DNA of 64,000 nucleotides, from assembly GCA_035651635.1 (NCBI GenBank), contig DASRFK010000152.1, positions 19,505 through 83,504 on the forward strand, given 5' to 3'. Below are positions 1-64,000 of this stretch, in pieces (position 1 is the stretch's first letter; the number at the start of each line of letters is the position of its first letter). The notes beneath the pieces are model-generated. The model had not been told where the DNA came from, did not search any database, and saw nothing but the letters and a program-made list of their open reading frames with translations. The DNA comes from Verrucomicrobiia bacterium. Lineage in GTDB: Bacteria; Verrucomicrobiota; Verrucomicrobiia; Limisphaerales; UBA8199. The position numbers were made by a program, and so were the translations under genes.

Positions 1-345
1 ATTGCAGCGATAGAAGTCGTCACCTTTGCCCGGCGCGGTCATTTTGACCCATCGGGCAAAATCCTCTTTCTCACCTTTCGGTTTTTGAGTGAAAAGGTTG
101 TATGCGATGCGAAGAGTCATCTCGCCTCTTTTGTGGAGGTCCTCAATCACGGCGTAATCCTCGGGGTAATTCTGAAAGCCGCCCCCCGCGTCAATAATAC
201 TCGTGAGTCCAAGACGATTTAGCTCGCGCATGAAGTGGCGCGTCGAATTCCTCTGGTATTCGGGTGGCAGCTTTGGCCCCTTAGCCAATGTTGAATAAAG
301 GATGTTCGCATTGGGGCGTGCAATCAGAAGTCCTGTAGGATTCCT
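1..345 (-). pseudogene. 5'-truncated amidohydrolase (Amidohydro_3/YtcJ-like) paralog fragment; 3' part runs off the left window edge
   Basis: Minus-strand translation gives NPTGLLIARPNANILYSTLAKGPKLPPEYQRNSTRHFMRELNRLGLTSIIDAGGGFQNYPEDYAVIEDLHKRGEMTLRIAYNLFTQKPKGEKEDF..GKGDDFYRCN. This is colinear with residues ~182-280 of the intact amidohydrolase at 36266..38143. The N-terminal ~180 codons are absent and there is no start codon. Confidence 0.6.
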
Positions 346-784
346 GCGCGGCCGGCGATGTGGCTCCACAGCAGTCTTCCACAACGTAAATGTTGTAGCC
401 TGCCCCGAGCATTTCAATCGTTGGCCAAGTGACGCAAACTTCGGTCCACAGGCCCGTCATGACTATATTCTTGCGCCCGGTGGCCTCAATAGCTTTGCGG
501 AATTCCTGGGAGTCCCAAGAGTTCATTGAGGTACGTTCAACCACGGGTTGGCCGGGGAAAACGTCCAACAACTGCGGCCAGACGTAGCCGCTAAATGACT
601 CGGTTTCCACAGCGGTCAGGACCGCAGGCACGTTGAATTCCTTCGCGACCTTGGCAATAAGCGTGACGTTGTTGATGAGTGTGGCGCGATCCGCATTCGC
701 CACGCCGAAAAGCATCTGCGGCTGATGGTCTATGAATACAACTGCGGAATCAGCAGGGGTGTAGAGTTTATTATATTGATTCAT
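281..784 (-). pseudogene. isochorismatase-family hydrolase, 3'-truncated and fused out of frame to the amidohydrolase fragment
   Basis: 167-aa ORF, by eye roughly 80% identical to the first ~148 aa of the 240-aa paralog at 40918..41640 (MNQY..FIDHQPQMLFGVANADRAT..CCGATSP.AQE). After AQE it diverges into unrelated residues because the reading frame enters the amidohydrolase fragment. Confidence 0.6.
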
Positions 785-1064
785 TTGTATTTTCCTTTTG
801 TTGTTTTGGTTAGGAACTCGAGCAAATCTGTGTTTACCGTCTCCGCTTCAGTCGTGGCATCCCATGTCGAAAGCCCGGATAGCTTTTCAGTCCGCTTTTT
901 GAGCGACTTTCCAGTTAAATAACCGGAATTGAAGTTGTATCAGGCGCGCGGAATTTGAAAATGAACAATGGAAGGAAAGAGTTTTCCTTCTAAAGTAGGA
1001 GGCGAGGCGGAAAACGGACTAAATGATCCGGCTGGAAAAAGGATTTACGTATCGAAATTTGCTT

Positions 1065-1697
1065 TCAGAGACGAAGCAATCCCCGGCGGTTTGCCACGGC
1101 GATTGCTTCGGTGCGGCTCAAAACATTTAACTTCTTGAATACCGCCTGGACGTGGCTTTTCACCGTTACCTCAGAAATATCGAGTGCTGCGCCAATGAGT
1201 TTGTTTGGCTTCCCTTCCGCAAGCAGTTTCAAAACCTCGCTCTCACGCGGCGAGAGTTCTTCCCCCGGAAGTCGTTCAGCAAGTTTTGCGGCGATGGCGG
1301 CCGGAACGAATGTCCGACCGGCATGAACTTCACGAATGCACTGGAATAATTCTTCGCGCCTTACATCTTTTAGGAGATACGACTTTGCGCCAGCTCGCAT
1401 TCCGCGATAAATGTCCTCGTCGCCGTCAAATGTGGTAAGAACAATAACTCGGGCGTTTGGTTCGGCAGCGCGGATTTCGTAAATGGCATTCACGCCGTCC
1501 AGTTCCGGCATCCGCAAATCCATCAGCGTAACATCCGGCCTGTGTTTTTTCCAAAGTTCAACCGCCTTACGGCCGTCACCGGTTTCGGCCACCACGTCCA
1601 TATCTTTCTCTTGTTTGATGATTGCAACCAAGCCATCACGAACGACCGTATGATCGTCGGCGACTAAAACACGGATCGCTTTTTTTGCTCTATTCAA
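1065..1697 (-). CDS. NarL/FixJ-family response regulator (receiver + LuxR-type HTH)
   Basis: 210 aa. Receiver motifs VLVADDH and DVTLMDLRMPELDG. C-terminal GerE/LuxR HTH LSPRESEVLKLLAEGKPNKLIGAALDISEVTVKSHV. Overlaps the upstream kinase gene by 8 nt. Confidence 0.9.
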   Translation of the reverse strand: MNRAKKAIRVLVADDHTVVRDGLVAIIKQEKDMDVVAETGDGRKAVELWKKHRPDVTLMDLRMPELDGVNAIYEIRAAEPNARVIVLTTFDGDEDIYRGMRAGAKSYLLKDVRREELFQCIREVHAGRTFVPAAIAAKLAERLPGEELSPRESEVLKLLAEGKPNKLIGAALDISEVTVKSHVQAVFKKLNVLSRTEAIAVANRRGLLRL

Positions 1698-4593
1698 TTC
1701 CTTTTTCCGGCTTTAGCGCGGATCGTTGTTTCAACACAACGAGAATTTCAGTTCCGACACTTTGCTTTGTGCGAATTATGAACTCTCCGCCCATCCGGTC
1801 AACCCGTTCCTTCATGCCGATCAAACCAAAACCGTCATGCTCTTTCTGCGGATCAAAGCCGCGCCCGTCGTCCACAAGGAGAAGCTGAATCCTATCTGCA
1901 CCAATGTTCAATGTTGCCTTGAAATTCCGGGCGTCCGCGTGTTTGACAGCGTTGGTGAGAGCCTCTTGGGTGATGCGCAACAAATCCTCTTCGTAGTCAG
2001 ACGGCATGGACGCCTCATCGCCTTCTGCTTGGAATTCTGCGTTAAGATTCGTGCCTTCCGCCATGCGTTTGAGCAAATCGTCCAAGGCCAAAAATAATTT
2101 GCCGGCGCGAAGCGAACGAGGGCGCAGCGCCCGAACTGACCGGCGGGCTTCTCCAAGGCTTGACCTTGCAAGGTCGCTTGCCCGCTCAATCCGATTCGCT
2201 GCTTCGGCAAGGTTGCCCTGCACCGTCGCGCCTTTTGCCGCCTCCAGTTGCATGATGACACCGGTGAATCCCTGCGCCAGCGTGTCGTGAATGTCGCGCG
2301 CCATGCGATTTCGCTCCGCGATCACGGCGGATTCGCGGCTCTCCGCTGAAAAACGAGTCAACTGCATTAGCAGCATGGCTTGATTTGCCAGTGCGTGGGC
2401 CAGTTCCAATTCGTCGGCGCTAAACACGCGCTTTTGGGTAAAACGAATGGAGATGACTGCATCAACCCGGCCGGAAATTGACATCGGGACGATAAGGATA
2501 GTTATGACGCCAAGAGAAACCAAACGTTCTTGCCATGAGAAAAATGGTAATTCGCGAATGTCTTCGATCACGCCGGGCTTGCCCGTTCGGACAACCTCAG
2601 GCCATCCCCAGAATTCCTCCATTGGCAAGGTAAGAGGGATCCCGGCAAGAACCAGGTCGGATTTCGTCACGAATCTGCCATCCTCGAAAGAAAACTGAAA
2701 ACCAATCAAGTTGTTGACCTCGCGCTGCCACACGCTACAGCTATGTGCCCCTAACTGTGTAGTGATAGTCCGCAATACATGCTCCACTAGGCGGTCGGGG
2801 GAAGCTTCCATCGCCAATGCGTCCATCGTGCTTTTGAGCGCCTCGACCTGACCTCGGGCAAATTTTTCCGAAGCGCGGAGCGATTCTGCTGCCTGGGTTC
2901 GTTCCGTAACGTCCATCAACGTACCGATATATTCTAAATTGCCCAATTCATCCCTGGCGGCGCGGGCAACCATTTGGACCCATTTAACCGTGCCATCCGG
3001 CAGCAAAAGTCGATGTTCATATTCAAGATCTTTGCCTTCCTGCAGTGGGCTCCGGAGTGTCTCGACTAAGGTTCCGATATCATCCGGATGAATCCGCTGG
3101 CGGGCAAATTCCGACGTCGGCTTGACGCTTGGATCGATTCCATAAATGCGAAACATTTCGGCAGACCAAAGGACTTCGCCACTGGCAGGCTTCCATGAAA
3201 AGCTTCCCGTGCGACTCAGCCTTTGGGCTTCAGTAAGGTAAGCTTCACTTTTCTGTAGTGCTTCTTGGGCCTTCACTCGTTCGGTGACATCCATCACCGT
3301 TCCCATTAGCTTCAACTTCCCCTCGTCATCTCTCACGGGTTGGGAAATTGCTTCTATGTTTTTGCGGGTGCCATCCGGGAGGATGAAAATGTATTTGATC
3401 GGCCGTGGTTCGCCGGTCTCAAAGCTATCACGAAGACCACGCTCGACCGCTTCGCGATCCTCCGGACGCAACAGTTCCCGAAACTCGCTGTATTGCGGAA
3501 AAGGCGGCGGGTCAGGAAATCCAAAGATGCGGCAGGTCTCAACCGAACATTCCGTGTTCCCGGTTAGATAATCCAAAACCCAGCTCCCGGTCTTCGTCAA
3601 CCGCTGACCTTCGGCAAGATTTCTTTCGCTTCGTCGCAAACGCTTTTCGAGAAGTTTCTGCTCCGTGATGTCCATGACGGCGCCGACAAACTCAAGTTGG
3701 CCGTCGGCCAATTTTTCGGGTTTTGCAATCACGTGGACATATTTGATGAAGCCATCGGGCATGATTAGTCGATGCTCGAAATCGAAGCTCTTTTGGCTCA
3801 GGGAAGCCTCGTCCAATTGCTGCTTTACGAAGCTGAGATCGTCTTTGTGAATGCGGGCGAAAACGCTATCGAGGTTTGGCTTGCTCAATTTGTCAAAGCC
3901 AAGAATACAAAAGGTCTCGTCTGACCAGTAGAGCTCACCAGTCGTTACATTCCAACCAAAACTTCCCGTAGCGCTTAGGTGTTGGGCCTCGGCGAGGTAT
4001 GCTTTGCTTCGCCGAAGTTCATCAAGCGCGAGACTTAAGTCCTTTGTCCGCTCCGCAACCTGTCCTTCAAGAAGCGAGTTGTTGTGGCGAAGGGAAACTT
4101 CCGCATTTTTCCTCTCAGTAATATCAACGAGCGTGCCGATGAAACGAACCGCTTCACCGCTCGGCCCCAAAAAAGCTTGCCCACGCGCGGCAACCCACCC
4201 CTCTTTGCCATCATCTGGATTTATGATTCGATACTCGGTCTCGTAGCGTCCGGCGTTTACACCCTTCAGTGCTTCAAGCACCAAATTGTTGACTCTCTCC
4301 CGGTCGTCTGGGTGGACACATCGGAGAAAGATTTCGTGTGTAACTTCGGTTTCAAGGGGTAATCCAAAAATTTCCTTCAAACGGGGAGACCAATCGCCTG
4401 CGTTTTTCAAGTCCGTCGAATTCCAAACCCAGAGACCAACTCGGCCCGCTTCAATAGCGAGCCGCAATCGTTGATCACTCTCAACGAGTTGTTGATTGAG
4501 TCGCTTAAGTTGTTCAGTTTGCGCAACCAGATCGGCATTTAGAGCTTGGGGCTCATTGCTCGCATTGGCAGATTTGTCAGGTGTCCCATTCAT
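1690..4593 (-). CDS. multi-PAS/GAF sensor histidine kinase (HisKA_3 + HATPase_c, NarX-type)
   Basis: Long ORF; likely start MNGTPDKS at 4593 (the ORF track extends to 4650). N-terminal coiled coil. Four PAS-like repeats, each preceded by AEAQ(R/H)LS.TGS(F/W). A GAF-like segment, an H-box ERNRMARDIHDTLAQGFTG, and an ATPase with DDGRGF and GFGLIGMKERV. Confidence 0.9.
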   Translation of the reverse strand: MNGTPDKSANASNEPQALNADLVAQTEQLKRLNQQLVESDQRLRLAIEAGRVGLWVWNSTDLKNAGDWSPRLKEIFGLPLETEVTHEIFLRCVHPDDRERVNNLVLEALKGVNAGRYETEYRIINPDDGKEGWVAARGQAFLGPSGEAVRFIGTLVDITERKNAEVSLRHNNSLLEGQVAERTKDLSLALDELRRSKAYLAEAQHLSATGSFGWNVTTGELYWSDETFCILGFDKLSKPNLDSVFARIHKDDLSFVKQQLDEASLSQKSFDFEHRLIMPDGFIKYVHVIAKPEKLADGQLEFVGAVMDITEQKLLEKRLRRSERNLAEGQRLTKTGSWVLDYLTGNTECSVETCRIFGFPDPPPFPQYSEFRELLRPEDREAVERGLRDSFETGEPRPIKYIFILPDGTRKNIEAISQPVRDDEGKLKLMGTVMDVTERVKAQEALQKSEAYLTEAQRLSRTGSFSWKPASGEVLWSAEMFRIYGIDPSVKPTSEFARQRIHPDDIGTLVETLRSPLQEGKDLEYEHRLLLPDGTVKWVQMVARAARDELGNLEYIGTLMDVTERTQAAESLRASEKFARGQVEALKSTMDALAMEASPDRLVEHVLRTITTQLGAHSCSVWQREVNNLIGFQFSFEDGRFVTKSDLVLAGIPLTLPMEEFWGWPEVVRTGKPGVIEDIRELPFFSWQERLVSLGVITILIVPMSISGRVDAVISIRFTQKRVFSADELELAHALANQAMLLMQLTRFSAESRESAVIAERNRMARDIHDTLAQGFTGVIMQLEAAKGATVQGNLAEAANRIERASDLARSSLGEARRSVRALRPRSLRAGKLFLALDDLLKRMAEGTNLNAEFQAEGDEASMPSDYEEDLLRITQEALTNAVKHADARNFKATLNIGADRIQLLLVDDGRGFDPQKEHDGFGLIGMKERVDRMGGEFIIRTKQSVGTEILVVLKQRSALKPEKGIE

Positions 4594-4743
4594 TTCGAGT
4601 GACCGAGCGAAACTGAATGGAGAATCGCGCTGCAGCCATAAAAAAAGCAAGCGCCTTTATCCAAGAACCAATTACCAACCCAATTTTCAGTTGAAACGAC
4701 ATCCAACATGCGGAGTCAGTTTCGCTGATTAGGGCCGTGATAA

Positions 4744-5186
4744 GCGCGAATTAAAACGTAGAGGGCATGGAATCGAGGAACATGTAGAGCACTGCAATTT
4801 TGCCATCGTGAACGATGATTACATCCAAGCCAGTGTAGTCGGGTGCCTCGCCGCGCGGGCCCGAACCCCAGGCGAGGCGACCGGCGGCATTCTGGAGAGC
4901 CTGAGGCTGGTCGTGGGCAAGAAACCAAATGGGAAATGTCAGATCATTTCGTCTTCGGTTTCGAAACTAGGAAGACTCGCATGCTTGCGAGCTTTCCGTT
5001 TTCGATCGTGAAGATAGCGTCCTGTCGGAGGGATGGATCGCTGAGGTATTCATAATTCTCCCTGAACCGCACCACTTGGTACGCCGGAGGCGAATAAGAA
5101 TGTTCGCTTGAGCTTGTCATGTCCTGAGCCATCACTTGTGTTGCCAATGACATGAAAAGCACAAAGAAGCCTGTCGACAGCTTCAT
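4744..5186 (-). pseudogene. patch of gene fragments: alginate-export-type porin N-terminus followed by NTF2/SnoaL-like C-terminal pieces
   Basis: ORF 4944..5186 has a signal peptide plus YQVVRFRENYEYLSDPSLRQD, matching YKMVRFDEDYSCLTNPANRSD of the porin at 38712..40115. It then switches to AIFTIENGKLASMRVF. A second start-less frame (4744..~4940) reads ..PDYTGLDVIIVHDGKIAVLYMFLDS, which is typical of an NTF2-like C-terminus. Confidence 0.35.
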
Positions 5187-5687
5187 TGGCTTTTAGTGTT
5201 CTAGCCTAGTCGCCGACGAAGCCTTTGTTGAGGCATCGTCGGCGATACTCTTTTATTTGGTGAGTTCCGGCCGACCGATAGCATGCGCGAAGGGTCGGGC
5301 TGAGGCTTCGCAGCCTCGGTAGTTCCACCTTGTATAACCCAACTGGAAATAATCGACCCTCAACCGAAGAGTTCTGGTCTTGGCCGCAAGGATTTACGAA
5401 CACAGCCTGGGTCGCTTCCTCGGCGTCGGGTGGCCGGTTGCCGTCGGGTCGAGTGCCGGAGGTCATAGCTAGTTTGGTTCGTAATGTGAGGGCAGCTGCC
5501 AACACCTTTGCTCACAGCGTTCAGGTGGTTTCAGACGCGAAACATGATTCAATATGAAACCCAATTCACACCCTTGCCGACTGGACGTTCTTTCAGAAAA
5601 TGTCCGGCGAAGAAATGGGCATGGCCCGCCCTCTCCGTGAAATGGAGCGTTATACTAGACTGCAACATGGCCTGAGCTGGCCATGTG

Positions 5688-6344
5688 CTAGTGCTTCTGT
5701 CCGCCAGAAGTGAGGAGCTGCAATTCCCACGCGAGGCTGGTACCGGTTGAACCGCCGTGCACCAAACTGATCTCGGCCACGGCCCCCACCGTCGCTTCCC
5801 GGGCCCAATCACGTTGCCACTCGCTCATGACACCCATCCAAGTGAGGGGCACTGCGCCAGCCTGGACGAGGCGCTGAATTGCACGTTCGTGAGCTTCGAC
5901 GCTGACACCGCCTGATGCGTCCGTAACAACATAAACGTCGTAGCCGTCGCCCAGCGCATGGATCGCCGGAAATGCGAGACAAATCTCCGTCCACAGCGCA
6001 GCGAAAACAATTTTCTTGCGGCCAGTCTTTTTCACAAGATCGACCACGCGTGAATCCTCCCAGGTATTGAGCGTCGTTCGATCAATCGGCACCTGATCGG
6101 GGAACACGGCTTGAAGCGCCTGCGGAAGGTTGCCGCCACGATCCTTGACGACGGTAGTGAGGATCGTGGGCACCTTAAACGCTTTCGCCGCCTTCGCGAG
6201 TCCGATGGTGTTGTTGAGAATCATTGTCGGATCCATGTTTCGCGTGTTGGCGAACTGGAACGGCTGGTGGTCGATCAAGATGAGGACGGAATTCTCTGGA
6301 GTGAGCAGCGCGTCGAGACCAACTTTGCTTTCTTTTGTATTCAT
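5688..6344 (-). CDS. isochorismatase-family hydrolase
   Basis: 218 aa. VLILIDHQPFQF, KKIVFAALWTEICLAFPAIHALGDGYDVYVVTDASGG (conserved Cys). Confidence 0.85.
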   Translation of the reverse strand: MNTKESKVGLDALLTPENSVLILIDHQPFQFANTRNMDPTMILNNTIGLAKAAKAFKVPTILTTVVKDRGGNLPQALQAVFPDQVPIDRTTLNTWEDSRVVDLVKKTGRKKIVFAALWTEICLAFPAIHALGDGYDVYVVTDASGGVSVEAHERAIQRLVQAGAVPLTWMGVMSEWQRDWAREATVGAVAEISLVHGGSTGTSLAWELQLLTSGGQKH

Positions 6345-6409
6345 GAATAGAATTTTGGTTCTTCCTGGGTGAATTTGATCAGGCGATGATGATTCGAAGC
6401 TACGTTTTT

Positions 6410-6868
6410 TTAGAACATTCCGTTTGGATTAGCGCGGGGGATGTTCGGGCCGATTAACGGCGCTGAGTTCTTCGGGTCGCCAACCACTTGCAGCGTGTCC
6501 CAATGCTCGATGGCCTTGCCTTCTGCATCCATTTTGTAGATGTCAACTCCCGCGATACCCGTATCGTTCGGATCATCGTTGAATAGATTCAGAAAATTCA
6601 CGTGCGCCCATACATAGTCGCCGACAGCAATGATGCGATGGACCACAACGCGGGCACGAGGTCGGCTACTGGTAATCTGGGCGAAAAATTTCCCCAGCGC
6701 GTCTGAACCGTCCGCAATAAGCGGGTTGTGCTGGATATAGCCTGGGCTGATGAATTTGCCGACGGATTCCTCAGACTTTTTCTGATTGATCACCAGATCG
6801 TAGAAGCCAAGGACATTGTTCTTGTTGCGAATGGCGCGACTATCGTTGCTATCGATTATTTCAATCAT
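6410..6868 (-). CDS. NTF2-fold SnoaL-like protein (COG4922-type)
   Basis: 152 aa. NKNNVLGFYDLVINQKK..YIQHNP..VVHRIIAVGDYVWAHVNF..GVDIYKMDAEGKAIEHWD. Confidence 0.75.
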   Translation of the reverse strand: MIEIIDSNDSRAIRNKNNVLGFYDLVINQKKSEESVGKFISPGYIQHNPLIADGSDALGKFFAQITSSRPRARVVVHRIIAVGDYVWAHVNFLNLFNDDPNDTGIAGVDIYKMDAEGKAIEHWDTLQVVGDPKNSAPLIGPNIPRANPNGMF

Positions 6869-6885
6869 GACTGAATCCCATTGTT

Positions 6886-7749
6886 TTATTTAAGACCGAC
6901 GAGTTGGAGGCGAATCGAGTCCAATTCGGCATCAGATTTTTCACGGACGAGTTTGAGAATTTCTTCAGAGTCTTGACCCACCGTTGCCCGCGTTGGCGCA
7001 GGCGTTTGTTCAGCTAGATCTATCACCTTGCTGGCGGCGGAGGCTGAGTCAAGACCGCTGTTCTGCATGCCATTGAGAGCGGATGTGAATGACTTAAAAG
7101 ATTGTCCATACAGCTCACGTTGTTCGGGCGTCATTCCAGAGGCGACTCGTGTGAGGGCTGCGGCTGTTTTCTCGGGGCCCCCGGTTTTCATATTGCCCGC
7201 CAGTGCAACCACTACGTCGATGCCGAACTGTTTCAATTCAGCTCGGTAAACAGTTGCAAACACCTCCATCGCGGCCTTCGATGCGCCAGATGGTCCGTTG
7301 AATGGGAGCGGCAAACTGGCTGTCCACGTGCTGATCTGCACGATGCGTCCACGTGCCTTGCGAAGTGCTGGCAAGAACGCGTTAATGACTGACATGGCGC
7401 CGAAGACGTTGACCTCAAATTCGCGCCGGATAGCGGCAAGCGGCAAGATTTCAATCGGCCCTGGGGTGAGAATGCCAGCATTGCTGATGAGAAGGTCGAG
7501 GCCGTCTTCACCCAGAATATCCGACAAGCCGCGCGCCCAGACTTGGACGTTCTTTTCATCAGTAATGTCGCAAATACTCAACGCGACTTTCCCGCCGGAC
7601 GCCTGCCTAAGATCGGCTATCTCACCGTTCGCTATCGCGGTGCCGAAAACCCGATAACCTTTTGCGGCCAGGCCGAGCGCAATGTCCCTACCAAGACCGC
7701 TGCCGGCGCCGGTGATTACCGCTGATCTTTGTTTTTTCGAGCTCCTCAT
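6886..7749 (-). CDS. short-chain dehydrogenase/reductase (SDR)
   Basis: 287 aa. TGAGSGLGRDIAL glycine motif, NAGI, and an S..Y...K-type region GPSGASKAAMEVF. Confidence 0.85.
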   Translation of the reverse strand: MRSSKKQRSAVITGAGSGLGRDIALGLAAKGYRVFGTAIANGEIADLRQASGGKVALSICDITDEKNVQVWARGLSDILGEDGLDLLISNAGILTPGPIEILPLAAIRREFEVNVFGAMSVINAFLPALRKARGRIVQISTWTASLPLPFNGPSGASKAAMEVFATVYRAELKQFGIDVVVALAGNMKTGGPEKTAAALTRVASGMTPEQRELYGQSFKSFTSALNGMQNSGLDSASAASKVIDLAEQTPAPTRATVGQDSEEILKLVREKSDAELDSIRLQLVGLK

Positions 7750-7874
7750 AAATCAGTTTAATTGTTTCAAGGTTTTGTTGGAGTTGCAGATCGCCAACTC
7801 TCCATCCGTCAATTGACACATACGAAAATATCCCTGGCGTAAGAAACTGCCCAATGCTTTATTTTTTACCTCGT

Positions 7875-7891
7875 TCATACTTTTGGTATGA
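7875..7891. promoter_or_regulatory. LysR-type operator palindrome TCATAC-N5-GTATGA
   Basis: Perfect 6-5-6 inverted repeat, 15 nt upstream of the LysR start at 7906, in the divergent intergenic region. A near-identical site lies at 13898..13914 next to the paralogous LysR. Confidence 0.55.
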
Positions 7892-7905
7892 GCTACCTTT
7901 GCGCT

Positions 7906-8805
7906 ATGGAACTTCGCCACCTGCGCTATTTCATCGCCGTTGCAGCGCACGGTTCTTTCAATCGTGCGGCGGAGGTTCTGCACCTGACCCAGCCAGCGCT
8001 CAGTCGCCAGGTGAAGGACCTCGAAGAAGAACTCGGTGTGTCGCTTCTCGTGCGCGGCCAAAACACGGTGAAGCTCACTGAATCAGGCCATCTATTTTGT
8101 GAGGAAGCGCGCGAAGTGATCGCCCGTGCGAATGAGGCCGTTCAACGAGTGCGGGGCGAAGCGCGAAACGAGACGCTACGTTTAGGTTACGCCCCCTCCA
8201 TCATTGCCGGTATCATGTCCGGCGTTTTGGAAAGATTTCTATCGACCACTCCGCGTGTGCGCATCGAGTTGATGGATCTTTCTTCAAGGGAAATTAACGA
8301 ATTGGCTGACGAAGGACGGCTCGACTTGGTAATCAGCCCCGGCATTTCAATAACGAAGGGAATTTCAGAATTCCAATGGACCGAGTTGCACCGCTTGCAG
8401 CCTGTTTTGATCATGCCTGTGACGCACCCGCTTGCAAAGTTAAAGCGAATTCCCCCTATGCGCTTGCGCGATCTTCCCCTCATCGGTCTGGCGAGGGGCA
8501 ATTATCCCGAATACGTGCCGCACGTGCGCGGATTACTTAAATCCTTCGGTGTTTCGCCGCGCTTCGTTTCGCTTGTGAATGATGGCCTCTCAACCTTGTT
8601 CACGGAATTGGAGGCGCACCGTGCAGCGGCAATTTTAACCGAAGGCATCATCAGTATCATGCCACGGACCCTCGTTACCCGACCATTTGCGCCGGTGTTG
8701 CACAGCACTGCAGTGATGATCGGCATTTCGGCGCTACGCCCCAACCGACACGCCGAAACCTTTTCGCGAATGCTGCTCGAAGAAGCGCGGCGCCGGCAAA
8801 AGTGA
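7906..8805 (+). CDS. LysR-family transcriptional regulator
   Basis: Starts MELRHLRYFIAVAAHGSFNRAAEVLHLTQPALSRQVKDLEEELG (the ORF track starts at 7888). Divergent from the SDR/SnoaL/isochorismatase operon. Confidence 0.9.
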   Translation: MELRHLRYFIAVAAHGSFNRAAEVLHLTQPALSRQVKDLEEELGVSLLVRGQNTVKLTESGHLFCEEAREVIARANEAVQRVRGEARNETLRLGYAPSIIAGIMSGVLERFLSTTPRVRIELMDLSSREINELADEGRLDLVISPGISITKGISEFQWTELHRLQPVLIMPVTHPLAKLKRIPPMRLRDLPLIGLARGNYPEYVPHVRGLLKSFGVSPRFVSLVNDGLSTLFTELEAHRAAAILTEGIISIMPRTLVTRPFAPVLHSTAVMIGISALRPNRHAETFSRMLLEEARRRQK

Positions 8806-9091
8806 AACGTGAATGCGAGTCCTGGGTCCGGTTGTTTCAGAAGTCGTGGTAAGACTAAGGCCGGCACCGTGGCTTCCATAATCACCTCCCACTCCGTGGA
8901 GGATATGAAGCTGAAGAAGGCCGATCTAATATTCGTCATGATCAAAGCCACAGGCCCCTCAATACAAAAGTTCCGAGGTCAGGGCCATTAGGCCGAGCTA
9001 TCAAAAGGCTCCACGGTAACTGCTTCCAAACCGTTTACGTGAGTGATCAACTCGACCAATCGCTCGCCGATAACTTGGATCAACTCTCGGG

Positions 9092-10534
9092 TTAGCCGAT
9101 TACCGCTTTGGGTTCAAGGTACTCCTGCAGCCCGAAGATCCCGCCTTCCCGACCGATCCCCGACTGTTTGAACCCACCGAAGGGAGCAAACGGATCGTGG
9201 CTTACTGTGTTGATCAGGACGCGGCCGGCAGCGAGTTTTCGCGCGACCCGGTAGGCCCTTTCAGGGTCTGCCGAGCTTACGTAGGCGATAAGGCCGAATT
9301 CGGTGTCATTGGCGATTTCAATGGCCTCGGCTTCGGTCTTGTACGTCAGTATCGACAAGACGGGGCCGAAGATTTCTTCCTTCGCGATACGCATGTCGCG
9401 GGTGACTTTTGCGAACACGGTGGGCTTGATGAAATTCCCCCGCTCAAGTCCTTGGGGATGACCTTCCCCGCCGATGACGAGCTCCGCACCTTCCTCGACC
9501 CCAGACTTGATGTACTCCTGCACGCGCTGGTACTGCTTTGTGCTGGCCAATGGGCCGAGGGTGACGTCCTTATCCTTTGGATCGCCTATTTTGATTTTTT
9601 CGACGGCCGCCTTGGCCAATCGCTTCACTTCCTCGAGGCGGTCTTCCGGCACAATCAGACGCGAAGCCGCAATGCAGGCCTGCCCGTTATTCAGATAACA
9701 GGCGTTGATGGCCATCGGGATCGCCGTTGAGAGATCGGCGTCGTCCAGGATGATGTTAGGCGACTTGCCTCCGAGCTCAAGCGTGAAGCGTTTCATTGTG
9801 TCCAGTGAGTTCTTGGCGACCAGTTTTCCGATCTGCGTCGAACCGGTGAAAGCGATTTTCTGAATGTCGGGGCTTTTCGTTAACTCCGTCCCGACGACTT
9901 CGCCAAGGCCCGTCACGACATTGATAACGCCGGGAGGCAACCCGGCTTCATGAAAGGCGTCCATCAACACTTCCGTTTGCATCGCACTCATCTCGCTGGG
10001 CTTGATGACGACCGTGCATCCGGCAGCGATTGCCGGTGCCACTTTGATCGCGATCGAGCCGGCGCTCGAATTCCATGGCGTAAATATGCCCACCACGCCG
10101 GCCGGCTCCATCACGACCTTAGATGTGCCGACAGTCTTGACCAGGTCGAAATCCTCGAGGACCTTCTTGAAGTGCAGGAAAATGTTTGCCGCGAGGTTGT
10201 TGGAGCCCTTCGCACGGTCTTGCGGTGCGCCGTATTCCACCACCGTCGCCTCAACGAGTTGATCCATTCTCTTGGCCACGGCGTCGTGCAACCGCTGCAG
10301 GCAGTCCATCCGGTGTTCCTTGCTACTTTGCGAAAAGGCGTTGAAGGCCTCTTTCGCAGCAGCGATGGCTTTTCGGGTGTCGATTTCGTCTGCCATGGTG
10401 ACCTTGCCGATAATCTTGTTGTCGGTCGGGTTCACCAGATCGACGACCTGGGTTCCATGCGGTGTGACGAACTGGCCATTGATATAGGCGCGATCAAATG
10501 CCTTTACTGGAGTCGCGGTTTCATGTGTTTTCAT
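9092..10534 (-). CDS. NAD(P)-dependent aldehyde dehydrogenase
   Basis: 480 aa. FTGST.IG, ELGGKSP, catalytic NNGQACIAASR, and C-terminal EYLEPK. Confidence 0.92.
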   Translation of the reverse strand: MKTHETATPVKAFDRAYINGQFVTPHGTQVVDLVNPTDNKIIGKVTMADEIDTRKAIAAAKEAFNAFSQSSKEHRMDCLQRLHDAVAKRMDQLVEATVVEYGAPQDRAKGSNNLAANIFLHFKKVLEDFDLVKTVGTSKVVMEPAGVVGIFTPWNSSAGSIAIKVAPAIAAGCTVVIKPSEMSAMQTEVLMDAFHEAGLPPGVINVVTGLGEVVGTELTKSPDIQKIAFTGSTQIGKLVAKNSLDTMKRFTLELGGKSPNIILDDADLSTAIPMAINACYLNNGQACIAASRLIVPEDRLEEVKRLAKAAVEKIKIGDPKDKDVTLGPLASTKQYQRVQEYIKSGVEEGAELVIGGEGHPQGLERGNFIKPTVFAKVTRDMRIAKEEIFGPVLSILTYKTEAEAIEIANDTEFGLIAYVSSADPERAYRVARKLAAGRVLINTVSHDPFAPFGGFKQSGIGREGGIFGLQEYLEPKAVIG

Positions 10535-10680
10535 TTGTGTGACCTTTCACGAGGTTTCGGCTTTACTAAGGTCGCTGTGTCTTTCAGCGCCGCAGCTCAC
10601 GATTTCAGTATGGCTCAAAAGCTGGTCGGCGTAACGAGCAAAAGCCGCCACTGCTTCTGCAGAACATGCGAAACGGTTTT

Positions 10681-10832
10681 TCGTGTCTAAATGCCGCCTT
10701 GGCACCGCAACCGGTGACATGTGCCGAAACGCCGTTCTGGTATCTTGGTTAAGTTCTCAGGTGTAGAACGTGTGTCAGAAGAGCCGGATTAAACCGGCTT
10801 TTTTGTTGTACCAATGCAGCCGGCATCAATAC
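10681..10832 (+). repeat. R element copy 1 (about 150 nt, ends in an intrinsic terminator); sRNA or mobile-element candidate
   Basis: Aligns with 20569..20722. The ~93-nt core from GGTGACATG to GTTGTACC has about 5 mismatches. The last ~56 nt (GTTCTCAGGTGTAGAACGTGTGTCAGAAGAGCCGGATTAAACCGGCTTTTTTGTTGTACC) are identical. Same orientation in both copies. Confidence 0.7.
10782..10806 (+). terminator. rho-independent terminator-like hairpin inside R copy 1
   Basis: AGCCGG-ATTAAA-CCGGCT followed by TTTTTT. It is preceded by a second small hairpin, GTTCT-caggtgt-AGAAC. Confidence 0.5.
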
Positions 10833-11187
10833 TGTCCGGCTCAAAGGGCGATGGCCCGACGGGCAAAAGCGCACGTTACTGAAGTGCCTCGCAGCCATAC
10901 CGTCTACGTTTCACAACCAACAGAGGTTGCAGAGTTCATCCGGCAGGCAACCGATGCTTTATTTGAACTGCAATTGGGCCACCGAGACTTGTCCAGCGAC
11001 CGGCGAAGGTTTTGAAGTGCTTCGCCGGTGATTTTCATTTGTTGAGTGATGTGCGAATGCGTCGCTTTAACCTGAATAGTGAGAAAACCACAGCGCTGGT
11101 CCTTTCCCCCGGTATCGATACCTTGAACGACAACTCTCAAGATCCGAGTTTCAGACGCAGTTTCGCGACGCTCTGTGCGAACCTCGA

Positions 11188-12078
11188 TCAGCAAGCTTTC
11201 GTTCGCCTGGCTGAGTCAATAAACGAGTCCGTAGCTGATGATCGGGGTTTCTTGCAATACGCGATGCCGACCACAAGAGGTGGTGGTGCAGGTTGCAATG
11301 GGCGAATTTTCAACCGCGGGCTTCCAAGACCATTAAGCGGCTGTGCAATCACAGCAACTCCTCTGCCCGATTCGACGGCCGCGATGAGGCTGGTGATGCT
11401 GTCGTGTTCCTCGACGATCTGCGGCGAGCGGTTCAGTTGCCCAAACAAGTCGTCGATCCACGCCCGATGCTCTGGATAGTCCGCAACCGTAAACGCGACG
11501 AGATGCTCCTTGGCGACTTGCTCCAGCCCAACTCTATGCGCTCGCGCCAGCGGGTGAGCCGGATGAACGGCCACGCAAACCTGCTGACACTGCAATCCCT
11601 CGAAAACTAATCCCGCCAGAGCCTTCAGCGACACCTGCACCAGCAGAGCCACCTGGAGGTTTCCTTCTCTCAGTCCATCCAACATTTCACGGGTTGATAA
11701 ATCGTGAAGCTGTACGCGCACGCCAGGGTTGGACTCCCGGAAGTACCTCAGCGCACGCGGCAGGAGTTCGACCGTCAATGATGGCGCGTAACCGACGTGG
11801 ATTTCGGCGCGCTTTCCTGCGGCGACGGCCTTGGCCATTTGCACGGCATCCTGCACACCCTGCAAGGCTATGCGAGCTTCAGTGAGCAAAACGCGGCCGG
11901 CTTCGGTGAGCCGCACGGCTTTTGCGCCGCGGTCGAAAAGCACGATACCAAGTTCATCTTCCAAATCCCGAATTTGCCTGCTTAACGTCGGCTGTGACAA
12001 GTGGAGCTTCACCGCCGCGCGCGTGACGTTCTGTTCCTCGGCGACGGCCACGAAGTATCGCAGATGACGGAGTTCCAT
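11188..12078 (-). CDS. LysR-family transcriptional regulator
   Basis: Likely start MELRHLRYFVAVAEEQNVTRAAVKLHLSQPTLSRQIRDLEDELG at 12078 (the ORF track extends to 12198). Confidence 0.9.
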   Translation of the reverse strand: MELRHLRYFVAVAEEQNVTRAAVKLHLSQPTLSRQIRDLEDELGIVLFDRGAKAVRLTEAGRVLLTEARIALQGVQDAVQMAKAVAAGKRAEIHVGYAPSLTVELLPRALRYFRESNPGVRVQLHDLSTREMLDGLREGNLQVALLVQVSLKALAGLVFEGLQCQQVCVAVHPAHPLARAHRVGLEQVAKEHLVAFTVADYPEHRAWIDDLFGQLNRSPQIVEEHDSITSLIAAVESGRGVAVIAQPLNGLGSPRLKIRPLQPAPPPLVVGIAYCKKPRSSATDSFIDSARRTKAC

Positions 12079-12089
12079 TTCCTCCAAGT

Positions 12090-12104
12090 ATGCCCGATGG
12101 GCAT
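12090..12104. promoter_or_regulatory. LysR-type operator palindrome ATGCC-N5-GGCAT
   Basis: Perfect 5-5-5 inverted repeat, 12 nt upstream of the LysR start. The same half-sites occur at 16063..16077. Confidence 0.5.
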
Positions 12105-12242
12105 GGTTAGCCAAGCAACAAGGTATTTCCGCCGCATCTGTGTTGCAGGTAGCGTAAGAGGCGACGACCGTTCCAATTCGAACGGCGTACAAAAGCATAA
12201 AAGCGATCTGCCAATACTGCGATAAACTAAAGGACCGAGTCT

Positions 12243-12872
12243 ATGGAATCCCAGAATACGAAACGATACCAGGAGCGACTTACGCCGGACAACGCCGCTC
12301 TAATTCTCGTCGACCATCAAGTTGGGCTGTTCACTGGAGTCAGAGATATCCCTGTAGCGGAGTTGAAGCATAATGTCGTCGCACTAGCGAAAGCGGCCAA
12401 AGTGTTGGGCGTTCCGACCATCGTGACCGCTACCTCGCCGGAGATGTGGGGTCCAACGATTCCGGAGCTGGCGGAGGCCTTGCCCGGGGTCCAGATCATT
12501 GCGCGAACGACGGTCAATGCATTTGATGAGCCCCGGTTTGCTAAAGCTGTGGAAACTGCCGGTCGCAAGAAGCTCGTTATCGCGGGTGTTTCAACCGAGG
12601 TGTGTTTGGCTCTTCCAGCCATCCATGCGACGGGAATGGGTTACGATGTGTATGGCGTGATTGACGCCTCCGGCACTTTCAGCGAAACCAAGCGCATTAC
12701 GGGGCTGCTGCGCATGGTTCAAGCGGGCGTGATCGTCATCGACTATTGCACCGTCGCCGTAGAAATGCTCAAGGATAACTCGAGTCCAAAGGCCGGCGAT
12801 CTGTATGCGGCCCTCGATATGCCTTTTGCCGGTCTGGTCGGACAATTAGCCGGAGCATTCGCCAAGCATTGA
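12243..12872 (+). CDS. isochorismatase-family hydrolase
   Basis: 209 aa. ALILVDHQVGLF, KKLVIAGVSTEVCLALPAIHATGMGYDVYGVIDASG. Confidence 0.85.
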   Translation: MESQNTKRYQERLTPDNAALILVDHQVGLFTGVRDIPVAELKHNVVALAKAAKVLGVPTIVTATSPEMWGPTIPELAEALPGVQIIARTTVNAFDEPRFAKAVETAGRKKLVIAGVSTEVCLALPAIHATGMGYDVYGVIDASGTFSETKRITGLLRMVQAGVIVIDYCTVAVEMLKDNSSPKAGDLYAALDMPFAGLVGQLAGAFAKH

Positions 12873-12979
12873 ACCACCGCCAAGACATTCGCCATCACAT
12901 CAACTATTCGCGCTGAAACCCATTCAAGCGCCCTCGCCCGACGTAAGGGCCTCCAATGCGTGCAAAGAAATGAGCCTCT

Positions 12980-13882
12980 TCATTTACCGCGCGAGGATTT
13001 GCTAATTTCCTCCAAAAGGAGTTTCAGGAAGGCTTCGGAATGGGGATTGGGCCGAAGGACTGGCATTCCCGCCGCGATCAATAACGAAGCTAATTCAGGA
13101 GAGAAGCGGCGCACTTTCAGAGCGGCGGGAAGCATGGGTAAAACACCTTCTGTGAGAACCGCCATTCCCGCGTTCGCTTCGATGGCGATGAAAAGAGCGG
13201 CTATGTCCTCCGAGGTTTCGTCACGTAAATGCGGTTTCACTCCGAACGTTTTGAGGATGGCTCTAAGCCGCGGAACATATTCTGGGTATTTATCCGCGCC
13301 CGGGCCGAGTAGTTCCTTGTCGCGAAGCTGTTCGGGATGAATCTTACTCATTTTGGCGAGTGGATTCTTGTTCGATAAAACAAGCACCGGCGCAAGCCGT
13401 TGCAATTCCACCCATTGAAATCCTTTGAAATGCGGCTCCAAACTTTTTGGCAAAATAGCCATGTCAATCTGTCCCGCGGCGGCCTTTTGGGGCATTTCAT
13501 TTGTCGTGAGATCGGACAGTTCCAGAAAAACATTCTTGTTGTGAGAACGAAAGCGTTCAACGACTCGCGGCATGATACTGGCGGTCAGCGAGTGAACGTA
13601 GCCAATGCGGAGCTTCTCCCCTTGCGGGCGCGTTTTGATCCTGCGAACCGCTACGTCCACGCGGGCCAGAATGTCCTTCGCTTCCTCATAAAAAGCTTCC
13701 CCTGCCGATGTCAGGGAAATGTTATTCTGGCCTCGAACGATGAGGATGATGCCGATTTCGTCTTCAAGGCTTTTGACCTGTCGGCTCAATGCCGGTTGCG
13801 TCAGGTGCAACTGGTTTGCCGCCCGGCTAAAACTTCCGTGTGCGGCCACGGCCGCAAAATACCTTAAATGGCGGAGTTCCAC
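12980..13882 (-). CDS. LysR-family transcriptional regulator (paralog of 7906..8805)
   Basis: Probable GTG start giving (V/M)ELRHLRYFAAVAAHGSFSRAANQLHLTQPALSRQVKSLEDEIG. The ORF-track extension to 14017 looks non-coding. Confidence 0.85.
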   Translation of the reverse strand: MELRHLRYFAAVAAHGSFSRAANQLHLTQPALSRQVKSLEDEIGIILIVRGQNNISLTSAGEAFYEEAKDILARVDVAVRRIKTRPQGEKLRIGYVHSLTASIMPRVVERFRSHNKNVFLELSDLTTNEMPQKAAAGQIDMAILPKSLEPHFKGFQWVELQRLAPVLVLSNKNPLAKMSKIHPEQLRDKELLGPGADKYPEYVPRLRAILKTFGVKPHLRDETSEDIAALFIAIEANAGMAVLTEGVLPMLPAALKVRRFSPELASLLIAAGMPVLRPNPHSEAFLKLLLEEISKSSRGK

Positions 13883-13897
13883 TTGGCTCACCGTAGG

Positions 13898-13914
13898 TAT
13901 TACCAAAAGTATGA
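13898..13914. promoter_or_regulatory. LysR-type operator TATTAC-N5-GTATGA
   Basis: Matches the reverse complement of the 7875..7891 site at 15 of 17 positions. It sits 16 nt upstream of the LysR GTG start. Confidence 0.5.
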
Positions 13915-14037
13915 GCAACACCAAAAAAATGGCATTAGCCACCAAACGACTCCTGATGAATGTTCCTTGGAAAAATCCGCAGTTTGGACGAAATGTAAAA
14001 AACGTTGTGCCACTCACAACCGGAAAATCTTCAAATT

Positions 14038-14469
14038 ATGAAAACGGCAAAGCAACTGCTCGAAACATACCTCGCAGCCATTTCCGCGGGTGAGATGGAA
14101 AGGGCGATAGCGTTATTCGCAAACGATGGCGGAATTGAATTTCCCTACTTCGGGTCTGTCAACCTTCCGACCCGCTATCAAGGACCGGAGGCTCTGAGGC
14201 GGTTTTTTGCCCCCGTCATGGACGGCGCGGACAATTTTAAGTTTAAGAACATCAAAATTTTCCCAGGTGAAGACGAAAATCACGTCTCAGGTGAATACGA
14301 GGTGGACGCGGTGATTAAAAAGACGGGCCGCCGCTACCGGCAGCTCTACGGAGGCCGGCTCATTGCTGAAAACGGAAAGATAAAGCTATTGCGGGAATTC
14401 TGCGACACGGTGGAAGTCGCACGCGCAATGTTTCCCAATGGCGTGAAAGATTTGGTGCAGACTGATTAA
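14038..14469 (+). CDS. NTF2-like (SnoaL/ketosteroid-isomerase-like) protein
   Basis: Starts MKTAKQLLETYLAAISAGEMERAIALFANDG..; ends ..GRLIAENGKIKLLREFCD. Confidence 0.7.
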   Translation: MKTAKQLLETYLAAISAGEMERAIALFANDGGIEFPYFGSVNLPTRYQGPEALRRFFAPVMDGADNFKFKNIKIFPGEDENHVSGEYEVDAVIKKTGRRYRQLYGGRLIAENGKIKLLREFCDTVEVARAMFPNGVKDLVQTD

Positions 14470-14487
14470 AACAACCGGGAAGGAATC

Positions 14488-15090
14488 ATGACAAAAATAC
14501 TCGTTCTCTATTACTCGATGTATGGCCACATTGAAATCATGGCCAAAGCCGTTGCCGAAGGCGCGCGCTCCGCTGGCGGCACCGAAGTTGTCATCAAACG
14601 GGTGCCCGATTCAATGGCGCCAGAGGTTGCCAGGAAATATGGGGCCAAACTGGATCAGGAGGCCCCGATTGCATCGCCTGACGAACTGCCTCAATACGAT
14701 GCAATCATTTTCGGAACCCCCACTCGTTTTGGTAACATGGCCGGACAGATGCGAAACTTCCTCGACCGGACGGGAGACTTGTGGCTTAAAGGGGCGCTCA
14801 TCGGAAAAGTCGGGAGTGTTTTCACCAGCACCGGCACCGGCGGTGGGAATGAGTCTACTATTCTCACTTTCATTCCTACCTTGCTTCACCAAGGCATGAT
14901 TTACGTGGGTCTCCCTTATGCGATTCCTGAAACAATGGATATTAGCGAAGTGCGTGGTGGCAGTCCCTACGGAGCTGGAACAATTGCAGCTCCTGATGGT
15001 TCTCGCCTGCCTAGCGCCAAGGAACTGACGATGGCCCGCTTTCAGGGCAAGCACGTCGCGGGCATTGCGGCAAAGTTGAGAGCAAACTGA
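14488..15090 (+). CDS. wrbA: NAD(P)H:quinone oxidoreductase WrbA
   Basis: 200 aa. [54 protein letters not shown]. Colinear with E. coli WrbA from memory. Confidence 0.95.
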
Positions 15091-15154
15091 TACAACCCGG
15101 TAAAATAGTGGAGATCAGGATGGTTAACGCACGGATACCGACGCGTGAGGGAGC

Positions 15155-16051
15155 CTAAATTCCCTTTGAAGTCTTTCGCAAGAATTCGCAAAACTTTTCA
15201 CCAGCAGGCGTTACATCTCCGTTCGTCGCGCGAGCGATGCCGACCGGTATCATTTCTTTTGAGCCGGCAATCGGGCGGAAAACCAGCCTGTTTCCGCTCA
15301 CGATTTTGAAAACCGGGATGGTCAGCGCGATGCCCCGTCCCGTTTCAACCGCTGTGATGAGGGAACTGGCGCTGTCGCATTCCACAGCAAGCCGGGGTTT
15401 CACGCCCAGAGGGGAAAAGAGCCGTTCAATAAAAGGAAAATAGTCCGGGTAATCTTTGCGGGCGAAGCCTACGATTGGCTCAGCCCCGATTTTTTCGAGC
15501 TGAATGGCTTTGAACCGAGCCAACGGATGCGTTCGAGCCAGCGCCACAGACAAAGGGTAATTGCGCAACACTTCAAACTCGATGCCCTCGATCTGCAGGT
15601 TTGTGGTTCCAGGGGTAATCGCCAGTTCCAGCGTGCCGTTTTGAAGTCCCTCAGCTAGTTCGCGCTGCGAAGCATCGTGGAGCAGGACGTTGACCTGCGG
15701 AAACGCCTTTTGAAACGCGGCCAGCGCCAGGGGCAGTATTTCAACGGTGGGCGACGGTGAATAGCCGATGTGCAGTTCGCCGTATTGTCCTCGCGCCAAT
15801 GCGCGCACTTGCTCCACGGATTCATCGGCCAGTTTTAAGAGTTGGCGGGTTTTCTCCAGGAACAGGTTTCCCTCCGCAGTGAGGATAACGCCGCGCGGAC
15901 TACGTTTGAGCAGGTCCACACCGATTTCTTCCTCCAAGTCCTGGACTCGCCGGCTTAGCGCTGGTTGGGCAATGCGCAGTTGCGTGGCCGCCTTGGTGAA
16001 ACTCAACGCTTCAGCCACAGCCAGGAAATACCGCAGATGCCGAAGTTCCAT
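15155..16051 (-). CDS. LysR-family transcriptional regulator
   Basis: 298 aa. MELRHLRYFLAVAEALSFTKAATQLRIAQPALSRRVQDLEEEIG. Confidence 0.9.
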   Translation of the reverse strand: MELRHLRYFLAVAEALSFTKAATQLRIAQPALSRRVQDLEEEIGVDLLKRSPRGVILTAEGNLFLEKTRQLLKLADESVEQVRALARGQYGELHIGYSPSPTVEILPLALAAFQKAFPQVNVLLHDASQRELAEGLQNGTLELAITPGTTNLQIEGIEFEVLRNYPLSVALARTHPLARFKAIQLEKIGAEPIVGFARKDYPDYFPFIERLFSPLGVKPRLAVECDSASSLITAVETGRGIALTIPVFKIVSGNRLVFRPIAGSKEMIPVGIARATNGDVTPAGEKFCEFLRKTSKGI

Positions 16052-16062
16052 TGCGAGCCATT

Positions 16063-16077
16063 ATGCCAAAAAGGCAT
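16063..16077. promoter_or_regulatory. LysR-type operator palindrome ATGCC-N5-GGCAT
   Basis: ATGCCAAAAAGGCAT, 12 nt upstream of the LysR start at 16051, in the divergent region. Confidence 0.5.
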
Positions 16078-16181
16078 GGCTGCGCAAGCATCATGGTATT
16101 GGGCGGATTCAAGCACGTGGGGGAAGATGGGATCAGATGATCAACAAGATCACAGCAACGCAAGAACTGGAGAAAAGAATC

Positions 16182-17108
16182 ATGAAAGCGATACGAATTC
16201 ATCAATACGGCGGACCAGAGGTTCTGGCGCAAGTGGAAATGCAGCGTCCCGCACCAGGCGCGAACGAAGTGCTCATCAAGGTTAAGGCAGCTTCGGTCAA
16301 CCCGGTCGACTGGAAAATAAGAGCGGGCTACATGAAGGATTTTCTTCCGCTCACTTTACCGGCCACGCTCGGCTCGGATGTTTCAGGAACGGTCGAAGAG
16401 GTTGGTCCCGGCGCGGCCCGGTTCCAACGGGGCGATGAAGTCTATGCAAGCCTGGGACTGGAAGGTGGCGGCTACGCGGAATACGCCGTGGCCAAGGAAA
16501 CGATCGTGGCCGAGAAACCTGGCACGTTAGATCACGTGCAGGCGGCGTCCGTGCCGGTGGCGGGCCTGACCGCATGGCAGACCTTATTTGAAGTGGCGCA
16601 ACTACGGGCCGGTCAGAAGGTGTTGATCCACGCCGCAGCCGGAGGGGTGGGCAATTTTGCCGTGCAGTTCGCCAAAGCAAAAGGCGCCTATGTCATTGGA
16701 ACCGCTTCCTCCAAGAACCAAGCGTTTCTAGGCGAATTGGGGGTAGACAAAGCGGTCGATTATCAGAAGACGCGCTTTGAAGACGTGGTGCACGATGTGG
16801 ACGTGGTCCTGGATACAATTGGCGGCGACACTCAGGAGCGTTCGTTCAAAGCGCTTAAGAAAGGCGGAATATTGGTTTCGATTGTTCAGCCACCTTTGCA
16901 AGAACTGGCTGTGAAATACGGAGTTCGCGCGCTGTTCTATGGCGGGCATCCCAGTTCATCCAACCTGACTGAAATCGCAAGGCTGATCGATGCCGGCAAG
17001 GTAAAGACGGTGGTGGAAACGGTACTTCCTCTGGCGGAAGCCCGGCGCGCTCACGAATTGAGTCAAAATGGTCATGGGCGTGGCAAAATCGTATTGAAAG
17101 CCGCGTGA
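16182..17108 (+). CDS. NADPH:quinone oxidoreductase / zinc-independent MDR-family oxidoreductase
   Basis: True start MKAIRIHQYGGPEVL (the ORF-track 5' extension is antisense to the LysR gene). VLIHAAAGGVGNFAVQFAK Rossmann motif. Confidence 0.85.
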   Translation: MKAIRIHQYGGPEVLAQVEMQRPAPGANEVLIKVKAASVNPVDWKIRAGYMKDFLPLTLPATLGSDVSGTVEEVGPGAARFQRGDEVYASLGLEGGGYAEYAVAKETIVAEKPGTLDHVQAASVPVAGLTAWQTLFEVAQLRAGQKVLIHAAAGGVGNFAVQFAKAKGAYVIGTASSKNQAFLGELGVDKAVDYQKTRFEDVVHDVDVVLDTIGGDTQERSFKALKKGGILVSIVQPPLQELAVKYGVRALFYGGHPSSSNLTEIARLIDAGKVKTVVETVLPLAEARRAHELSQNGHGRGKIVLKAA

Positions 17109-17152
17109 TTTGGAGTTTTCACCCGAAACATAACAACAAAAGGAGAATTCAT

Positions 17153-17590
17153 ATGAAGATCGCAACAGTTATCGCTCGCAGTCTGCTCGGACTGATCTTC
17201 GTCGTGTTCGGCTCGAACATGTTTCTGCACTTCATTCCGATGCCGCCACCGCCGGAAGGTCCCGCGCGTGATTTCATGACGGCGCTGTTTGTCAGCCGCT
17301 ATCTCTATATTATCGGCGCTTTCCAAGTCGTGGGAGGCCTCCTCCTGTTCACTGGCCGGTGGACGCCTCTGGGCCTGACTCTGGTCGGTCCCGTAATCGT
17401 GAACATCGTCTGCTTTCATGCACTGATGGCGCCAGCCGGCTTGCCGATGGCAATTGTCGTTTCGGCTTTGGCGCTTTTCTTACTATGGAATTACCGCAAG
17501 AACTTTGCCGGAATCCTGGCTGGCGCCCCCGCGCAATTGGATCCACACAGTCAACAAGTCACGACCAGACCCGCGACGGTTCATTCCTGA
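17153..17590 (+). CDS. DoxX-like integral membrane protein
   Basis: Start MKIATVIARSLLGLIFVVFG follows an AAAGGAGA RBS. Four predicted hydrophobic helices. Confidence 0.5.
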   Translation: MKIATVIARSLLGLIFVVFGSNMFLHFIPMPPPPEGPARDFMTALFVSRYLYIIGAFQVVGGLLLFTGRWTPLGLTLVGPVIVNIVCFHALMAPAGLPMAIVVSALALFLLWNYRKNFAGILAGAPAQLDPHSQQVTTRPATVHS

Positions 17591-17644
17591 GTGATGGCCG
17601 TCCTTGCTCAGTTAAACAGCAATTCACTTAACAAGATCAAAACT

Positions 17645-18211
17645 ATGAATGCATTAAGAATCGCGGTCATCATCGGAAGCACACGGCCTGGGCGCAACGG
17701 CGAGGCCGTGGCCAAATGGGTTTATGAAATCGCCCAAAAGCGTGCCGACGCAGAGTTCGAACTCGTGGACATCAAAGATTTCAATCTCCCGCTTCTCGAC
17801 GAGCCAATGCCGCCATCGATGGGACAATACAGTAAGCCTCACACCAAAGCATGGGCCGCCAGGATCGGCTCTTTCGATGGCTACGTCTTCGTTGCGCCCG
17901 AGTACAATCATGGCATCTCCGGTGCACTCAAGAACGCGATCGATTTTCTTTTCGCTGAATGGAACAACAAGGCCGCCGGCTTCGTCAGCTATGGCGGTGC
18001 CGGCGGCGCGCGTGCCGTCGAGCAGTTGCGGCTGGTACTGGCCGAGGTTCAAATCGCCACGGTGCGCAATCAGGTCTTGCTCTCCATGTTTACCGACTTT
18101 GAAAACTTCAGCGTCTTCAAGCCGCTTGCCCGGCACGAGAAGTCGGTCAATGAAATGTTCGACCAGGTCATTGCTTGGGGCGGCGCGTTAAAAGCGCTGC
18201 GGGAGAAATGA
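17645..18211 (+). CDS. NADPH-dependent FMN reductase
   Basis: MNALRIAVIIGSTRPGRNG..PEYNHGISGALKNAIDFL. By eye roughly 85% identical to the paralog at 59926..60486. Confidence 0.85.
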   Translation: MNALRIAVIIGSTRPGRNGEAVAKWVYEIAQKRADAEFELVDIKDFNLPLLDEPMPPSMGQYSKPHTKAWAARIGSFDGYVFVAPEYNHGISGALKNAIDFLFAEWNNKAAGFVSYGGAGGARAVEQLRLVLAEVQIATVRNQVLLSMFTDFENFSVFKPLARHEKSVNEMFDQVIAWGGALKALREK

Positions 18212-18245
18212 GCAAGGCCTGAGAAGAAACTCACCCCTTAACAAA

Positions 18246-19163
18246 GTGAAAATCATGAAAACAAAGAACAATGAGAAACTAATTGCTGTGATCGGCGCAA
18301 CAGGACATCAAGGCGGTGCGGTGGTGCGTGCCCTGCAGGCGAACGGCCAATTCAAGGTGCGCGCTCTGAGCCGTAATCCAGGCAAGCATGGCGAACTTGC
18401 CGACGAAGTCGTCGAAGCAGATTTGAACCGGCCGGAAACACTCAAGACCGCATTTGAAGGGGCACACGGCGTTTTTTTAGTCACCACCTCTGGGCTAGAG
18501 GGCACCGACGAATTCACGCAAGGAACGGCGGCGGTACGCGCAGCCAAAGCTGCGGGGGTTAAACACTTTATCTGGTCCACTCTGCCTGATGTAGAAGTGA
18601 TCAGCGGAGGCAGGTTCGACGTTCCCCACTTTACTGGCAAGGCGAAGGTCGATCGCGTGGTAACGGAAGCGGGGTTTGCTAATCACACGTTCGTGATCGC
18701 GCCGTTCTTCTACCAGAACCTCGCAGGCGCCCTGGCTCCGCAAAAGCAGGCTGACGGATCCAGGCGCTGGTCTCTCCCGCTCGATCCAAGTGTACGTTGC
18801 ATTCACATGGGCGACATCACCGAACTTGGCAATATCGTGGTCGGTGCATTCGAACACCCGGATCAGGCAGGGAATGGCCAGTATCTGCCCCTCGTCGGTG
18901 ATTTCATGAGTTTCAACGAAATCGTCGACACGCTAAATCGACAGGGTCACAACTTCTCCTTCACGCAGGTCCCGGCCGACGCCTTCGCCACTTTCTTTCC
19001 TGGAGCTGCGGAGATCGGTGCGATGTTCAGGTACTTCGAAGCACACACCTATTTGGGTTCAGAGTCCCGCGACCGAATTGAGCTCGCAAACAAGATAGCA
19101 GGCAAGCAACCGACCAGGTTTTCGACATGGGCTCGACTGAATGTCCCGGTCCAGAACCGCTAA
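18246..19163 (+). CDS. NmrA-family NAD(P)-binding protein
   Basis: IAVIGATGHQGGAVVRAL. GTG start at 18246 or ATG at 18255. Confidence 0.8.
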   Translation: MKIMKTKNNEKLIAVIGATGHQGGAVVRALQANGQFKVRALSRNPGKHGELADEVVEADLNRPETLKTAFEGAHGVFLVTTSGLEGTDEFTQGTAAVRAAKAAGVKHFIWSTLPDVEVISGGRFDVPHFTGKAKVDRVVTEAGFANHTFVIAPFFYQNLAGALAPQKQADGSRRWSLPLDPSVRCIHMGDITELGNIVVGAFEHPDQAGNGQYLPLVGDFMSFNEIVDTLNRQGHNFSFTQVPADAFATFFPGAAEIGAMFRYFEAHTYLGSESRDRIELANKIAGKQPTRFSTWARLNVPVQNR

Positions 19164-19352
19164 ATGCGACCATTCACTCAATGCGAATCGAAATTATGGA
19201 AACGCTACTCCACCAAAGTCATCTTAACCGTCCAGGATCTCGATCGATCGATTGCCTTTTATGAGGCGGCTCTCAAGCCGCTCGGCATTATCCATGCCAT
19301 CGATTTCGCCGGCAATAGAGCCCGCACAGGTCCATTGCACTATTTGTTATAG
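19164..19352 (+). pseudogene. VOC/glyoxalase-family N-terminal fragment
   Basis: KVILTVQDLDRSIAFYEAALKPLG is a typical VOC first beta-alpha-beta unit. The ORF stops after 62 aa, where the convergent GHL10-like gene ends (13-nt overlap). Confidence 0.45.
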
Positions 19353-20461
19353 GCTGCGTTGCACTTCTTAATGACGGCCAACTGTGCGTCCTGGAGGGAG
19401 TTGAGGTTGAAGAAGGAAACTCCGACGGCGCCGTTGTCGTGCGCCTGACGGATGGCTTCCTCGAAATCAGCCATGTCGTCTCCGTAATTGCCCACTGATA
19501 ATCCGGTGAAAAGATGCTGGCCGGGCTTTAGATCGCGGACCGCCTGTTTGGTGGCGAAACCCACCCAGTACAGGTTCCCATTATGGTCGTTCTTGTAGTC
19601 CATTGGGAAAACGAGGTCCAGGTCCCAGTGCGGCCAGTCTTGTTTGACGTATTCCCGAGCCAATTCAGGGAAAGGAAAGACGGCGGCCGATGCCAGCGTT
19701 CCATTTTCATGGCAGATCTGCACACACTCATTGACCAGCGACGAGATGGCGTCCATTCGGAACTGTTTCCAGGCGGCATTCTCCGCCGTGTCGGGCATAT
19801 CCATCGGGTCCACGCCGAACTTCGCCTTGAATTCCTGCCGGGCGAGCGGGTGGTAACCAAAGTCATACTCGGGCAGCAGCCGGTCTTGCACCAACGGAAG
19901 CCCGTTTGTATACCGGTAATGCTTCTGCAACTGGGCCCCGAGGATGACATCCACAAAGCGGATGTAGTCGAAATGCACGGAGGCCAGCCCTTTGACTTGC
20001 GCGACCTCTTTGACCCCCTTCGTGATATAATCCCGCGCGCCTGGAGAAAAGGGACTGAGGAAACTGTAATAATTGACGTAAGGGTGAAAATCGAAGCAAC
20101 TCTGCCCGAGCCGGTTGACGGAATACCAATCCGGGTGTTGACGGCACTCCGCGGCGTTGCCCACATTCATCATCCAATGCCAGGCATGAACTCGGATGCC
20201 GACTTGGCTCCCCAAGTCAACCAACACCGTCAATTGCGCAGCGGTCTTATTTTCAGGGAGAATGTCAGTGATGCCCGCCTCCGCCAGCCGCTTCATGCCC
20301 GCCAGTTGGGTCTCGCCGGAACCTCGCGGCACTCCCCAGGCTGCAAAATAGAATTTCTTGTCCGTATAACCGACGCCAGGCGCCTTGTTGGCGGTGTCGG
20401 CCGCCGTCGCCAAAGCCCCGCTCGCGGCGAGAAATAGTGCGATTCTTTTTATTGTCTTCAT
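19340..20461 (-). CDS. secreted TIM-barrel glycoside-hydrolase-like protein (GHL10/DUF187-like)
   Basis: Likely start MKTIKRIALFLAASGALATAA (signal peptide). FLSPFSPGARDYITKGVKEVAQVKGLASVHFDYIRF resembles the GHL10 core. Confidence 0.5.
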   Translation of the reverse strand: MKTIKRIALFLAASGALATAADTANKAPGVGYTDKKFYFAAWGVPRGSGETQLAGMKRLAEAGITDILPENKTAAQLTVLVDLGSQVGIRVHAWHWMMNVGNAAECRQHPDWYSVNRLGQSCFDFHPYVNYYSFLSPFSPGARDYITKGVKEVAQVKGLASVHFDYIRFVDVILGAQLQKHYRYTNGLPLVQDRLLPEYDFGYHPLARQEFKAKFGVDPMDMPDTAENAAWKQFRMDAISSLVNECVQICHENGTLASAAVFPFPELAREYVKQDWPHWDLDLVFPMDYKNDHNGNLYWVGFATKQAVRDLKPGQHLFTGLSVGNYGDDMADFEEAIRQAHDNGAVGVSFFNLNSLQDAQLAVIKKCNAAYNK

Positions 20462-20568
20462 AAGAACAACATAATTGCCTGCGGATCTCGGCTTATAATC
20501 GGCTGGCATCTCCGTGCTCCGGACATTCCGCTCGGGGTGTCCGCGCCGAATCAAAGTGGCAAACTGCA

Positions 20569-20722
20569 TCGTGTCTCAATGCCGGCACTTGTCCCCACAA
20601 CTGGTGACATGCGCCGAAACGACGTTCTGGTATCTTGCTTATGTTCTCAGGTGTAGAACGTGTGTCAGAAGAGCCGGATTAAACCGGCTTTTTTGTTGTA
20701 CCGAACCAGCCAGCATCAACGC
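20569..20722 (+). repeat. R element copy 2
   Basis: See copy 1 (10681..10832). Lies between the 5' end of the GHL10-like gene (minus strand) and the cupin gene (plus strand). Confidence 0.7.
20672..20696 (+). terminator. rho-independent terminator-like hairpin inside R copy 2
   Basis: Identical AGCCGGATTAAACCGGCTTTTTT. Confidence 0.5.
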
Positions 20723-20797
20723 TATCGCCGATTCCTCAACCCAGCAATGCAATTTGGCTGCCGGCGTATATTGGCGTAACTTTTCACAGGAGTCGAA

Positions 20798-21391
20798 ATG
20801 CCTAAAACGGAACCATTACTTAAAGTCAAAGAGCCGGACGTTCTTGCGCAGGAACTGAAGGATGACGGTATCTTTCCCAATAGCAAATTAAAGCTCCTGG
20901 TCTATCGCCAGGCAGTGGAATTACCCGAAAAGGATCCAGCCTCCATTTTCGAGCGAGTCTTCGAATCGAACCAATGGCATGGCAGTTGGCGCAACGGGAT
21001 TTATCCATACCACCATTACCACAGCACTGCCCATGAAGTGTTGGGGATTTACCTCGGTTGGGCAAAAGTGCAGTTGGGTGGCGAGAAAGGCGTGGCTCTG
21101 GAGATTCAGGCAGGGGACGTGATCATCATACCTGCGGGAGTGGCCCACAAGAAACTCCGCTCCAGTGCCGACTTTGGGGTGGTCGGCGCTTATCCGGAGG
21201 GACAGGACTGGGACATGAATTACGGAAAACCAGTCGAGCGACCTAATGCCGACCGAAATATCGAACGAGTTGCCTTGCCAAAGTTGGACCCGATCTATGG
21301 CGCAAGGGGACCGTTGTTGGAGAAATGGACGACGAGGGAAGGTTTCTCTGGGAGTCCAACCAGAACTCAAGCAAACGCCAAGGGTCACTGA
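20798..21391 (+). CDS. cupin-domain protein (YjlB-like)
   Basis: 197 aa. HYHSTAHEVLGIY.G.A.VQLGG..G..LEIQAGDVIIIPAGVAH. Confidence 0.6.
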   Translation: MPKTEPLLKVKEPDVLAQELKDDGIFPNSKLKLLVYRQAVELPEKDPASIFERVFESNQWHGSWRNGIYPYHHYHSTAHEVLGIYLGWAKVQLGGEKGVALEIQAGDVIIIPAGVAHKKLRSSADFGVVGAYPEGQDWDMNYGKPVERPNADRNIERVALPKLDPIYGARGPLLEKWTTREGFSGSPTRTQANAKGH

Positions 21392-21549
21392 CGATAGAAT
21401 TTCAATGCGGGTTGCACGGGTGGCTTCTGTTTACTGCAGGATGAAGACCCCGGCGCCTCCTATTTTCCGGCCACAATTCTGCGATTCCAGGTGTATCCCC
21501 AAAAACGGGGATAAAATTGGGCTACCCCGAAATGGTAGGGTTTGACGAG

Positions 21550-23831
21550 ATGAGAATGAATTCGTTTCCCATTGTCCTTATCCTCCTTTCAATTGCTACC
21601 ACTGCGATGGCCTCTCCAAGCGACGGCAATTCGTTCATTGCCGGGAATGACGTGATTTGGATGACGCTCGGCACCAATGAAAACGATTCGATGCCGATTG
21701 GCAACGGCGATTTAACGGCGAATGTTTGGACCGAGCAAAACGGGAGTATTGTATTGCTGATTGCGAAAACAGATGCTTGGAGTGAAAATGGGCAACTGCT
21801 TAAGCTTGGCCGGGTACGTGTCGATCTGGATCCCAATCCGTTTAGAAGTTCAGCCTCATTTGCCCAGACTTTGAAATTGGAAACCGGTGAGGTGGAACTC
21901 CGAGCAGGGAGCAATCTCGCCCGCATTTGGGTGGATGCGAATAACCCGGTGGTGCACGTGCAAGTTCAAACCGAATCTCCCGGCCTGGTGAAAGCCACAT
22001 CTGAAGTCTGGAGGACAAACGAATTTAGTTTCGATACTCGAGCTATTGATCGAACCGGATTGGGATTCTTTGAATGGGGAGGTTACCCTGACAGTTTAAC
22101 ATTCTATCCGGATACCATTCTCCAGTCAAAAGGCAACCGAGTGTCCTCGTGCCATTTTAATACGCATAGCATTTACCCAATGGTTTTTGAAAAAGAGCAC
22201 TTGGGATCATTGTTGCCTAACTATCCGGATCCACTAATGCACCGCTGCTTCGGCCTCACCATGAAAGGAGACAATCTGGTAAGCAGCGATAATCAGACGT
22301 TAAAATCGTTGAAGGCTTCCAACTCACAACAGGTTGATATTTATGCGCTCACCGAGCAAACGGAATCGCCCGAGGTCTGGCGTGCTGATCTGGACAAGAA
22401 AATTAAGAGGATTGATGCGATTAAAATAAGCAAAGCCTGGACGGCGCATGAGAATTGGTGGAAAGAATTTTGGAATCGTAGTTGGATTAACGTGACGAGT
22501 ACACCGGATACGGGAAAAGTTACCCAGGGCTACGCTGTGCAGCGCTTCATGACCGCGTGCGCGGGTCGGGGGGCGCAGCCGATCAAGTTTAACGAGACCG
22601 CGTTCACGGTGGGCCATGATCTGCCGCCGGGCACGGTTCCGACCGGGGCAAACCATGATCCCGATTACCGAGCATGGGGCGCATGTTTTTGGAACCAAGA
22701 CACCCGCCTTATTTACTACCCTTTGATCGCAGCAGGGGACTATGACTTGCTCGAGCCTTGGTTTGATTTGTATTTGAAAGCGCTGCCGTTGGAGAAGGAT
22801 CGGACACGGGTTTACTACCACCACGATGGGGCGTATTTTCCCGAAACAATGTATTTCTGGGGCTTGCCCAACCTTCATGATTTCGGTTTCAACAATCCCA
22901 CCGTGGAATTGAGAGCCCATGGGTGCGCTACCATATTCAGGGCACGCTCGAAATCATCACGCAAATGCTCGATGTCTACGACAACTCCCAGGACTCGCGC
23001 TATGCCAAGGAACTTGTTCCTTTTGCTGACGCCATTGTCACCTTCTATGCGAGCCACTGGCCGCGCGATTCCAAGGGCAAAATCCACATGGCACCAGTTC
23101 AATCGTTGGAAACGTATGAAGTGGACGCAGTCAATCCCACACCTGATATTGCCGGACTAAAAAGCGTCATTCCGCGACTGTTGGCTTTGCCCAAAAACTT
23201 CACCTCGTCAGAGAAGCGAGACTATTGGGCCAAGACCCTCGAGGATTTGCCGCCGCTTCCAATGGGCAAAACCGCGCGCGGCAAGTTGCCTCCCGATGGC
23301 GTCGGCGATGCCGATGGCCGCCTCACCGTTCTGCCCGCCGAAAAATACGGTGCAACCCACAATAGCGAAAACCCTGAACTCTATGTGGCCTATCCCTATC
23401 GCCTCTATGGTGTGGGCAAAGGTGATCTCAAACTGGCACGGGACACTTACAATGCCCGGCGGTTTCCAATGGATAGAGGCTGGGGGCAGGATGGCACGCA
23501 GGCCGCGATCCTGGGCCTGACCAAGGAGGCTCAGAGGGTCGTCGTGAGAGAGTTTACCGCTTACGGGCGCCAGCGGTTTCGTTGGTTTTGGGATCCTGAG
23601 TGCGGCGGCTCGGGCATGATCACGCTTCAATTGATGTTGATGCAATGCGACGGCAAACGCATCCTGTTGCTGCCCGCTTGGCCGGCTGAGTGGACCGCCG
23701 ATTTCAAACTCCACGCGCCCTATCAAACGACGGTGGAAGGCCACGTCGAAAACGGCAAGATTACACATCTGCAGGTCACGCCGAAATCGAGGGCCAAAGA
23801 CGTAATCATTGAGCCAGTTGGCAGCTCTTAA
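21550..23831 (+). pseudogene. DUF5703_N/GH95-like glycoside-hydrolase-like protein interrupted by a frameshift (or a sequencing error)
   Basis: Signal peptide, then DSMPIGNGDLTANVWTEQNGSIVLLIAKTDAWSENGQLLKLGRVRVDL. Frame 1 becomes Arg/Ser-rich nonsense after ..NNPTVELRA (~22915). The shifted frame, open from ~22888, continues with plausible protein: (W)VRYHIQGTLEIITQMLDVYD... Confidence 0.55.
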
Positions 23832-24030
23832 TGCTGTCGCCCCTGGCCTCGACAAAAAATCACCGCGGGAATGCTTTGCAAATTCGGTATCGGGCCAGTT
23901 TGGTTTGGCGGTTATAGTGGTTCACGAAAACCGCGTTGCCACCAGACCCCAGGAAGCACACAACACTTTGTTCAACTACAGCCGGGCGAGTGAATTATCC
24001 TGAACATCAAGCGATGAGGCTTTTTGAATT

Positions 24031-25605
24031 ATGAAAAATGCGAGTTCTCAAATAACCAGGGGGGCAAAACTCCTTGCCATGGTGGCGGTCGTCTTCTCGG
24101 TGTGTAGTTGCGTAGGAACCATGCAAGGGGCCGAAGCGACCTTCGATGGCGGCAAGAGCACCTGGCATGACGGGTTCGTCCGCTACGACTTCACCATGGA
24201 TGACGAAACCTTGGCCGTGACTCCTTTCACGAGGCCGGAAAAAGAAGGCTTTGCGGTTGGCACTCCGGCCAAGGGTCAGCGGCGCTGCATCGTGGTCGTT
24301 CCAAACAAGCCGGCGCCCGGCAATCCTTGGTCGTGGCGAGGCTGTTATTGGGACCACCAACCCCAGGCCGAGGTGGAATTGCTGCACCGTGGTTTTTACA
24401 TTGCGTTCATTACGCCCGATCCGGGCAGGCAGTATCCGGGCAAGCAGTGGGACGCCTGGTACGCCTACCTCACGGAGAAACACGGGCTTTCCAAGAAACC
24501 GGCCTTCGTTGGCATGAGCAAAGGCGGGGTGAATGAATACACCTGGACAACCTCGAACCCGGACAAAGTCTCGTGCATCTACGCCGACAATCCCGGGATC
24601 TACCCGGAGGATATTTTGAGACTTGGTGAACTGATCAAGCACGACGTGCCCCTGCTGAACGTCTGCGGCACCCTCGATTTTGTCCTGGAGAAAAACACGA
24701 AAGTCATCGAGAACATCTATCATCAGGGCGGCGGCCGGATCAGCATCATGATTAAAGAAGGCACCGGCCATCATCCGCACAGTTTGATCGATCCCAAGCC
24801 CATTGCCGACTTCATTGAACAGCACGTTCAGCCGGACACCACGCCCCGGCCCGAGATCGTGGACGACACGTTTACCAAATCCCATTATTATAGTACCGAG
24901 AATTCTTATATTTACCTCCCCAAAGAAGATACATACGCCGCCTGCCGGGGGCCGCAATTCACGCCGTGCTACGACCGTTACGACAAGGCTGGCAAGTCAT
25001 CGTTTGGAGTCACCGGTATGGCGGTGCTCGTGCCGAAGACTGAGGCGACTGGGAAGCCTTGGGTCTTCCGGGCGGATCGCATCGGACCGGATGCCTCAGC
25101 TCTTGATCTGGCCCTGCTGGCCAAGGGGTACTACATCGTGGCTGCTCCCATTTTGGGGGGAGGGCCGGTTCGAGCGGAGTGGGACGCCGTCTATAAGAAC
25201 ATGACCGACCACGGCTTTTCCAGGAAACCCGCCATGATAGGTGTCGGCGCGGGAGCCGGGGAAGCCTACGCCTGGGCCATCCAGAACCCCGACAAAGTTT
25301 CCTGTATTTACGGGGAGAACCCCGCCCTGCGCAGCATCATGTCGGGCAACCTGCCGCCGTTGGATGATGCAAAAAAGCGGTTGGTGGACAATCTAGCTCC
25401 GCTGGCCAAAGCGGGCGTGCCGATCCTGCACGTTTGCGGGAGCCTCGATCCATGGCTCGACCGCGACACGCGGGTGGCAGAGAAGAAATACAAGGAACTC
25501 GGCGGAAATTTCACGGTGATCATCAGACAGGGCGAGGGCCATTTTGCGATCGGGCAGCAGGATCCGAAGCCGGTGGTGGATTTCATCGACGCGAAAGCTA
25601 ATTGA
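24031..25605 (+). CDS. secreted or lipoprotein tandem alpha/beta-hydrolase (esterase-like), internally duplicated
   Basis: 524 aa. N-terminal AMVAVVFSVCSC. Two homologous halves sharing NPDKVSCIY..NP, CG(T/S)LD and G.GH. Nucleophile motif GMSKG in half 1 versus GVGAG in half 2. Confidence 0.6.
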   Translation: MKNASSQITRGAKLLAMVAVVFSVCSCVGTMQGAEATFDGGKSTWHDGFVRYDFTMDDETLAVTPFTRPEKEGFAVGTPAKGQRRCIVVVPNKPAPGNPWSWRGCYWDHQPQAEVELLHRGFYIAFITPDPGRQYPGKQWDAWYAYLTEKHGLSKKPAFVGMSKGGVNEYTWTTSNPDKVSCIYADNPGIYPEDILRLGELIKHDVPLLNVCGTLDFVLEKNTKVIENIYHQGGGRISIMIKEGTGHHPHSLIDPKPIADFIEQHVQPDTTPRPEIVDDTFTKSHYYSTENSYIYLPKEDTYAACRGPQFTPCYDRYDKAGKSSFGVTGMAVLVPKTEATGKPWVFRADRIGPDASALDLALLAKGYYIVAAPILGGGPVRAEWDAVYKNMTDHGFSRKPAMIGVGAGAGEAYAWAIQNPDKVSCIYGENPALRSIMSGNLPPLDDAKKRLVDNLAPLAKAGVPILHVCGSLDPWLDRDTRVAEKKYKELGGNFTVIIRQGEGHFAIGQQDPKPVVDFIDAKAN

Positions 25606-25612
25606 ATTGATC

Positions 25613-27007
25613 ATGAACAAATTGCGATTCGGAAACTCCTTGGTACTCGTCCTTGGCCTGATCAGCTTCGCGGGTAGAACGCACGGAGCGGGTCAATATT
25701 TGAAGATTGATTATCCCGCCTCGACCGCCGCAAACGAATTGCAGGTGGCCGTTACCTACACGCTCTGGATTCCCGACGGTGTGAGAACGATTCGCGGCAT
25801 CATTGTTCATCAGCACGGCGCGGGAACCACTGCATCCATCGAAGGTTCCACCGCCGCCTTAGATTTGCACTGGCAGGCGCTGGCCAAGAAGTGGGACTGC
25901 GCGCTCTGGGCTTCGAGTTATCATGTACAGAATGAAAAAATCGACACGTCTCCCGGAGCTTCGGAATTATGGTTCGATCCGCGTAATGGTTCGGAGAAAA
26001 CTTTTCTCAAGGCGCTTGGTGAATTCGCCAGCCAGGCCGGTCATCCGGAGATCGACAAGGTGCCGTGGGCGTTGTGGGGCCATTCGGGCGGCGGCATCTG
26101 GGCGGACGTGATGACCGCACTGCACCCGGACCGGGTCGTGGCGGTGTGGATGCGCTCGGGTTCGTCGCTCATGTTCCTCTCCCACCCGGAGTTCACCGAC
26201 CACGAAGTGCCCGCCTCCGTTTACGGAATTCCCATGATGACGAATCCGGGGGTGAAGGAAAAACCCAAGCAACCGCTGCCAGATCCAGACACGCGCACCG
26301 CTGCGGAGAAGATGAAGGGGCCGTGGCTGGGCAACATCGCGACGTTCAAGGCATACCGCGCCCACGGAGGACTCATCGGATTCGCGCCCGACCCGCTCAC
26401 CGGCCATGAGTGCGGCGATTCGCGCTATCTCGCCATCCCATTTCTCGATGCCTGTCTGGCGATGCGATTGCCGGACAAAGGCAGCAAGGACCAAACGCTC
26501 AAGCCGATGGACACGAGCAAGGCGTGGCTGGCGCCGTTGTTCGGCGACGAAGCGAAACCAGCGGCGGATTTCAAAGGTAACCCGGCCGAAGCGGTCTGGT
26601 TGCCGAATGAAGCGGTGGCCAAAGCATGGATGGAATACGTGAAGACCGGCTCGACAAGCGACACAACGCCGCCACCGGCTCCGTTCCACGTGCACGTGTC
26701 GGCGAAGGGTGAGCAAGGAACCGAAATCGTCTGGAGTGCCGAGGCGGATGTCGAGAGCGGCATTGGCGGCTTCATTGTGCTGCGCGACGGACAGGAACTG
26801 GCGAAGCTGCCGGAGAAGCCGGTGGGCAAATTCGGACGCCCGTTGTTCCAGTCCATGACGTATCACGACACACCGAGCCAGCCGTTGCCTCAGATGCGTT
26901 ATGTGGACAAATCGGCCAAGGCGGGCGAAAAACACGGCTATTCCATCGTCAGCGTCAACAGCGTTGGACTGAAATCTCTGCCTTCGGTCGCGGCGTCCGT
27001 GCAGTGA
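25613..27007 (+). CDS. secreted alpha/beta-hydrolase (esterase) with C-terminal Fn3-like domain
   Basis: Start MNKLRFGNSLVLVLGLISFAG. Nucleophile elbow WALWGHSGGGIWA. C-terminal DTTPPPAPFHVHVSAKGEQGTEIVWSAEAD..SIVSVNSVGL. Confidence 0.6.
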   Translation: MNKLRFGNSLVLVLGLISFAGRTHGAGQYLKIDYPASTAANELQVAVTYTLWIPDGVRTIRGIIVHQHGAGTTASIEGSTAALDLHWQALAKKWDCALWASSYHVQNEKIDTSPGASELWFDPRNGSEKTFLKALGEFASQAGHPEIDKVPWALWGHSGGGIWADVMTALHPDRVVAVWMRSGSSLMFLSHPEFTDHEVPASVYGIPMMTNPGVKEKPKQPLPDPDTRTAAEKMKGPWLGNIATFKAYRAHGGLIGFAPDPLTGHECGDSRYLAIPFLDACLAMRLPDKGSKDQTLKPMDTSKAWLAPLFGDEAKPAADFKGNPAEAVWLPNEAVAKAWMEYVKTGSTSDTTPPPAPFHVHVSAKGEQGTEIVWSAEADVESGIGGFIVLRDGQELAKLPEKPVGKFGRPLFQSMTYHDTPSQPLPQMRYVDKSAKAGEKHGYSIVSVNSVGLKSLPSVAASVQ

Positions 27008-27058
27008 CGATGAGGATCGCATATCGGCCAGTACGGCGTTGCCAAGAAGGGAACCGCA

Positions 27059-29365
27059 ATGAGCAGTTTATTAAGATTAGCAAACACGTCGATTCGAGCT
27101 TTTGCCGTCCTGGCATTTGCGCTAAGTACCAGCGCCCAGCAGAACAAAGAGCCGGTAGACTACGTCAACCCTAATATTGGCGGGATCGGTCAATTGCTGT
27201 CGGCGACCTCTCCCAACGTCATAATGCCATACGGCATGATGCGGATCTCTCCGATTACTACGCCGGGAATCACAGACCGGTATCTGGCCGATAAGATCTA
27301 CGGGTTTCCCGCCGGAGGAATGACCCTGATGCCAATGACCGGGTCTGCGGAGACCGATCCGGCTAAGTCCGCTTCGATGTACGACCATGATCTGGAGACG
27401 GTCACGCCTTACTACTATGCAGCGATCCTGGAGAAATACGACACCAGAGTGGAATACACGGTAAGCGCGCACGCCGCTTATTACCGCCTCACGTTCCCTG
27501 CAGGTGCGGTGGCGCATGTGCGGTTCAGCGTGCCGCAGAGCGGAAAGATCGACCTGACGAACAATACCGCGCTGACCGGAAGCAGCGGAGGCGGCAGGGG
27601 TGGCAGGGGCGGCTACTTCTATGCGGAGTTCTCAAGACCTGTTTCCTCTTTCCGGACCTTGACCAACGTGCCGCTTTCGCGGGGGCGCGGACAAGGGGGA
27701 AGCGGTGGCCTCGGAATCATGGTGGACCCTTCGCCGGACCAGGCCAGACAGGTTGGCATACGCATCGGCATCTCCAGTATCAGCCTGGATCAGGCGTGCC
27801 AGAACCTGCATCGCGAGATCCCGGCATGGGACTTCAATCGGGCGCAGGCTCATGCGCGTACGACCTGGAATCGGGCGTTGGGCAAAATCAGAGTGAAGGG
27901 AGGAACCGAAGACCAGCGCACCATCTTCTACACCTCCCTCTACCGGGTGTTGACGAGTGTTTCCGACGTGACTGAGGACGGCAAGTATTACGGTTCTTTT
28001 GACCAGCAGGTACACGCGGCGGACGGCCACGGTTTTTATCCGATTGGCGCCGGCGCCGCAATGTGGGGCAATTATCGTTCGCTCGAGCCGCTGCACTTGC
28101 TCCTGGATCCGCAGGAACAGGTCGATCTGGTACGTTCTTTCCTGACGCTTTACGAACGAACGGGCCGGATGATGGCCATTAATCGCGGGCTGAGCGGCCA
28201 TCACATAATAGCGGTGGCTCTCGATGCTTACATGAAAGGCTACCGCGATTTCGATGTGGCCAAGGCTTATGAGGCATTCAAGAAGATGCAGATGGAAGAG
28301 ACTTTCCTGCCCTGGCGGGATGTCCCGCAAACTTCGCTGGACCGGGTGTATCTGGAAAAGGGGTTTTTTCCCGCGCTGAAGAAGGGCGAGAAGGAGACGG
28401 TCAAAGAGGTCCATCCATTCGAGCGGCGTCAGGCGGTCGCGGTAACGCTGGAAACCGCTTACGACGACTGGTGCATGGCCGAGTGGGCCAAGGCGCTGAA
28501 CAAGCAGGAAGATTATGAGTATTTCTGGAAGCGGGCGCACAATTATGAGAACGTATTCGACAAGCGGGTTGGTTTCATGGCGCCCAAGTCGGAGGACGGT
28601 AATTGGGTGCTCGACGAGAAGGAGTACAGCCCGATCTGGAGCGGAGGCCAAGGAGGACGGGAATATTACACGGAAATGAACGGATGGATTTATACCTTCC
28701 ACGTCCAACAGGATGTGGCTGGCCTGATCAACTTGATAGGTGGAAGAGACAAGTTTGTGGCCAAGCTGGACACCCTGTTTCAAGACCAATTCGAGGGATT
28801 TAGCGGTGCTCCAGAACCGTTCCGGGGAGGCGGTTCTAAATACTTCTTCCAGGCCCAGTTTCCGGACATGACGGGCTTGATCGGGCAGTATGCGCAGGGC
28901 AACGAGCCGGCCTTTCACATTCCCTACCTGTACAACTATGCCGGTGCGCCTTGGATGACGCAGCGCCGGGTGCGCGACATCATGAAGATCTGGTTCGATG
29001 CCGGGCCGCGGGGCATCAGCGGAGACGAAGACAATGGAGAGGAGTCTTCATGGTACGTGTTCAGTGCCATGGGCTTCTTCACGGTCTGCCCGGGCCGTCC
29101 GGTCTATGACATCGGCAGTCCGATCTTCGAGGAAACAAGGCTCACGCTGGCGGGAGGAAAGGTCTTCACGATAACGGCCCGGAATGTCACGGCGGCCAAC
29201 AAGTATATTCAATCTGCTACGATCAACGGCAAACCGCTCAACAAGCCGTGGTTTGAGCACTCGGATATGGTGAACGGAGGCACGCTGGTTCTCAAGATGG
29301 GGCCGCGCCCGAATACCGCGTGGGGGAGCGCGCCAGGGGCCTCGCCGCCCTCGATGTCACATTGA
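27059..29365 (+). CDS. GH92-family alpha-mannosidase
   Basis: 768 aa with signal peptide. VDYVNPNIGGIG..MPYGMMRISP. GNEPAFHIPYLYNYAGAPWMTQRRVRDIM. GISGDEDNGEESSWYVFSAMGFFTVCPGRPVYDIGSPIF. Confidence 0.85.
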   Translation: MSSLLRLANTSIRAFAVLAFALSTSAQQNKEPVDYVNPNIGGIGQLLSATSPNVIMPYGMMRISPITTPGITDRYLADKIYGFPAGGMTLMPMTGSAETDPAKSASMYDHDLETVTPYYYAAILEKYDTRVEYTVSAHAAYYRLTFPAGAVAHVRFSVPQSGKIDLTNNTALTGSSGGGRGGRGGYFYAEFSRPVSSFRTLTNVPLSRGRGQGGSGGLGIMVDPSPDQARQVGIRIGISSISLDQACQNLHREIPAWDFNRAQAHARTTWNRALGKIRVKGGTEDQRTIFYTSLYRVLTSVSDVTEDGKYYGSFDQQVHAADGHGFYPIGAGAAMWGNYRSLEPLHLLLDPQEQVDLVRSFLTLYERTGRMMAINRGLSGHHIIAVALDAYMKGYRDFDVAKAYEAFKKMQMEETFLPWRDVPQTSLDRVYLEKGFFPALKKGEKETVKEVHPFERRQAVAVTLETAYDDWCMAEWAKALNKQEDYEYFWKRAHNYENVFDKRVGFMAPKSEDGNWVLDEKEYSPIWSGGQGGREYYTEMNGWIYTFHVQQDVAGLINLIGGRDKFVAKLDTLFQDQFEGFSGAPEPFRGGGSKYFFQAQFPDMTGLIGQYAQGNEPAFHIPYLYNYAGAPWMTQRRVRDIMKIWFDAGPRGISGDEDNGEESSWYVFSAMGFFTVCPGRPVYDIGSPIFEETRLTLAGGKVFTITARNVTAANKYIQSATINGKPLNKPWFEHSDMVNGGTLVLKMGPRPNTAWGSAPGASPPSMSH

Positions 29366-29407
29366 GGGGAAATCGCCTTACAACCCGCGGTCCATGACGT
29401 ATCGTGA

Positions 29408-29570
29408 AATTCACGTCATCAGAGAAGCGACTTTTGGGCCGAGACGCTCAATGATTTGCCGCCGATTCCAATGGGCAAAACCGCGCGCGGCAAGTTGCCT
29501 CCCAATGGCGTAGGGCTCTTCTCCAACAACCGGGCTAACATTGAACCGCACTTTTCCCCGCAGTCCTGCC
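29408..29570 (+). pseudogene. relic of a second DUF5703-like gene
   Basis: SEKR..WAETLNDLPPIPMGKTARGKLPPNGVG..NNRANIEPHF parallels SEKRDYWAKTLEDLPPLPMGKTARGKLPPDGVG..HNSENPELY encoded at ~23190..23390. It carries indels and has no start. Confidence 0.6.
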
Positions 29571-29578
29571 GCCATAAT

Positions 29579-29773
29579 CTAACCCTTCTTTCCGGAGACC
29601 GGAGCTTCCGCTAACTTGCCCCCGACTTCGTGAATATAACACCACGTCCAGTGCTCGCCCGGCTCAACCGAACGCATCACAGGATGGCGCGTCTCGTGGA
29701 AGTGCTTGGTCGCGTGGCGCCGTGGTGAGGAATCACAACAGCCGACGTGGCCACAAGTCAGGCATTCGCGCAA
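29579..29773 (-). CDS. UBP-type zinc-finger protein, apparently N-terminally truncated
   Basis: WVHLRECLTCGHVGCCDSSPRRHATKHFHETRHPVMRSVEPGEHWTWCY. An in-frame stop lies only 12 codons upstream of the WVHLR motif. The positions expected for the first Cys pair read TEEF. Confidence 0.55.
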   Translation of the reverse strand: MRECLTCGHVGCCDSSPRRHATKHFHETRHPVMRSVEPGEHWTWCYIHEVGGKLAEAPVSGKKG

Positions 29774-29927
29774 GTGTACCCACTGCGTGCCTACACCGAA
29801 CTCCTCAGTGAATCACCGCGGCGCTTTGCGGCTCGTCTCGGCCACGCACGACCAACAACGGGTTTAGGCCAGCCCCATCACGTGACACCACGTGGGTCAT
29901 TTCTTGGGGTTTGGTCTTCGGTTGCCG

Positions 29928-30551
29928 TTACCGCCCGAGCGCATACGTTGCCTGAGACAGACGCCTTTTCCTCCTCACCCTCCAGTCCCAAACCAAGCAC
30001 AGGCTCATTATTAGAATCACGCCGATGACGACACCCAGCCGGTGTTGGTTAAAATCGGCGCCGACTCGCTTCCATTCTCCTCGCAGACAGTATCCCAAGG
30101 TCAAGAACAACGTAGACCAGACCAGGGCTCCGGAGCCGGCGAAAAGGATGAAAACTGGTAACCTTACCTTGGAAGAACCGGCGATCAGAGCTGTAAGATG
30201 GCGCACGCCCGGCACAAAGTACCCGAGCAACAGTCCGCACTTGCCCACGCGGTGAAACCATTCGGTGGTTCGGTTCAGATGTTGCGGCGTGATTCCAACG
30301 TAGTGACCAAACCGATTTACAAACATTAGCCCAGCGGACCGTCCGATCAGATAGCTGATCAAGATCCCGGTCATGCACCCGAAACCCGCAGCCAGCAACG
30401 TGGGGAGCGGGGCCAACTGGCCGCGAGATACGAGATAACCAGCGAACAAAAGCGTGGTGTCTTCGGGCAAGGGAATTATCACACCGCCCGCTAAAACCAC
30501 GAACAAACCGAGATAGCCATGCGAAGTACCCCATTCAACGAAACCATGCAT
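29928..30551 (-). CDS. DedA-family (VTT domain) membrane protein
   Basis: 207 aa. GYLGLFVVLAGGVIIPLPEDTTLLFAGYL, GRSAG..FVNRFG, FVPGVRHLTALIAGSS. Confidence 0.85.
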   Translation of the reverse strand: MHGFVEWGTSHGYLGLFVVLAGGVIIPLPEDTTLLFAGYLVSRGQLAPLPTLLAAGFGCMTGILISYLIGRSAGLMFVNRFGHYVGITPQHLNRTTEWFHRVGKCGLLLGYFVPGVRHLTALIAGSSKVRLPVFILFAGSGALVWSTLFLTLGYCLRGEWKRVGADFNQHRLGVVIGVILIMSLCLVWDWRVRRKRRLSQATYALGR

Positions 30552-30861
30552 TGGCGCCTTTCTTAGCCACGCAAAGCGCTGACGGTTGCTTGGGCGGGTT
30601 GAACCGCCGCGAGCGCCACACTAAAAGATTTGAGCGGAGGAGGAGAATTGTAACAAGCGAAACCGTGTCAGGACGGAGCCGCGACTCCGTCGACTCAATG
30701 CGCTCGGCCTTTTCCACTCGATGATGGTCGTTCAAGGTCTGAATTAACGGCGTTACCTGTCTGTTTTAATGCGGTTGGGTTTACGGCATGTACCACTTGC
30801 CGTGCCGACACCGGCGGAATATCAGAAAACCCTTGTTTAATGGATCGTTCTTCATGCCTTG

Positions 30862-31383
30862 CTATTTAGTCGCCTGGGAGTGGGCTTCGACAAACCACAA
30901 CCACTTATCAATGCCGCGAGAAATCTCGGTGAACATATCGGCCGTGTCGGCGTCGTCCAGTTCGTCTGCCTCATTGATCGTGTTGCGGGCGTCGTGTCCG
31001 AATGTCGAGAGCGCCCGAGCCACCGCCTCGACGTGAGACGCTCCATCCGCGATGTCGAGAGGATACTCTTCTAAGCGGGAGCGGGAGGCCGCCACTCGTG
31101 CAGTTCCCTCGGCGATCCCACCCAATTGCACGATCCGTTCGGCGATCATATCCACATACGACTCTACAGCCTCGTCAATCTGGTCAAACAATTGGTGAAG
31201 GCCTATGAAGTGAGGGCCCTTCACGTTCCAATGGGCCTGTTTCATTTGCGATTGAAGATCCACAGCGTCGGCCAGCCGTTGATTCATGAGTTTGTTCAGT
31301 TCCGCTCGCTTTGTTTGCGGAATGTCGTTCTCAGTCTCGTACATTTTCGGTGCTTCTTGCACGTCCTTATTCAGTGTTTTCAT
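30862..31383 (-). CDS. dps: Dps (DNA starvation/stationary-phase protection ferritin-like protein)
   Basis: LNKLMNQRLADAVDLQSQMKQAHWNVKGPHFIGLHQLFD..AERIVQLGG. Start at 31383 (MKTLNK) or GTG at 31425. Confidence 0.9.
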   Translation of the reverse strand: MKTLNKDVQEAPKMYETENDIPQTKRAELNKLMNQRLADAVDLQSQMKQAHWNVKGPHFIGLHQLFDQIDEAVESYVDMIAERIVQLGGIAEGTARVAASRSRLEEYPLDIADGASHVEAVARALSTFGHDARNTINEADELDDADTADMFTEISRGIDKWLWFVEAHSQATK

Positions 31384-31564
31384 AATTTTGGTTTCAATTA
31401 TCGATTGGTGATTCGGTCGGTTCACTCCACAAGATGGTGCAGCAATCGCCGTATAAGGTCCCTCGTCGGTTCATCCGTGAGGCTGCTCCCCGGTTGAATC
31501 AGCTCGGCGGCGTGGCCAATCATTACTTCCGGCTGGTTGAGGGCAAAAACATCGTCTGCTCTTC

Positions 31565-32257
31565 CTATCTTTGTGTTTCACTCGCCGCATTGTTCGCGGC
31601 TGTCTGGAGCCGCTTCATCGCCGCGGCCACGCCTTGGCTGTCGCAAAAAATCGAGGTTCCAGCCACCAACACGTTGGCACCAGCTGTCACCACCAGTGGA
31701 GCTGTTTCCGGGTCAATGCCCCCGTCGACCTCCAGGTTACACTCCGGCTTGACCTGATTGATCATCTGGCGCACACGCCGAATCTTGGCAAGGGTCGAAC
31801 GAAGGAAATGCTGGTGCCCGAAGCCCGGATTGACCGTCATGACAAGTACCTGGTCTACGTCTTGCAGGATCTCCTCCAGCACCGAAGCCGGCGTGGCTGG
31901 GTTGATTGCCACCCCGGCACCCTTGCCTGCCGCCTTGATGCGTTGCACGGTGCGGTGCAGGTTGAGGTTGCCTTCCCAATGAATCAGAAATGAATCCGAT
32001 CCCGCCGCGCAGAACTCATCCAGAAACAGATCGGGGTCGGTAATCATCATGTGAGTCTCCAACGGCAGGTTCGTGACCTTCCGCAGTGCTTCGACGACAA
32101 CCGAGCCCATCGAGATGTTCGGCACAAAATGGCCGTCCATCACATCGACATGGATGCGGTCCGCTCCAAAGCGTTCAGCCTCGGTAACCTGCTCCACCAG
32201 GCGGGCGAAATTGGCCGCGAGGATTGAAGGGGCGATTCTGATAGCGCCTTGAGGCAT
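31565..32257 (-). CDS. rpe: ribulose-phosphate 3-epimerase
   Basis: IAPSILAANFARL..IHVDVMDGHFVPNISMG..HMMI.DP..VMTVNPGFGHQ. Confidence 0.95.
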   Translation of the reverse strand: MPQGAIRIAPSILAANFARLVEQVTEAERFGADRIHVDVMDGHFVPNISMGSVVVEALRKVTNLPLETHMMITDPDLFLDEFCAAGSDSFLIHWEGNLNLHRTVQRIKAAGKGAGVAINPATPASVLEEILQDVDQVLVMTVNPGFGHQHFLRSTLAKIRRVRQMINQVKPECNLEVDGGIDPETAPLVVTAGANVLVAGTSIFCDSQGVAAAMKRLQTAANNAASETQR

Positions 32258-32339
32258 GGGTTTCTTAGTTCGGTTTTGATGCGAGGAATGTGGCGACCAA
32301 TCCTTCGAACGTGCTCACAATCCGGTCAGGCGGTTGGTT

Positions 32340-33290
32340 TCACTTCGTGCTCGACTGAATGTTCCCCGCCCACTGTCCTGCGGGCTTCTTAACCGTAGAT
32401 GCCTCAAAGATGCTCTGAATGGCGGCATCCAGCAGGGCGTTGAATTCAGCATCGGATTGTTGGGCCGACAACCCCTCAACCAAAGCCCGTGAAAAGCTCG
32501 CGACAACGCCGTGATTTCGGCGCAGCCGTTCGTTCCCTTCTGCTCGCGAATAACCACCCGACAATGCAACCACTCTCACCACCTTCGGATCTTTGACACA
32601 ATCGGCGTAAAAGTCGTCTTGCTCCGGGAGCGTAAGTTTGAGCAGGACCGATTGCCCGGCTGGCAGTTGGCTGAGTTTCTGAAGTATGGCCGCTTTGAGC
32701 AACTCTTCGGCCTTGGCTTTCTCGGGGCAATGAATATCCACTTCCGGTTCGACTATGGGCACGAGGCCCGCTGCAAGGATTTGAGCAGCTACCTCGAACT
32801 GCTGACTGACAACTTCTTTGATCCCAATGGCGTTGGCCTGGTTAATCACCGAGCGCATCTTGGTGCCGAAAATGTGCTTGCCCTTGGCCTTGGTGAGCAG
32901 CGCCGCAAGCTGAGGTATTGGCTTCATCAAATGCACGCCGTTTTTCTCATCCGCAAGGCCCTTGTCCACTTTCAGGAAAGGGACGACGCGCTTCACGTTC
33001 CACAGATAATCCGCCGTGGGCTGCGCCTCGATTTCCCGGTCCATAGTGTTTTCAAACAGGATCGCCGCAAGAATCCGTTCGCCAGTGAAGCTGGGGCTGG
33101 TAATGATGCGCGAGCGCATCTGATGCACAATCGCAAACATCTCAGCGTCGTTGCTCCACGCCCCTTCCTTGATTCCGTAAGCGGCCAAGGCCTTGGGGGT
33201 GCTGCCGCCGCTTTGGTCCAGCGCGGCTATGAAGCCCGGCTCGGCTTTCATTTTCTGCAGTTGTTGTTCGTTTAAGCCAAGAGTATTCAT
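32340..33290 (-). CDS. fda: class I fructose-bisphosphate aldolase (staphylococcal Fda type)
   Basis: Start [77 protein letters not shown]. The ORF-track start at 33404 looks like an upstream extension. Confidence 0.92.
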
Positions 33291-33546
33291 GATGTCTCCT
33301 TCAATTTCCGTTAGCCTCGCTCGCAAATTCAGCATCGGTCGCAATCCCAGGATCGTTAATTGCGAGCGCGGGCCGATTCTTCGCACCCAACACCGTACAG
33401 ACATACCCCTCAGGGGTATAGATTAAAAAAACCGGAAGGCTCATAACCCAACTGGTCCCGAATCTCTCCCTCTTCGAAACGAATCACTGAACTCACGAGT
33501 TGCCAGGTTCTCAAGAGGCGAGTCCGCAATTCTTCCTTAGACATCA

Positions 33547-34335
33547 TCAGAAGCATGCTTGAACCACTCCGCCATCTACCCGGAGGGCGGCACCGTTGGT
33601 CGCGGCGGACAGTGGGCTGCATACGTAAGTCACCAGATTGGCCACCTCTTTGGTCGTCGCAAACCGCCTCAAGAGCGAAGACGGACGAATAGTTTTGAAA
33701 AACTCCGCTTCAAATTCTGCAAAAGGTCTACCACCGCTAAGTTGTCCCGCAAATTCCTCCACACCGGCGGAATGGGTTGGACCCGGCAACACCGCATTCA
33801 CCGTAACTCCTGTGCCGGCACACGATTGGGCAAGGCCGCGCGAAACAGCAAGCTGCGCGGTCTTCGTCATGCCGTAATGGATCATCTCAGTTGGGGTGTT
33901 GATCGCGCTCTCGCTGCTGATGAAAACGATGCGCCCCCAGTTCCGCTCCCTCATGCCGGGCAGATATGCACGGCTCAGGCGCACGCCGCTGAGCACGTTG
34001 ACTTCGAAGAACCGCCGCCAATCTTCATCGGGAATACTCTCAAAGGGCTTTGGCTCGAAAATGCCGAGATTGTTGACCAGAATGTCCAACAGCGGGAACC
34101 GCCGGAGCAGCTCCTCAGTCGCCGCCGCCGTGGAGAGATCCCCCGCGAAGCCTTCGGTCCTGGCATCCGGCACAGTTTGATGAATTTGCTCTTTCGCCTT
34201 AGCAACCGCGCTCTCCAAACGGCCGTTCACGATTACGCGTGCGCCTTCGCGTGCCAGCCCGGTGGCAATGGCAAATCCAATCCCTTTGGTGGAGCCCGAT
34301 ACGAGGGCTGTCTTGTCAGTTAGTTCCAGGTTCAT
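33547..34335 (-). CDS. SDR-family oxidoreductase
   Basis: 262 aa. ALVSGSTKGIGFAIA, NNLGI, YGMTKTAQLAVSR, VTVNAVLPGPT. Confidence 0.88.
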   Translation of the reverse strand: MNLELTDKTALVSGSTKGIGFAIATGLAREGARVIVNGRLESAVAKAKEQIHQTVPDARTEGFAGDLSTAAATEELLRRFPLLDILVNNLGIFEPKPFESIPDEDWRRFFEVNVLSGVRLSRAYLPGMRERNWGRIVFISSESAINTPTEMIHYGMTKTAQLAVSRGLAQSCAGTGVTVNAVLPGPTHSAGVEEFAGQLSGGRPFAEFEAEFFKTIRPSSLLRRFATTKEVANLVTYVCSPLSAATNGAALRVDGGVVQACF

Positions 34336-34539
34336 AGATTAAATGGCAGTGCGGCTACCGACGTCTAACATCCGTGCTTAATTAGTCCGTCGCGCCAATT
34401 CCAGAGGCGCAGTACCAGCCCGGGCGCATGACGATGCTATCTCCTCGGTCAGCGAAAACTCGATCGGAGCGCTCGTAGATTTGGACGTCTAAGCCGGCTT
34501 GAACCAATTCCATCCCGGTCGACAACCGTGACTATTCGG

Positions 34540-35097
34540 TCATCGCGCATTGGGTTGGACGAGCGCGGCGAGCAACGCGTCGAAACTTGGCGCGCCGTCA
34601 TGGCGCACACCATTAATAAAAAATGAGGGGGTTCCGTTGACGCCGCCCCGCGCTCCACTTTGAAAATCCTCACGCACTCGCACCATGTGCGCGCCGCTCA
34701 ATACTTCGCCAATCAAGCGCCGGGCATCCAGACCCAGAGCCTCGGCGTATTGAGCGAGACTTTCGTCATCAAGCGCCACTTGATTCTCGTATAGCATATC
34801 GTGCATCTCCCAGAATTTTCCTTGTGCGCTTGCTGCTTCGGCGGCCTCTGCCGCGTGTTCAGCATGCGGGTGAGAGTTGGCCAAAGGGAAGTTGCGAAAG
34901 GCAAAGCAAAGGCGATCACCCAACTGCTCTTGAATAGCTCTGACGATGGGATAAGCCTGTCCGCAGTAAGGACATTCGTAATCGCCATACTCGACCAGCG
35001 CGATGGGCGCGTCTATTGGCCCTTGAATATGATCGTGCTTGGCTCGTGGGAAAAGCAGTTTTGATTTGGAAACGACGTTGGTGGGATCATTTTTCAT
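34540..35097 (-). CDS. DsbA-family thiol:disulfide oxidoreductase
   Basis: Start MKNDPTNV overlaps the stop of the upstream peroxiredoxin gene. LVEYGDYECPYCGQAYP..GVNGTPSFFINGV. Confidence 0.8.
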   Translation of the reverse strand: MKNDPTNVVSKSKLLFPRAKHDHIQGPIDAPIALVEYGDYECPYCGQAYPIVRAIQEQLGDRLCFAFRNFPLANSHPHAEHAAEAAEAASAQGKFWEMHDMLYENQVALDDESLAQYAEALGLDARRLIGEVLSGAHMVRVREDFQSGARGGVNGTPSFFINGVRHDGAPSFDALLAALVQPNAR

Positions 35098-35611
35098 TTT
35101 GGTCCTTATTAAGTTCTTCCAGTGCTGTGAGAATTCCGTTCGCGCCGGGGTTGATCCCCACGGGAGAAACGTAACTCCAATAGATAACACCCGACTCATT
35201 GATCACGAATAGCGCCCGCTCGGTGGTTCCGTCAGGTTCACGATACACACCATAAAGACGCGCCACCGCGCCCTTCGGTTCGAAGTCGGCGAGCAGCGGG
35301 AAATGCAACTTGCGATCCCGGCTGAAGGCCGTATGACACCAGGCACCGTCAACGGAGATGCCAAGCAGTTCCGCTCCCAACTTCTTGAACTCCGGGAGAA
35401 TTTCATTGTAGAGCCCCATCTGGTCACCGCAAACAGGACTCCAATCGGCCGGGTAAAACGCGAGCACGACCGGTTGTCCACGGAAATCGCTCAATTTGAC
35501 CGCTTGATCCGGCGTGCTCTTCAGGCTGAAATCTGGAGCCACAGCCCCAGCTGGTAGCGCCGCAGATTTGAGGCTTCCCGGCTGTTGTCGTGGTGTGGTT
35601 TCATTATTCAT
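35087..35611 (-). CDS. peroxiredoxin (AhpC/TSA family)
   Basis: APDFSLKSTPDQAVKLSDFRGQPVVLAFYPADWSPVCGDQ. AGGAGG RBS upstream. Confidence 0.85.
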   Translation of the reverse strand: MNNETTPRQQPGSLKSAALPAGAVAPDFSLKSTPDQAVKLSDFRGQPVVLAFYPADWSPVCGDQMGLYNEILPEFKKLGAELLGISVDGAWCHTAFSRDRKLHFPLLADFEPKGAVARLYGVYREPDGTTERALFVINESGVIYWSYVSPVGINPGANGILTALEELNKDQNEK

Positions 35612-35740
35612 AACGGTCCTCCTACTTCAGTTTCATAAATCTTGGGCTGAGGTCTGGCTTTGTTAATCGTGGATTTCATCCCTGTTTAGCTTTTTGCCGG
35701 GTTATTTTGGTTTCGGGCTCTTGTTCGGTTGGATTCGCTT

Positions 35741-36238
35741 TCAGGCTGACCTCAACTCGCTTCCCATTCCGGCATTTCGCGAGGTTGATTGCTCCGCTTT
35801 TGCAAATAACTTGGCATCGAGGGATATTCTGCCGCCACCCATGAACGCGAGCGTCAAGACCACGAGCGTATACAAAATCGCAAGTTGCGGATCGCGGCCT
35901 GCCAGAAGGTTTTGAAGAATGGCGCCACTCAGCGCGCCAAATAGCAATATTGCGTTAATCCGCGTGAACAATCCAATGATGATGAACAAGGAGCAGATGA
36001 ACTGCACCAGCGTTGCCGCAACTGCCGAAGCGAGGGGTGCGGGGAAATGCATTCCAGCAACTTCCTCGGCCAATTTCCACGGTGTTCCGTTCTGGAGATA
36101 GGCAATCCATCCCTCCAATTTGTGCCAGCCGTGAATGTAGAAAATCATCAAGCCCGCCGACACACGAAGCAGAAAATGTCCCCACGTTTCGAGCTTATTG
36201 CCCGGTTCCACGCTAAGCGATTTTCTGAAGAGATCCAT
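35741..36238 (-). CDS. DoxX-family membrane protein
   Basis: 165 aa. FLLRVSAGLMIFYIHGWHKL..FICSLFIIIGLFTR..GGGRISLD. Starts 28 nt downstream of the amidohydrolase stop. Confidence 0.75.
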   Translation of the reverse strand: MDLFRKSLSVEPGNKLETWGHFLLRVSAGLMIFYIHGWHKLEGWIAYLQNGTPWKLAEEVAGMHFPAPLASAVAATLVQFICSLFIIIGLFTRINAILLFGALSGAILQNLLAGRDPQLAILYTLVVLTLAFMGGGRISLDAKLFAKAEQSTSRNAGMGSELRSA

Positions 36239-36265
36239 AATTGGTGCGCGAATGTTTCGCGGTGC

Positions 36266-38143
36266 TCAGAAAGCGAAGCAGTCGCAGCCCGATCCGAAGA
36301 AGCCGGCATAGCGATTGCGAGCGGCCTCGATGCCCGCGAGAAGTTGATGGCCCGCATGGACGCAGCCATGATGATGGCATTTGGCATCGTGCTGATGCTG
36401 CGGCATCGGTACACCTGCTCGCGCAGCCTTGCGAACGTCCAACGGCGCGCCGTAACCGCCGAACACCTTCACCGGCGACCATTCCGGCAAAACCGGAATT
36501 GGGGGTGGCGTGTGCGAAGCGAATTCCTCGGTCGCGTGAACGATCTTTCCATCAACAATCGTAAGCACGGACTCAATGCTCTTGATCTGCTCCTCGGGCA
36601 CTGACAGATAGTCGTCAGTGAGCACAACCAGGTCCGCCAATTGCCCCGGAGCAAGCGCGCCTTTCTTGCCGCTTTCGCCGGAAAACCAACTGCTGCCTTT
36701 GGTGTAAAGCATCAACGCTTCTTCCCGGCTCAGACAATTTGCCTCGGAATAGAGCGCAGCGCCGCCAACGGTTTTCCCGGCCACGAGCCAGAACAGGGAA
36801 AGCCAGGGGTTGTAGCTGGCCACGCGTGTTGCATCTGTGCCCGCCCCCACGGGAATGCCCAAATCGAGCATTCTCCGAACTGGCGGCGTCCGTTCCGCAG
36901 CCTTACTGCCATAGCGATCCAGAAAGTACTCTCCTTGGAAGGCCATGCGGTCCTGGATCGCAATCCCGCCTCCCAACGCTTTGACTCGTTCGAGGCTGCG
37001 GTCCGAGATGGTTTCGCAATGATCGAAGAACCAATTGGTTCCTTTGAAAGGGATTTCACGATTGACCTCCTCGAACACGTTTAACATCCGGGAGATGCTT
37101 TCGTCATAGGTGGCGTGAATACGGAACGGCCATCTATTTGTAGCCAAGAGCGAAACGACCTCCTTCAAGTCCTTTTCCAGGTTGGACGGAAGGTCGGGCC
37201 GGGGTTCCAGGAAATCCTCGAAATCTGCCGCCGAATAAACCAGCATTTCTCCCGCCCCATTGCAGCGATAGAAATCGTCGCCCTTGCCCGGCTTCGTCAG
37301 TTTCATGCAACGCAGGAAATCATCCTTCTCCTGGTTGGGTTTTTGCGTGAAAATATTATAAGCCATGCGAACGGTCATCTCTCCTCGCTCGTGCAGTTCT
37401 TCGATGATCGCATAGTCGTCCGGGTAGATTTGAGAGCCGCCGCCCGCGTCCACCAAGCTGGTGAGGCCAAGGCGGTTGAGCTCGCGCATGAAATGGCGGG
37501 AAGAGTTCATCTGCTGTTCAGGCGGCAGCTTGGGTTGCTTGCCGACGGTAGCGTAAAGAATTCCGGCATTGGGGCGGGCGATGAGGAGTCCGGTGGGGTT
37601 GCCTTTTCCGTCGCGCTGGATTTCACCCGCCGGTGGATTGGGAGTGTCTTTGGTGTAGCCGCAGGCCCGCAGCGCGGCTTTGTTCAACATGCCGCGGCAA
37701 TACAAGTGCAGGATGAAGACAGGCGTTTCGGGGGAGACGGCGTTGATTTCATCAAGCGTGGGCATACGCCGTTCGGCGAATTGGAACTCGCTCCAACCGC
37801 CGATGACGCGGACCCATTGGCCGGGCGGTGTCCGCTGCGCCTGCTCTTTGAGCATGCGCAAACCGTCCGCGAGGGAGGGAACACCGTCCCAGCGAAGCTC
37901 GAGGTTGTAGCTAAGGCCCCCGCGGATGATATGCATGTGGGAATCGTTGAGTCCGGGAATCACGCGCCGACCTTGTAAATCGATGACCTTCGTGTTCGGT
38001 CCTCGTTGATATTCCTCAGCGTCGTCCACGCCAACGATACGTCCGTCTTTGATGGCAAGATTACTTGCTTCGCGGTTTTTCGCATCTAGCGTGGTGATGC
38101 GTCCGTTGCGGAGTATGAGATCGGGAACAAGTGATGTATTCAT
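36266..38143 (-). CDS. metal-dependent amidohydrolase (Amidohydro_3/YtcJ-like) with Cys/His-rich C-terminal tail
   Basis: Start MNTSLVPDLILRNGRITTLD (ATGA overlap with the upstream gene). PGLNDSHMHIIRGG, IHATYDESI, GAGTDATRV. Tail HQHDAKCHHHGCVHAGH..GSGCDCFAF. Confidence 0.8.
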   Translation of the reverse strand: MNTSLVPDLILRNGRITTLDAKNREASNLAIKDGRIVGVDDAEEYQRGPNTKVIDLQGRRVIPGLNDSHMHIIRGGLSYNLELRWDGVPSLADGLRMLKEQAQRTPPGQWVRVIGGWSEFQFAERRMPTLDEINAVSPETPVFILHLYCRGMLNKAALRACGYTKDTPNPPAGEIQRDGKGNPTGLLIARPNAGILYATVGKQPKLPPEQQMNSSRHFMRELNRLGLTSLVDAGGGSQIYPDDYAIIEELHERGEMTVRMAYNIFTQKPNQEKDDFLRCMKLTKPGKGDDFYRCNGAGEMLVYSAADFEDFLEPRPDLPSNLEKDLKEVVSLLATNRWPFRIHATYDESISRMLNVFEEVNREIPFKGTNWFFDHCETISDRSLERVKALGGGIAIQDRMAFQGEYFLDRYGSKAAERTPPVRRMLDLGIPVGAGTDATRVASYNPWLSLFWLVAGKTVGGAALYSEANCLSREEALMLYTKGSSWFSGESGKKGALAPGQLADLVVLTDDYLSVPEEQIKSIESVLTIVDGKIVHATEEFASHTPPPIPVLPEWSPVKVFGGYGAPLDVRKAARAGVPMPQHQHDAKCHHHGCVHAGHQLLAGIEAARNRYAGFFGSGCDCFAF

Positions 38144-38709
38144 ATAGATGTCCTTTCTTTTTCGGAATGTAACCAACCTTGGAGGGCTCTCGTGATAAGT
38201 GGCATGACGACCCACGTCAGGAGCGCCACCACGAAGGCGTTGAAGACAATGTTGTTCAGGAGAAAATTCCAATTGTGAAGCAAGCGACCGAGCGTCAATG
38301 CCAGGAGCATGACCACTGGAACTACTCCGAGGTAAGTTGCGATTGCCATTTTCCACCGGGGTGGAGGCGCATGGTTGTTCTGGCGAAAGAACGCTTCGAG
38401 GCCGTGGAGTTCGCGAGCCTCAGGCTCGCCGTCCGAGAGCGGGGCCACTCGCTTTTTCCAGTCGAGGTATAATGGCGAAGCATAGAAGGCATCCCGCTCA
38501 GCCGCATTGGCAAACGAGCGAAGGATTCCATATTCCGTCGAGCTTGAGCCAGGTGGCGGAACCAGCATGGCCGCGCCCTGCACGCCACGGCGAGTCAGGG
38601 AGTGGGCAAAAAATTCCTTTAACGCGGCTTGGAACTCCTGCTCGTAGCCAGGCTTGATACGCCGGGTTATGGCAACGTGAATGGGTTGTGGACCAGCGCT
38701 CGCAATCAT
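38140..38709 (-). CDS. ABM-like (antibiotic biosynthesis monooxygenase fold) domain fused to two C-terminal TM helices
   Basis: Start MIASAGPQPIHVAITRRIKPGYEQEFQ. ..PPPRWKMAIATYLGVVPVV... Paralog at 50780..51301. Confidence 0.6.
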   Translation of the reverse strand: MIASAGPQPIHVAITRRIKPGYEQEFQAALKEFFAHSLTRRGVQGAAMLVPPPGSSSTEYGILRSFANAAERDAFYASPLYLDWKKRVAPLSDGEPEARELHGLEAFFRQNNHAPPPRWKMAIATYLGVVPVVMLLALTLGRLLHNWNFLLNNIVFNAFVVALLTWVVMPLITRALQGWLHSEKERTSI

Positions 38710-38711
38710 AT

Positions 38712-40115
38712 TCAGAACAGAAAACTGATTGTTGCTGAGACGTAATCGACGTCCTTGCCGCCGGCTTCGTGAACATAGGTCCCGGTGAGGAAATGGACGT
38801 AAGAGGCCTGGACAGTAATATGGCGTTGAAGCTGCCACGTTACGTTCGCGTCCAGGGCTGTGCCGACATAACTAGGCGAGTCGCTCCGCGCCGGGATCGC
38901 CACGAACCCAGGCACCCCATAAACCGCATCGTGTCGGGAATACCTCCAAAACCAGTTAGCGCCTCCGTCAATCGTCAGGGTCTTGGTCGGCTTAACGCTG
39001 AGGTTCGGATGGACGCCAATAATGTTCTGTGGTCGGATGAGGCTGGCGTCGTTGAAATACCCCGATTTGAAGTAGAGCGCGTCGAAAGTTTCCAGTTGTC
39101 CATCCTTTTGGTCATGGTCGCCGCTGGTGATTCCCGTCTTGAGCCCTAGTCTTGGCTGCCAGGTTGCATCGAACGTGTAACCACCATCAATTGCCGCTGT
39201 CCACGCCAGAATCGAATCACGTCCGAAGCTTCCCACCTGCAGGACTTGCTCCGCGTCCCAATCCCAATGATGCCAGGCGCCGAACTCTCGTGCGCCAAAC
39301 GAATGCCTAAGTTCGTCCCCCGAACCGGAGGCGTAAGTGGCATGTTCGTTGCGAATGCCGAAGTAGTAGAGATCCAAACCCGCGCTGTGCGGGGCGTCAA
39401 AGTAATGCGTAGCGTAAAGCCCCCAAAACGTGGTTGAATGATCCTCCGCGTCAATATGGCCCGAATCCTTAACGGGCCGCGTCAGAAAAGCGGTGAAATT
39501 CCAAAATGGCCGCGAGTAAAGCGCCTCAAGTCCGTCAAATCGGAATGGAATGTTTGGAGCGGAGCGTGTTGCAACGAGTCGTCCTGCGCCGAAACTCATG
39601 CCGAAGCGTCCCACCCGCAACGTAAGACGCTCGTCGTCCGTCAGGTAGGGGACGACATCAACAAACGCGAACTGCAGATCGATGGGGTTCTGCTGAACGG
39701 GGGGAGGTGGATGGGACTCGCCTGCAACGATCCCGGAGATACCCTCGGCGAAGAAGCGGACTCGCTCCCCTAAATGCACATCGGTCAGCAGCGTGACGCG
39801 TTGCAACAAATAGGAGTCGGGGCCCAAGCCATGGATTCCAAAATTAGGATCGTAATTACCCTCGAAGCGTTCCCGTAACTCACCCCCAAGGCTCACATAC
39901 CATAAAGGGTCGTCCTCTCGAAGAGGGATATATTTGGCGAGGTCAAACCAATCCGAGCGGTTGGCCGGGTTCGTCAAACAGGAATAATCCTCGTCAAATC
40001 GCACCATTTTGTAAGTAGGGGATTGCAAGGGAATTTCCGCGCCCGGCTTCAATTCCTGAGCCGATAGAACCACCGGCATCACGGCGAATACGGAAATGAG
40101 CAGGGCGGGACGCAT
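38712..40115 (-). CDS. alginate-export-family (AlgE-like) outer-membrane beta-barrel porin
   Basis: 467 aa. Signal peptide, SLGGELRERFEGNYD, alternating aromatic/hydrophilic strands, C-terminal ..ATISFLF. Confidence 0.7.
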   Translation of the reverse strand: MRPALLISVFAVMPVVLSAQELKPGAEIPLQSPTYKMVRFDEDYSCLTNPANRSDWFDLAKYIPLREDDPLWYVSLGGELRERFEGNYDPNFGIHGLGPDSYLLQRVTLLTDVHLGERVRFFAEGISGIVAGESHPPPPVQQNPIDLQFAFVDVVPYLTDDERLTLRVGRFGMSFGAGRLVATRSAPNIPFRFDGLEALYSRPFWNFTAFLTRPVKDSGHIDAEDHSTTFWGLYATHYFDAPHSAGLDLYYFGIRNEHATYASGSGDELRHSFGAREFGAWHHWDWDAEQVLQVGSFGRDSILAWTAAIDGGYTFDATWQPRLGLKTGITSGDHDQKDGQLETFDALYFKSGYFNDASLIRPQNIIGVHPNLSVKPTKTLTIDGGANWFWRYSRHDAVYGVPGFVAIPARSDSPSYVGTALDANVTWQLQRHITVQASYVHFLTGTYVHEAGGKDVDYVSATISFLF

Positions 40116-40118
40116 CGT

Positions 40119-40850
40119 TCATTTTGCGAGAGATGCGAAAGGGGTTGTGTCCCTTTTCTGCAGTTCTACGGTTGCCGAATCAATGCCTTGGCCCACCTGC
40201 TTCACGGCCTCATCGAAAAAGGACGGTCCAGCTTCAATCACCACTGATTCGATGCTGAATTTTGGGGCAAGGCCCTGCGCCTGGAGACGTTTCTCGGTGT
40301 CGTAGGCTTCAAGCATCTCCTCGGCAAAGGCGCGATCGCCCTCTCCCACATCAATCGCAGTGTTGCCTTCGTCCCGGATGACCGGTGCCCAGGCAACGTG
40401 CTTTGCTTTGAGCCGGACGGCTTCGCGTGCCGCAATGCGTCCGACGATTCGCAGCGTGTCGAGCGACAAGTCATTTTCCTCGCCCAGGCCAATCACCATG
40501 AACTGCCTCGCGGGGATTGAACCCTTGGGAGGGTTCAATAGGAATGTTTCGCCCGTTTCACCTGCAAACTCTCCGCGATTGCGCAACGAGGAGAGAATGC
40601 CGCCAAGCTTTTCGTCCGTTTCCTTGGCAGCGCCCTGGTAGGTGTCGCCGGTCTGTTTATGTTTGAAAAGGCAGATGATTTGGAGGTCTGTTGGCTCCAT
40701 ATATGGGCCGACCATTTTGATGGAAAGCGTGATGCCAAGTGGTTTGGCGGGAAAAACGTTTTCCTTTGGCGTGGTCGTGGTGTCGGCAGCCGAGGCGTTG
40801 ATCACCAGTCCGGCGCAGACGACGCTGAAAAAATGAAATTTGTTTTTCAT
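40119..40850 (-). CDS. secreted protein of unknown function (possible peptidase-M17 N-terminal-like fold)
   Basis: 243 aa. Signal peptide MKNKFHFFSVVCAGLVINASA. FMVIGLGEENDLSLDTLRIVGRIAAREAVRLKAKHVAWAP loosely recalls the LAP N-terminal domain. Confidence 0.3.
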   Translation of the reverse strand: MKNKFHFFSVVCAGLVINASAADTTTTPKENVFPAKPLGITLSIKMVGPYMEPTDLQIICLFKHKQTGDTYQGAAKETDEKLGGILSSLRNRGEFAGETGETFLLNPPKGSIPARQFMVIGLGEENDLSLDTLRIVGRIAAREAVRLKAKHVAWAPVIRDEGNTAIDVGEGDRAFAEEMLEAYDTEKRLQAQGLAPKFSIESVVIEAGPSFFDEAVKQVGQGIDSATVELQKRDTTPFASLAK

Positions 40851-40917
40851 ACGAAAAATGAAAGCAACAGGAGTTACGAAGACTTAACTCCGTTAACTCC
40901 TGTTTAACTTGGTGGTT

Positions 40918-41640
40918 TCAGTGAGCGGCGACAGGAGTCATGCCGCGATTCGAAGTGTGTCCGTCGCCGGTAACTTTCTTTGGCACGATCTGTGGCTTTT
41001 GAGCGGTTTGGGGTGCGTGGTGGACCATCGTATAGGCGTATTCAACGCCAACGCCGTAAGCGCCCGCTTGGGGTCGGAGGAGTTTCATAAGCGCGTCGTA
41101 ATGCTCCTTGTTCTTCCAATCGCGCTGCCATTCAAGTAAGGCGCCAATCGTGGTCAACCGCACTGCGCCGGCTTGCACCATGCGCGAAAGGGCCGCCTCT
41201 TGTGCGTCAGGTGAAGTCGCACCACAGCAATCCTGAACGACATAAACGTTATAACCTGCTCCGAGCATTTCGATCGTAGGCCAGGTGACGCAAACCTCGG
41301 TCCAGAGGCCGGTCATGATGATGTTCTTGCGCCCGGTGGCCTCGATGGCTTTGCGGAACTCCATTGAGTCCCACGAGTTCATCGAGCTGCGTTCAATCAC
41401 AGGTTGGCCCGGAAAAATGTCCAACAACTGCGGCCAGACATAACCGCTGAAGGATTCGGTCTCCACAGAAGTGAGCACTGTGGGCACCTTGAATTCCTTG
41501 GCGACTTTAGCCAACAAGGTTACGTTGTTGATCATCGTGGCGCGATCTGCGTTGGCAACGCCGAAGAGCATCTGCGGCTGAAAGTCGATGAATACAATTG
41601 CAGAATCTTCGGGCGTGTAGGGTCTGTGGTATTGATTCAT
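40918..41640 (-). CDS. isochorismatase-family hydrolase (full-length paralog of 281..784)
   Basis: 240 aa. IVFIDFQPQM, IIMTGLWTEVCVTWPTIEMLGAGYNVYVVQDCCGA. Confidence 0.85.
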   Translation of the reverse strand: MNQYHRPYTPEDSAIVFIDFQPQMLFGVANADRATMINNVTLLAKVAKEFKVPTVLTSVETESFSGYVWPQLLDIFPGQPVIERSSMNSWDSMEFRKAIEATGRKNIIMTGLWTEVCVTWPTIEMLGAGYNVYVVQDCCGATSPDAQEAALSRMVQAGAVRLTTIGALLEWQRDWKNKEHYDALMKLLRPQAGAYGVGVEYAYTMVHHAPQTAQKPQIVPKKVTGDGHTSNRGMTPVAAH

Positions 41641-41641
41641 A

Positions 41642-41833
41642 TTACGTTTCCTTTCTTTTTGTTTTTATTTGTTTGAATGTTAGTTGAGGTCGAACAACAG
41701 AAAATGCGCGTCCCTTTCGGACGCAAAATGAGGCTTCCTTTACTTCATCGGTTGACACTCCGTCGCCGGGGGAAAGCTTTTCGCCATTCACGTCCAAATC
41801 TCCTTCGATGAGTTGAATCCATGCGTGTTCCAT
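41642..41833 (-). pseudogene. pirin-family C-terminal stub
   Basis: MEHAWIQLIEGDLDVNGEKLSPGDGVSTDEV matches the pirin/YhhW C-terminal pattern (R.AW.Q...G...vNG..L..GDG). The ORF-track N-terminus (41834..41884) is a translation of the conserved promoter-cassette leader, so it is unlikely to be coding. Confidence 0.4.
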
Positions 41834-41888
41834 TGTTTTACTGAGGCTTGTCGGCAATTCTCCAACGCCCCTAGGTCTGATCACCGAA

Positions 41889-42016
41889 TGCTAGAGCCAT
41901 GCCACAGCGTGGAATGGCCGCAATTAGCGCGATTCACCCAGAAAGCCTCGTGCCTGAGAGGTTTTTTACGAACCATTAACTCGCGACTCTTCAAGAATTC
42001 GCGAAGTTTCACGAAA
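41889..42016 (-). promoter_or_regulatory. type I sigma-54 promoter cassette (upstream TCGCGA boxes + -24/-12) facing the isochorismatase-porin-amidohydrolase operon
   Basis: Minus-strand TGGCATggctcTAGCA at 41889..41904 (GG-N10-GC). TCGCGA/TCACGA boxes at 41981..42014, ~90 bp upstream. The whole segment is colinear with the cassettes at 42923.., 61561.. and 62651... Confidence 0.7.
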
Positions 42017-42086
42017 TTGGGGGCGGTCATGCCGCGTGCTTTCAACTCCGGCAGCGTCGCTTGCAGGGTTGGTGCTGTGGGCAAGT

Positions 42087-42102
42087 TGGTACAACTCTAG
42101 CG
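42087..42102 (+). promoter_or_regulatory. sigma-54-like promoter facing the opposite way from the same upstream boxes
   Basis: TGGTACaactcTAGCG; 15 of 17 identical to the cassette promoter TTGGCACAACTCTAGCA at 62651..62666. GG-N10-GC is preserved, but the -24 C is changed to T. Confidence 0.45.
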
Positions 42103-42117
42103 AGGGGATGGTCTATT

Positions 42118-42873
42118 ATGAGCACTTCATCTAATGGTATTGATCAGCCACCTGAAATGCGTGATAACGATTTTTTCACAGACATCCCGAGTGGTCACAA
42201 GTTGCCCTTGGGTTGGGTAGAGTGCGCTTGGCAGCCCGAGGTCACCACCAAACAGCAAGCGCTCTGCAACGAACCAGGCCGCCTCGTGGCGACAAACGGA
42301 GGAACCCCTGCGATGGCCTACAAGAAAGGATTTACTCGTCGGCGTGGAACCATGAAGGCGATTATTTTCTACGACGATGTCGCCTCCGCAGCCAGAGCGG
42401 TCGTTATACTACGCCGTTGCATGTCTTTGGCCAGAGGCGGTGCCCGATGGGATATCAAGCCATGGTGTGTCGGGGTTCTGAAATTGCCCTTGGCCGCCGA
42501 CGAGGCGCTTATTGAATCGATTGATGCCGACGTAATCGTGTTTGCAGCTCTTCGTGCGCCTACACTCCCCAAATCTCTCAAGGAATGGCTGCAATGGTGG
42601 AATCTTCGCCGTCAGTCAAGGGAACCGGCCGTTGTGATTACTCGCGCATATTATGATGCCAGGCGCAGCGGATTTGATCATGAATTGCTGAGTTTTGCCG
42701 CACAAAATGAGCTGGACTTGATCGTTGAAGCGAACCCGCCAGTTGGGGATCGTCTGGCCGATGAGCTCGTCCAACCCAAAATGTCGCTTCCGCAGGCCGC
42801 CATGGATGAAGCAACGATGGGTGCGGCCGTTACGCCCCATTATTCATATCGAAATTGGGGCATTAACGAGTGA
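42118..42873 (+). CDS. hypothetical protein
   Basis: ORF with GAGGGGA 9 nt before the ATG at 42118. Alternative start MKAIIFYDDVASAARAV at 42352. I recognise no domain. Confidence 0.5.
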   Translation: MSTSSNGIDQPPEMRDNDFFTDIPSGHKLPLGWVECAWQPEVTTKQQALCNEPGRLVATNGGTPAMAYKKGFTRRRGTMKAIIFYDDVASAARAVVILRRCMSLARGGARWDIKPWCVGVLKLPLAADEALIESIDADVIVFAALRAPTLPKSLKEWLQWWNLRRQSREPAVVITRAYYDARRSGFDHELLSFAAQNELDLIVEANPPVGDRLADELVQPKMSLPQAAMDEATMGAAVTPHYSYRNWGINE

Positions 42874-42922
42874 CGTTTCACGACCTCCTTAGGAATTCTG
42901 TGTGAGGGGATTCGCTAGGAAC

Positions 42923-43049
42923 TTTTTCGCGAAAGTCGCGAATTCTCGAAGGTTCGAGAGTGATCTCGCCAACGTTCGTTTCAGGCATTGGGCGTTTTTG
43001 GCTGAATTTAGCCGATTTCCTGCAACTCCATGTTGGCACAGCTCTAGCA
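42923..43049 (+). promoter_or_regulatory. type I sigma-54 promoter cassette
   Basis: TTTTTCGCGAAAGTCGCGAATTCTCGAAGG at 42923..42952. TGGCACagctcTAGCA at 43034..43049. The conserved leader CCCAGAGGCGTTGGGAGAGTTCAACAGGCCTTAAAGAAG follows. Confidence 0.75.
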
Positions 43050-43146
43050 TTAGGGAGCTGCACCCAGAGGCGTTGGGAGAGTTCAACAGGCCTTAAAGAA
43101 GTGAAAAGACGAGCACCAAAACTCGGGCACCGCGACCGGTACCAAA

Positions 43147-43353
43147 ATGAAAATGGCAAAAGTGCTCCTGGTTTGCTTGGAAATAGTAGCCGCGTTTGTT
43201 ACGCCGCTAGATGTTCGAGGCGACGATCTGCTGTTGCAGTCGCTAAGTCCTTGCGGTTGGTTTATCAAAGCCAACCACCTGCGGTCCTGCTCTGGCAACC
43301 AAATTGCCGAAAAAAGTCGATTTGCTAACCCGGCCACAAAAGCAGCGAAATGA
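43147..43353 (+). CDS. small hypothetical protein (68 aa)
   Basis: First ORF after the cassette leader. Its TGA overlaps the ATG of the next gene (ATGA), which suggests translational coupling. Confidence 0.4.
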   Translation: MKMAKVLLVCLEIVAAFVTPLDVRGDDLLLQSLSPCGWFIKANHLRSCSGNQIAEKSRFANPATKAAK

Positions 43354-43658
43354 AAGGGATCACTAAGACCACAATGCGAACAAAAATCGTAAAAACTGCA
43401 ACGATAATTGATCTGGATGGGGGCGCCCAACTCGAATTAAGAAGGCGTATTGAACAACGCGCCTACGATCTCTGGGTCGAAGGCGGTCGGCCCGATGGCT
43501 TGGCACTAAGCCATTGGCTTCAAGCTGAGCGGGAGCTCTCTGCCCAGGCAGCTCCTTCCGCTACACGGGAGAGTCCGCGCGCTAATGGTGCAACGAAGGC
43601 AAAAATTAATACCAAGCCGTCCGCGAATTCTCTCCTGGAGCAGGGACCCGCCATTTGA
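43350..43658 (+). CDS. DUF2934-family protein
   Basis: RRRIEQRAYDLWVEGGRPDGLALSHWLQAEREL is the DUF2934 signature. Confidence 0.75.
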   Translation: MKGITKTTMRTKIVKTATIIDLDGGAQLELRRRIEQRAYDLWVEGGRPDGLALSHWLQAERELSAQAAPSATRESPRANGATKAKINTKPSANSLLEQGPAI

Positions 43659-43739
43659 TCGAAAAGCGCCAAAGCTCCTGGATCGAGGCCCACATCAGAA
43701 TTGTTCCAGAACCAATTATGGTTCCGGGCATGTGATTGG

Positions 43740-44000
43740 ATGTTAAAAATCACGCTAACCATTCAGGGAGACTATGCCGTTTTCCTTTTGAGTGGTCGGA
43801 TTGAAGACAACAATATATCCGACTTAGAAAGCCTGATAAGGGCTGAAAAACGGCGAGTCGCCCTGGACTTGGCAGAAGTGACCATTGCGGGGCGGTCTGG
43901 GGTCCGATTCCTGGCGCAATGCGAGGAATCGGGCATAAGAATCCAAAACTGCCCGGCTTACATTCGCGAGTGGATTTCTCGAGAACGGGGTGCTTCGTGA
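43740..44000 (+). CDS. small STAS-like (anti-sigma-antagonist-fold) protein
   Basis: MLKITLTIQGDYAVFLLSGRIEDNNISDLESLI..RVALDLAEVTIAGRSGVRFLAQCEESGIRIQNCPAYIREWI. The assignment is by pattern only. Confidence 0.4.
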   Translation: MLKITLTIQGDYAVFLLSGRIEDNNISDLESLIRAEKRRVALDLAEVTIAGRSGVRFLAQCEESGIRIQNCPAYIREWISRERGAS

Positions 44001-44534
44001 GCCCTGAAATCTCGACCAACATCTGAACTTCTTGGGCGAGTAATCTGACATGGGCAGTTAAATAGCGGCCTCCACGGGCTGGTCATTTCGATTCGTTTGG
44101 GCCACCAATTTTCGCATCCTCCAGAAATCCTCGACAAAACGTCAATGCGGTATGAATGTGTACCCTGATCCCCTACCGGCAAACGCTGCCACGCACCTAA
44201 TGTGACAGGTCGCAGGTCTTCTCGCCAGCCGCCGCTATCCACCTGAACCAGGTTCCTTAAACTGGGATAAAAGCCTGAAGAGGAATCCCATTTTCTCTTG
44301 ACCATTTTTCGGCTGAATTCTGGCAGTTAGATCTAGATCGCTTTTCCTCATGCCCGAGCATTGGCCTATTTTATTAAAAATATCGCACTACTGAGGTGAC
44401 AAGAGAGGACACGAATGAAAGAAACAGCGCGCCCTTCAGGGTGATGGTTACGGGCTGTCGCTCGAAGGTGCGTCGGCAGCCGATCTGATCGGCCGCTGCC
44501 GGAAAGCAAAAAACTGAATATTTGATGAAAAGGA

Positions 44535-46619
44535 ATGGACAAGGATACTTCATTTAAACACAAAGTGGCCCTTGTGACGAGTGGCACTTGCGGAATTGGC
44601 GCAGCCGCAGCCCTGGCGCTGGGCCGGGTGGGAGCGAAAGTGGTTGTAGCCGGCCGGGGCGAAAGCGAGGGCCAGGCGGTGCTGGATGCCATCAAAAAGT
44701 CCGGCGGCGAAGGGACGTTAGTCAAAAAGGATGTCGGCCGTGAGGTCGATGTGAAGGCGATGGTGGACCGGACCGTGGCGGCGTTCAGTCGTTTCGATTT
44801 TGGCTTTAAGCAAGGAATCCGCGTGAACGCCGTGGCCTTCGGCACGGTAGAAATGGGGGTTCTCATCTGGAATTTCGAAGGTGAGATTGTCGAGGCCAAT
44901 GATTCGTTTCTGAAAATGGTGCAATACGACCGTGAAGACCTCGTCAAAGGTCGCGTGCGTTGGACAGATCTGACACCTGCCGAATGGCGTGATCGCGATG
45001 CACGCGCCTTAAACGACTTAAAGAAGGCGGGCACCGCCCAGCCGTATGAGAAAGAGTTCTTGGGGAAACAAGGCAACCGGGTACCGGTGCTAGTCGGTGG
45101 CGCATTGTTCCAGAAAGGAGGAAACGAGGGTGTAGCTTTCGTGTTCGATCTCACAGAACAAAAGTGCGCCGAGAAGGCCTTGCGGCGAAGCGAAGCCTAT
45201 TTGGCTGAATCACAAAAATTGAGCCACACGGGAAGCTGTGGCTGGAATGTTTCCAACGGAGAACTTTTCTGGTCGGAGGAAACTTACCGAATTGTGGGTA
45301 TCGCTCCAACCACCAAGCCGACGCTCGAGTTGGTATGGCAAATCGTCCATCCAGAAGACCGCGACATAGTGCAGCGGGCAATAGATGACGCCGCGAGAAT
45401 CAGTGCAGACATAGATTCAGAGCACCGTATTGTGATGTCTGATGGGTCATTTAAGGATGTCCACCTTGTCATGCACGCAGTCAAGAACCAAAACGGCAAT
45501 CTCGAGTACATCGGTGCGCTGACGGACGTGACCGCGACGAAAAATGCGTTCCGGCAGATTGAAGGATTGAAAGATCAGCTCCAAAGAGAGAATGTGGCGC
45601 TCCGCGAAGAGGTTGATGCAGCGTCCATGTTCGAGGAAATTATCGGCACTTCGGCTCCGTTAAGGGCGGTGTTGTCTCGCATCTCCAAGGTCGCCCCCAC
45701 CGATTCCACCGTTTTGATCACTGGCGAGACCGGCACGGGTAAGGAGCTAATCGCCCGGGCCATCCATAAACGGTCCGCGCGTGCGGGGCAGGCCTTTGTC
45801 AGCGTGAATTGCGCAGCTATACCACCTTCTCTAATCCATTCGGAATTGTTCGGCCACGAAAGGGGTGCTTTCACCGGAGCAATGCAACGGAAACTTGGCC
45901 GCTTCGAACTGGCGCGGGGAGGCACCTTTTTTCTCGACGAGGTCGGTGAGCTCACAGCGGAGACGCAAGTCGCGTTATTACGGGTATTGCAGGAAAATGA
46001 ATTCGAGCGGGTAGGCGGAACACAGCCTATCCGAGCGGACGTGCGGCTGATCGCAGCGACAAATCGCGACCTCAAGGAGGCAATTGCGTCCGGCGCATTT
46101 CGCAGCGACTTGTTCTACCGGCTGAACGTTTTTCCGATCGAAGTGCCGCCCCTGCGCGAGCGCAAAGAAGATATCCCGATTTTAACCGAGTATTTTATTC
46201 ACCGTTTCGCCGGCCGCATGGGGAAGAGACTCTCGGGTATCGGCCGGAAGACATTGGAGTTATTTCAATCCTACCGTTGGCCCGGCAACATTAGGGAACT
46301 GCAAAACGTCGTGGAGAGATCCGTCATCGTTTGCGAGACCGAAACGTTCTCAGTAGATGAAAGCTGGCTCGCGCGACAAGGCCCGCCGACCGAAACCACT
46401 GTCCGTCCGCTGTCTCAGAGGCTTGCGACAGACGAAAGGGCATTGATCGAAGGCGCCATGGCTGAAACACACGGCAGAGTTTCCGGCCCAGCCGGCGCGG
46501 CGGTAAAGCTCGGCATACCAGCCTCCACACTGGAATCGAAAATCCGAGCGCTCAGAATTAACAAACACCAGTTCAAGCTCGCGGCATATCCCGGACCGCT
46601 TTCATATCCTCTCACCTGA
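44535..46619 (+). CDS. sigma-54-dependent enhancer-binding protein (2 PAS + AAA+ + Fis-type HTH) with an in-frame SDR remnant at the N-terminus
   Basis: AAA+ core VLITGETGTGKELIARAIH, GAFTGA (GAFTGA loop), FLDEVGEL, RVGG, RLIAATNRDL, FRSDLFYRLNVFPI, WPGNIRELQN. C-terminal HTH AAVKLGIPASTLESKIRAL. Residues 1-106 look like an SDR with its catalytic core deleted. Alternative start at 44853. Confidence 0.9.
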   Translation: MDKDTSFKHKVALVTSGTCGIGAAAALALGRVGAKVVVAGRGESEGQAVLDAIKKSGGEGTLVKKDVGREVDVKAMVDRTVAAFSRFDFGFKQGIRVNAVAFGTVEMGVLIWNFEGEIVEANDSFLKMVQYDREDLVKGRVRWTDLTPAEWRDRDARALNDLKKAGTAQPYEKEFLGKQGNRVPVLVGGALFQKGGNEGVAFVFDLTEQKCAEKALRRSEAYLAESQKLSHTGSCGWNVSNGELFWSEETYRIVGIAPTTKPTLELVWQIVHPEDRDIVQRAIDDAARISADIDSEHRIVMSDGSFKDVHLVMHAVKNQNGNLEYIGALTDVTATKNAFRQIEGLKDQLQRENVALREEVDAASMFEEIIGTSAPLRAVLSRISKVAPTDSTVLITGETGTGKELIARAIHKRSARAGQAFVSVNCAAIPPSLIHSELFGHERGAFTGAMQRKLGRFELARGGTFFLDEVGELTAETQVALLRVLQENEFERVGGTQPIRADVRLIAATNRDLKEAIASGAFRSDLFYRLNVFPIEVPPLRERKEDIPILTEYFIHRFAGRMGKRLSGIGRKTLELFQSYRWPGNIRELQNVVERSVIVCETETFSVDESWLARQGPPTETTVRPLSQRLATDERALIEGAMAETHGRVSGPAGAAVKLGIPASTLESKIRALRINKHQFKLAAYPGPLSYPLT

Positions 46620-46636
46620 GGCAAGGGGCAAGCTTG

Positions 46637-46838
46637 ATTCGCGAAGTTTCGCGATTTAACGATTTTCGCGATTTTAATTCCGTCGCTTCGAGATAATTCG
46701 CGCCAGTTCCCAGCACCGCTCTTGTGGCTGTCTTCCAAAATCATAGTGAAATCGCAGGAAAAAAGGCCAGCTCCATTGAATTAACGGAACAATTCCAAGG
46801 CGAAGGCTCTCTTCGACCAGATTGGCACTGTTCTAGCA
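46637..46838 (+). promoter_or_regulatory. type II sigma-54 promoter region (three TCGCGA boxes + -24/-12)
   Basis: ATTCGCGAAGTTTCGCGATTTAACGATTTTCGCGATTTT at 46637..46675. TGGCACtgttcTAGCA at 46823..46838. About 140 nt upstream of the 2Fe-2S subunit gene. Confidence 0.75.
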
Positions 46839-46979
46839 ATAGTGACATCGTCGGGCACGTGAAAGGCTCCGGGGTCCACTGAAGCTGGATTTTAGTGTGG
46901 TGTATTTATTTGTGCAGTCTCTCGGCTGCATAGGTGGAACCAAAAACTTTCACGCCGAAGTCGAGCTTCGGCCCACGAT

Positions 46980-47534
46980 ATGAACGAGAGCAAAACAGAA
47001 GAAAGGCAAGGCGACTGGCGCGTGCATTTGAGCATGATGGTCAACGGTGCGCTTCGCTCATTAAAAGTCGAGCCGCGTATGACACTGCTGGATGCATTAC
47101 GTGAGGAATTGGGTCTGACTGGTCCAAAGAAATCATGCGACCGCGGCGAGTGCGGAGCATGTACGGTGCACATCGAAGGCCGGCGCATTCTTTCTTGTAT
47201 GACTCTGGCGGTGATGCACGAAGGAAAGCAGATCACCACTATAGAAGGGTTGGAGAGGGAAGGTCGGCTCCACCCGCTTCAGGAGGCATTCATCGAGCAT
47301 GATGGATTTCAATGTGGCTTCTGCACCTCGGGCCAAATCATGTCGGGGGTGGCGATGATCCAAGAGGCAAAAGCAGGTTGGCCGAGTGCTGCCACACCGG
47401 ACGTTACCAAGCCCTTCACGACGGCCGATCTTTCCGAAGCCGAAATTCGTGAGCGCATGAGCGGTAATCTTTGTCGCTGCTCTTGCTATCCCAACATCGT
47501 TGATGCCGTGGTTGACGCGACGCGAGGGAGTTGA
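46980..47534 (+). CDS. molybdenum hydroxylase small subunit, (2Fe-2S)-binding (PaoA/CoxS/YagT-like)
   Basis: CDRGECGACTV, GFQCGFCTSGQIMS, LCRCSCYPNI. No Tat signal seen. Confidence 0.9.
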   Translation: MNESKTEERQGDWRVHLSMMVNGALRSLKVEPRMTLLDALREELGLTGPKKSCDRGECGACTVHIEGRRILSCMTLAVMHEGKQITTIEGLEREGRLHPLQEAFIEHDGFQCGFCTSGQIMSGVAMIQEAKAGWPSAATPDVTKPFTTADLSEAEIRERMSGNLCRCSCYPNIVDAVVDATRGS

Positions 47535-47537
47535 ACG

Positions 47538-48533
47538 ATGCATCCTTTTACCTATTCCAGAGCGGCGGATCCGGCCGCAGCAATTGCTGCGCACGCTCAA
47601 GATCCTCGCCTCGCATTCATTGCGGGCGGAACCGATCTGCTCGGCCTGATGAAAGACCGCGAGGCGATTCCCGATCGCCTCTTGGACATCAATGGTTTGC
47701 CTCATATGGCGCGCATCGAAGTATTACGCGATGGCGGCGTGCGGATCGGAGCATTGGCTCGAATGAGTGATGTGGCCGCTGATGAAGAGATTCGCCGTCG
47801 ATTCCCGGTGATCGCCGAAAGCTTGTTGTTCGCCGCATCCGGCCAGCTTCGAAACATGGCGTCAATGGGCGGCAACATCATGCAGCGCACGCGTTGTGCC
47901 TACTTCCGCGACGAAGATGACCTTCCTTGCAACAAAAGGAAACCGGGTTCCGGCTGCGCCGCCCGGTATGGTCTCAATCGGCTTCACGCGATCTTTGGAT
48001 GGTCTGACGAATGCGTCGCTACACATCCGTCGGACTTGGCAGTAGCACTTTCGGCCCTGGACGCAGAAGTCGTGGTTCGCGGGCGGAACGGCGATCGGAC
48101 GATTTCGTTCACTGAATTTCATCGCTTGCCGGGGAACACACCGAACCGTGACAACGTGCTTGATCGCGGAGATCTAATTGTGGCGATTGAAGTGCCCCAT
48201 AGGATCGAGGGTCGCGCATCGCATTACCTCAAGCTTCGTGATCGGGAGTCCTACGAGTTCGCTCTGGTATCTGCCGCGGTCGCAGTCGCCACCAATGGTT
48301 CGCGGATCGGATCGGTGCGGCTCGCGATGGGCGGTGTCGCACATAAACCTTGGCGGCTGACCGCGGCCGAATCGGCCCTGCGGGGTGTATCGCTCGATGA
48401 TGTCCAGGCACTCAGAACAGCGATCGCCACGTCGTTTGTAGACGCTCGCCCGCTCGCACACAATTCCTTTAAGATTGAGCTTGCTCAGCGCGTCGCACTC
48501 CGCGCGGTGCAAATCGCAGGAGCACGCGCATGA
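47538..48533 (+). CDS. molybdenum hydroxylase FAD-binding subunit (PaoB/CoxM/YagS-like)
   Basis: 331 aa. FIAGGTDLLGLMK, ASMGGNIMQRTRC, CxxxxC insert typical of the YagS type. Confidence 0.85.
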   Translation: MHPFTYSRAADPAAAIAAHAQDPRLAFIAGGTDLLGLMKDREAIPDRLLDINGLPHMARIEVLRDGGVRIGALARMSDVAADEEIRRRFPVIAESLLFAASGQLRNMASMGGNIMQRTRCAYFRDEDDLPCNKRKPGSGCAARYGLNRLHAIFGWSDECVATHPSDLAVALSALDAEVVVRGRNGDRTISFTEFHRLPGNTPNRDNVLDRGDLIVAIEVPHRIEGRASHYLKLRDRESYEFALVSAAVAVATNGSRIGSVRLAMGGVAHKPWRLTAAESALRGVSLDDVQALRTAIATSFVDARPLAHNSFKIELAQRVALRAVQIAGARA

Positions 48534-50737
48534 ATGCAGTCGGACAACCTCTCTCACGTTTCGACGGACGCCTTAAGGTGACTGGCGCAGCACGCTATAC
48601 AGCAGACATTTCGATTCAAGGCGCGGTTCACGCCTCGTTTGTCTCAAGTTCGATAGCTCACGGCCGGACAACTGCGATCGACACCACTGCCGCCGAAAAA
48701 GCTCCTGGCGTGCTCGCCGTATTCACGCATCGCAATATGCTGCTCATGAATCCGACACCAAAACCTTGGAGTCACCTACATCCGCACGGGCAGTCGTATC
48801 TGCCCCTTCAGGACGACAAAATCCTATACGCTGACCAGCCGATTGCTTTGGTTGTCGCCGGAACGCTTGCCCAGGCAGCCTATGCCGGCACGTTGGTCAG
48901 GACTGATTACGAAGTTCAGCCCCCAGTGGTGTTCGGTTCGCAGACGCTGAAGGACGCCGTTCAGCCTCCGCAATTCCTGTGGCCCGTCTCCTCGTCAGTC
49001 GGAAATGCCGATGCCGCAATTTCGGCGAGCCCTGTTAGAATGAAGCAGACTTACAGCACTTCAGATCGCCACCACAATCAAATGGAACCGCACGCAACGA
49101 CTGCGATTTGGGATGGCGACGGCACATTGACGCTGTATGAAACGACCCAGCACATCTTTGGTTGTCGGGATCTGGTGTCGATCGTGCTCGGCATACCACC
49201 GGAAAAGATTAATGTCGTGTCGCAGTTCCTCGGCGGAGGTTTCGGCGGCAAGGCTTACGTGTGGCCGCACACCCTGCTGACGATTCTCGCCGCAAAGGTG
49301 CTTAGGCGGCCGGTGCGCTTCCAGCTCACACGCGCGCAAATGTATTCAATGGCGGGCCACCAGGCCGCGAGTGTGCAGACAATCGCGCTGGGCGCCACTA
49401 TCGAAGGCAGGCTGAACGGCATCCGCCACGACAGCATTTCGCCGACCGCCGTGTCCGACAACTACATCGAGTATGCGGCCCTTTGCGCGCGCTCCCTGTG
49501 GAGCGCCACTGGCGGCATCGCCACAAATCATAAAATCGTCCACGTCAACCGAAACACTCCGACAGCGCTCCGGGCCCCGCATGAGGCGCTCGGACATTTT
49601 GCGCTCGAAAGCGCGATGGACGAACTCGCGTATGCCACTGGTGTCGATCCGGTTCAGTTGCGCATGCTCAACGATACTGAGGTCGATCCAGACACCGGTC
49701 GTCCTTTCTCTTCGCGTGCTATGCGTAGGTGTCTGATAGATGGAGCGGCGAGATTCGGCTGGGAAAAGCGGACACCCGAGCCGGGCTCAATGCGCCGCGG
49801 TCGTTACCTTCTTGGGCAAGGCATGGCAGGCGCAATCTACACCCATTGGCGCTGGCCTGGACGTGCGCGAGTCACGCTGAACAGAGATGGTTCAGCGTTG
49901 GTTGAGTTGGGGACGCATGAGATAGGTACCGGCACCTACACCGTAATGCAGCAAGTCGCTGCTGACGCGCTTGGACTGCCGTCGCAAAAAGTGACCGTGC
50001 GGATTGGTGACGCCAGGTTACCACAGTCGCACGCAAGTATCGGCTCAGCTACAATGGCTAACGCCGGCGCGTCCGTTATGCTGGCGGCAAAGGCCGCGCG
50101 TGACAAAGCAATCGAGCTGGCTTGCTCCGGGCGTGGCGCGCTTTTCGGTGACGCCAATATTGACGACGTAATCGTTAGAGATGGCAGGCTTGTGCATGCG
50201 AAAAAGAACCTGGAAGTCACCTATGTCGATCTGCTGGCGCGGAACAACCTTCCTTCACTGACGGGCGATGGAAACTACGAGCCAAGCCCCGAAGGAGCGA
50301 AGGCGGTTTTTAGCTTTTCTGCGGTGTTCGCCGAAGTAATCGTCGATCCCGACTTCGGTGTCGTGCGCCTGAGCAGATTTGTCGGAGCTTACGACTGCGG
50401 CCAGGTCATCAATCCAAAGACAGCGCGCAGCCAAGCCATCGGAGGAATAATTTGGGGTATCGGACAAGCCCTGCTTGAACAGTCCGAAACTGACCCCGCG
50501 CTGGGTCGATTTCTTCACCGAAACTATTCCGGCTACCTCGTGCCGACTTCGGCAGATGTTCCAAAGCTCGACGTTGTCTTCGTTGGACAGTTCGACGAGG
50601 AAGCAAGCCCAATAGGGGCCAAGGGCTTGGGCGAACTTACTGCGGTATCAGTTGCGCCAGCAATCGCTAATGCCGTCTATCATGCCACCGGCAAGCGCGT
50701 GCGCGATCTGCCGATCACGATCGAGAAGCTACTGTGA
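48530..50737 (+). CDS. molybdenum hydroxylase large subunit, molybdopterin-binding (PaoC/CoxL/YagR-like)
   Basis: 735 aa. GKARYTAD-type start (VTGAARYTADI), QMEPH, GGGFGGK, HEIGTGTYT, IGAKGLGE. Overlaps the upstream gene by 4 nt. Confidence 0.9.
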   Translation: MNAVGQPLSRFDGRLKVTGAARYTADISIQGAVHASFVSSSIAHGRTTAIDTTAAEKAPGVLAVFTHRNMLLMNPTPKPWSHLHPHGQSYLPLQDDKILYADQPIALVVAGTLAQAAYAGTLVRTDYEVQPPVVFGSQTLKDAVQPPQFLWPVSSSVGNADAAISASPVRMKQTYSTSDRHHNQMEPHATTAIWDGDGTLTLYETTQHIFGCRDLVSIVLGIPPEKINVVSQFLGGGFGGKAYVWPHTLLTILAAKVLRRPVRFQLTRAQMYSMAGHQAASVQTIALGATIEGRLNGIRHDSISPTAVSDNYIEYAALCARSLWSATGGIATNHKIVHVNRNTPTALRAPHEALGHFALESAMDELAYATGVDPVQLRMLNDTEVDPDTGRPFSSRAMRRCLIDGAARFGWEKRTPEPGSMRRGRYLLGQGMAGAIYTHWRWPGRARVTLNRDGSALVELGTHEIGTGTYTVMQQVAADALGLPSQKVTVRIGDARLPQSHASIGSATMANAGASVMLAAKAARDKAIELACSGRGALFGDANIDDVIVRDGRLVHAKKNLEVTYVDLLARNNLPSLTGDGNYEPSPEGAKAVFSFSAVFAEVIVDPDFGVVRLSRFVGAYDCGQVINPKTARSQAIGGIIWGIGQALLEQSETDPALGRFLHRNYSGYLVPTSADVPKLDVVFVGQFDEEASPIGAKGLGELTAVSVAPAIANAVYHATGKRVRDLPITIEKLL

Positions 50738-50779
50738 GTCAGTTACGTTATTAAGGTCCTTAACGGGAGAAGCCGATTT

Positions 50780-51301
50780 ATGCCAATTCACGTCGTGATC
50801 ACTCGTCGTGTTAAAATTGGTCGCGAAGGCGAGTTCCAAGCGGCTTTGCTGGATTTTTTCCAAAAGTCGTTTTCCCAGGACGGCGTTTTGGGGGCCGACA
50901 TGCTCACACCGCCGCCAGGCTCAAACTCTCGCGAATTCGGCCTCCTGCGGACGTTCGCCGACGAGAAAGCACGTGACGCATTTTTCGAGTCCGAAATGTT
51001 CAAAGCTTGGGAGGCGAAGGTGAGAACGTTGACAGAAGGTGAACCGATCCATCGGGAATTGCATGGACTCGAAGCGTGGTTTCGTTCCTCGAGTCCACCA
51101 CCCCGATGGAAAATGTTCATCGCTACATTCTTGGGGGTCTTGCCGGTCGTCACAGTTCTGAATGTGACTCTTGGCCCGGTAATTTTGCCGTGGAATTTTC
51201 TTCTGAGGACTGCGGTCTTTAATGGCTGCATGATCGCGCTCCTGACCTGGGCCATCATGCCAATCATGACGCGGGTCCTTCACAATTGGTTGCGCTCCTA
51301 A
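50780..51301 (+). CDS. ABM-like domain + 2-TM protein (paralog of 38140..38709)
   Basis: MPIHVVITRRVKIGREGEFQ..PPPRWKMFIATFLGVLPVV. Confidence 0.6.
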   Translation: MPIHVVITRRVKIGREGEFQAALLDFFQKSFSQDGVLGADMLTPPPGSNSREFGLLRTFADEKARDAFFESEMFKAWEAKVRTLTEGEPIHRELHGLEAWFRSSSPPPRWKMFIATFLGVLPVVTVLNVTLGPVILPWNFLLRTAVFNGCMIALLTWAIMPIMTRVLHNWLRS

Positions 51302-51545
51302 CAAAGGAAAATGTCATGAGCTTAAAAACTTCTCCTGACTCCCTATTGCCCGAAAAGACCAGTTTTCAGGTTTCGGGCGAAAAATGTAAACGGGCGTTAG
51401 AACCACAAGGAAATCGCATCTCCTATGAAAGGAACAGCTTCGCAACCAGAGCACGGCCTCGTGCTGGGCAGCGGAGCCGCCGGCGCTCGATGCCGCCGGC
51501 GCCGGATGGACTGAACGTCTAGCGCAAAGGCATCGGGAACTGTCC

Positions 51546-52670
51546 GTGAAAGAACTCGCCGCTATTCTCAGCATTTGCTCGCTCCACCCGGAGAACGCGC
51601 TGGCGCTGGCAACATTGGTCAAGGCTTCCGGTTCCACTTACCGCCGTCCGGGCGCGCGGATGTTGATATTGGAAGATGGCGGGTCGGCTGGCTCCGTCAG
51701 CGGCGGCTGTCTGGAGCGCGATTTAATCGAGAAGGGGCAGGTTGCCGCCCGGAAGGGGGAAAGCATCCTGGTGACGTACGACACTTCGGCGGAGGAGGAC
51801 ATCATTTTTGGCGTGGGCCTGGGATGCAAGGGGGCGGTGCATATTCTGGTGGAACCGCTGCGGCCCGGTTCGGCGGCGGAGGAATTGATTTGCTTCATCG
51901 GAAATATTTTCCACCGACGGCATTCCGGCGCGGTAGCGACGATCTTTCAAATCCGAGGCCATGTTCAAGTCCGGTTGGGTGACCGATGGATGTTGGACTC
52001 GGATGGCAAAGTGTCGGGACGCGTGGATGACGAAGTTCTGCGTGCCAAAATAAACGCCGCCACGGTTGAAGCACTTTCGTCGAACCGTTCAAGGACAATG
52101 GAATTCGAACTGCCCGGCGGCGAGGTCGAAGTATTTGTGGAGGTGATGCACCCTCCGGCACCAATGGTGGTTTTTGGGGCTGGATACGACGCGCATCCCC
52201 TGGTTCGCCTAGCCAAGGAGGTTGGCTTTCATGTGACCGTGGCGGATGCCCGTCCGGCTTATGCGCAGGCTGTTCGGTTTCCGGAGGCAGACTCCGTGGT
52301 GGTGGTCCGGCCGGAGGAAATTGCCACGCTCGGGCTAAACCAGCGCACTGCGGTCGTCATCATGTCGCACAATTTTTTGACGGATTTGGGTTTTCTCCAA
52401 GCCGTGCTGCCGCTGAATTTGCGCTACCTGGGTTTGATGGGGCCAAGGGAGCGCACCCTCAAAATGTTGCAGGAATTGCAAGAGGCGGGATTGGAGACGA
52501 GCGAGGATCTGCTGCGAAAAATTCACAATCCGGTCGGTCTGGACATCGGGGCGGAGAACCCGGAACAAATCGCGCTGTCGATTCTCGCGGAAATCCAGGC
52601 TGTTATCACTGGTCGCCCCGGGGGTTTGCTGCGGGAAAAAAAGGGGCCGATCCATGCGCCAACCCACTAA
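51546..52670 (+). CDS. XdhC/CoxI-family molybdenum-hydroxylase maturation factor
   Basis: GTG start. ALATLVKASGSTYRRPGARMLI..GSVSGGCLE..VVFGAGYDAHPL. Confidence 0.85.
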   Translation: MKELAAILSICSLHPENALALATLVKASGSTYRRPGARMLILEDGGSAGSVSGGCLERDLIEKGQVAARKGESILVTYDTSAEEDIIFGVGLGCKGAVHILVEPLRPGSAAEELICFIGNIFHRRHSGAVATIFQIRGHVQVRLGDRWMLDSDGKVSGRVDDEVLRAKINAATVEALSSNRSRTMEFELPGGEVEVFVEVMHPPAPMVVFGAGYDAHPLVRLAKEVGFHVTVADARPAYAQAVRFPEADSVVVVRPEEIATLGLNQRTAVVIMSHNFLTDLGFLQAVLPLNLRYLGLMGPRERTLKMLQELQEAGLETSEDLLRKIHNPVGLDIGAENPEQIALSILAEIQAVITGRPGGLLREKKGPIHAPTH

Positions 52671-53358
52671 AAACTCGAACCCGCCAAGCCCTGCGGGAAC
52701 CGCTCTCATCATTCTCGCTGCAGGCACATCAACCCGCCTGGGCAAGCCCAAACAATTGCTGCCGTTCCGCGGACGAAGCCTGCTGCGTCACGCCGCCGAG
52801 ACTGCTCTGGCGTCGGTTTGTCGTCCGGCGGTGGTGGTTCTGGGCGCGGGCGAACAGCAGCTTAGAACCGAGTTATCGGGGCTGCCCGTCACCGTCACCT
52901 TGAATCCGGCGTGGGCCGAGGGCATGGCTTCGTCCATCCGTGCCGGGCTTGGCACGGTGACATCGGAGGCAAACGACCCGGACTGCGTAGTCATCATGCT
53001 TTGCGATCAACCTTTGATCACCGCCGAGACGCTGGACGAACTGGTCAAAGTCCACCGCAAGGAGAACCAAGGCATCGTCGCCTGCGAGTATGAGGACACG
53101 CTCGGAGTCCCCGCTCTCTTCAGCCGAGAATATTTCTCCGAATTGGCCGGGTTGGCGGGAGACGAGGGCGCCCGCAAAATCATTCTCAAACATAACAAGA
53201 ACCTGTCACGCATTCCTGCGCCGGAAGCCGCCTTCGATGTGGACCGTCTGGAACAGGCTGCGCGGCTGGAAGCTTTGGGCCAGGCCGGATGGTCAAATCA
53301 GACTGTCGAAGGTGAAGGAATGGATTTGCCTCGCCGGAGCACATTCAAAGACATTTGA
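52654..53358 (+). CDS. MobA/MocA-like nucleotidyltransferase (molybdenum cofactor cytidylyl/guanylyl-transferase family)
   Basis: ALIILAAGTSTRLGKPKQLLPFRGRSLL..MLCDQPLI. Overlaps the XdhC-like gene by 17 nt. Confidence 0.8.
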   Translation: MRQPTKNSNPPSPAGTALIILAAGTSTRLGKPKQLLPFRGRSLLRHAAETALASVCRPAVVVLGAGEQQLRTELSGLPVTVTLNPAWAEGMASSIRAGLGTVTSEANDPDCVVIMLCDQPLITAETLDELVKVHRKENQGIVACEYEDTLGVPALFSREYFSELAGLAGDEGARKIILKHNKNLSRIPAPEAAFDVDRLEQAARLEALGQAGWSNQTVEGEGMDLPRRSTFKDI

Positions 53359-53454
53359 GTTCACGATACGACCGTTCAAACCAAAAAGGATTGCTTCGAC
53401 TCCTCGAAGCGCGGGATCAGCGCGACGCGAACCGATTCGGTCTGATTTTGGAAT

Positions 53455-53515
53455 AATGTTTGGCTTGCCAGCCTCGACGCTCGAGTCGAAGATCCGAGGA
53501 CTTAAAAATCGCTAA
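53455..53515 (+). pseudogene. relic of the last ~20 codons of an EBP gene
   Basis: FGLPASTLESKIRGLKNR* parallels LGIPASTLESKIRALRINKHQFK at the end of 44535..46619. Nucleotide similarity continues into the downstream intergenic region. Confidence 0.6.
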
Positions 53516-53597
53516 ACATCAAGTCAAGGCTCCGAGGGACAATTCTTGAAGCCGTCTCCATTCCGTTCTACCCCCGCTTCGACTTGATTTGCGGTTC

Positions 53598-53789
53598 TTC
53601 GCGATTTCGCGATTTTCGCGATTTTAATTTCAGCGCTTCGAGATCAATTCACGTCGGTTCCAGCACCGCTGTTGCGAGCTTTCTTTCAAAATGCCCTTGA
53701 ATTGGCGGAGAAAACTCCCAGTTCCATTAGGTTAACGGGCGAATTTCAAGGCGAAAACTTCCTTCGATCAGGTTGGCATGGGTCTAGCA
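53598..53789 (+). promoter_or_regulatory. type II sigma-54 promoter region
   Basis: TTCGCGATTTCGCGATTTTCGCGATTTT at 53598..53625. TGGCATgggtcTAGCA at 53774..53789. Colinear with 46637..46838. Confidence 0.7.
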
Positions 53790-53909
53790 ATGCTCAAACT
53801 GTCGGGGCGTGTGATAGGTTCCGGGTCCCGCTGGCCTGAGGAACATGTTTTACACACACGAACTAATGAAGATGTCGGTTTTATTTCGAACAAAGAAAGG
53901 AAAAACGCA

Positions 53910-54677
53910 ATGCAAGCACATCAAGAAGATTATTTCGCTTCCTACGGTAATTTGAAGCTGACACGTGACCCTAAAGGCATACTGGTCGCCCAATTCCACA
54001 GCGACGGCGGGCCGTTCGTCATGACCGCGCAATCTCACACGGAATTTGTTGATGCCTTCTACCGGATTTCGCAAGACCGAGCCAACAAGATCGTAATCCT
54101 CTCGGGCGCCGGTGGGCAGTTCATTACTGATGTTGATTGGTCCTCCTTCGGCGATGCCTCCGATCCTGGCGTTTGGAGCCAAGTTCACGACGAAGGTGTT
54201 CAGGTTTTGGAGAATATAGCCAACATACGCGTGCCGGTCATCGCGGCTATCGAGGGACGTGCCCATGTTCACTCAGACTACGCACTGCTGGCCAGCGTCA
54301 TCGTGGCCGCGGAAGGTGCGACCTTCCAAGACGTGGCCCACTTTGTCGCAGGCATTGCGCCCGGTGATGGAGTCTTTACCACTTGGAGTTATCGCGGGGG
54401 GCCGGGACGCGCGGAGGCTTTCCTGATGAATCCTCAGCCATTGCCCGCGCGGATCGCGCAAGAATGGGGAGTGGTTGCTGAGGTTGTTCAAAACGGAAAG
54501 GCTCTCAGTCGGGCGCGGGAGTTGGCTGAATTATACTTGAAAGCTCCTGAAGTGACGCGCCGCAATACGCGTGTCCATTTCATTCAGCCTTTGAAAGAGC
54601 GCATCGTACGAGAGGTTGGCTACGGTCTGTCGCTCGAAGGAGCATCGGCAGCCGATCTTGTGAAATCGAAAAAATGA
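53910..54677 (+). CDS. enoyl-CoA hydratase/isomerase (crotonase) family protein
   Basis: Likely start MQAHQEDYFASYGNLKLTRDPKGILVAQF. ..IVILSGAGGQFI..VPVIAAIEGRA. The ORF-track start at 53778 lies inside the promoter. Confidence 0.65.
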   Translation: MQAHQEDYFASYGNLKLTRDPKGILVAQFHSDGGPFVMTAQSHTEFVDAFYRISQDRANKIVILSGAGGQFITDVDWSSFGDASDPGVWSQVHDEGVQVLENIANIRVPVIAAIEGRAHVHSDYALLASVIVAAEGATFQDVAHFVAGIAPGDGVFTTWSYRGGPGRAEAFLMNPQPLPARIAQEWGVVAEVVQNGKALSRARELAELYLKAPEVTRRNTRVHFIQPLKERIVREVGYGLSLEGASAADLVKSKK

Positions 54678-54984
54678 CTACCGGAAACATAGAAAGAAAA
54701 AATCAAGTTGCGGGCTGCAGGGGAAACACAGGCGGAGCCACTCAGCTTGCCGATTCTGCGGTCGGGTTTTCGTTGGACCTGGATTTGATCTTTTTGTTCT
54801 TGTCCTCATTTCCGGCATTGGCGGCGCGGACTTTAAGCCGATAGCAAAGCAGTCGAGTTCCGTTCCTTAATCCCCAGCAACGGTGGGAGAAGTGCTACCC
54901 ACCGACTGCGGAATCTTGGTGATAGAATGCAAATTGTCGCTCTCCGTATTCAGAAGGCACTCTCCGTGGCAAACGGGTTTAAAG

Positions 54985-56097
54985 ATGATGGAAGGGATTA
55001 CCACACAAACCGAGAAGACCGCCAACCAGCCTGCCGACGTTGGAGCCCCACCGGCCAAACCGGGTTTACCGCCGCCCAGCAAACGCAGGCGCCGGCTGCA
55101 GATTCTCCTTGGCGTGGGCGCCACCATTCTGGTCGCGGGCGCCATCGTCTACTATTTGCTGTTTATCGCTCCTTACGAGAACACCGATGACGCGTTTATT
55201 GAAGGCCACGTCACGTTCGTGAGTCCGCGGGTGTCGGGGCAGGTGGTTCGCTTGCTGGTCCGCGACAACCAGCGGGTTAAGGAGGGTGACCTCCTGGTGG
55301 AGATCGATCCGAGCGATTTCCGGGCGAGAGTGGAACAAGCACGTGCCAATTTGGCGTCTGCGCAAAGCCAGTCGGAGCAGGCCAAGGCCCAGGTGGTGGT
55401 GGATGAGGCCAAGGTAGAACAGCAAAAGGCCGCTGCGACGGCCCTCGAAGCCGAGGCTCTCCGGGCGGAAGCAGACCGGAAACGTTACCTGGACGTGCAA
55501 GGCCTGGCGGTTTCGCAGAGTCAGCGTGATCTCGCGCAAGCGCAAGCCCGTTCTAGTGGCGCCAACGTTGAGGCCGCTCGCCAACAGGTGAAAGCCGCGC
55601 AAGCGCAGGTCTCGCTCAGCCGCGCGAGCGTCGAGACGGCCGCCGCCGGGATCAAACAGGCTGAGGCCAGTCTGGAGTTGGCCGAACTCAATCTTTTCTG
55701 GACGAAAATCGTGGCCCCTGCGGCTGGCCGTGTGGGCCGCCGCACGGTCGAGCAAGGCGCATACCTGCAGACTGGGCAGTCTATGTTAGCCATTGTGCCG
55801 GAGGATGTATGGATACTGGCCAATTTCAAGGAAACCCAATTGACCCACATGCGTCCGGGCCAGCCAGTCAGGATCCACATCGATGCCTATCCCCAGCGGG
55901 AGTATAAAGGCAAGGTGGACAGCTTGCAGCCCGGGACCGGAGCCCGCTTCAGCCTTCTGCCGCCGGAAAACGCGGTAGGCAACTATGTGAAAGTGGTGCA
56001 GCGAGTTCCGGTCAAGATCGTATTCGATGAACCGTTGGATCCGCAGCTTGACATCGAGCCCGGCCTGTCGGTCGAGCCGAAGGTGAGGGTAAAATGA
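54985..56097 (+). CDS. HlyD/EmrA-family periplasmic adaptor of a tripartite MFS efflux pump
   Basis: TM anchor ILLGVGATILVAGAIVYY, then TDDAFIEGHV..ISPRVSGQV, a long coiled coil, and NYVKVVQRVPVKI. Confidence 0.85.
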   Translation: MMEGITTQTEKTANQPADVGAPPAKPGLPPPSKRRRRLQILLGVGATILVAGAIVYYLLFIAPYENTDDAFIEGHVTFVSPRVSGQVVRLLVRDNQRVKEGDLLVEIDPSDFRARVEQARANLASAQSQSEQAKAQVVVDEAKVEQQKAAATALEAEALRAEADRKRYLDVQGLAVSQSQRDLAQAQARSSGANVEAARQQVKAAQAQVSLSRASVETAAAGIKQAEASLELAELNLFWTKIVAPAAGRVGRRTVEQGAYLQTGQSMLAIVPEDVWILANFKETQLTHMRPGQPVRIHIDAYPQREYKGKVDSLQPGTGARFSLLPPENAVGNYVKVVQRVPVKIVFDEPLDPQLDIEPGLSVEPKVRVK

Positions 56098-57680
56098 GCC
56101 CTGCCGGAGATCCAGGGCAAGCGTCTGCTGCGGAGATGTGGCGGCCGCGCGCCAATCCGTGGCTCATCGCGCTGGCGGTGATGCTGGCCACGTTCATGGA
56201 GGTGCTCGACACGTCAATCGCTTCAGTGGCTCTGCCTTACATTGCGGGCAACCTGGGAGCCACCCGGGAAGAAGCCACGTGGGTGCTGACAAGCTATCTC
56301 GTGTCGAACGCGATTGTGTTGCCGGCGAGCGCCTGGTTTTCGAGCGTCTTCGGGCGCAAACGATTTTTGATCACCTGCATCATTATCTTCACCTGTTCCT
56401 CCTTTATTTGCGGGGCCGCCACCAGTTTAGGAATGCTGATCGTGGCTCGGATAGCGCAGGGCGCCGGGGGCGGGGCGCTTCAACCCCTCTCGCAGGCAAT
56501 CCTGCTCGAGAGCTTTCCGCCAGAGCGGCGCGGTGTGGCCACGGCGGTTTTCGGGGTCGGTGTCATATTCGCTCCAATCATCGGCCCGACGCTGGGGGGT
56601 TGGCTCACGGACAGTTATTCATGGCGCTGGGCTTTTTACATCAACATCCCGGTCGGGGCGCTGGCGGTGTTCCTCATTTCTCTGCTCGTCGAAGATCCCC
56701 CTTATATTCGCGCTGCTCGGCGCGGCCGGCTCGACTTGATCGGTTTTGGCCTGGTGAGTTTATGGTTGGCCACGCTGCAGATCACCCTGGACAAAGGCCA
56801 GGAGGTGGATTGGTTTGGCGCGGTCTGGTTGCGCTGGTTCACCGGCATTTCGCTTGTCTCGATGATAGGCTTCATTGCCTGGGAACTCTGGACGCCCGCG
56901 CCGATTGTGAATTTGCGGGTCCTCAAGAACCGCAACTTCGCCGTGGGCTGCGGATTGTACGCCTGCTTCGGCGCCGTGCTCTACGCCATGATCACGTTGC
57001 AGCCATTATTCCTGCAGACCCTTTTGGGTTATAGCGCCTTGGACGCCGGATTGACCGTCAGCCCGCGAGGCCTGGGCTCGCTCCCGGCCCTTTTCCTTGT
57101 GGGGTTACTGATTCGCCGGATCAGCCCCCGCTTCCTTGTGGGGTTCGGTTTCCTGGTGTTCGGATTTTCCAGCCTGCTATTCAGCCGGTTCGACCTCCAG
57201 GTGGCCATGAGCAACATCCTGGCGCCGAACATCCTGAACGGGTTTGGAATAGGGTTAATTTTTGTACCTTTGACCACCATGGCCCTGGGCACGTTGCCCA
57301 ACGACCAAATCGGCAGCGCCACTGGAATTCAAAACCTTCTGCGCAATATCGGCGGCAGCATAGGCATTTCCTTCGTGACGACCATGCTCTCCCGTTACTC
57401 CCAGGCGCACCAGGTCTTCCTGGTGGGGCATGTATCCGAGCTGAACCCGGTGTTCCAGCAGCGATTAGGAGTCCTGCAGGGCGTGTTCCAAGGGAACTTC
57501 GGCCCGCCGGACGCTTTGCTGCGGGCGCAGGCTTCAATCAACAACACTGTGGTCCAGCAGGTAAATTACTGGGCTTTTGTTCAACTATTCTATGTCATCG
57601 CGTGGGTTTGTGCGATCTGCATCCTGGGCGTGCTGCTATTCCGCAGCGTAAAATCCGCCGGCCCCGTCGTGGTGCATTAA
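56094..57680 (+). CDS. DHA2-family (EmrB/QacA-type, 14-TMS) MFS efflux transporter
   Basis: FMEVLDTSIASVALPYIAGNLGA, GRKRFL, RIAQGAGGGAL. ATGA overlap with the adaptor gene. Confidence 0.9.
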   Translation: MSPAGDPGQASAAEMWRPRANPWLIALAVMLATFMEVLDTSIASVALPYIAGNLGATREEATWVLTSYLVSNAIVLPASAWFSSVFGRKRFLITCIIIFTCSSFICGAATSLGMLIVARIAQGAGGGALQPLSQAILLESFPPERRGVATAVFGVGVIFAPIIGPTLGGWLTDSYSWRWAFYINIPVGALAVFLISLLVEDPPYIRAARRGRLDLIGFGLVSLWLATLQITLDKGQEVDWFGAVWLRWFTGISLVSMIGFIAWELWTPAPIVNLRVLKNRNFAVGCGLYACFGAVLYAMITLQPLFLQTLLGYSALDAGLTVSPRGLGSLPALFLVGLLIRRISPRFLVGFGFLVFGFSSLLFSRFDLQVAMSNILAPNILNGFGIGLIFVPLTTMALGTLPNDQIGSATGIQNLLRNIGGSIGISFVTTMLSRYSQAHQVFLVGHVSELNPVFQQRLGVLQGVFQGNFGPPDALLRAQASINNTVVQQVNYWAFVQLFYVIAWVCAICILGVLLFRSVKSAGPVVVH

Positions 57681-57716
57681 GGATGGGGGTAAATGCATTT
57701 AAAGACGCGGGGAGCC

Positions 57717-58355
57717 ATGAAACGAGTTTTGGTCATCGAACGCGAATACGGCGCGGGGGCCAGCGAGATCGCCGAAAAAGTGGCGCAACAGCTCGGCTGG
57801 AAGCTGCTCGACCACGCGCTGACCGAGGAGATCGCCCGTATAGCAAAAGTTCATCCCGAGGTCTGCAAACGCCGAGAGGAGCGCAAGGACTCGACGCTTT
57901 ATCGGCTGGCCAAGGTGTTCTGGCGCGGCAGTTCCGAGCGCAGCGCCCGTTTCGAGGATGAAGATCTGCTGGATGCCGACCGGCTGGTTTGTCTGTCGCA
58001 ACAGGTGATCGAGCAATCGGCCGCGGTCGGCCAGTGTGTCATTGTGGGACGCGCCGCGGCCTGGTTCCTGCGCAACCGTGCCGATACCTTCTGTGTGTTC
58101 CTGTACGCTCCGCGCGACGTCAGGTTCCATCGCGTGCTGCAAGTCGTCAAGGACAAGGCCAAAGCCATTGACCTAGTTGACACTGTGGACCGGGAGCGCA
58201 GGGAATTTATCAGGCATTATTTCGACGCAGAATGGCCTGGCCGCCAATTCTATCACGCCATGCTCAACACCGCGGTCGGCATCGATGCCACAGTGGACAA
58301 CATCCTGAATTTGCTCGGTGCCGCAAATAGGCGCGGGGAGGACAGCAAATCGTGA
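57717..58355 (+). CDS. cytidylate-kinase-like family protein (Cytidylate_kin2-type)
   Basis: MKRVLVIEREYGAGASEIAEKVAQQLGWKLLDHAL..VIVGRAA..FCVFLYAP...R. Sits between the pump and outer-membrane-factor genes. Its stop overlaps the next start. Confidence 0.5.
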   Translation: MKRVLVIEREYGAGASEIAEKVAQQLGWKLLDHALTEEIARIAKVHPEVCKRREERKDSTLYRLAKVFWRGSSERSARFEDEDLLDADRLVCLSQQVIEQSAAVGQCVIVGRAAAWFLRNRADTFCVFLYAPRDVRFHRVLQVVKDKAKAIDLVDTVDRERREFIRHYFDAEWPGRQFYHAMLNTAVGIDATVDNILNLLGAANRRGEDSKS

Positions 58356-59821
58356 AGCAAGGATTTCAATCGTTTGCATTTATCTGTCTTGTGGCCCTGG
58401 CCGGCTGCAAAGTCGGACCTGATTACCACCCACCCCGGGCCGCTGTTCCTGCTCAATGGGCCTCGGCGCTGGCCGGGGGTGAGACTAATCAGCCGGCCGC
58501 AGAAGCGGAGTGGTGGAAGAACTTTCGCGACGCCGAGTTGGATTCGTTAATAGCGCGCTCGGTAAGGTCAAACCTTGATCTCCGGGTGGTTGCAGCGCGG
58601 GTGCGGGAGGCCCGGGCCGCGCGGGGCGTCGTAGCCGCGGACCTATGGCCCTCCCTAAACGCTTCCGCCTCATACGCGAACCAGAGGGTTAGTAAGAACA
58701 GCCCGCAACTCAGCTCATTGCCGTTGCCCCCGAATTTTCCCTTCGTAAACAACGTTTATCAGGCTGGCTTCGACGCGGCATGGGAACTTGACGTCTTTGG
58801 CGGCACACGTCGCGCCGTCGAGGCGGCCAATGCGGACATTGCCAGCGCGGAGTATGGCCGGCGCAATGTGCTACTGTCGCTGCTGAGCGAGGTGGCCCGC
58901 AATTACGTGCAAACCCGGGGCTTTCAACGTCGGCTCGCCATCGCCGACTTGAACATTCGAGCTCAGCGGGATGTGCTGGCCCTCACTCGAGACCGTTTCC
59001 GGGTAGGCCTCAGCAGCCAACTCGATATTGACCAGGCCGCCGCGCTCCTTGCCACCACCGAGGCGCAAGTCCCTGTTCTCGAGAGCGGCTTCAAAGCTTC
59101 CGCCTACCATCTTGGTGTCCTGCTCGGTCAACCTCCAGGCGCGGTACTGGAAGAATTGTCGAAGGAGGCACCCATCCCCGCCTCTCCGCCGGAAGTGCCG
59201 GTTGGGCTACCTTCCGATTTGCTGCGGCGGCGGCCCGACATCCGGCAGGCCGAGCGCGCGTTGGCCGCCGGTACCGCCCGCATCGGCGTGGCCGTAGCCG
59301 ATCTTTTCCCAAAATTCTCGCTCACCGGCAACATTGGCGCCCAAAGCGTCAGTGCGGCGACATGGTTCACCGGCGCGAGTTCGTTCTGGTCCGTCGGCCC
59401 CACCGTACAATGGCGCATTTTTGCTGCCGGCCGCATCCGGTCAAATATCCGGGTTCAAAACGCGCGCCAGGAACAGGCACTGGCCAATTACGAACAGACA
59501 GTGCTCGTTTCATTCGAGGATGTGGAAAATGCGCTGACTAGTTATGCAAAGGAACAGATTCGCCGCCAATCTCTGATGGCCGCGGTGCAATCCAATCAGC
59601 AGGCATTGGAAATATCACGGCAGAGTTATGGCAGCGGTCTGGCCGATTTCATCAACGTGCTGGACTCCGAACGTTCCCTCTATCAAACCCAGGACGCACT
59701 GGTGCAAAGCGATCTCGCTGTCAGCCTTGACGTCGTCGCTCTCTACAAGGCCCTTGCCGGCGGGTGGGAAGATGGGGGGAAAGAAGCGGCGAAAGGGGCT
59801 CCTCCCCTCCCCAAGCAATGA
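58352..59821 (+). CDS. NodT-family outer-membrane efflux lipoprotein
   Basis: GTG start. Lipobox LVALAGC. Two OEP repeats. WW..F.D..L, LFPKFSLTG, ALYKALGGGW-type end (ALYKALAGGW). Confidence 0.9.
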   Translation: MKQGFQSFAFICLVALAGCKVGPDYHPPRAAVPAQWASALAGGETNQPAAEAEWWKNFRDAELDSLIARSVRSNLDLRVVAARVREARAARGVVAADLWPSLNASASYANQRVSKNSPQLSSLPLPPNFPFVNNVYQAGFDAAWELDVFGGTRRAVEAANADIASAEYGRRNVLLSLLSEVARNYVQTRGFQRRLAIADLNIRAQRDVLALTRDRFRVGLSSQLDIDQAAALLATTEAQVPVLESGFKASAYHLGVLLGQPPGAVLEELSKEAPIPASPPEVPVGLPSDLLRRRPDIRQAERALAAGTARIGVAVADLFPKFSLTGNIGAQSVSAATWFTGASSFWSVGPTVQWRIFAAGRIRSNIRVQNARQEQALANYEQTVLVSFEDVENALTSYAKEQIRRQSLMAAVQSNQQALEISRQSYGSGLADFINVLDSERSLYQTQDALVQSDLAVSLDVVALYKALAGGWEDGGKEAAKGAPPLPKQ

Positions 59822-59925
59822 GCACAAATTTGTTGTGGGCTCTCCCAAAGCTGTTGGTAACTGGTTTTTGGTGTTTCCCGCTGCGCACGATCCCTTGAAG
59901 GAGTTGACTGTAAAGCACCTTGTGC

Positions 59926-60486
59926 TCATTTCTCGCGCATCGTTTTCAACGCGCCGCCCCAAGCGATGACCTGATCAAATACCTCGTTAACCGATTTCTC
60001 GTGCTGTGGAGCCGGCTTGAAGACGCTGAAATTTTCAAAGTCGGTAAACATGGAGAGCAGCACTTGGTTGCGCACCGTAGCAATTCGGACCTCGGCCAAC
60101 ACCAACCGTAGCTGCTCGACCCCGCGTGCTCCGCCGGCCCCGCCGTAGCTGATGAAGCCAGCCGCCTTGTCGTTCCACTCGCGGAATAGAAAATCAATCG
60201 CATTCTTGAGCGCGCCAGAGATGCCATGGTTATACTCGGGCGTGACGAAGACATAGCCGTCAAAAGAGCCGATCTTAGCGGCCCATACCTTGGTGTGCGG
60301 TTTGGAATACTGGCCCATTATGGATGGAATTGGCTCGTCCAGCAGGGGCAGGTTGTAGTCTTTGATGTCCACCAGTTCGAACTCGGCGTCGGTGCGCTTT
60401 TTGGCGATTTCGTGGACCCACCTGGCCACGGCTTCCCCGTTGCGACCAGGGCGTGTACTTCCGATGATTATGGCAATTTTAAGCAT
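59926..60486 (-). CDS. NADPH-dependent FMN reductase (paralog of 17645..18211)
   Basis: MLKIAIIIGSTRPGRNG..PEYNHGISGALKNAIDFL. GGAGG RBS upstream. Confidence 0.85.
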   Translation of the reverse strand: MLKIAIIIGSTRPGRNGEAVARWVHEIAKKRTDAEFELVDIKDYNLPLLDEPIPSIMGQYSKPHTKVWAAKIGSFDGYVFVTPEYNHGISGALKNAIDFLFREWNDKAAGFISYGGAGGARGVEQLRLVLAEVRIATVRNQVLLSMFTDFENFSVFKPAPQHEKSVNEVFDQVIAWGGALKTMREK

Positions 60487-60603
60487 ATATTCCTCCTATC
60501 AGGATGTTAATTCCGCGTTGATCACCACGAACGAACTCGGACAAGAGCCAGCTTGCAATGAAACAACGAGGATTGACGCATAGTCTTTGCTCGTAACGGC
60601 GTT

Positions 60604-61413
60604 TCAAAAGAAGAACGTTATACCCAGCAACCCTGTTACGCCGTTGAGACCGAGGTTCGGGTTGCTGATTCCAGCGCAGGACCAATGGACATAACGCGCC
60701 TCCAGGCTGATGGCCATGTTGTCTTTCACGAACCATTGGACTCCCGCTCCCGCCTGGAGGTTGAACTCGAACGTCCCGCTCAAATCAGGAGGCCCGATGC
60801 TCGTGGCTGTCACACCAGCTCCGCCGTCAACAAATGGGATCCACCGTGTTCCCGTTGCAAAGTCGTAGCGCAGGTGCGGCGTCAGACCCACGAGCCATTC
60901 CCTGCTGGGGGAGAATTGGGCGCCGGTGAATAATTCGAGCCGGAATTCCAGGTTGCCCCGATACCAATGGCCCTCACCCCAAACATGGCTCAACATGTGA
61001 CCATACGAGAGAGTGATGAGCGCCAAGTCGTGAGCTTGCACGCTGCCAAAGCTTGAAAAGCCATAGGTGGCCCCGGCGCTTAGACCAAACGAATGCGTCG
61101 TGGACCGAAAGCCTTCGCCAATGCTATGCTCCCATATGCTTGCCTTCTCGGATCCAAGATTGAACTCCTCCGTCGATACACTGTTGGTGAGCGGTAGCAT
61201 TGGGTGTGCGCGGGCCTCCAACGGGGCCGCCGCCCCGGCGCACAAAACCGAGTCGTTGAAGAAGTTTATTAATCCCGAATCGGCACTTGTGAGAGCCGTA
61301 CTTGCCTGCTGTTGTTCCGTCCGAAGGTCACCGCCGGCTATGGCACTCAGTGATGGATTGACCGCGGCTAGCAAGAGGGCGGCTGATATTGTTCTACAAA
61401 TTGTTTGTTTCAC
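60604..61413 (-). CDS. PagL-like acyloxyacyl hydrolase / outer-membrane beta-barrel protein carrying a borrowed N-terminus
   Basis: GTG start. C-terminal two thirds have alternating beta-strand pattern, H.S motif VHWSCAG, and C-terminal GITFFF. The first ~53 aa are near-identical to the SYLF gene at 61976..62506. Confidence 0.5.
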   Translation of the reverse strand: MKQTICRTISAALLLAAVNPSLSAIAGGDLRTEQQQASTALTSADSGLINFFNDSVLCAGAAAPLEARAHPMLPLTNSVSTEEFNLGSEKASIWEHSIGEGFRSTTHSFGLSAGATYGFSSFGSVQAHDLALITLSYGHMLSHVWGEGHWYRGNLEFRLELFTGAQFSPSREWLVGLTPHLRYDFATGTRWIPFVDGGAGVTATSIGPPDLSGTFEFNLQAGAGVQWFVKDNMAISLEARYVHWSCAGISNPNLGLNGVTGLLGITFFF

Positions 61414-61560
61414 ACTCTGGTTTTCCAGTTTTTTGGTTTAATTACATCCGTGAACACATTCTGTTTGAACTATTCCGTCCACTGTTGTTTTGAACGATTC
61501 GTCTTTTTGCTTCTTTAAGCCTTTGTGAATTTCCCGACGCCTCTGGGTCTAGTTCGCTGA

Positions 61561-61687
61561 TGCTAGACCCGTGCCAAAGCGGAGCTGCAGGGAATCAGAT
61601 GGATCAGCCTGAAAAATCCAATGCCTGAGAAGCGCTTCGTGAGTCAACTTGCGATACTTCGAGGATTCGCGACGTTTCGCAAAAAAG
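61561..61687 (-). promoter_or_regulatory. type I sigma-54 promoter cassette
   Basis: Minus-strand TGGCACgggtcTAGCA at 61561..61576. Boxes (minus strand) TTTTTGCGAAACGTCGCGAATCCTCGAAG at 61657..61686. Confidence 0.75.
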
Positions 61688-61975
61688 TTATCGAACGAGC
61701 CTCATCTCGGCCATACCGTTCCCGGTGAGACACGAATGACTCGGCCAGCAATGGCCAGAGTCGATTGAGTTTTAAGGGAAGCGCGGCCAAGGGCTCTTCC
61801 CAGGCCGCGCTCCATTGCGCGAGTCTGTTATCCCGGCGTCCTTGGCGACAGGCAACGGATAAGGGATCTTGAACTCAACTGTCTCCTCGAGAAATTGGGC
61901 ACCTCGTTGGAACGAAAAAGTCTCACAAACTCTTGGACATCAATTTCGCGTGTCCTGCGAGCGACCGGAAGCAGA

Positions 61976-62506
61976 TCAGTCTAACGGCTTATATTTGAAC
62001 TTTTGGCCACCGATTGTCGCCTGGACCATCAGCCCTGTTCTTGGAAGGGTGAACACCGTCACACCGCTCTTATACCTGGTATTTGCCGCTGCACCGTCCG
62101 CAGCGGCAACGGCACTCACTTCCGCGCTCATTTCAAAATTGCTTTGTTTGAAGTTTGACAACGCCTCGGGGGTCTCGAAGAAAATAACTTCGTAGAAGGA
62201 TTGGCCTCCGGCCTGCGGTCCAACGTTGACCTCTGTGAGTGTGGCTTCCCCTATAGGCTTTCCTTTTTCGTAGAGGACCCCTTTCCCACGCTCACTAATA
62301 AGGCCTCCCTTGCCGACGCTAGGGAATACGACGAAACCAACCGAGCCGTTGAAGAAGTTTGTTAATCCCGAATCGGCACTCGTGAGAGCCTTAATTGCCC
62401 GCTCTGCTTCCATCCGAAGATCGTCGCCGGCTATCGCGGTCAGTGCGGGATTGACCGCAGCTAGCAAGAGGGCGGCTGATACTGTGCTGCGAATTGTTTG
62501 TTTCAT
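61976..62506 (-). CDS. SYLF-domain (Ysc84-like, COG2930-type) secreted protein
   Basis: Signal peptide. GFVVFPSVGKGGLI..GKGVLYEKGKPIG..VGPQAGGQSFYEVIFFETPEALSNFK..NFEMSAEVSAVAA..GGQKFKYKPL. Confidence 0.6.
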   Translation of the reverse strand: MKQTIRSTVSAALLLAAVNPALTAIAGDDLRMEAERAIKALTSADSGLTNFFNGSVGFVVFPSVGKGGLISERGKGVLYEKGKPIGEATLTEVNVGPQAGGQSFYEVIFFETPEALSNFKQSNFEMSAEVSAVAAADGAAANTRYKSGVTVFTLPRTGLMVQATIGGQKFKYKPLD

Positions 62507-62650
62507 ACCTCGTTTTCAAGTTTTTGGCTTTAGTTACATCAGTCAACACATGTTTTCTAAACTGTTTCGTCGATTATTGTTTTGCACCATTCGTCTCTTC
62601 CCTTCTGAGGCTTTGTGAATTTACCAACGCCTCTGGGTTTAGTTCGCTGA

Positions 62651-62778
62651 TGCTAGAGTTGTGCCAAGTGGAGTTGCAGAAAATCTGCCATATCAGCCTG
62701 AAAAAAACCAAATGCCTGAGACGAGCTTCGTAAGTTAACTTGCGAAGCTTCGAGAATTCGCGACGTTTCGCGAAAAAG
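62651..62778 (-). promoter_or_regulatory. type I sigma-54 promoter cassette
   Basis: Minus-strand TGGCACaactcTAGCA at 62651..62666. Boxes (minus strand) CTTTTTCGCGAAACGTCGCGAATTCTCGAAG at 62748..62778. Confidence 0.75.
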
Positions 62779-62923
62779 TCCATCAAGCTAAATGCTGACA
62801 CAGGCGCATCAAATGAATGATTCGCCTGAAGACGAAACCATTCCTGAAGGTTTGTCCCCCGAGGGTTTGTGTGGCACTTATAATTGTAGTTTGTCGAAGC
62901 ACGGAATCACGCCGAAATGCAAA

Positions 62924-63340
62924 ATGTATATGAAGAGCAATCCTTTAAAGAAGGGTGAAGTAATGATCAACTCCGCCGGCATTGGCACAGTAACCAGGAA
63001 GATGGTGCGGAAGCGTGCCGCGGAACTGGCCAGACTCGCTGGTCGTTCGGCTCGGGAAGTGTCTAAATCCGATTTGGCGACGGCCAGAAGGGAATTAACC
63101 GGCGAGGCAGAATTGGACCCTAAGCAAGCCGCCCTGGAAGCCGCACCAGAATCTGAACGCTGGGATCCGGTGCCTGGATCACAAGGCCGCAAAGTTCCGG
63201 TCAGTCCTGGCGAGGATGAGGACGACGAGGGGCGAAGCGACAATGAAAGGCTCGTTGAAGAAGGTGTCGAGGAGGCCGAGCTCGATCAGATGGATCAAGC
63301 CACCCGGCCCGCGGCCACGAAGGGCAAAGCAAAACACTGA
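62924..63340 (+). CDS. hypothetical acidic protein
   Basis: MYMKSNPLKKGEVMINSAGIGTVTRKMVRKRAAELARLAGRSAREVSKSDLATARRELTGE.., then an Asp/Glu-rich tail. The start is uncertain (ORF open from 62792; other ATGs at 62930 and 62963). Confidence 0.4.
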   Translation: MYMKSNPLKKGEVMINSAGIGTVTRKMVRKRAAELARLAGRSAREVSKSDLATARRELTGEAELDPKQAALEAAPESERWDPVPGSQGRKVPVSPGEDEDDEGRSDNERLVEEGVEEAELDQMDQATRPAATKGKAKH

Positions 63341-63612
63341 GTCAGGATCGAGGAAAACGCTAACTTGTTCCTCGTCGAATCGTGGCTGGAACACTTGCGG
63401 CAGCACGACCGTGTAACTCGGGCCGACCGTAAGCTGGAGGAGCGAGTCCATCAATTCGTTCTCGAAGAACCAAGAGTCACGCACTTGATTACAGCCGAGC
63501 CAGGCCACGAACTGAAAAAATGGTCTAGTCTTCGTGGTTCCGATACCTCAACCAAATGAAAATCAAAGCTTCATAGCCGTCGAGAGGGGGAGCGTGCGGT
63601 TTAACTCGCTAA

Positions 63613-64000
<388 letters not shown>

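Follow-up and report, generated by a model that had tools for sequence, protein, structure and literature searches.

The control region in front of the crotonase-family gene of the window (here the whole 64,000-nt stretch of DNA analysed) is a true paralog (copy B, 53452–53833) of the region that ends the gene of a sigma54 enhancer-binding protein (EBP) and leads into the molybdenum (Mo)-hydroxylase genes (copy A, 46502–46881), and, judging by the alignments, common descent of the two is essentially certain. The copies lie as direct repeats on both sides of the ~6.5-kb Mo-hydroxylase operon. In the model that we prefer, and to which we give a probability of about 0.55, one rearrangement would have put the Mo operon between an EBP gene and the crotonase gene, displacing an EBP 3' end, with copy B still an EBP/sigma54 promoter. 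The features of the locus, all on the + strand, are listed below; L and P numbers are our handles for related sequences.

44535–46619, +: EBP gene (Pfam Sigma54_activat, 3.6e-71; PAS_3; PAS_9; adh_short on aa 10–88)
46502–46619, +: coding part of copy A, the 3' end of the intact EBP ("alpha" allele, L092-like; blastn and alignments)
46633–46685, +: upstream activating sequence (UAS) of copy A, with TTCGCGA at 46638, 46648 and 46665 and a degenerate TTAACGA at 46656
46686–46822, +: spacer of copy A, with the conserved blocks GCTTCGAGAT, GTTCCCAGCACCGCT, CCATTGAATTAACGG and CAAGGCGAA
46823–46838, +: putative sigma54 promoter A of the Mo-hydroxylase operon, TGGCACTGTTCTAGCA (motif match)
46839–46881, +: conserved leader of copy A, to the end of the A/B homology (blastn)
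46980–53358, +: Mo-hydroxylase operon, encoding 2Fe-2S, FAD and Mo (PaoC/XdhA-like) subunits, ABM, XdhC and a MocA cytidylyltransferase
53359–53451, +: pre-stub spacer without EBP homology, with a hairpin at 53393–53410
53452–53587, +: non-functional stub, derived from the final ~45 codons of a "beta"-allele EBP (alignment with L093)
53588–53635, +: UAS of copy B, with a degenerate TTTGCGG at 53588 and TTCGCGA at 53598, 53606 and 53615
53636–53773, +: spacer of copy B, with conserved blocks as in copy A (alignment)
53774–53789, +: putative sigma54 promoter B, TGGCATGGGTCTAGCA (motif match; predicted start near 53800)
53790–53833, +: conserved leader of copy B, to the end of the A/B homology (blastn)
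53910–54677, +: crotonase-family gene, the first downstream of promoter B (Pfam ECH_1)
54883–59821, +: HlyD-like, MFS, cytidylate-kinase-like and outer-membrane efflux genes

Homology between the two control regions

Copies A and B were compared by blastn (42000–47200 against 52600–56200), and MAFFT alignments were concordant with the result. The copies are collinear at a constant offset of 6950 nt, with one pair of segments sharing 74.6% identity over 252 nt (46633–46881 and 53583–53833, E = 1.9e-39) and a second sharing 77.8% over 45 nt (46504–46548 and 53454–53498, E = 1e-4). The first-pass annotation had proposed that 53455–53800 parallels 46510–46850, which this alignment bears out. In order, the repeat unit (~380 nt) contains the final ~45 codons of an EBP gene, a TTCGCGA array of four positions whose start coincides with the EBP stop codon, ~150 nt of spacer, a sigma54 promoter and a ~45-nt leader. 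The sequence blocks that had been described for both copies are all present (the TCGCGA boxes, GCTTCGAGAT, GTTCCAGCACCGCT, CCATT..TTAACGG, CAAGGCGAA and the promoter), with two corrections. The boxes had been counted as a triplet and actually form an array of four positions, one of them degenerate in each copy, and the gap between TGGCA(C/T) and CTAGCA, given as N5, is N4, i.e. the canonical TGGCAY-N5-TAGC spacing.

Within the window, 46549–46632 and 53499–53582 seem unrelated (27% identity in the tail segment), because the window's own EBP has a different 3'-end allele. Against the related contig L093, the window sequence 53452–53833 aligned with positions 3802–4183 in a single HSP (83% over 385 nt, E = 4e-106), and these positions are the end of an intact EBP (at least 1311 aa) and the promoter downstream of that EBP. 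Copy B and L093 are homologous without interruption from the part that encodes the helix-turn-helix (HTH), over the post-HTH tail and stop codon and then the UAS and spacer, to the promoter and leader, in agreement with the earlier proposal that an EBP 3' end had been copied along with the promoter region. That proposal had been said to fail if the HTH-coding stub had no match; the stub is matched, both by the 45-nt segment and by the L093 HSP. By segment, the identity between copy A of L093 (L093A) and copy B of the window was 82% in the stub, 91% in the post-HTH tail up to the boxes, 88% in the boxes/UAS and 78% in the spacer. The corresponding values for copies A and B of the window were 60%, 27%, 83% and 71%, and those for the two L093 copies (L093A and L093B) were 96% in the tail and 90% in the spacer.

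A decayed EBP 3' end upstream of promoter B

The EBP-derived remnant covers ~136 nt (53452–53587, ~45 codons), rather than the ~60 nt first estimated, and translates to FGLPASTLESKIRGLKNR*, as the first-pass annotation had written. It begins in frame as IMFGLPASTLESKIRGLK up to an extra A in the run at 53504–53508, which shifts the frame (shifted reading LKIAKHQVKAPRDNS / IAKHQVKAPRDNS); a premature TAA is found at 53513–53515, and the loss of 1 nt at 53547/53548 brings the frame back, giving KPSPFRSTPAST* with the original TGA at 53585–53587. With two frameshifts and a TAA, and only the last ~45 codons derived from an EBP, the stub is a pseudogene remnant and not an EBP. The C-terminal 50 aa of the L093 EBP match 53441–53584 (E = 1e-11), no credible EBP homology was found upstream of 53452 (35–38% identity, which is the random level), and the 141-aa ORF that holds the stub had no Pfam match. 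The extra-A frameshift is common to all three of the B copies (window, L087 and L093B), and the decay is therefore older than their split.

The stub is nearer to the intact EBP 3' end of L093 than to the window's own EBP (82–96% versus 27–60% identity) and does not derive from the EBP 3'-end allele that now lies adjacent. Neither this difference in alleles nor the arrangement of the copies as direct repeats around the Mo operon had been remarked on in the earlier annotation. A terminator in the pre-stub spacer was considered and rejected, as the hairpin at 53393–53410 has no T-run after it on the + strand and its fold z-score of −0.2 is not significant.

Two 3'-end alleles of the EBP gene

The EBP encoded at 44535–46619 is a chimera, with a short-chain dehydrogenase (SDR) N-terminal fragment fused to PAS-PAS-AAA+(GAFTGA)-HTH. 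It is the sole EBP in the window and carries GAFTGA (at 45864), and its HTH_8 scored 19.6 bits, below the Pfam cut-off of 22. The orthologs P0122 and L093 are longer EBPs with a GAF domain and a large N-terminus. A scan of GTDB genomes with the EBP gave best relatives of 55–66% identity, with a homologous promoter region in none of them.

Two types of EBP 3' end could be distinguished: "alpha" in the window's EBP (ending ...LGIPASTLESKIRALRINKHQFKLAAYPGPLSYPLT*, including ...LGIPASTLESKIRALRINKHQFK...), L092, L097 and P0122, and "beta" in the L093 EBP (ending ...IMLGLPASTLESKIRGLKINKHQFKAPADNSSKPSPFRSATAST*) and all three stubs. In the stub segment, copy A is 94% identical to L092, 73% to L093A and 60% to copy B. 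Along the gene, the identity between the window and L093 is 91–96% over 45640–46340 and then 73% and 55% over 46440–46640, and that between the window and L092 is 87–91% up to 46681, where the match stops; the homology of copy A to L097 stops at the same position. From the spacer onward, copy A is L093A-like (88–93%). Copy A of the window is a mosaic, L092-like to 46681 and L093A-like beyond, with the crossover located in or just after the TTCGCGA boxes. It is due to this mosaic that, within the window alone, the stretch from the HTH to the boxes looks unrelated between the copies. The window's EBP would have gained its alpha (L092-like) 3' end later, by recombination with a crossover in the TTCGCGA boxes, and the stub retains the beta 3' end that is still intact in L093.

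Promoters, boxes and predicted regulation

The motif TGGCAY-N4-YTAGCA was found six times in the window, against 0.83 expected, and all occurrences are within 41.9–62.7 kb. Promoters A and B both have GG at −24 and GC at −12 at the fixed spacing, with a −12 element (TAGC) that deviates in one position from TTGC, and the −24/−12 elements are kept in relatives (TGGCATGGGTCTAGCA in L087B, TGGCATGGATCTAGCA in L093B). The degenerate box is a different one in A and B. In copy B the boxes (53588–53621) lie 153–186 nt upstream of the −24 element, and of the non-coding segments this array is the most strongly conserved, with 94–97% identity among the three B copies and 83–88% between A and B. No rpoN was found in the window, where the RpoN box was sought.

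The non-coding part of copy B is predicted to drive the crotonase gene as a functional promoter dependent on the EBP and on sigma54, with a transcript that would start near 53800 and have a leader of ~110 nt. The EBP (44535–46619) would bind to the TTCGCGA boxes in each copy, so that the Mo-hydroxylase operon and the crotonase gene would be activated by the same protein. The efflux genes at 54883–59821 may be co-transcribed with the crotonase gene, which is uncertain; the gap between crotonase and efflux genes is 200 nt, and there are weak terminator-like hairpins at 54750–54782. An Rfam scan of 41000–64000, made with a structured RNA or riboswitch in the leader in mind, gave no match to a curated family at the gathering threshold. 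When the leaders upstream of the crotonase start were compared across eight loci, the homology common to all was limited to approximately the last 20 nt. Altogether, four promoter modules of subtype 1 and two of subtype 2 are found within 22 kb before unrelated genes, and the modules at 61.5 and 62.6 kb extend over the first 56 codons of the genes that follow them.

Gene arrangements in related contigs

The layout with stub, promoter B and crotonase was found in three independent assemblies: the window, L087 (JGI, 1.1 kb, ~90% identical) and L093 (JGI, 14.8 kb, ~92% identical). Both relatives encode MocA followed by the stub, promoter B and crotonase, the 5' boundary of the stub is the same in all three, and L093 has an isochorismatase operon after the crotonase gene instead of the efflux genes. 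L087 was the one true relative in a metagenome scan with the 20-mer CGATTTTCGCGATTTTAATT; the other three matches were dismissed as chance matches in AT-rich unrelated DNA.

In a second arrangement, represented by L092 (JGI, 3.2 kb) and L097 (a 61-kb contig), an EBP ortholog lies directly upstream of the crotonase gene and the Mo operon is absent. L092 encodes an EBP ortholog that includes a GAF domain and shares 88.5% nt identity with window 44853–46681; downstream of it come boxes of the alpha type, an unrelated spacer of ~150 nt, a sigma54 promoter (TGGCACGAATTTAGCA) and crotonase. L097 starts in the same EBP 3' end and runs through crotonase, an SDR gene and beyond. A third arrangement is that of L090 and L091, which match the window at ~90% on either side of a junction where window position 42109 is joined to 53892 across 37 nt, and thus are without 42110–53891 (the EBP, both copies and the Mo operon). 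Their crotonase gene has the same TGGCACGAATTTAGCA promoter, with boxes shared with the divergent promoter of an isochorismatase operon. Each of the three sigma54-associated arrangements is present in at least two independent assemblies, and assembly chimeras are therefore unlikely.

Crotonase homologs were found at 85–98% identity, including one at 93% from a 'Candidatus Acidoferrum sp.' MAG, on which basis the DNA was assigned to an uncultured acidobacterium. In L002, L003, L088 and L089 the crotonase is ~90% identical, and both the sigma54 promoter and the EBP remnant are absent; the crotonase homolog contexts checked (P0014, P0020 and P0056) likewise had no EBP, stub or sigma54 promoter. 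The first-pass annotation had suggested a synteny comparison in search of an intact EBP paralog upstream of the crotonase gene. In L092 and L097 an EBP ortholog has that place; between MocA and crotonase, no complete second EBP was found in the relatives recovered. A MocA homolog, P0251, is part of a different two-subunit Mo enzyme, and its contig ends just after MocA.

Origin of the duplicated region

In the preferred model, an EBP 3' end, a promoter and the Mo operon would have arrived as one segment, placed inside or beside an EBP-promoter-crotonase unit that was there before; homology in the EBP/R region would have served as the anchor, and the join at 53451/53452 would be an illegitimate one. 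The insertion would have left the old EBP 3' end downstream as an orphan stub; a Campbell-type integration of a circle would produce the same result. Such an interposition is a single event and accounts for the repeats on either side of the Mo operon as well as for the fact that L092 and L097 exist. Since these two have the EBP directly upstream of crotonase without a Mo operon, the EBP-crotonase adjacency may be the older state and the Mo operon a later interposition, an order of events that is read from a handful of metagenome contigs, which possibly represent paralogous rather than orthologous loci.

At third codon positions the window and L093 are ~92% identical in the Mo genes, compared with 81% in the crotonase gene and 85% in the body of the EBP gene, a contrast that gives weak support to interposition. 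Constraint on codon use, and not a separate history, may also underlie the lower synonymous divergence seen in the Mo genes. The sliding identity between the window and L093 was 88% before the stub and 87.5% in it, without a sharp step at the stub boundary. The spacer and proximal promoter (TGGCACGAATTTAGCA) of L092 and L097 differ in type from those of copy B, and these loci are therefore not a simple 'empty site'. Among the recovered contigs, neither a donor locus nor an intermediate for the interposition was found. Of the two origins put forward by the first-pass annotation, the one in which the crotonase gene took its control region from a locus with an EBP followed by Mo-hydroxylase genes stands as regards the copying, but its direction is not established, given the EBP-crotonase units without a Mo operon in L092 and L097. 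The other, in which a second EBP once stood here, comes closer to the adjacency seen in those two contigs, but no complete second EBP was found in the relatives recovered.

Alternatively, a ~380-nt duplicate of the EBP-to-Mo junction (copy A) could have landed before a crotonase gene that had another promoter, with no EBP ever present at 53.4 kb. The stub does start abruptly 93 nt past the MocA stop with no further EBP remnant, the modules at 61.5 and 62.6 kb were likewise copied with bits of neighbouring genes, and ~90% identical crotonases occur in many contexts without sigma54 promoters (L002, L003, L088 and L089). We nevertheless consider this origin quite unlikely, as L092 and L097 show an EBP-crotonase unit independent of the Mo operon, a separate event would be needed to bring the crotonase gene beside the Mo operon, and the direct repeats around the latter would be a coincidence.

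An origin that we judge to be improbable to the same degree starts from a tandem of EBP-R_A-Mo operon and EBP'-R_B-crotonase, in which the redundant EBP' was deleted down to its last 45 codons. This would require at least two events, juxtaposition and then deletion; no relative with two EBPs is among the contigs recovered, and there are no partial intermediates, the 5' boundary being the same in the window, L087 and L093. The EBP-crotonase units known in L092 and L097 are nonetheless what it would need, the decay of the stub (two indels and a stop) is common to three lineages, so that the loss would be old, and with the same box array in both copies one EBP could serve both.

That the copies share no descent, and resemble each other only through binding motifs and a conserved HTH helix or through an assembly artefact, is hardly credible: although the helix (LGIPxSTLESKIRSLKI) is kept across more than 100 acidobacterial EBPs and boxes plus promoter recur six times in the window, the ~380 nt are homologous at a fixed offset with the non-motif spacer and leader included, the post-stop tail is 91–96% identical to that of L093, 'IRGLK' and 'KHQxKAP' are confined to L093 and the stubs, and the layout is repeated in three independent assemblies from different samples, so that the blastn comparison of A and B, the single L093 HSP and the segment identities refute this reading.

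Beyond the single interposition of the preferred model, the TTCGCGA-box/sigma54 modules of one EBP regulon might act as dispersed recombination substrates through which whole operons are moved in and out, leaving stubs as scars. We regard this broader idea as tentative and somewhat unlikely; the operons so moved may include the Mo hydroxylase, the crotonase, the isochorismatase operon and the efflux genes. At least six different arrangements are found among sequences that are ~90% identical. Several breaks in homology coincide with the box array or with the −24 element (46681; 42109; the −24 box in L092/L097 versus L090; the beta-to-A switch in L093), with an uncertainty of about one motif length, as alignment ends are drawn toward conserved motifs. 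As a hot spot of rearrangement, the locus is a case to bear in mind when operons or regulons are inferred from single metagenome contigs.

Comparison with known systems

Sigma54 (−24/−12) promoters are activated from a UAS by bacterial EBPs of the NtrC/NifA/FhlA type. Their consensus has GG at −24 and GC at −12 (TGGCAC-N5-TTGC), and the activator sites lie ~80–200 nt upstream. The locus described here resembles these systems in the GG/GC of its promoters at canonical spacing, in the repeat array ~150–185 nt upstream of them, and in the adjacent AAA+ activator with GAFTGA and a C-terminal HTH. It differs in its −12 element, which is TAGC and not TTGC as in typical sigma54 promoters, and in its UAS, a tandem array of a 6-bp palindrome (TCGCGA) at 8–10-nt spacing. 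A literature search on Acidobacteria, sigma54 and EBPs gave no description of a TCGCGA-type UAS or of acidobacterial EBP regulons. The TTCGCGA repeats are a candidate binding array, and the genes behind them a candidate regulon in an uncultured acidobacterial lineage.

Regulons can grow by segmental duplication of promoter/operator modules, and the homologous modules found here before unrelated genes are in line with this. The locus would be a sequence-level example of one sigma54 activator gaining a second operon by block duplication of its control region. A MITE- or IS-like mobile promoter was considered and rejected: no terminal inverted repeats were found at the ends of the promoter modules, the ends of different module copies fall within different neighbouring genes, and, unlike in a MITE-like element, the copies are ragged and run into coding sequence on either side.

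The geometry matches that of C-terminal (3'-end) displacement in Rhs/CDI/T6SS effector loci, for which homology-facilitated illegitimate recombination is proposed (PMC5361080, citing Jackson 2009 and de Vries & Wackernagel 2002). As in such displacement, an intact gene is here accompanied by a downstream orphan 3' fragment in the same orientation, with the Mo operon (46980–53358) between the repeats; the orphan still adjoins the partner that it had downstream from the start, a homologous copy of the gene's 3' part heads the interposed DNA, and L092 and L097 may be relatives without the insert. In contrast to those effector loci, the displaced gene encodes a transcription activator and not a toxin, the orphan travels with a promoter and an operon instead of an immunity gene, and there is a single displacement and not an array. 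The stub of the activator gene, as a scar, dates and orients the rearrangement. This scar is a new instance of known processes, namely module duplication and gene-end displacement, and not a new kind of element; it represents real but fairly ordinary genome evolution.

A chimeric EBP gene within a variable block

Two relatives' contigs, L090 and L091, match the window at about 90% identity on either side of 42110–53891 but lack this entire 11.8-kb block. The block contains an unknown ORF, the promoter at 43034, a DUF2934 gene, a chimeric gene for a sigma54 enhancer-binding protein (EBP), both copies (A and B) of the direct repeat carrying the EBP 3' end, and the molybdenum hydroxylase (Mo) operon. 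Farther downstream, the likeness to L090 ends inside the HlyD-like gene, of which only the first ~370 nt are common to both sequences (54883–55251 in the window, 10975–11344 in L090) before they diverge; this is another breakpoint, located in the coding region downstream of crotonase.

The EBP gene (44535–46619) is a chimera in which fragments of a short-chain dehydrogenase (SDR) at the N-terminus are fused in-frame to a PAS-PAS-AAA+-HTH protein, the fusion point lying at about 44800–44853. The SDR-derived part comprises the first ~100 residues; amino acids 1–93 share 59% identity with the SDR of the relative L089 and are followed by the motif IRVNAVAFGTVE. Both a large N-terminal region and a GAF domain, present in the orthologous protein P0122 (at least 943 aa) and in the ortholog of the relative L093 (at least 1311 aa), are missing from the window EBP, and the N-terminally truncated protein might be constitutively active. 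The same SDR::EBP chimera was also present in a second sample (homologous protein P0121).

Immediately upstream of the SDR fragment, a second gene-end stub (44422–44490) represents the 3' end of a crotonase gene, its final ~23 codons, with 95–98% nucleotide identity to the crotonase ends of relatives and 90% to the window's own crotonase. The order of crotonase stub and SDR fragment agrees with the crotonase-SDR order in L089 and L097, and L097 carries a further crotonase 3'-end copy (1898–1949) after its SDR gene. The predicted promoter driving crotonase in L090, L092 and L097, TGGCACGAATTTAGCA, has a degenerate homolog in the window at 42086–42101 (TGGTACAACTCTAGCG); downstream of it lies the ORF 42061/42118–42873, for which no match was found in Pfam or NCBIfam.

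Compared with L093, third codon positions diverged by about 7.5% in the Mo-operon genes (46980–53358) and by 15–19% in the flanking EBP (44535–46439) and crotonase (53910–54677) genes.

Other repeats and promoter modules

At its start, the window carries part of the isochorismatase operon as a paralog (1–800 versus 37259–37558 and 41198–41497; 73–81% nucleotide identity). These modules are therefore present more than once in the genome, and paralogous loci could be among the "relatives". Further internal repeats, 86–139 nt long and 89–91% identical, occur in the upstream half of the window.

Internal repeats
10698–10836 versus 20588–20726, repeat pair
23220–23305 versus 29429–29514, and also 33183–33213, repeat

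Four "subtype-1" promoter modules are mutually homologous across about 200 nt, encompassing boxes, spacer, TGGCAY-N4-CTAGCA and leader.

Subtype-1 promoter modules
41780–42030, minus strand
42900–43150, plus strand
61450–61700, minus strand, homology reaching into coding sequence
62540–62790, minus strand, homology reaching into coding sequence

At 61.5 and 62.6 kb, the homology includes the first 56 codons (75% amino acid identity) of two otherwise unrelated genes, one PagL-like (60604–61413) and one Ysc84-like (61976–62506).

Follow-up and report, generated by a model that had tools for sequence, protein, structure and literature searches.

A PagL-like barrel gene with the promoter and signal peptide of a neighboring SYLF gene: a very probable natural chimera in a Verrucomicrobiia bacterium

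Results

The gene for a PagL-like outer-membrane barrel in the window (the whole 64,000-nucleotide stretch of Verrucomicrobiia DNA that was analyzed) is very probably a lineage-specific chimera, in which the adjacent SYLF gene supplied a copy of its 5′ module in place of the native promoter region and of the first half of the native signal peptide. The donor gene lies intact beside the in-frame hybrid, which carries the donor promoter and N terminus (Table 1). The hybrid is a tidy, not unprecedented, natural capture of a promoter and a signal peptide in a soil Verrucomicrobiae genome. The change would have reached secretion as well as regulation, with the gene's own signal peptide halved and replaced.

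Table 1. Features of the chimeric locus and of the candidate regulator gene, in window coordinates
Feature	Coordinates	Strand	Basis
Candidate regulator: sigma-54 enhancer-binding protein with PAS, PAS, AAA+ and HTH_8 domains	44535..46619	+	Pfam Sigma54_activat, E 3.6e-71
Chimeric PagL-like outer-membrane barrel gene, 269 aa, GTG start	60604..61413	−	ORF; Pfam PagL
Chimera codons 57–70, LCAGAAAPLEARA-H: what remains of the native PagL-like signal peptide, its rear half with the cleavage site (by alignment)	61204..61245	−	Alignment
126 nt (codons 24–65) missing in frame from the gene of relatives (Form B)	61219..61344	−	L011 alignment; proteins P0245 and P0243
Chimera codons 27–56: residues 1–30 of mature SYLF, outside their normal context	61246..61335	−	Inside SYLF domain models
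Chimera codons 1–26: SYLF-derived signal peptide, MKQTICRTISAALLLAAVNPSLSAIA	61336..61413	−	Alignment to SYLF N termini
Repeat copy R′, acquired: elements of R joined in frame to the PagL-like gene	61246..61688	−	82.5% identity
Sigma-54-type promoter of the chimera, TGGCACGGGTCTAGCAT	61560..61576	−	Pattern scan
Upstream activating region of R′: partly degraded boxes TTTGCGAA, GTCGCGAA and TCCTCGAA	61642..61688	−	
Spacer from the SYLF stop codon to R′, with GC-rich hairpin GCGCGGCC (61781–61788) / GGCCGCGC (61803–61810)	61689..61975	−	
Intact SYLF (Ysc84-related) gene, 176 aa, ATG start, donor of the 5′ module	61976..62506	−	Pfam PF04366; protein HZR18783.1 exact
Repeat copy R, donor: enhancer boxes, sigma-54 promoter, leader and SYLF codons 1–56	62339..62779	−	Alignment
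Sigma-54-type promoter of the SYLF gene, TGGCACAACTCTAGCAT, GG-N10-GC	62650..62666	−	Pattern scan
Upstream activating region of R: repeated TTCGCGAA-type boxes about 70–110 nt upstream of the −24 element	62733..62779	−	Kept in L007, L008, L011 and L012

A 443-bp repeat joins the two genes

Local alignment of R′ with R gave 82.5% identity over 443 bp (447 columns, with 369 identities and 10 gap columns), and BLASTN within the window returned the match with an E-value of 6e-124. A preliminary description of this DNA had drawn two homologous blocks at 61255–61700 and 62340–62790, about 85% identical, which the alignment confirmed with limits adjusted to 61246–61688 and 62339–62779. Identity was about even by segment, with 83% in the enhancer region, 82% in the −24/−12 region, 81% in the leader and 86% in both codons 1–26 and codons 27–56. 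Within the repeat lie TTCGCGA enhancer boxes, a promoter of the sigma-54 type, about 135 nt of leader and 56 codons; the sharing of coding sequence reported in the preliminary description was upheld, and its length was revised from about 53 codons, with a break near residue 55, to these 56. TCGCGA boxes and a promoter had also been placed in each block. Boxes are indeed found in both, with one perfect box in the chimera copy and two in the SYLF copy, and both promoters are present, their type being sigma-54 (GG-N10-GC) and not sigma-70. The two products start nearly identically and then diverge, as described: tblastn aligned 41 of the 56 N-terminal residues as identical (73%), and the sequences are unrelated beyond. 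The likeness goes further than the resemblance of two signal peptides, as 82.5% nucleotide identity runs unbroken across enhancer, promoter, leader and coding sequence. An Rfam scan of 60500–63000, assessed by E-value, returned no match, so that the shared leader corresponds to no known riboswitch or small RNA.

The SYLF ortholog contigs L007 and L008 matched R at about 90% in the promoter module and at 93% in the leader end and coding sequence. In unrooted three-way site counts, R′ showed 37 unique changes, R 17 and L007 16, making R′ the longer branch, and of the 37 changes found only in the chimera, 15 fall in the stretch from the upstream activating region of R′ to the −24 element.

Direction of transfer and breakpoint

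Comparison of N termini established, at the level of sequence, that the transfer ran from the SYLF gene to the PagL-like gene; the reverse transfer was considered and ruled out by the same homolog N termini. Among the 120 best PagL-like homologs listed, a SYLF-type N terminus was present only in a cluster at least 90% identical to the window protein, and unrelated N termini were found in all 13 other PagL-like homologs read and in all 37 aligned. The shared N terminus is foreign to PagL-like proteins, whose homologs have signal peptides of their own and whose similarity starts at the breakpoint: in tblastn, P0003 and P0004 match the window gene only as far as 61248 and 61245, respectively. SYLF homologs of 60–94% identity covered 93–100% of the query in nearly all of the 120 listed, and the N terminus MKQTIRN...SADSGLTN.FNGS was present in 10 of 10 SYLF homologs read. 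The SYLF domain models begin at residues 29–37, which puts the shared residues 27–56 largely within the domain, at the start of the fold. The proposal in the preliminary description that the shared segment is the beginning of the SYLF domain is borne out by these homologs and model limits, and the homolog N termini agree with its view that the PagL-like gene took regulation, signal peptide and about 30 mature residues from its neighbor. Pfam searches of both proteins, which that description had also proposed, placed the PF09411 match at residues 137–265 and the PF04366 match at residues 92–169.

Beyond the graft, chimera residues 57–70 line up with the hydrophobic stretch and the cleavage region in 37 native signal peptides (PLLEARAQQ in P0027, for instance); on this alignment they are what remains of the native signal peptide's rear half. 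Cleavage of the chimera signal peptide after AIA is predicted from the n/h/c-region pattern and the A-x-A rule. The dN/dS of chimera codons 27–56 against SYLF copies was 0.83–1.04, and that of all the grafted codons, which number only 56, was 0.66–1.05 compared with 0.17 between SYLF orthologs. The GTG start, the relaxed dN/dS and the partly degraded boxes of R′ would also fit a decaying 5′ region, which speaks against the chimera model.

The PagL-like barrel and the SYLF protein

The PagL-like product matched Pfam PagL with an E-value of 4e-15 and 56.4 bits (cut-off 23). AlphaFold2 predicted an eight-strand barrel at residues 107–268, mostly with pLDDT above 90, and an N terminus with pLDDT below 55; the best Foldseek match of this model was PagL (2ERV), with a TM-score of 0.75 on the target. 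In an alignment of 38 sequences, the window barrel kept 55 of 55 invariant family residues, including H243 and S245, and the C-terminal GITFFF signal is intact. As judged from alignment and predicted fold, the barrel is intact. In alignment with 2ERV, vHwSCAG of the window protein falls on iHySNAG; the catalytic His and Ser of Pseudomonas aeruginosa PagL are H126 and S128. The window protein shares the eight-strand fold and the His-x-Ser motif with this lipid A 3-O-deacylase, but it is only 23% identical to it and has an Asn aligned to the catalytic Glu140, and its activity is putative. This position, N257, is an invariant Asn in the family and lies near the alignment end, where the register is uncertain. 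Unlike PagL, the window protein has about 80 unstructured residues from the signal peptide to the first strand, about 44 of them graft-derived.

The SYLF product matched Pfam Ysc84 (E 2e-6, 28.2 bits, cut-off 25.1), PDB entry 7OFN (E 1e-10, with the alignment starting at residue 37) and BefA (7RFQ, E 8.5e-9). It also matched the NCBIfam BPSL1445 model NF049970 from residue 29 with 58.9 bits, far below the equivalog cut-off of 200. Its likeness to the BPSL1445-family lipoproteins (NF049970; 7OFN) and to BefA extends over residues 29–170. However, in contrast to the BPSL1445-family lipoproteins, it has no Cys in residues 1–30, the signal peptide region, and no lipobox; on the basis of this missing Cys, the SYLF product is not a lipoprotein. 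Compared with bacterial SYLF proteins, the window copy is two residues short in the conserved Gly-rich loop.

Spacer and related loci

R′ begins right at the end of the spacer downstream of the SYLF gene, as would be expected at a tandem-duplication junction. Comparison of the spacer (61689–61975) with all loci and with the window identified no relic of a native PagL-like 5′ end, of a partner gene or of a second SYLF copy, so that the duplication-then-deletion route proposed below is undocumented by intermediates. No other PagL-like match was found in the window. No canonical terminator was found on the minus strand of the spacer. An 87-nt match of the spacer to L004 (9541–9626) was considered as a cox2 fragment and rejected, since the matching sequence belongs to a GC-rich hairpin element within an ORF extension that is itself doubtful.

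Identical or 98%-identical copies of the chimera were found in independent assemblies (JGI, ENA/Logan and NCBI), with the same 269-aa product encoded on three contigs (91, 88 and 49 kb) of different origin. One 98%-identical copy from another sample, P0001, has a frameshifted C terminus without the catalytic His-x-Ser. Locus L011, which is orthologous, matches the window with 89.85% identity over 6.3 kb and shares the promoter, leader, GTG start and signal peptide of the hybrid. In this locus, 126 nt are missing from the gene in frame, and the resulting Form B (the window hybrid being Form A) places the SYLF signal peptide straight onto the mature barrel, with MKQTICRTISGALLLAAVNSALTKAHA joined directly to QP. 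The junction of the A-to-B deletion shows 1 nt of microhomology; direct-repeat slippage was rejected as the cause of the deletion, there being only this 1 nt. L011 has no SYLF gene, and its single module adjoins the SYLF-side flank. At informative sites, this module is of SYLF type upstream of about 61510 (15 SYLF-type and 5 chimera-type sites) and of chimera type downstream (5 and 26; Fisher p = 3.7e-5). On the contig of P0243 (sample 3300050821), gene tables and protein sequences showed a tandem of the SYLF gene and Form B, spaced as in the window.

The preliminary description had suggested looking in orthologous loci of relatives for a PagL-like gene with its own N terminus. Relatives with such a native gene exist, and close relatives carry trimmed forms of the hybrid. 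The native PagL-like gene in relatives is the second gene behind an ORF of 166–173 aa, with no class-1 module in front. Searching genome contigs with the chimera gave one distant locus (L001, 54% identity), and a metagenome DNA pattern search with chimera-specific codons 2–10 gave no match. The promoter-core pattern matched only L012 and L013 in metagenomes, L013 being the same contig as L008.

Promoters and candidate regulator

Pattern scanning of the window identified six GG-N10-GC promoters of the form TGGCA(C/T)-N3-TCTAGCA, in which the −12 element is TAGCA and not TTGCA, and TTCGCGA boxes were present within 160 nt upstream of all six sites. A sigma-70 scan upstream of the SYLF gene and the chimera found no sigma-70-like site. 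The promoter module is predicted, from these patterns, to be one of six in a sigma-54 regulon located beside an enhancer-binding activator. The enhancer-binding protein encoded at 44535–46619 may act through the TTCGCGA boxes, judging only by proximity. Four modules in the window, termed class-1, are 56–77% identical over 250 nt.

Discussion

Expression and proposed history of the hybrid

The chimera would be transcribed from its own copy of the sigma-54 promoter, possibly also by read-through from the SYLF gene. A single enhancer-binding activator would drive it together with the SYLF gene and no fewer than four further promoters of the window. Translation would start at the GTG at 61413, followed by Sec export through the SYLF-derived signal peptide, cleavage after AIA26 and outer-membrane insertion through the C-terminal GITFFF. 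The barrel would then bear a floppy periplasmic N-terminal tail, in which the graft-derived part comprises 30 SYLF residues and 14 residues of the dead native signal peptide. This tail is most likely dispensable, since relatives have dropped 42 of its codons in frame while keeping the signal peptide and the barrel.

The history most likely began with a tandem duplication of the SYLF unit, after which a deletion would have joined codon 56 of the second copy to the PagL-like signal peptide and generated Form A. An in-frame trim of 126 nt would then have produced Form B, seen with the SYLF gene kept in P0243, and recombination between the repeats would finally have deleted the SYLF gene, as in L011. 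Related genomes show every stage, from the donor and the untrimmed hybrid to the trimmed hybrid and the loss of the donor, which makes the order of the steps testable.

Alternative explanations

An improbable reading places the true start at Met72, giving a protein of 198 aa, so that the 71 upstream codons would be a leader or a piece of a pseudogene that is never translated, and the barrel gene would lack an export signal and probably be dying. The NCBI annotation does run from Met72 without a signal peptide (HZR18782.1), P0244 is likewise called from MLPLTN, the upstream start codon is GTG, the upstream dN/dS is close to 1 and the C terminus of P0001 is frameshifted. Yet such a product would have no signal peptide while retaining the 55 invariant barrel residues and the C-terminal FFF, no stop interrupts the 71 codons, and the exact deletion in relatives leaves a textbook signal peptide on the barrel, which is expected only if the frame is translated. 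With translation from the upstream GTG, the public annotation would be in error, as its start describes an outer-membrane barrel without an export signal. An assembly artefact, or a similarity arising by chance or by convergence under shared regulation, is extremely improbable. Assemblers can be misled by repeats, and the P0001 contig begins only 212 nt upstream of the chimeric gene, perhaps at an assembly break in the repeat; however, R and R′ are 17% divergent, the sequence at the junction is unique, and the 269-aa product recurs on the three long contigs of different origin. Identity that continues through the non-coding leader, with the E-value given above, speaks against chance or convergent likeness.

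Two further alternatives accept the hybrid and change its route. Forms A and B could be independent fusions, given the 1 nt of microhomology at the trim, if a tandem intermediate with a second full SYLF copy before the native PagL-like gene was resolved by two in-frame deletions. Both forms share R′-specific changes (the GTG start and ICRTIS) that may have come from a redundant duplicate, but two separate in-frame fusions would be required, Form B reads as Form A less one contiguous block, and the proposed intermediate contig was not found in the homolog and metagenome searches; we consider this route unlikely. It is also quite unlikely that the PagL-like gene already had a class-1 module and that gene conversion by the SYLF copy ran into its coding sequence. 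The likeness among the four class-1 modules would provide plausible upstream homology for recombination, whereas the native gene of relatives, behind its 166–173-aa ORF, has no such module before it, an illegitimate join would still be needed at the downstream end of the tract, and the repeat starts exactly where the spacer ends, as for a tandem-duplication junction. Tandem duplication, deletion and a later trim remain our preferred sequence of events.

Relation to known systems

Laboratory evolution has provided well-documented cases in which partial duplication and promoter capture gave rise to a new gene. The rnk-citT module of Escherichia coli Cit+, reportedly described by Blount et al. 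in 2012, is said to be a promoter capture with a chimeric join that arose in this way. The window hybrid resembles the Cit+ type in that a partial duplication sets a donor promoter and 5′ end before another gene, with the donor intact beside the hybrid. It differs in that it arose in nature, has become fixed in its lineage, is old, its two copies having diverged by about 17%, and also moved a secretion signal. To our knowledge, natural cases of such promoter capture that are fixed and still have their intermediates are rare.

Tandem duplication is also reported to activate silent transferred genes (PMC6614815, PMC11111574). In Staphylococcus aureus, a chimeric sigH gene formed by spontaneous tandem duplication is described as a reversible switch with a frequency of at most 1e-5 (PMC3486894). 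The sigH case is similar in that a chromosomal duplication makes an in-frame fusion and gives a gene a new expression signal, whereas the window hybrid, in contrast to a reversible low-frequency switch, is stable, diverged and trimmed further in relatives. Unlike both the Cit+ and the sigH types, the window has no intact second copy and no 5′ relic of the recipient; as the intact copy of the recipient was not retained, its structure is not a plain tandem-duplication join point.

It is possible, and we suggest it tentatively, that the class-1 modules (enhancer boxes, −24/−12 elements and about 50 transcribed bases) are a copy-and-paste unit that recruits genes into the regulon, and that the hybrid is a copy that overshot into coding sequence, its life history being caught as Form A, Form B and donor loss. 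If true, this would be a natural stepwise record of the capture of a promoter together with a secretion signal. Shared sigma-54 control predicts co-regulation of an enzyme of the lipid A-remodeling type and a lipid-binding SYLF protein.

A shared 5' block joins a SYLF gene to a PagL-like gene

Two neighboring genes, one for a SYLF protein and one for a PagL-like outer-membrane barrel (hereafter the hybrid), begin with the same sequence. In a local alignment, the repeat copy at the hybrid (R', 61246-61688) and the copy at the SYLF gene (R, 62339-62779) were identical in 369 of 447 columns (82.5%, 10 gap columns; BLASTN E = 6e-124), which bears out the duplicated block noticed in the preliminary description. 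Identity was level throughout, at 83% in the enhancer region, 82% in the promoter, 81% in the leader and 86% in both codons 1-26 and codons 27-56. The shared coding start was thereby confirmed, its length being 56 codons instead of the roughly 53 first estimated; past codon 56 the genes have nothing in common, and the products are unrelated from there on, as had been stated. Pfam searches matched both products to the families proposed for them.

Features of the hybrid locus and its putative regulator
Feature	Position	Strand	Basis
PagL-like gene (hybrid), 269 aa, GTG start	60604-61413	minus	Pfam PagL, residues 137-265, 56.4 bits (cut-off 23)
SYLF gene, 176 aa	61976-62506	minus	Pfam Ysc84/SYLF, residues 92-169, 28.2 bits (cut-off 25.1)
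Predicted sigma-54-type promoter of SYLF gene, TGGCACAACTCTAGCAT	62666-62650	minus	GG/GC doublets 10 nt apart
Predicted sigma-54-type promoter of hybrid, TGGCACGGGTCTAGCAT	61576-61560	minus	GG/GC doublets 10 nt apart
Sigma-54 enhancer-binding protein (PAS, PAS, AAA+, HTH_8)	44535-46619	plus	Domain matches

By exact look-up, the 269-aa product was also found on 91-kb (ENA/Logan) and 49-kb (JGI) contigs. Its reading frame recurs on an 88-kb NCBI Verrucomicrobiae MAG contig, where the annotated product starts only at Met72, a 198-aa 'acyloxyacyl hydrolase' (HZR18782.1) that adjoins a 'YSC84-related protein' (HZR18783.1). The public Met72 start (61200-61413 region) leaves an outer-membrane barrel without a signal peptide. 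A 98%-identical hybrid with the same downstream genes (P0001) lies on a 2794-nt contig of JGI sample 3300050821. Upstream of the gene, that contig extends for only 212 nt, and the C-terminus is frameshifted with loss of the His-x-Ser motif and last strands; P0001 may be a pseudogene or may reflect a sequencing error. Mis-assembly of the window was considered and is not credible, since 17% of sites distinguish the two copies of the repeat and the sequence at the junction is unique.

Origin of the shared segment and position of the breakpoint

The shared segment is native to the SYLF family. Nearly all of 120 listed SYLF homologues (60-94% identity) showed 93-100% query coverage, and 10 of 10 read individually start M(K/N/T)..(I)R......LL......LTA..G..L..EAE.AIK.L..ADS.LTN.F..S. 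Alignments to the SYLF product begin at residue 37 for the solved SYLF structure 7OFN, residue 19 for BefA (7RFQ) and residue 29 for the NCBIfam BPSL1445 model, which places the 30 shared residues after the signal peptide largely within the opening part of the SYLF fold, in agreement with the initial reading. The window SYLF protein has GGLISERGKG (residues about 66-72, window 62290-62310) where 178-aa orthologues have GGLIIGGERGKG, and so lacks two residues of the Gly-rich loop that is conserved in this fold; the exact sequence was found again in several databases.

Among the PagL-like homologues listed, query coverage was only about 68-93%, and N-termini were unrelated both in those read individually and in all 37 native homologues aligned with the window protein. 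The claim that the PagL-like gene took its regulation, signal peptide and about 30 mature residues from its neighbor is thus supported. In tblastn, similarity of the native proteins P0003 and P0004 ends at 61248 and 61245, at the breakpoint; other native proteins gave weak alignments extending slightly upstream. Residues 57-70 of the hybrid (LCAGAAAPLEARA-H) align with the hydrophobic core of native signal peptides and with their A-x-A cleavage region (P0027, PLLEARAQQ; P0004, AAPAAVLEAGAQQ; P0003, MLCTFVTASWNAKAQQ), which places the breakpoint within the recipient's own signal peptide, the front half being replaced and the rear half now internal.

The hybrid keeps 55 of 55 invariant family columns, including H243 and S245, aligned to the catalytic His-x-Ser motif in PagL (2ERV). 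Near the end of that alignment, where the register is uncertain, PagL Glu140 is matched by an Asn that is invariant in the family. Its AF2 model has an eight-strand barrel at residues 107-268 (pLDDT mostly >90) and averages <55 over residues 1-89; 2ERV was the best Foldseek match. For the grafted 56 codons, a small sample, dN/dS was 0.66 in the comparison with the SYLF gene of the window and 1.05 in that with the SYLF gene of a related contig (L007), as opposed to 0.17 for this pair of SYLF orthologues. The grafted mature piece thus appears to drift almost neutrally, as expected of a tail that has lost the SYLF fold.

In more distant relatives, the native PagL-like gene stands second, behind a 166-173-aa ORF without a Pfam or NCBIfam match. 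This ORF directly precedes and overlaps the native gene (L005 1429-1929; L009 4190-4711; P0018 residues 1-125). Its window counterpart lies at 42355-42873 (+), 18 kb from the barrel gene and followed by a class-1 sigma-54 module; the barrel gene had thus been parted from its usual partner.

Trimmed hybrids and loss of the donor

Orthologous loci, to which the preliminary description had pointed, carry a trimmed hybrid. In two cluster-mates of the window protein, P0245 (MKQTICRTISGALLLAAVNSALTKAHA, then QPMLPLTN...) and P0243 (...KQTICRTISAALLLAAVNPALTEARA, then QPIIALTN...), a SYLF-type signal peptide is fused straight to the native cleavage site. The P0245 contig (L011) is orthologous to the window (6071-12408 against 61217-54878, 89.85% identity) and shares the promoter, leader, GTG start and chimera-specific substitutions, while lacking exactly window 61344-61219 (126 nt, codons 24-65, in frame). 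This in-frame gap leaves a textbook signal peptide, and no other finding argues as strongly for translation of the upstream frame and against the Met72 start; judged from sequence, a 269-aa product beginning at GTG 61413 has the better support.

We read the trimmed form as probably derived from the full-length one, because one deletion leads from the latter to the former, and the reverse requires a SYLF insertion plus 27 nt resembling a native signal peptide. Two independent fusions out of a longer intermediate are possible, and the junction between the two forms has a microhomology of only 1 nt. On the P0243 contig, a SYLF gene (178 aa) precedes the trimmed hybrid with the spacing of the window; L011 has none. 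There, 1293-1367 corresponds to window 62807-62733, the SYLF-side flank and enhancer (the enhancer identical to R at 46/46 and to R' at 41/46 positions), followed by a 4.4-kb IS66-family insertion, the promoter and the hybrid gene. In L011, sites differing between R and R' are SYLF-type upstream of about 61510 (15 vs 5) and chimera-type downstream (26 vs 5; Fisher p = 3.7e-5). The pattern is consistent with loss of the SYLF gene through recombination of one direct repeat with the other; retained ancestral states could account for part of it.

The L011 element (1368-5766) lies precisely between the enhancer boxes of the hybrid gene and its sigma-54 promoter, and probably uncouples activator from promoter. 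Its genes are TnpB_IS66, DruA, DDE_Tnp_IS66 and SEC-C, its ends are GTAAGCGGTAAGC, and its target duplication (AGTTAACT) is 8 bp long. On another contig, L012 (1021-1545), the enhancer, promoter and leader of R are kept and the SYLF coding sequence is missing, window 62522 being joined to 61997; this contig runs on into DNA 95-98% identical to window 33.5-36.2 kb. L007/L008, the SYLF ortholog contigs, have one upstream context in common with L011 and L012 (kinase-TPR gene), from which the window departs beyond about 62807. These differing states make the locus an unusually plastic one among close relatives.

A GC-rich hairpin element (GCGCGGCC...GGCCGCGC) downstream of the SYLF gene (61778-61863) did not fit the terminator pattern; its 87-nt match to L004 9541-9626, at 77% identity, lies about 1 kb downstream of the L004 SYLF gene. 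The FMN reductase gene beside the hybrid (59926-60486) has an apparent paralogue at 17649-18214, to which L011 6800-7363 is 82% identical, besides matching its syntenic copy.

Proposed course of events

The analysis establishes the donor and recipient, breakpoint, reading frame, trimmed relatives and sigma-54 architecture. As for the route, the unit 62779-61689 would have been duplicated in tandem, and a deletion would then have taken out the DNA between codon 56 and a point within the signal peptide of the PagL-like gene. The repeat begins right after the spacer that trails the SYLF gene, where a tandem duplication should have its junction; searches of the spacer and the window showed no trace of the DNA that was replaced. 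The hybrid would be transcribed from R', exported by Sec and cleaved after AIA26, with its N-terminal tail in the periplasm.

A literature search on SYLF and PagL jointly returned nothing relevant. The nearest known parallels are promoter-capture duplications from the laboratory, reportedly including Cit+ rnk-citT. The others are a chimeric S. aureus gene, sigH (PMC3486894), and duplication-activated transferred genes (PMC6614815, PMC11111574). The hybrid works alike; unlike these laboratory cases, however, it is natural and old, moves the export signal too, and did not keep an intact recipient copy.

Sigma-54 modules in the window

The shared promoter is of predicted sigma-54 type. Scanning for the sigma-70 consensus yielded no site in front of the SYLF gene or the hybrid, and a pattern scan found no canonical minus-strand terminator between them. 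Four further sites of the same form lie within the window (+43034, -41904, +46823, +53774), each with TCGCGA boxes at most 160 nt upstream. All six promoters combine an unusual -12 element, TCTAGCA, with TTCGCGA boxes, which may be binding sites of the enhancer-binding protein. The modules sort into two classes, class 1 (SYLF, hybrid, 43034 and 41904) being 56-77% identical over 250 nt with a CCCAGAGGCGTTGG box conserved directly after the promoter, and class 2 (46823 and 53774) being 62% identical, which suggests a regulon growing by copying of entire promoter modules. Genes behind the modules include those for a DUF2934 protein, an isochorismatase-family hydrolase, a three-subunit molybdenum hydroxylase and an enoyl-CoA hydratase-like protein.

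The shared leader had no Rfam match; about 61 nt of it are present in both window copies (61431-61491, 62524-62588), L011 and L012 and absent from L007/L008. In the enhancer-binding protein, a truncated short-chain dehydrogenase piece (Pfam adh_short profile positions 1-79 of 195, residues 10-88) precedes the PAS domains and may represent a second chimeric N-terminus within the window.
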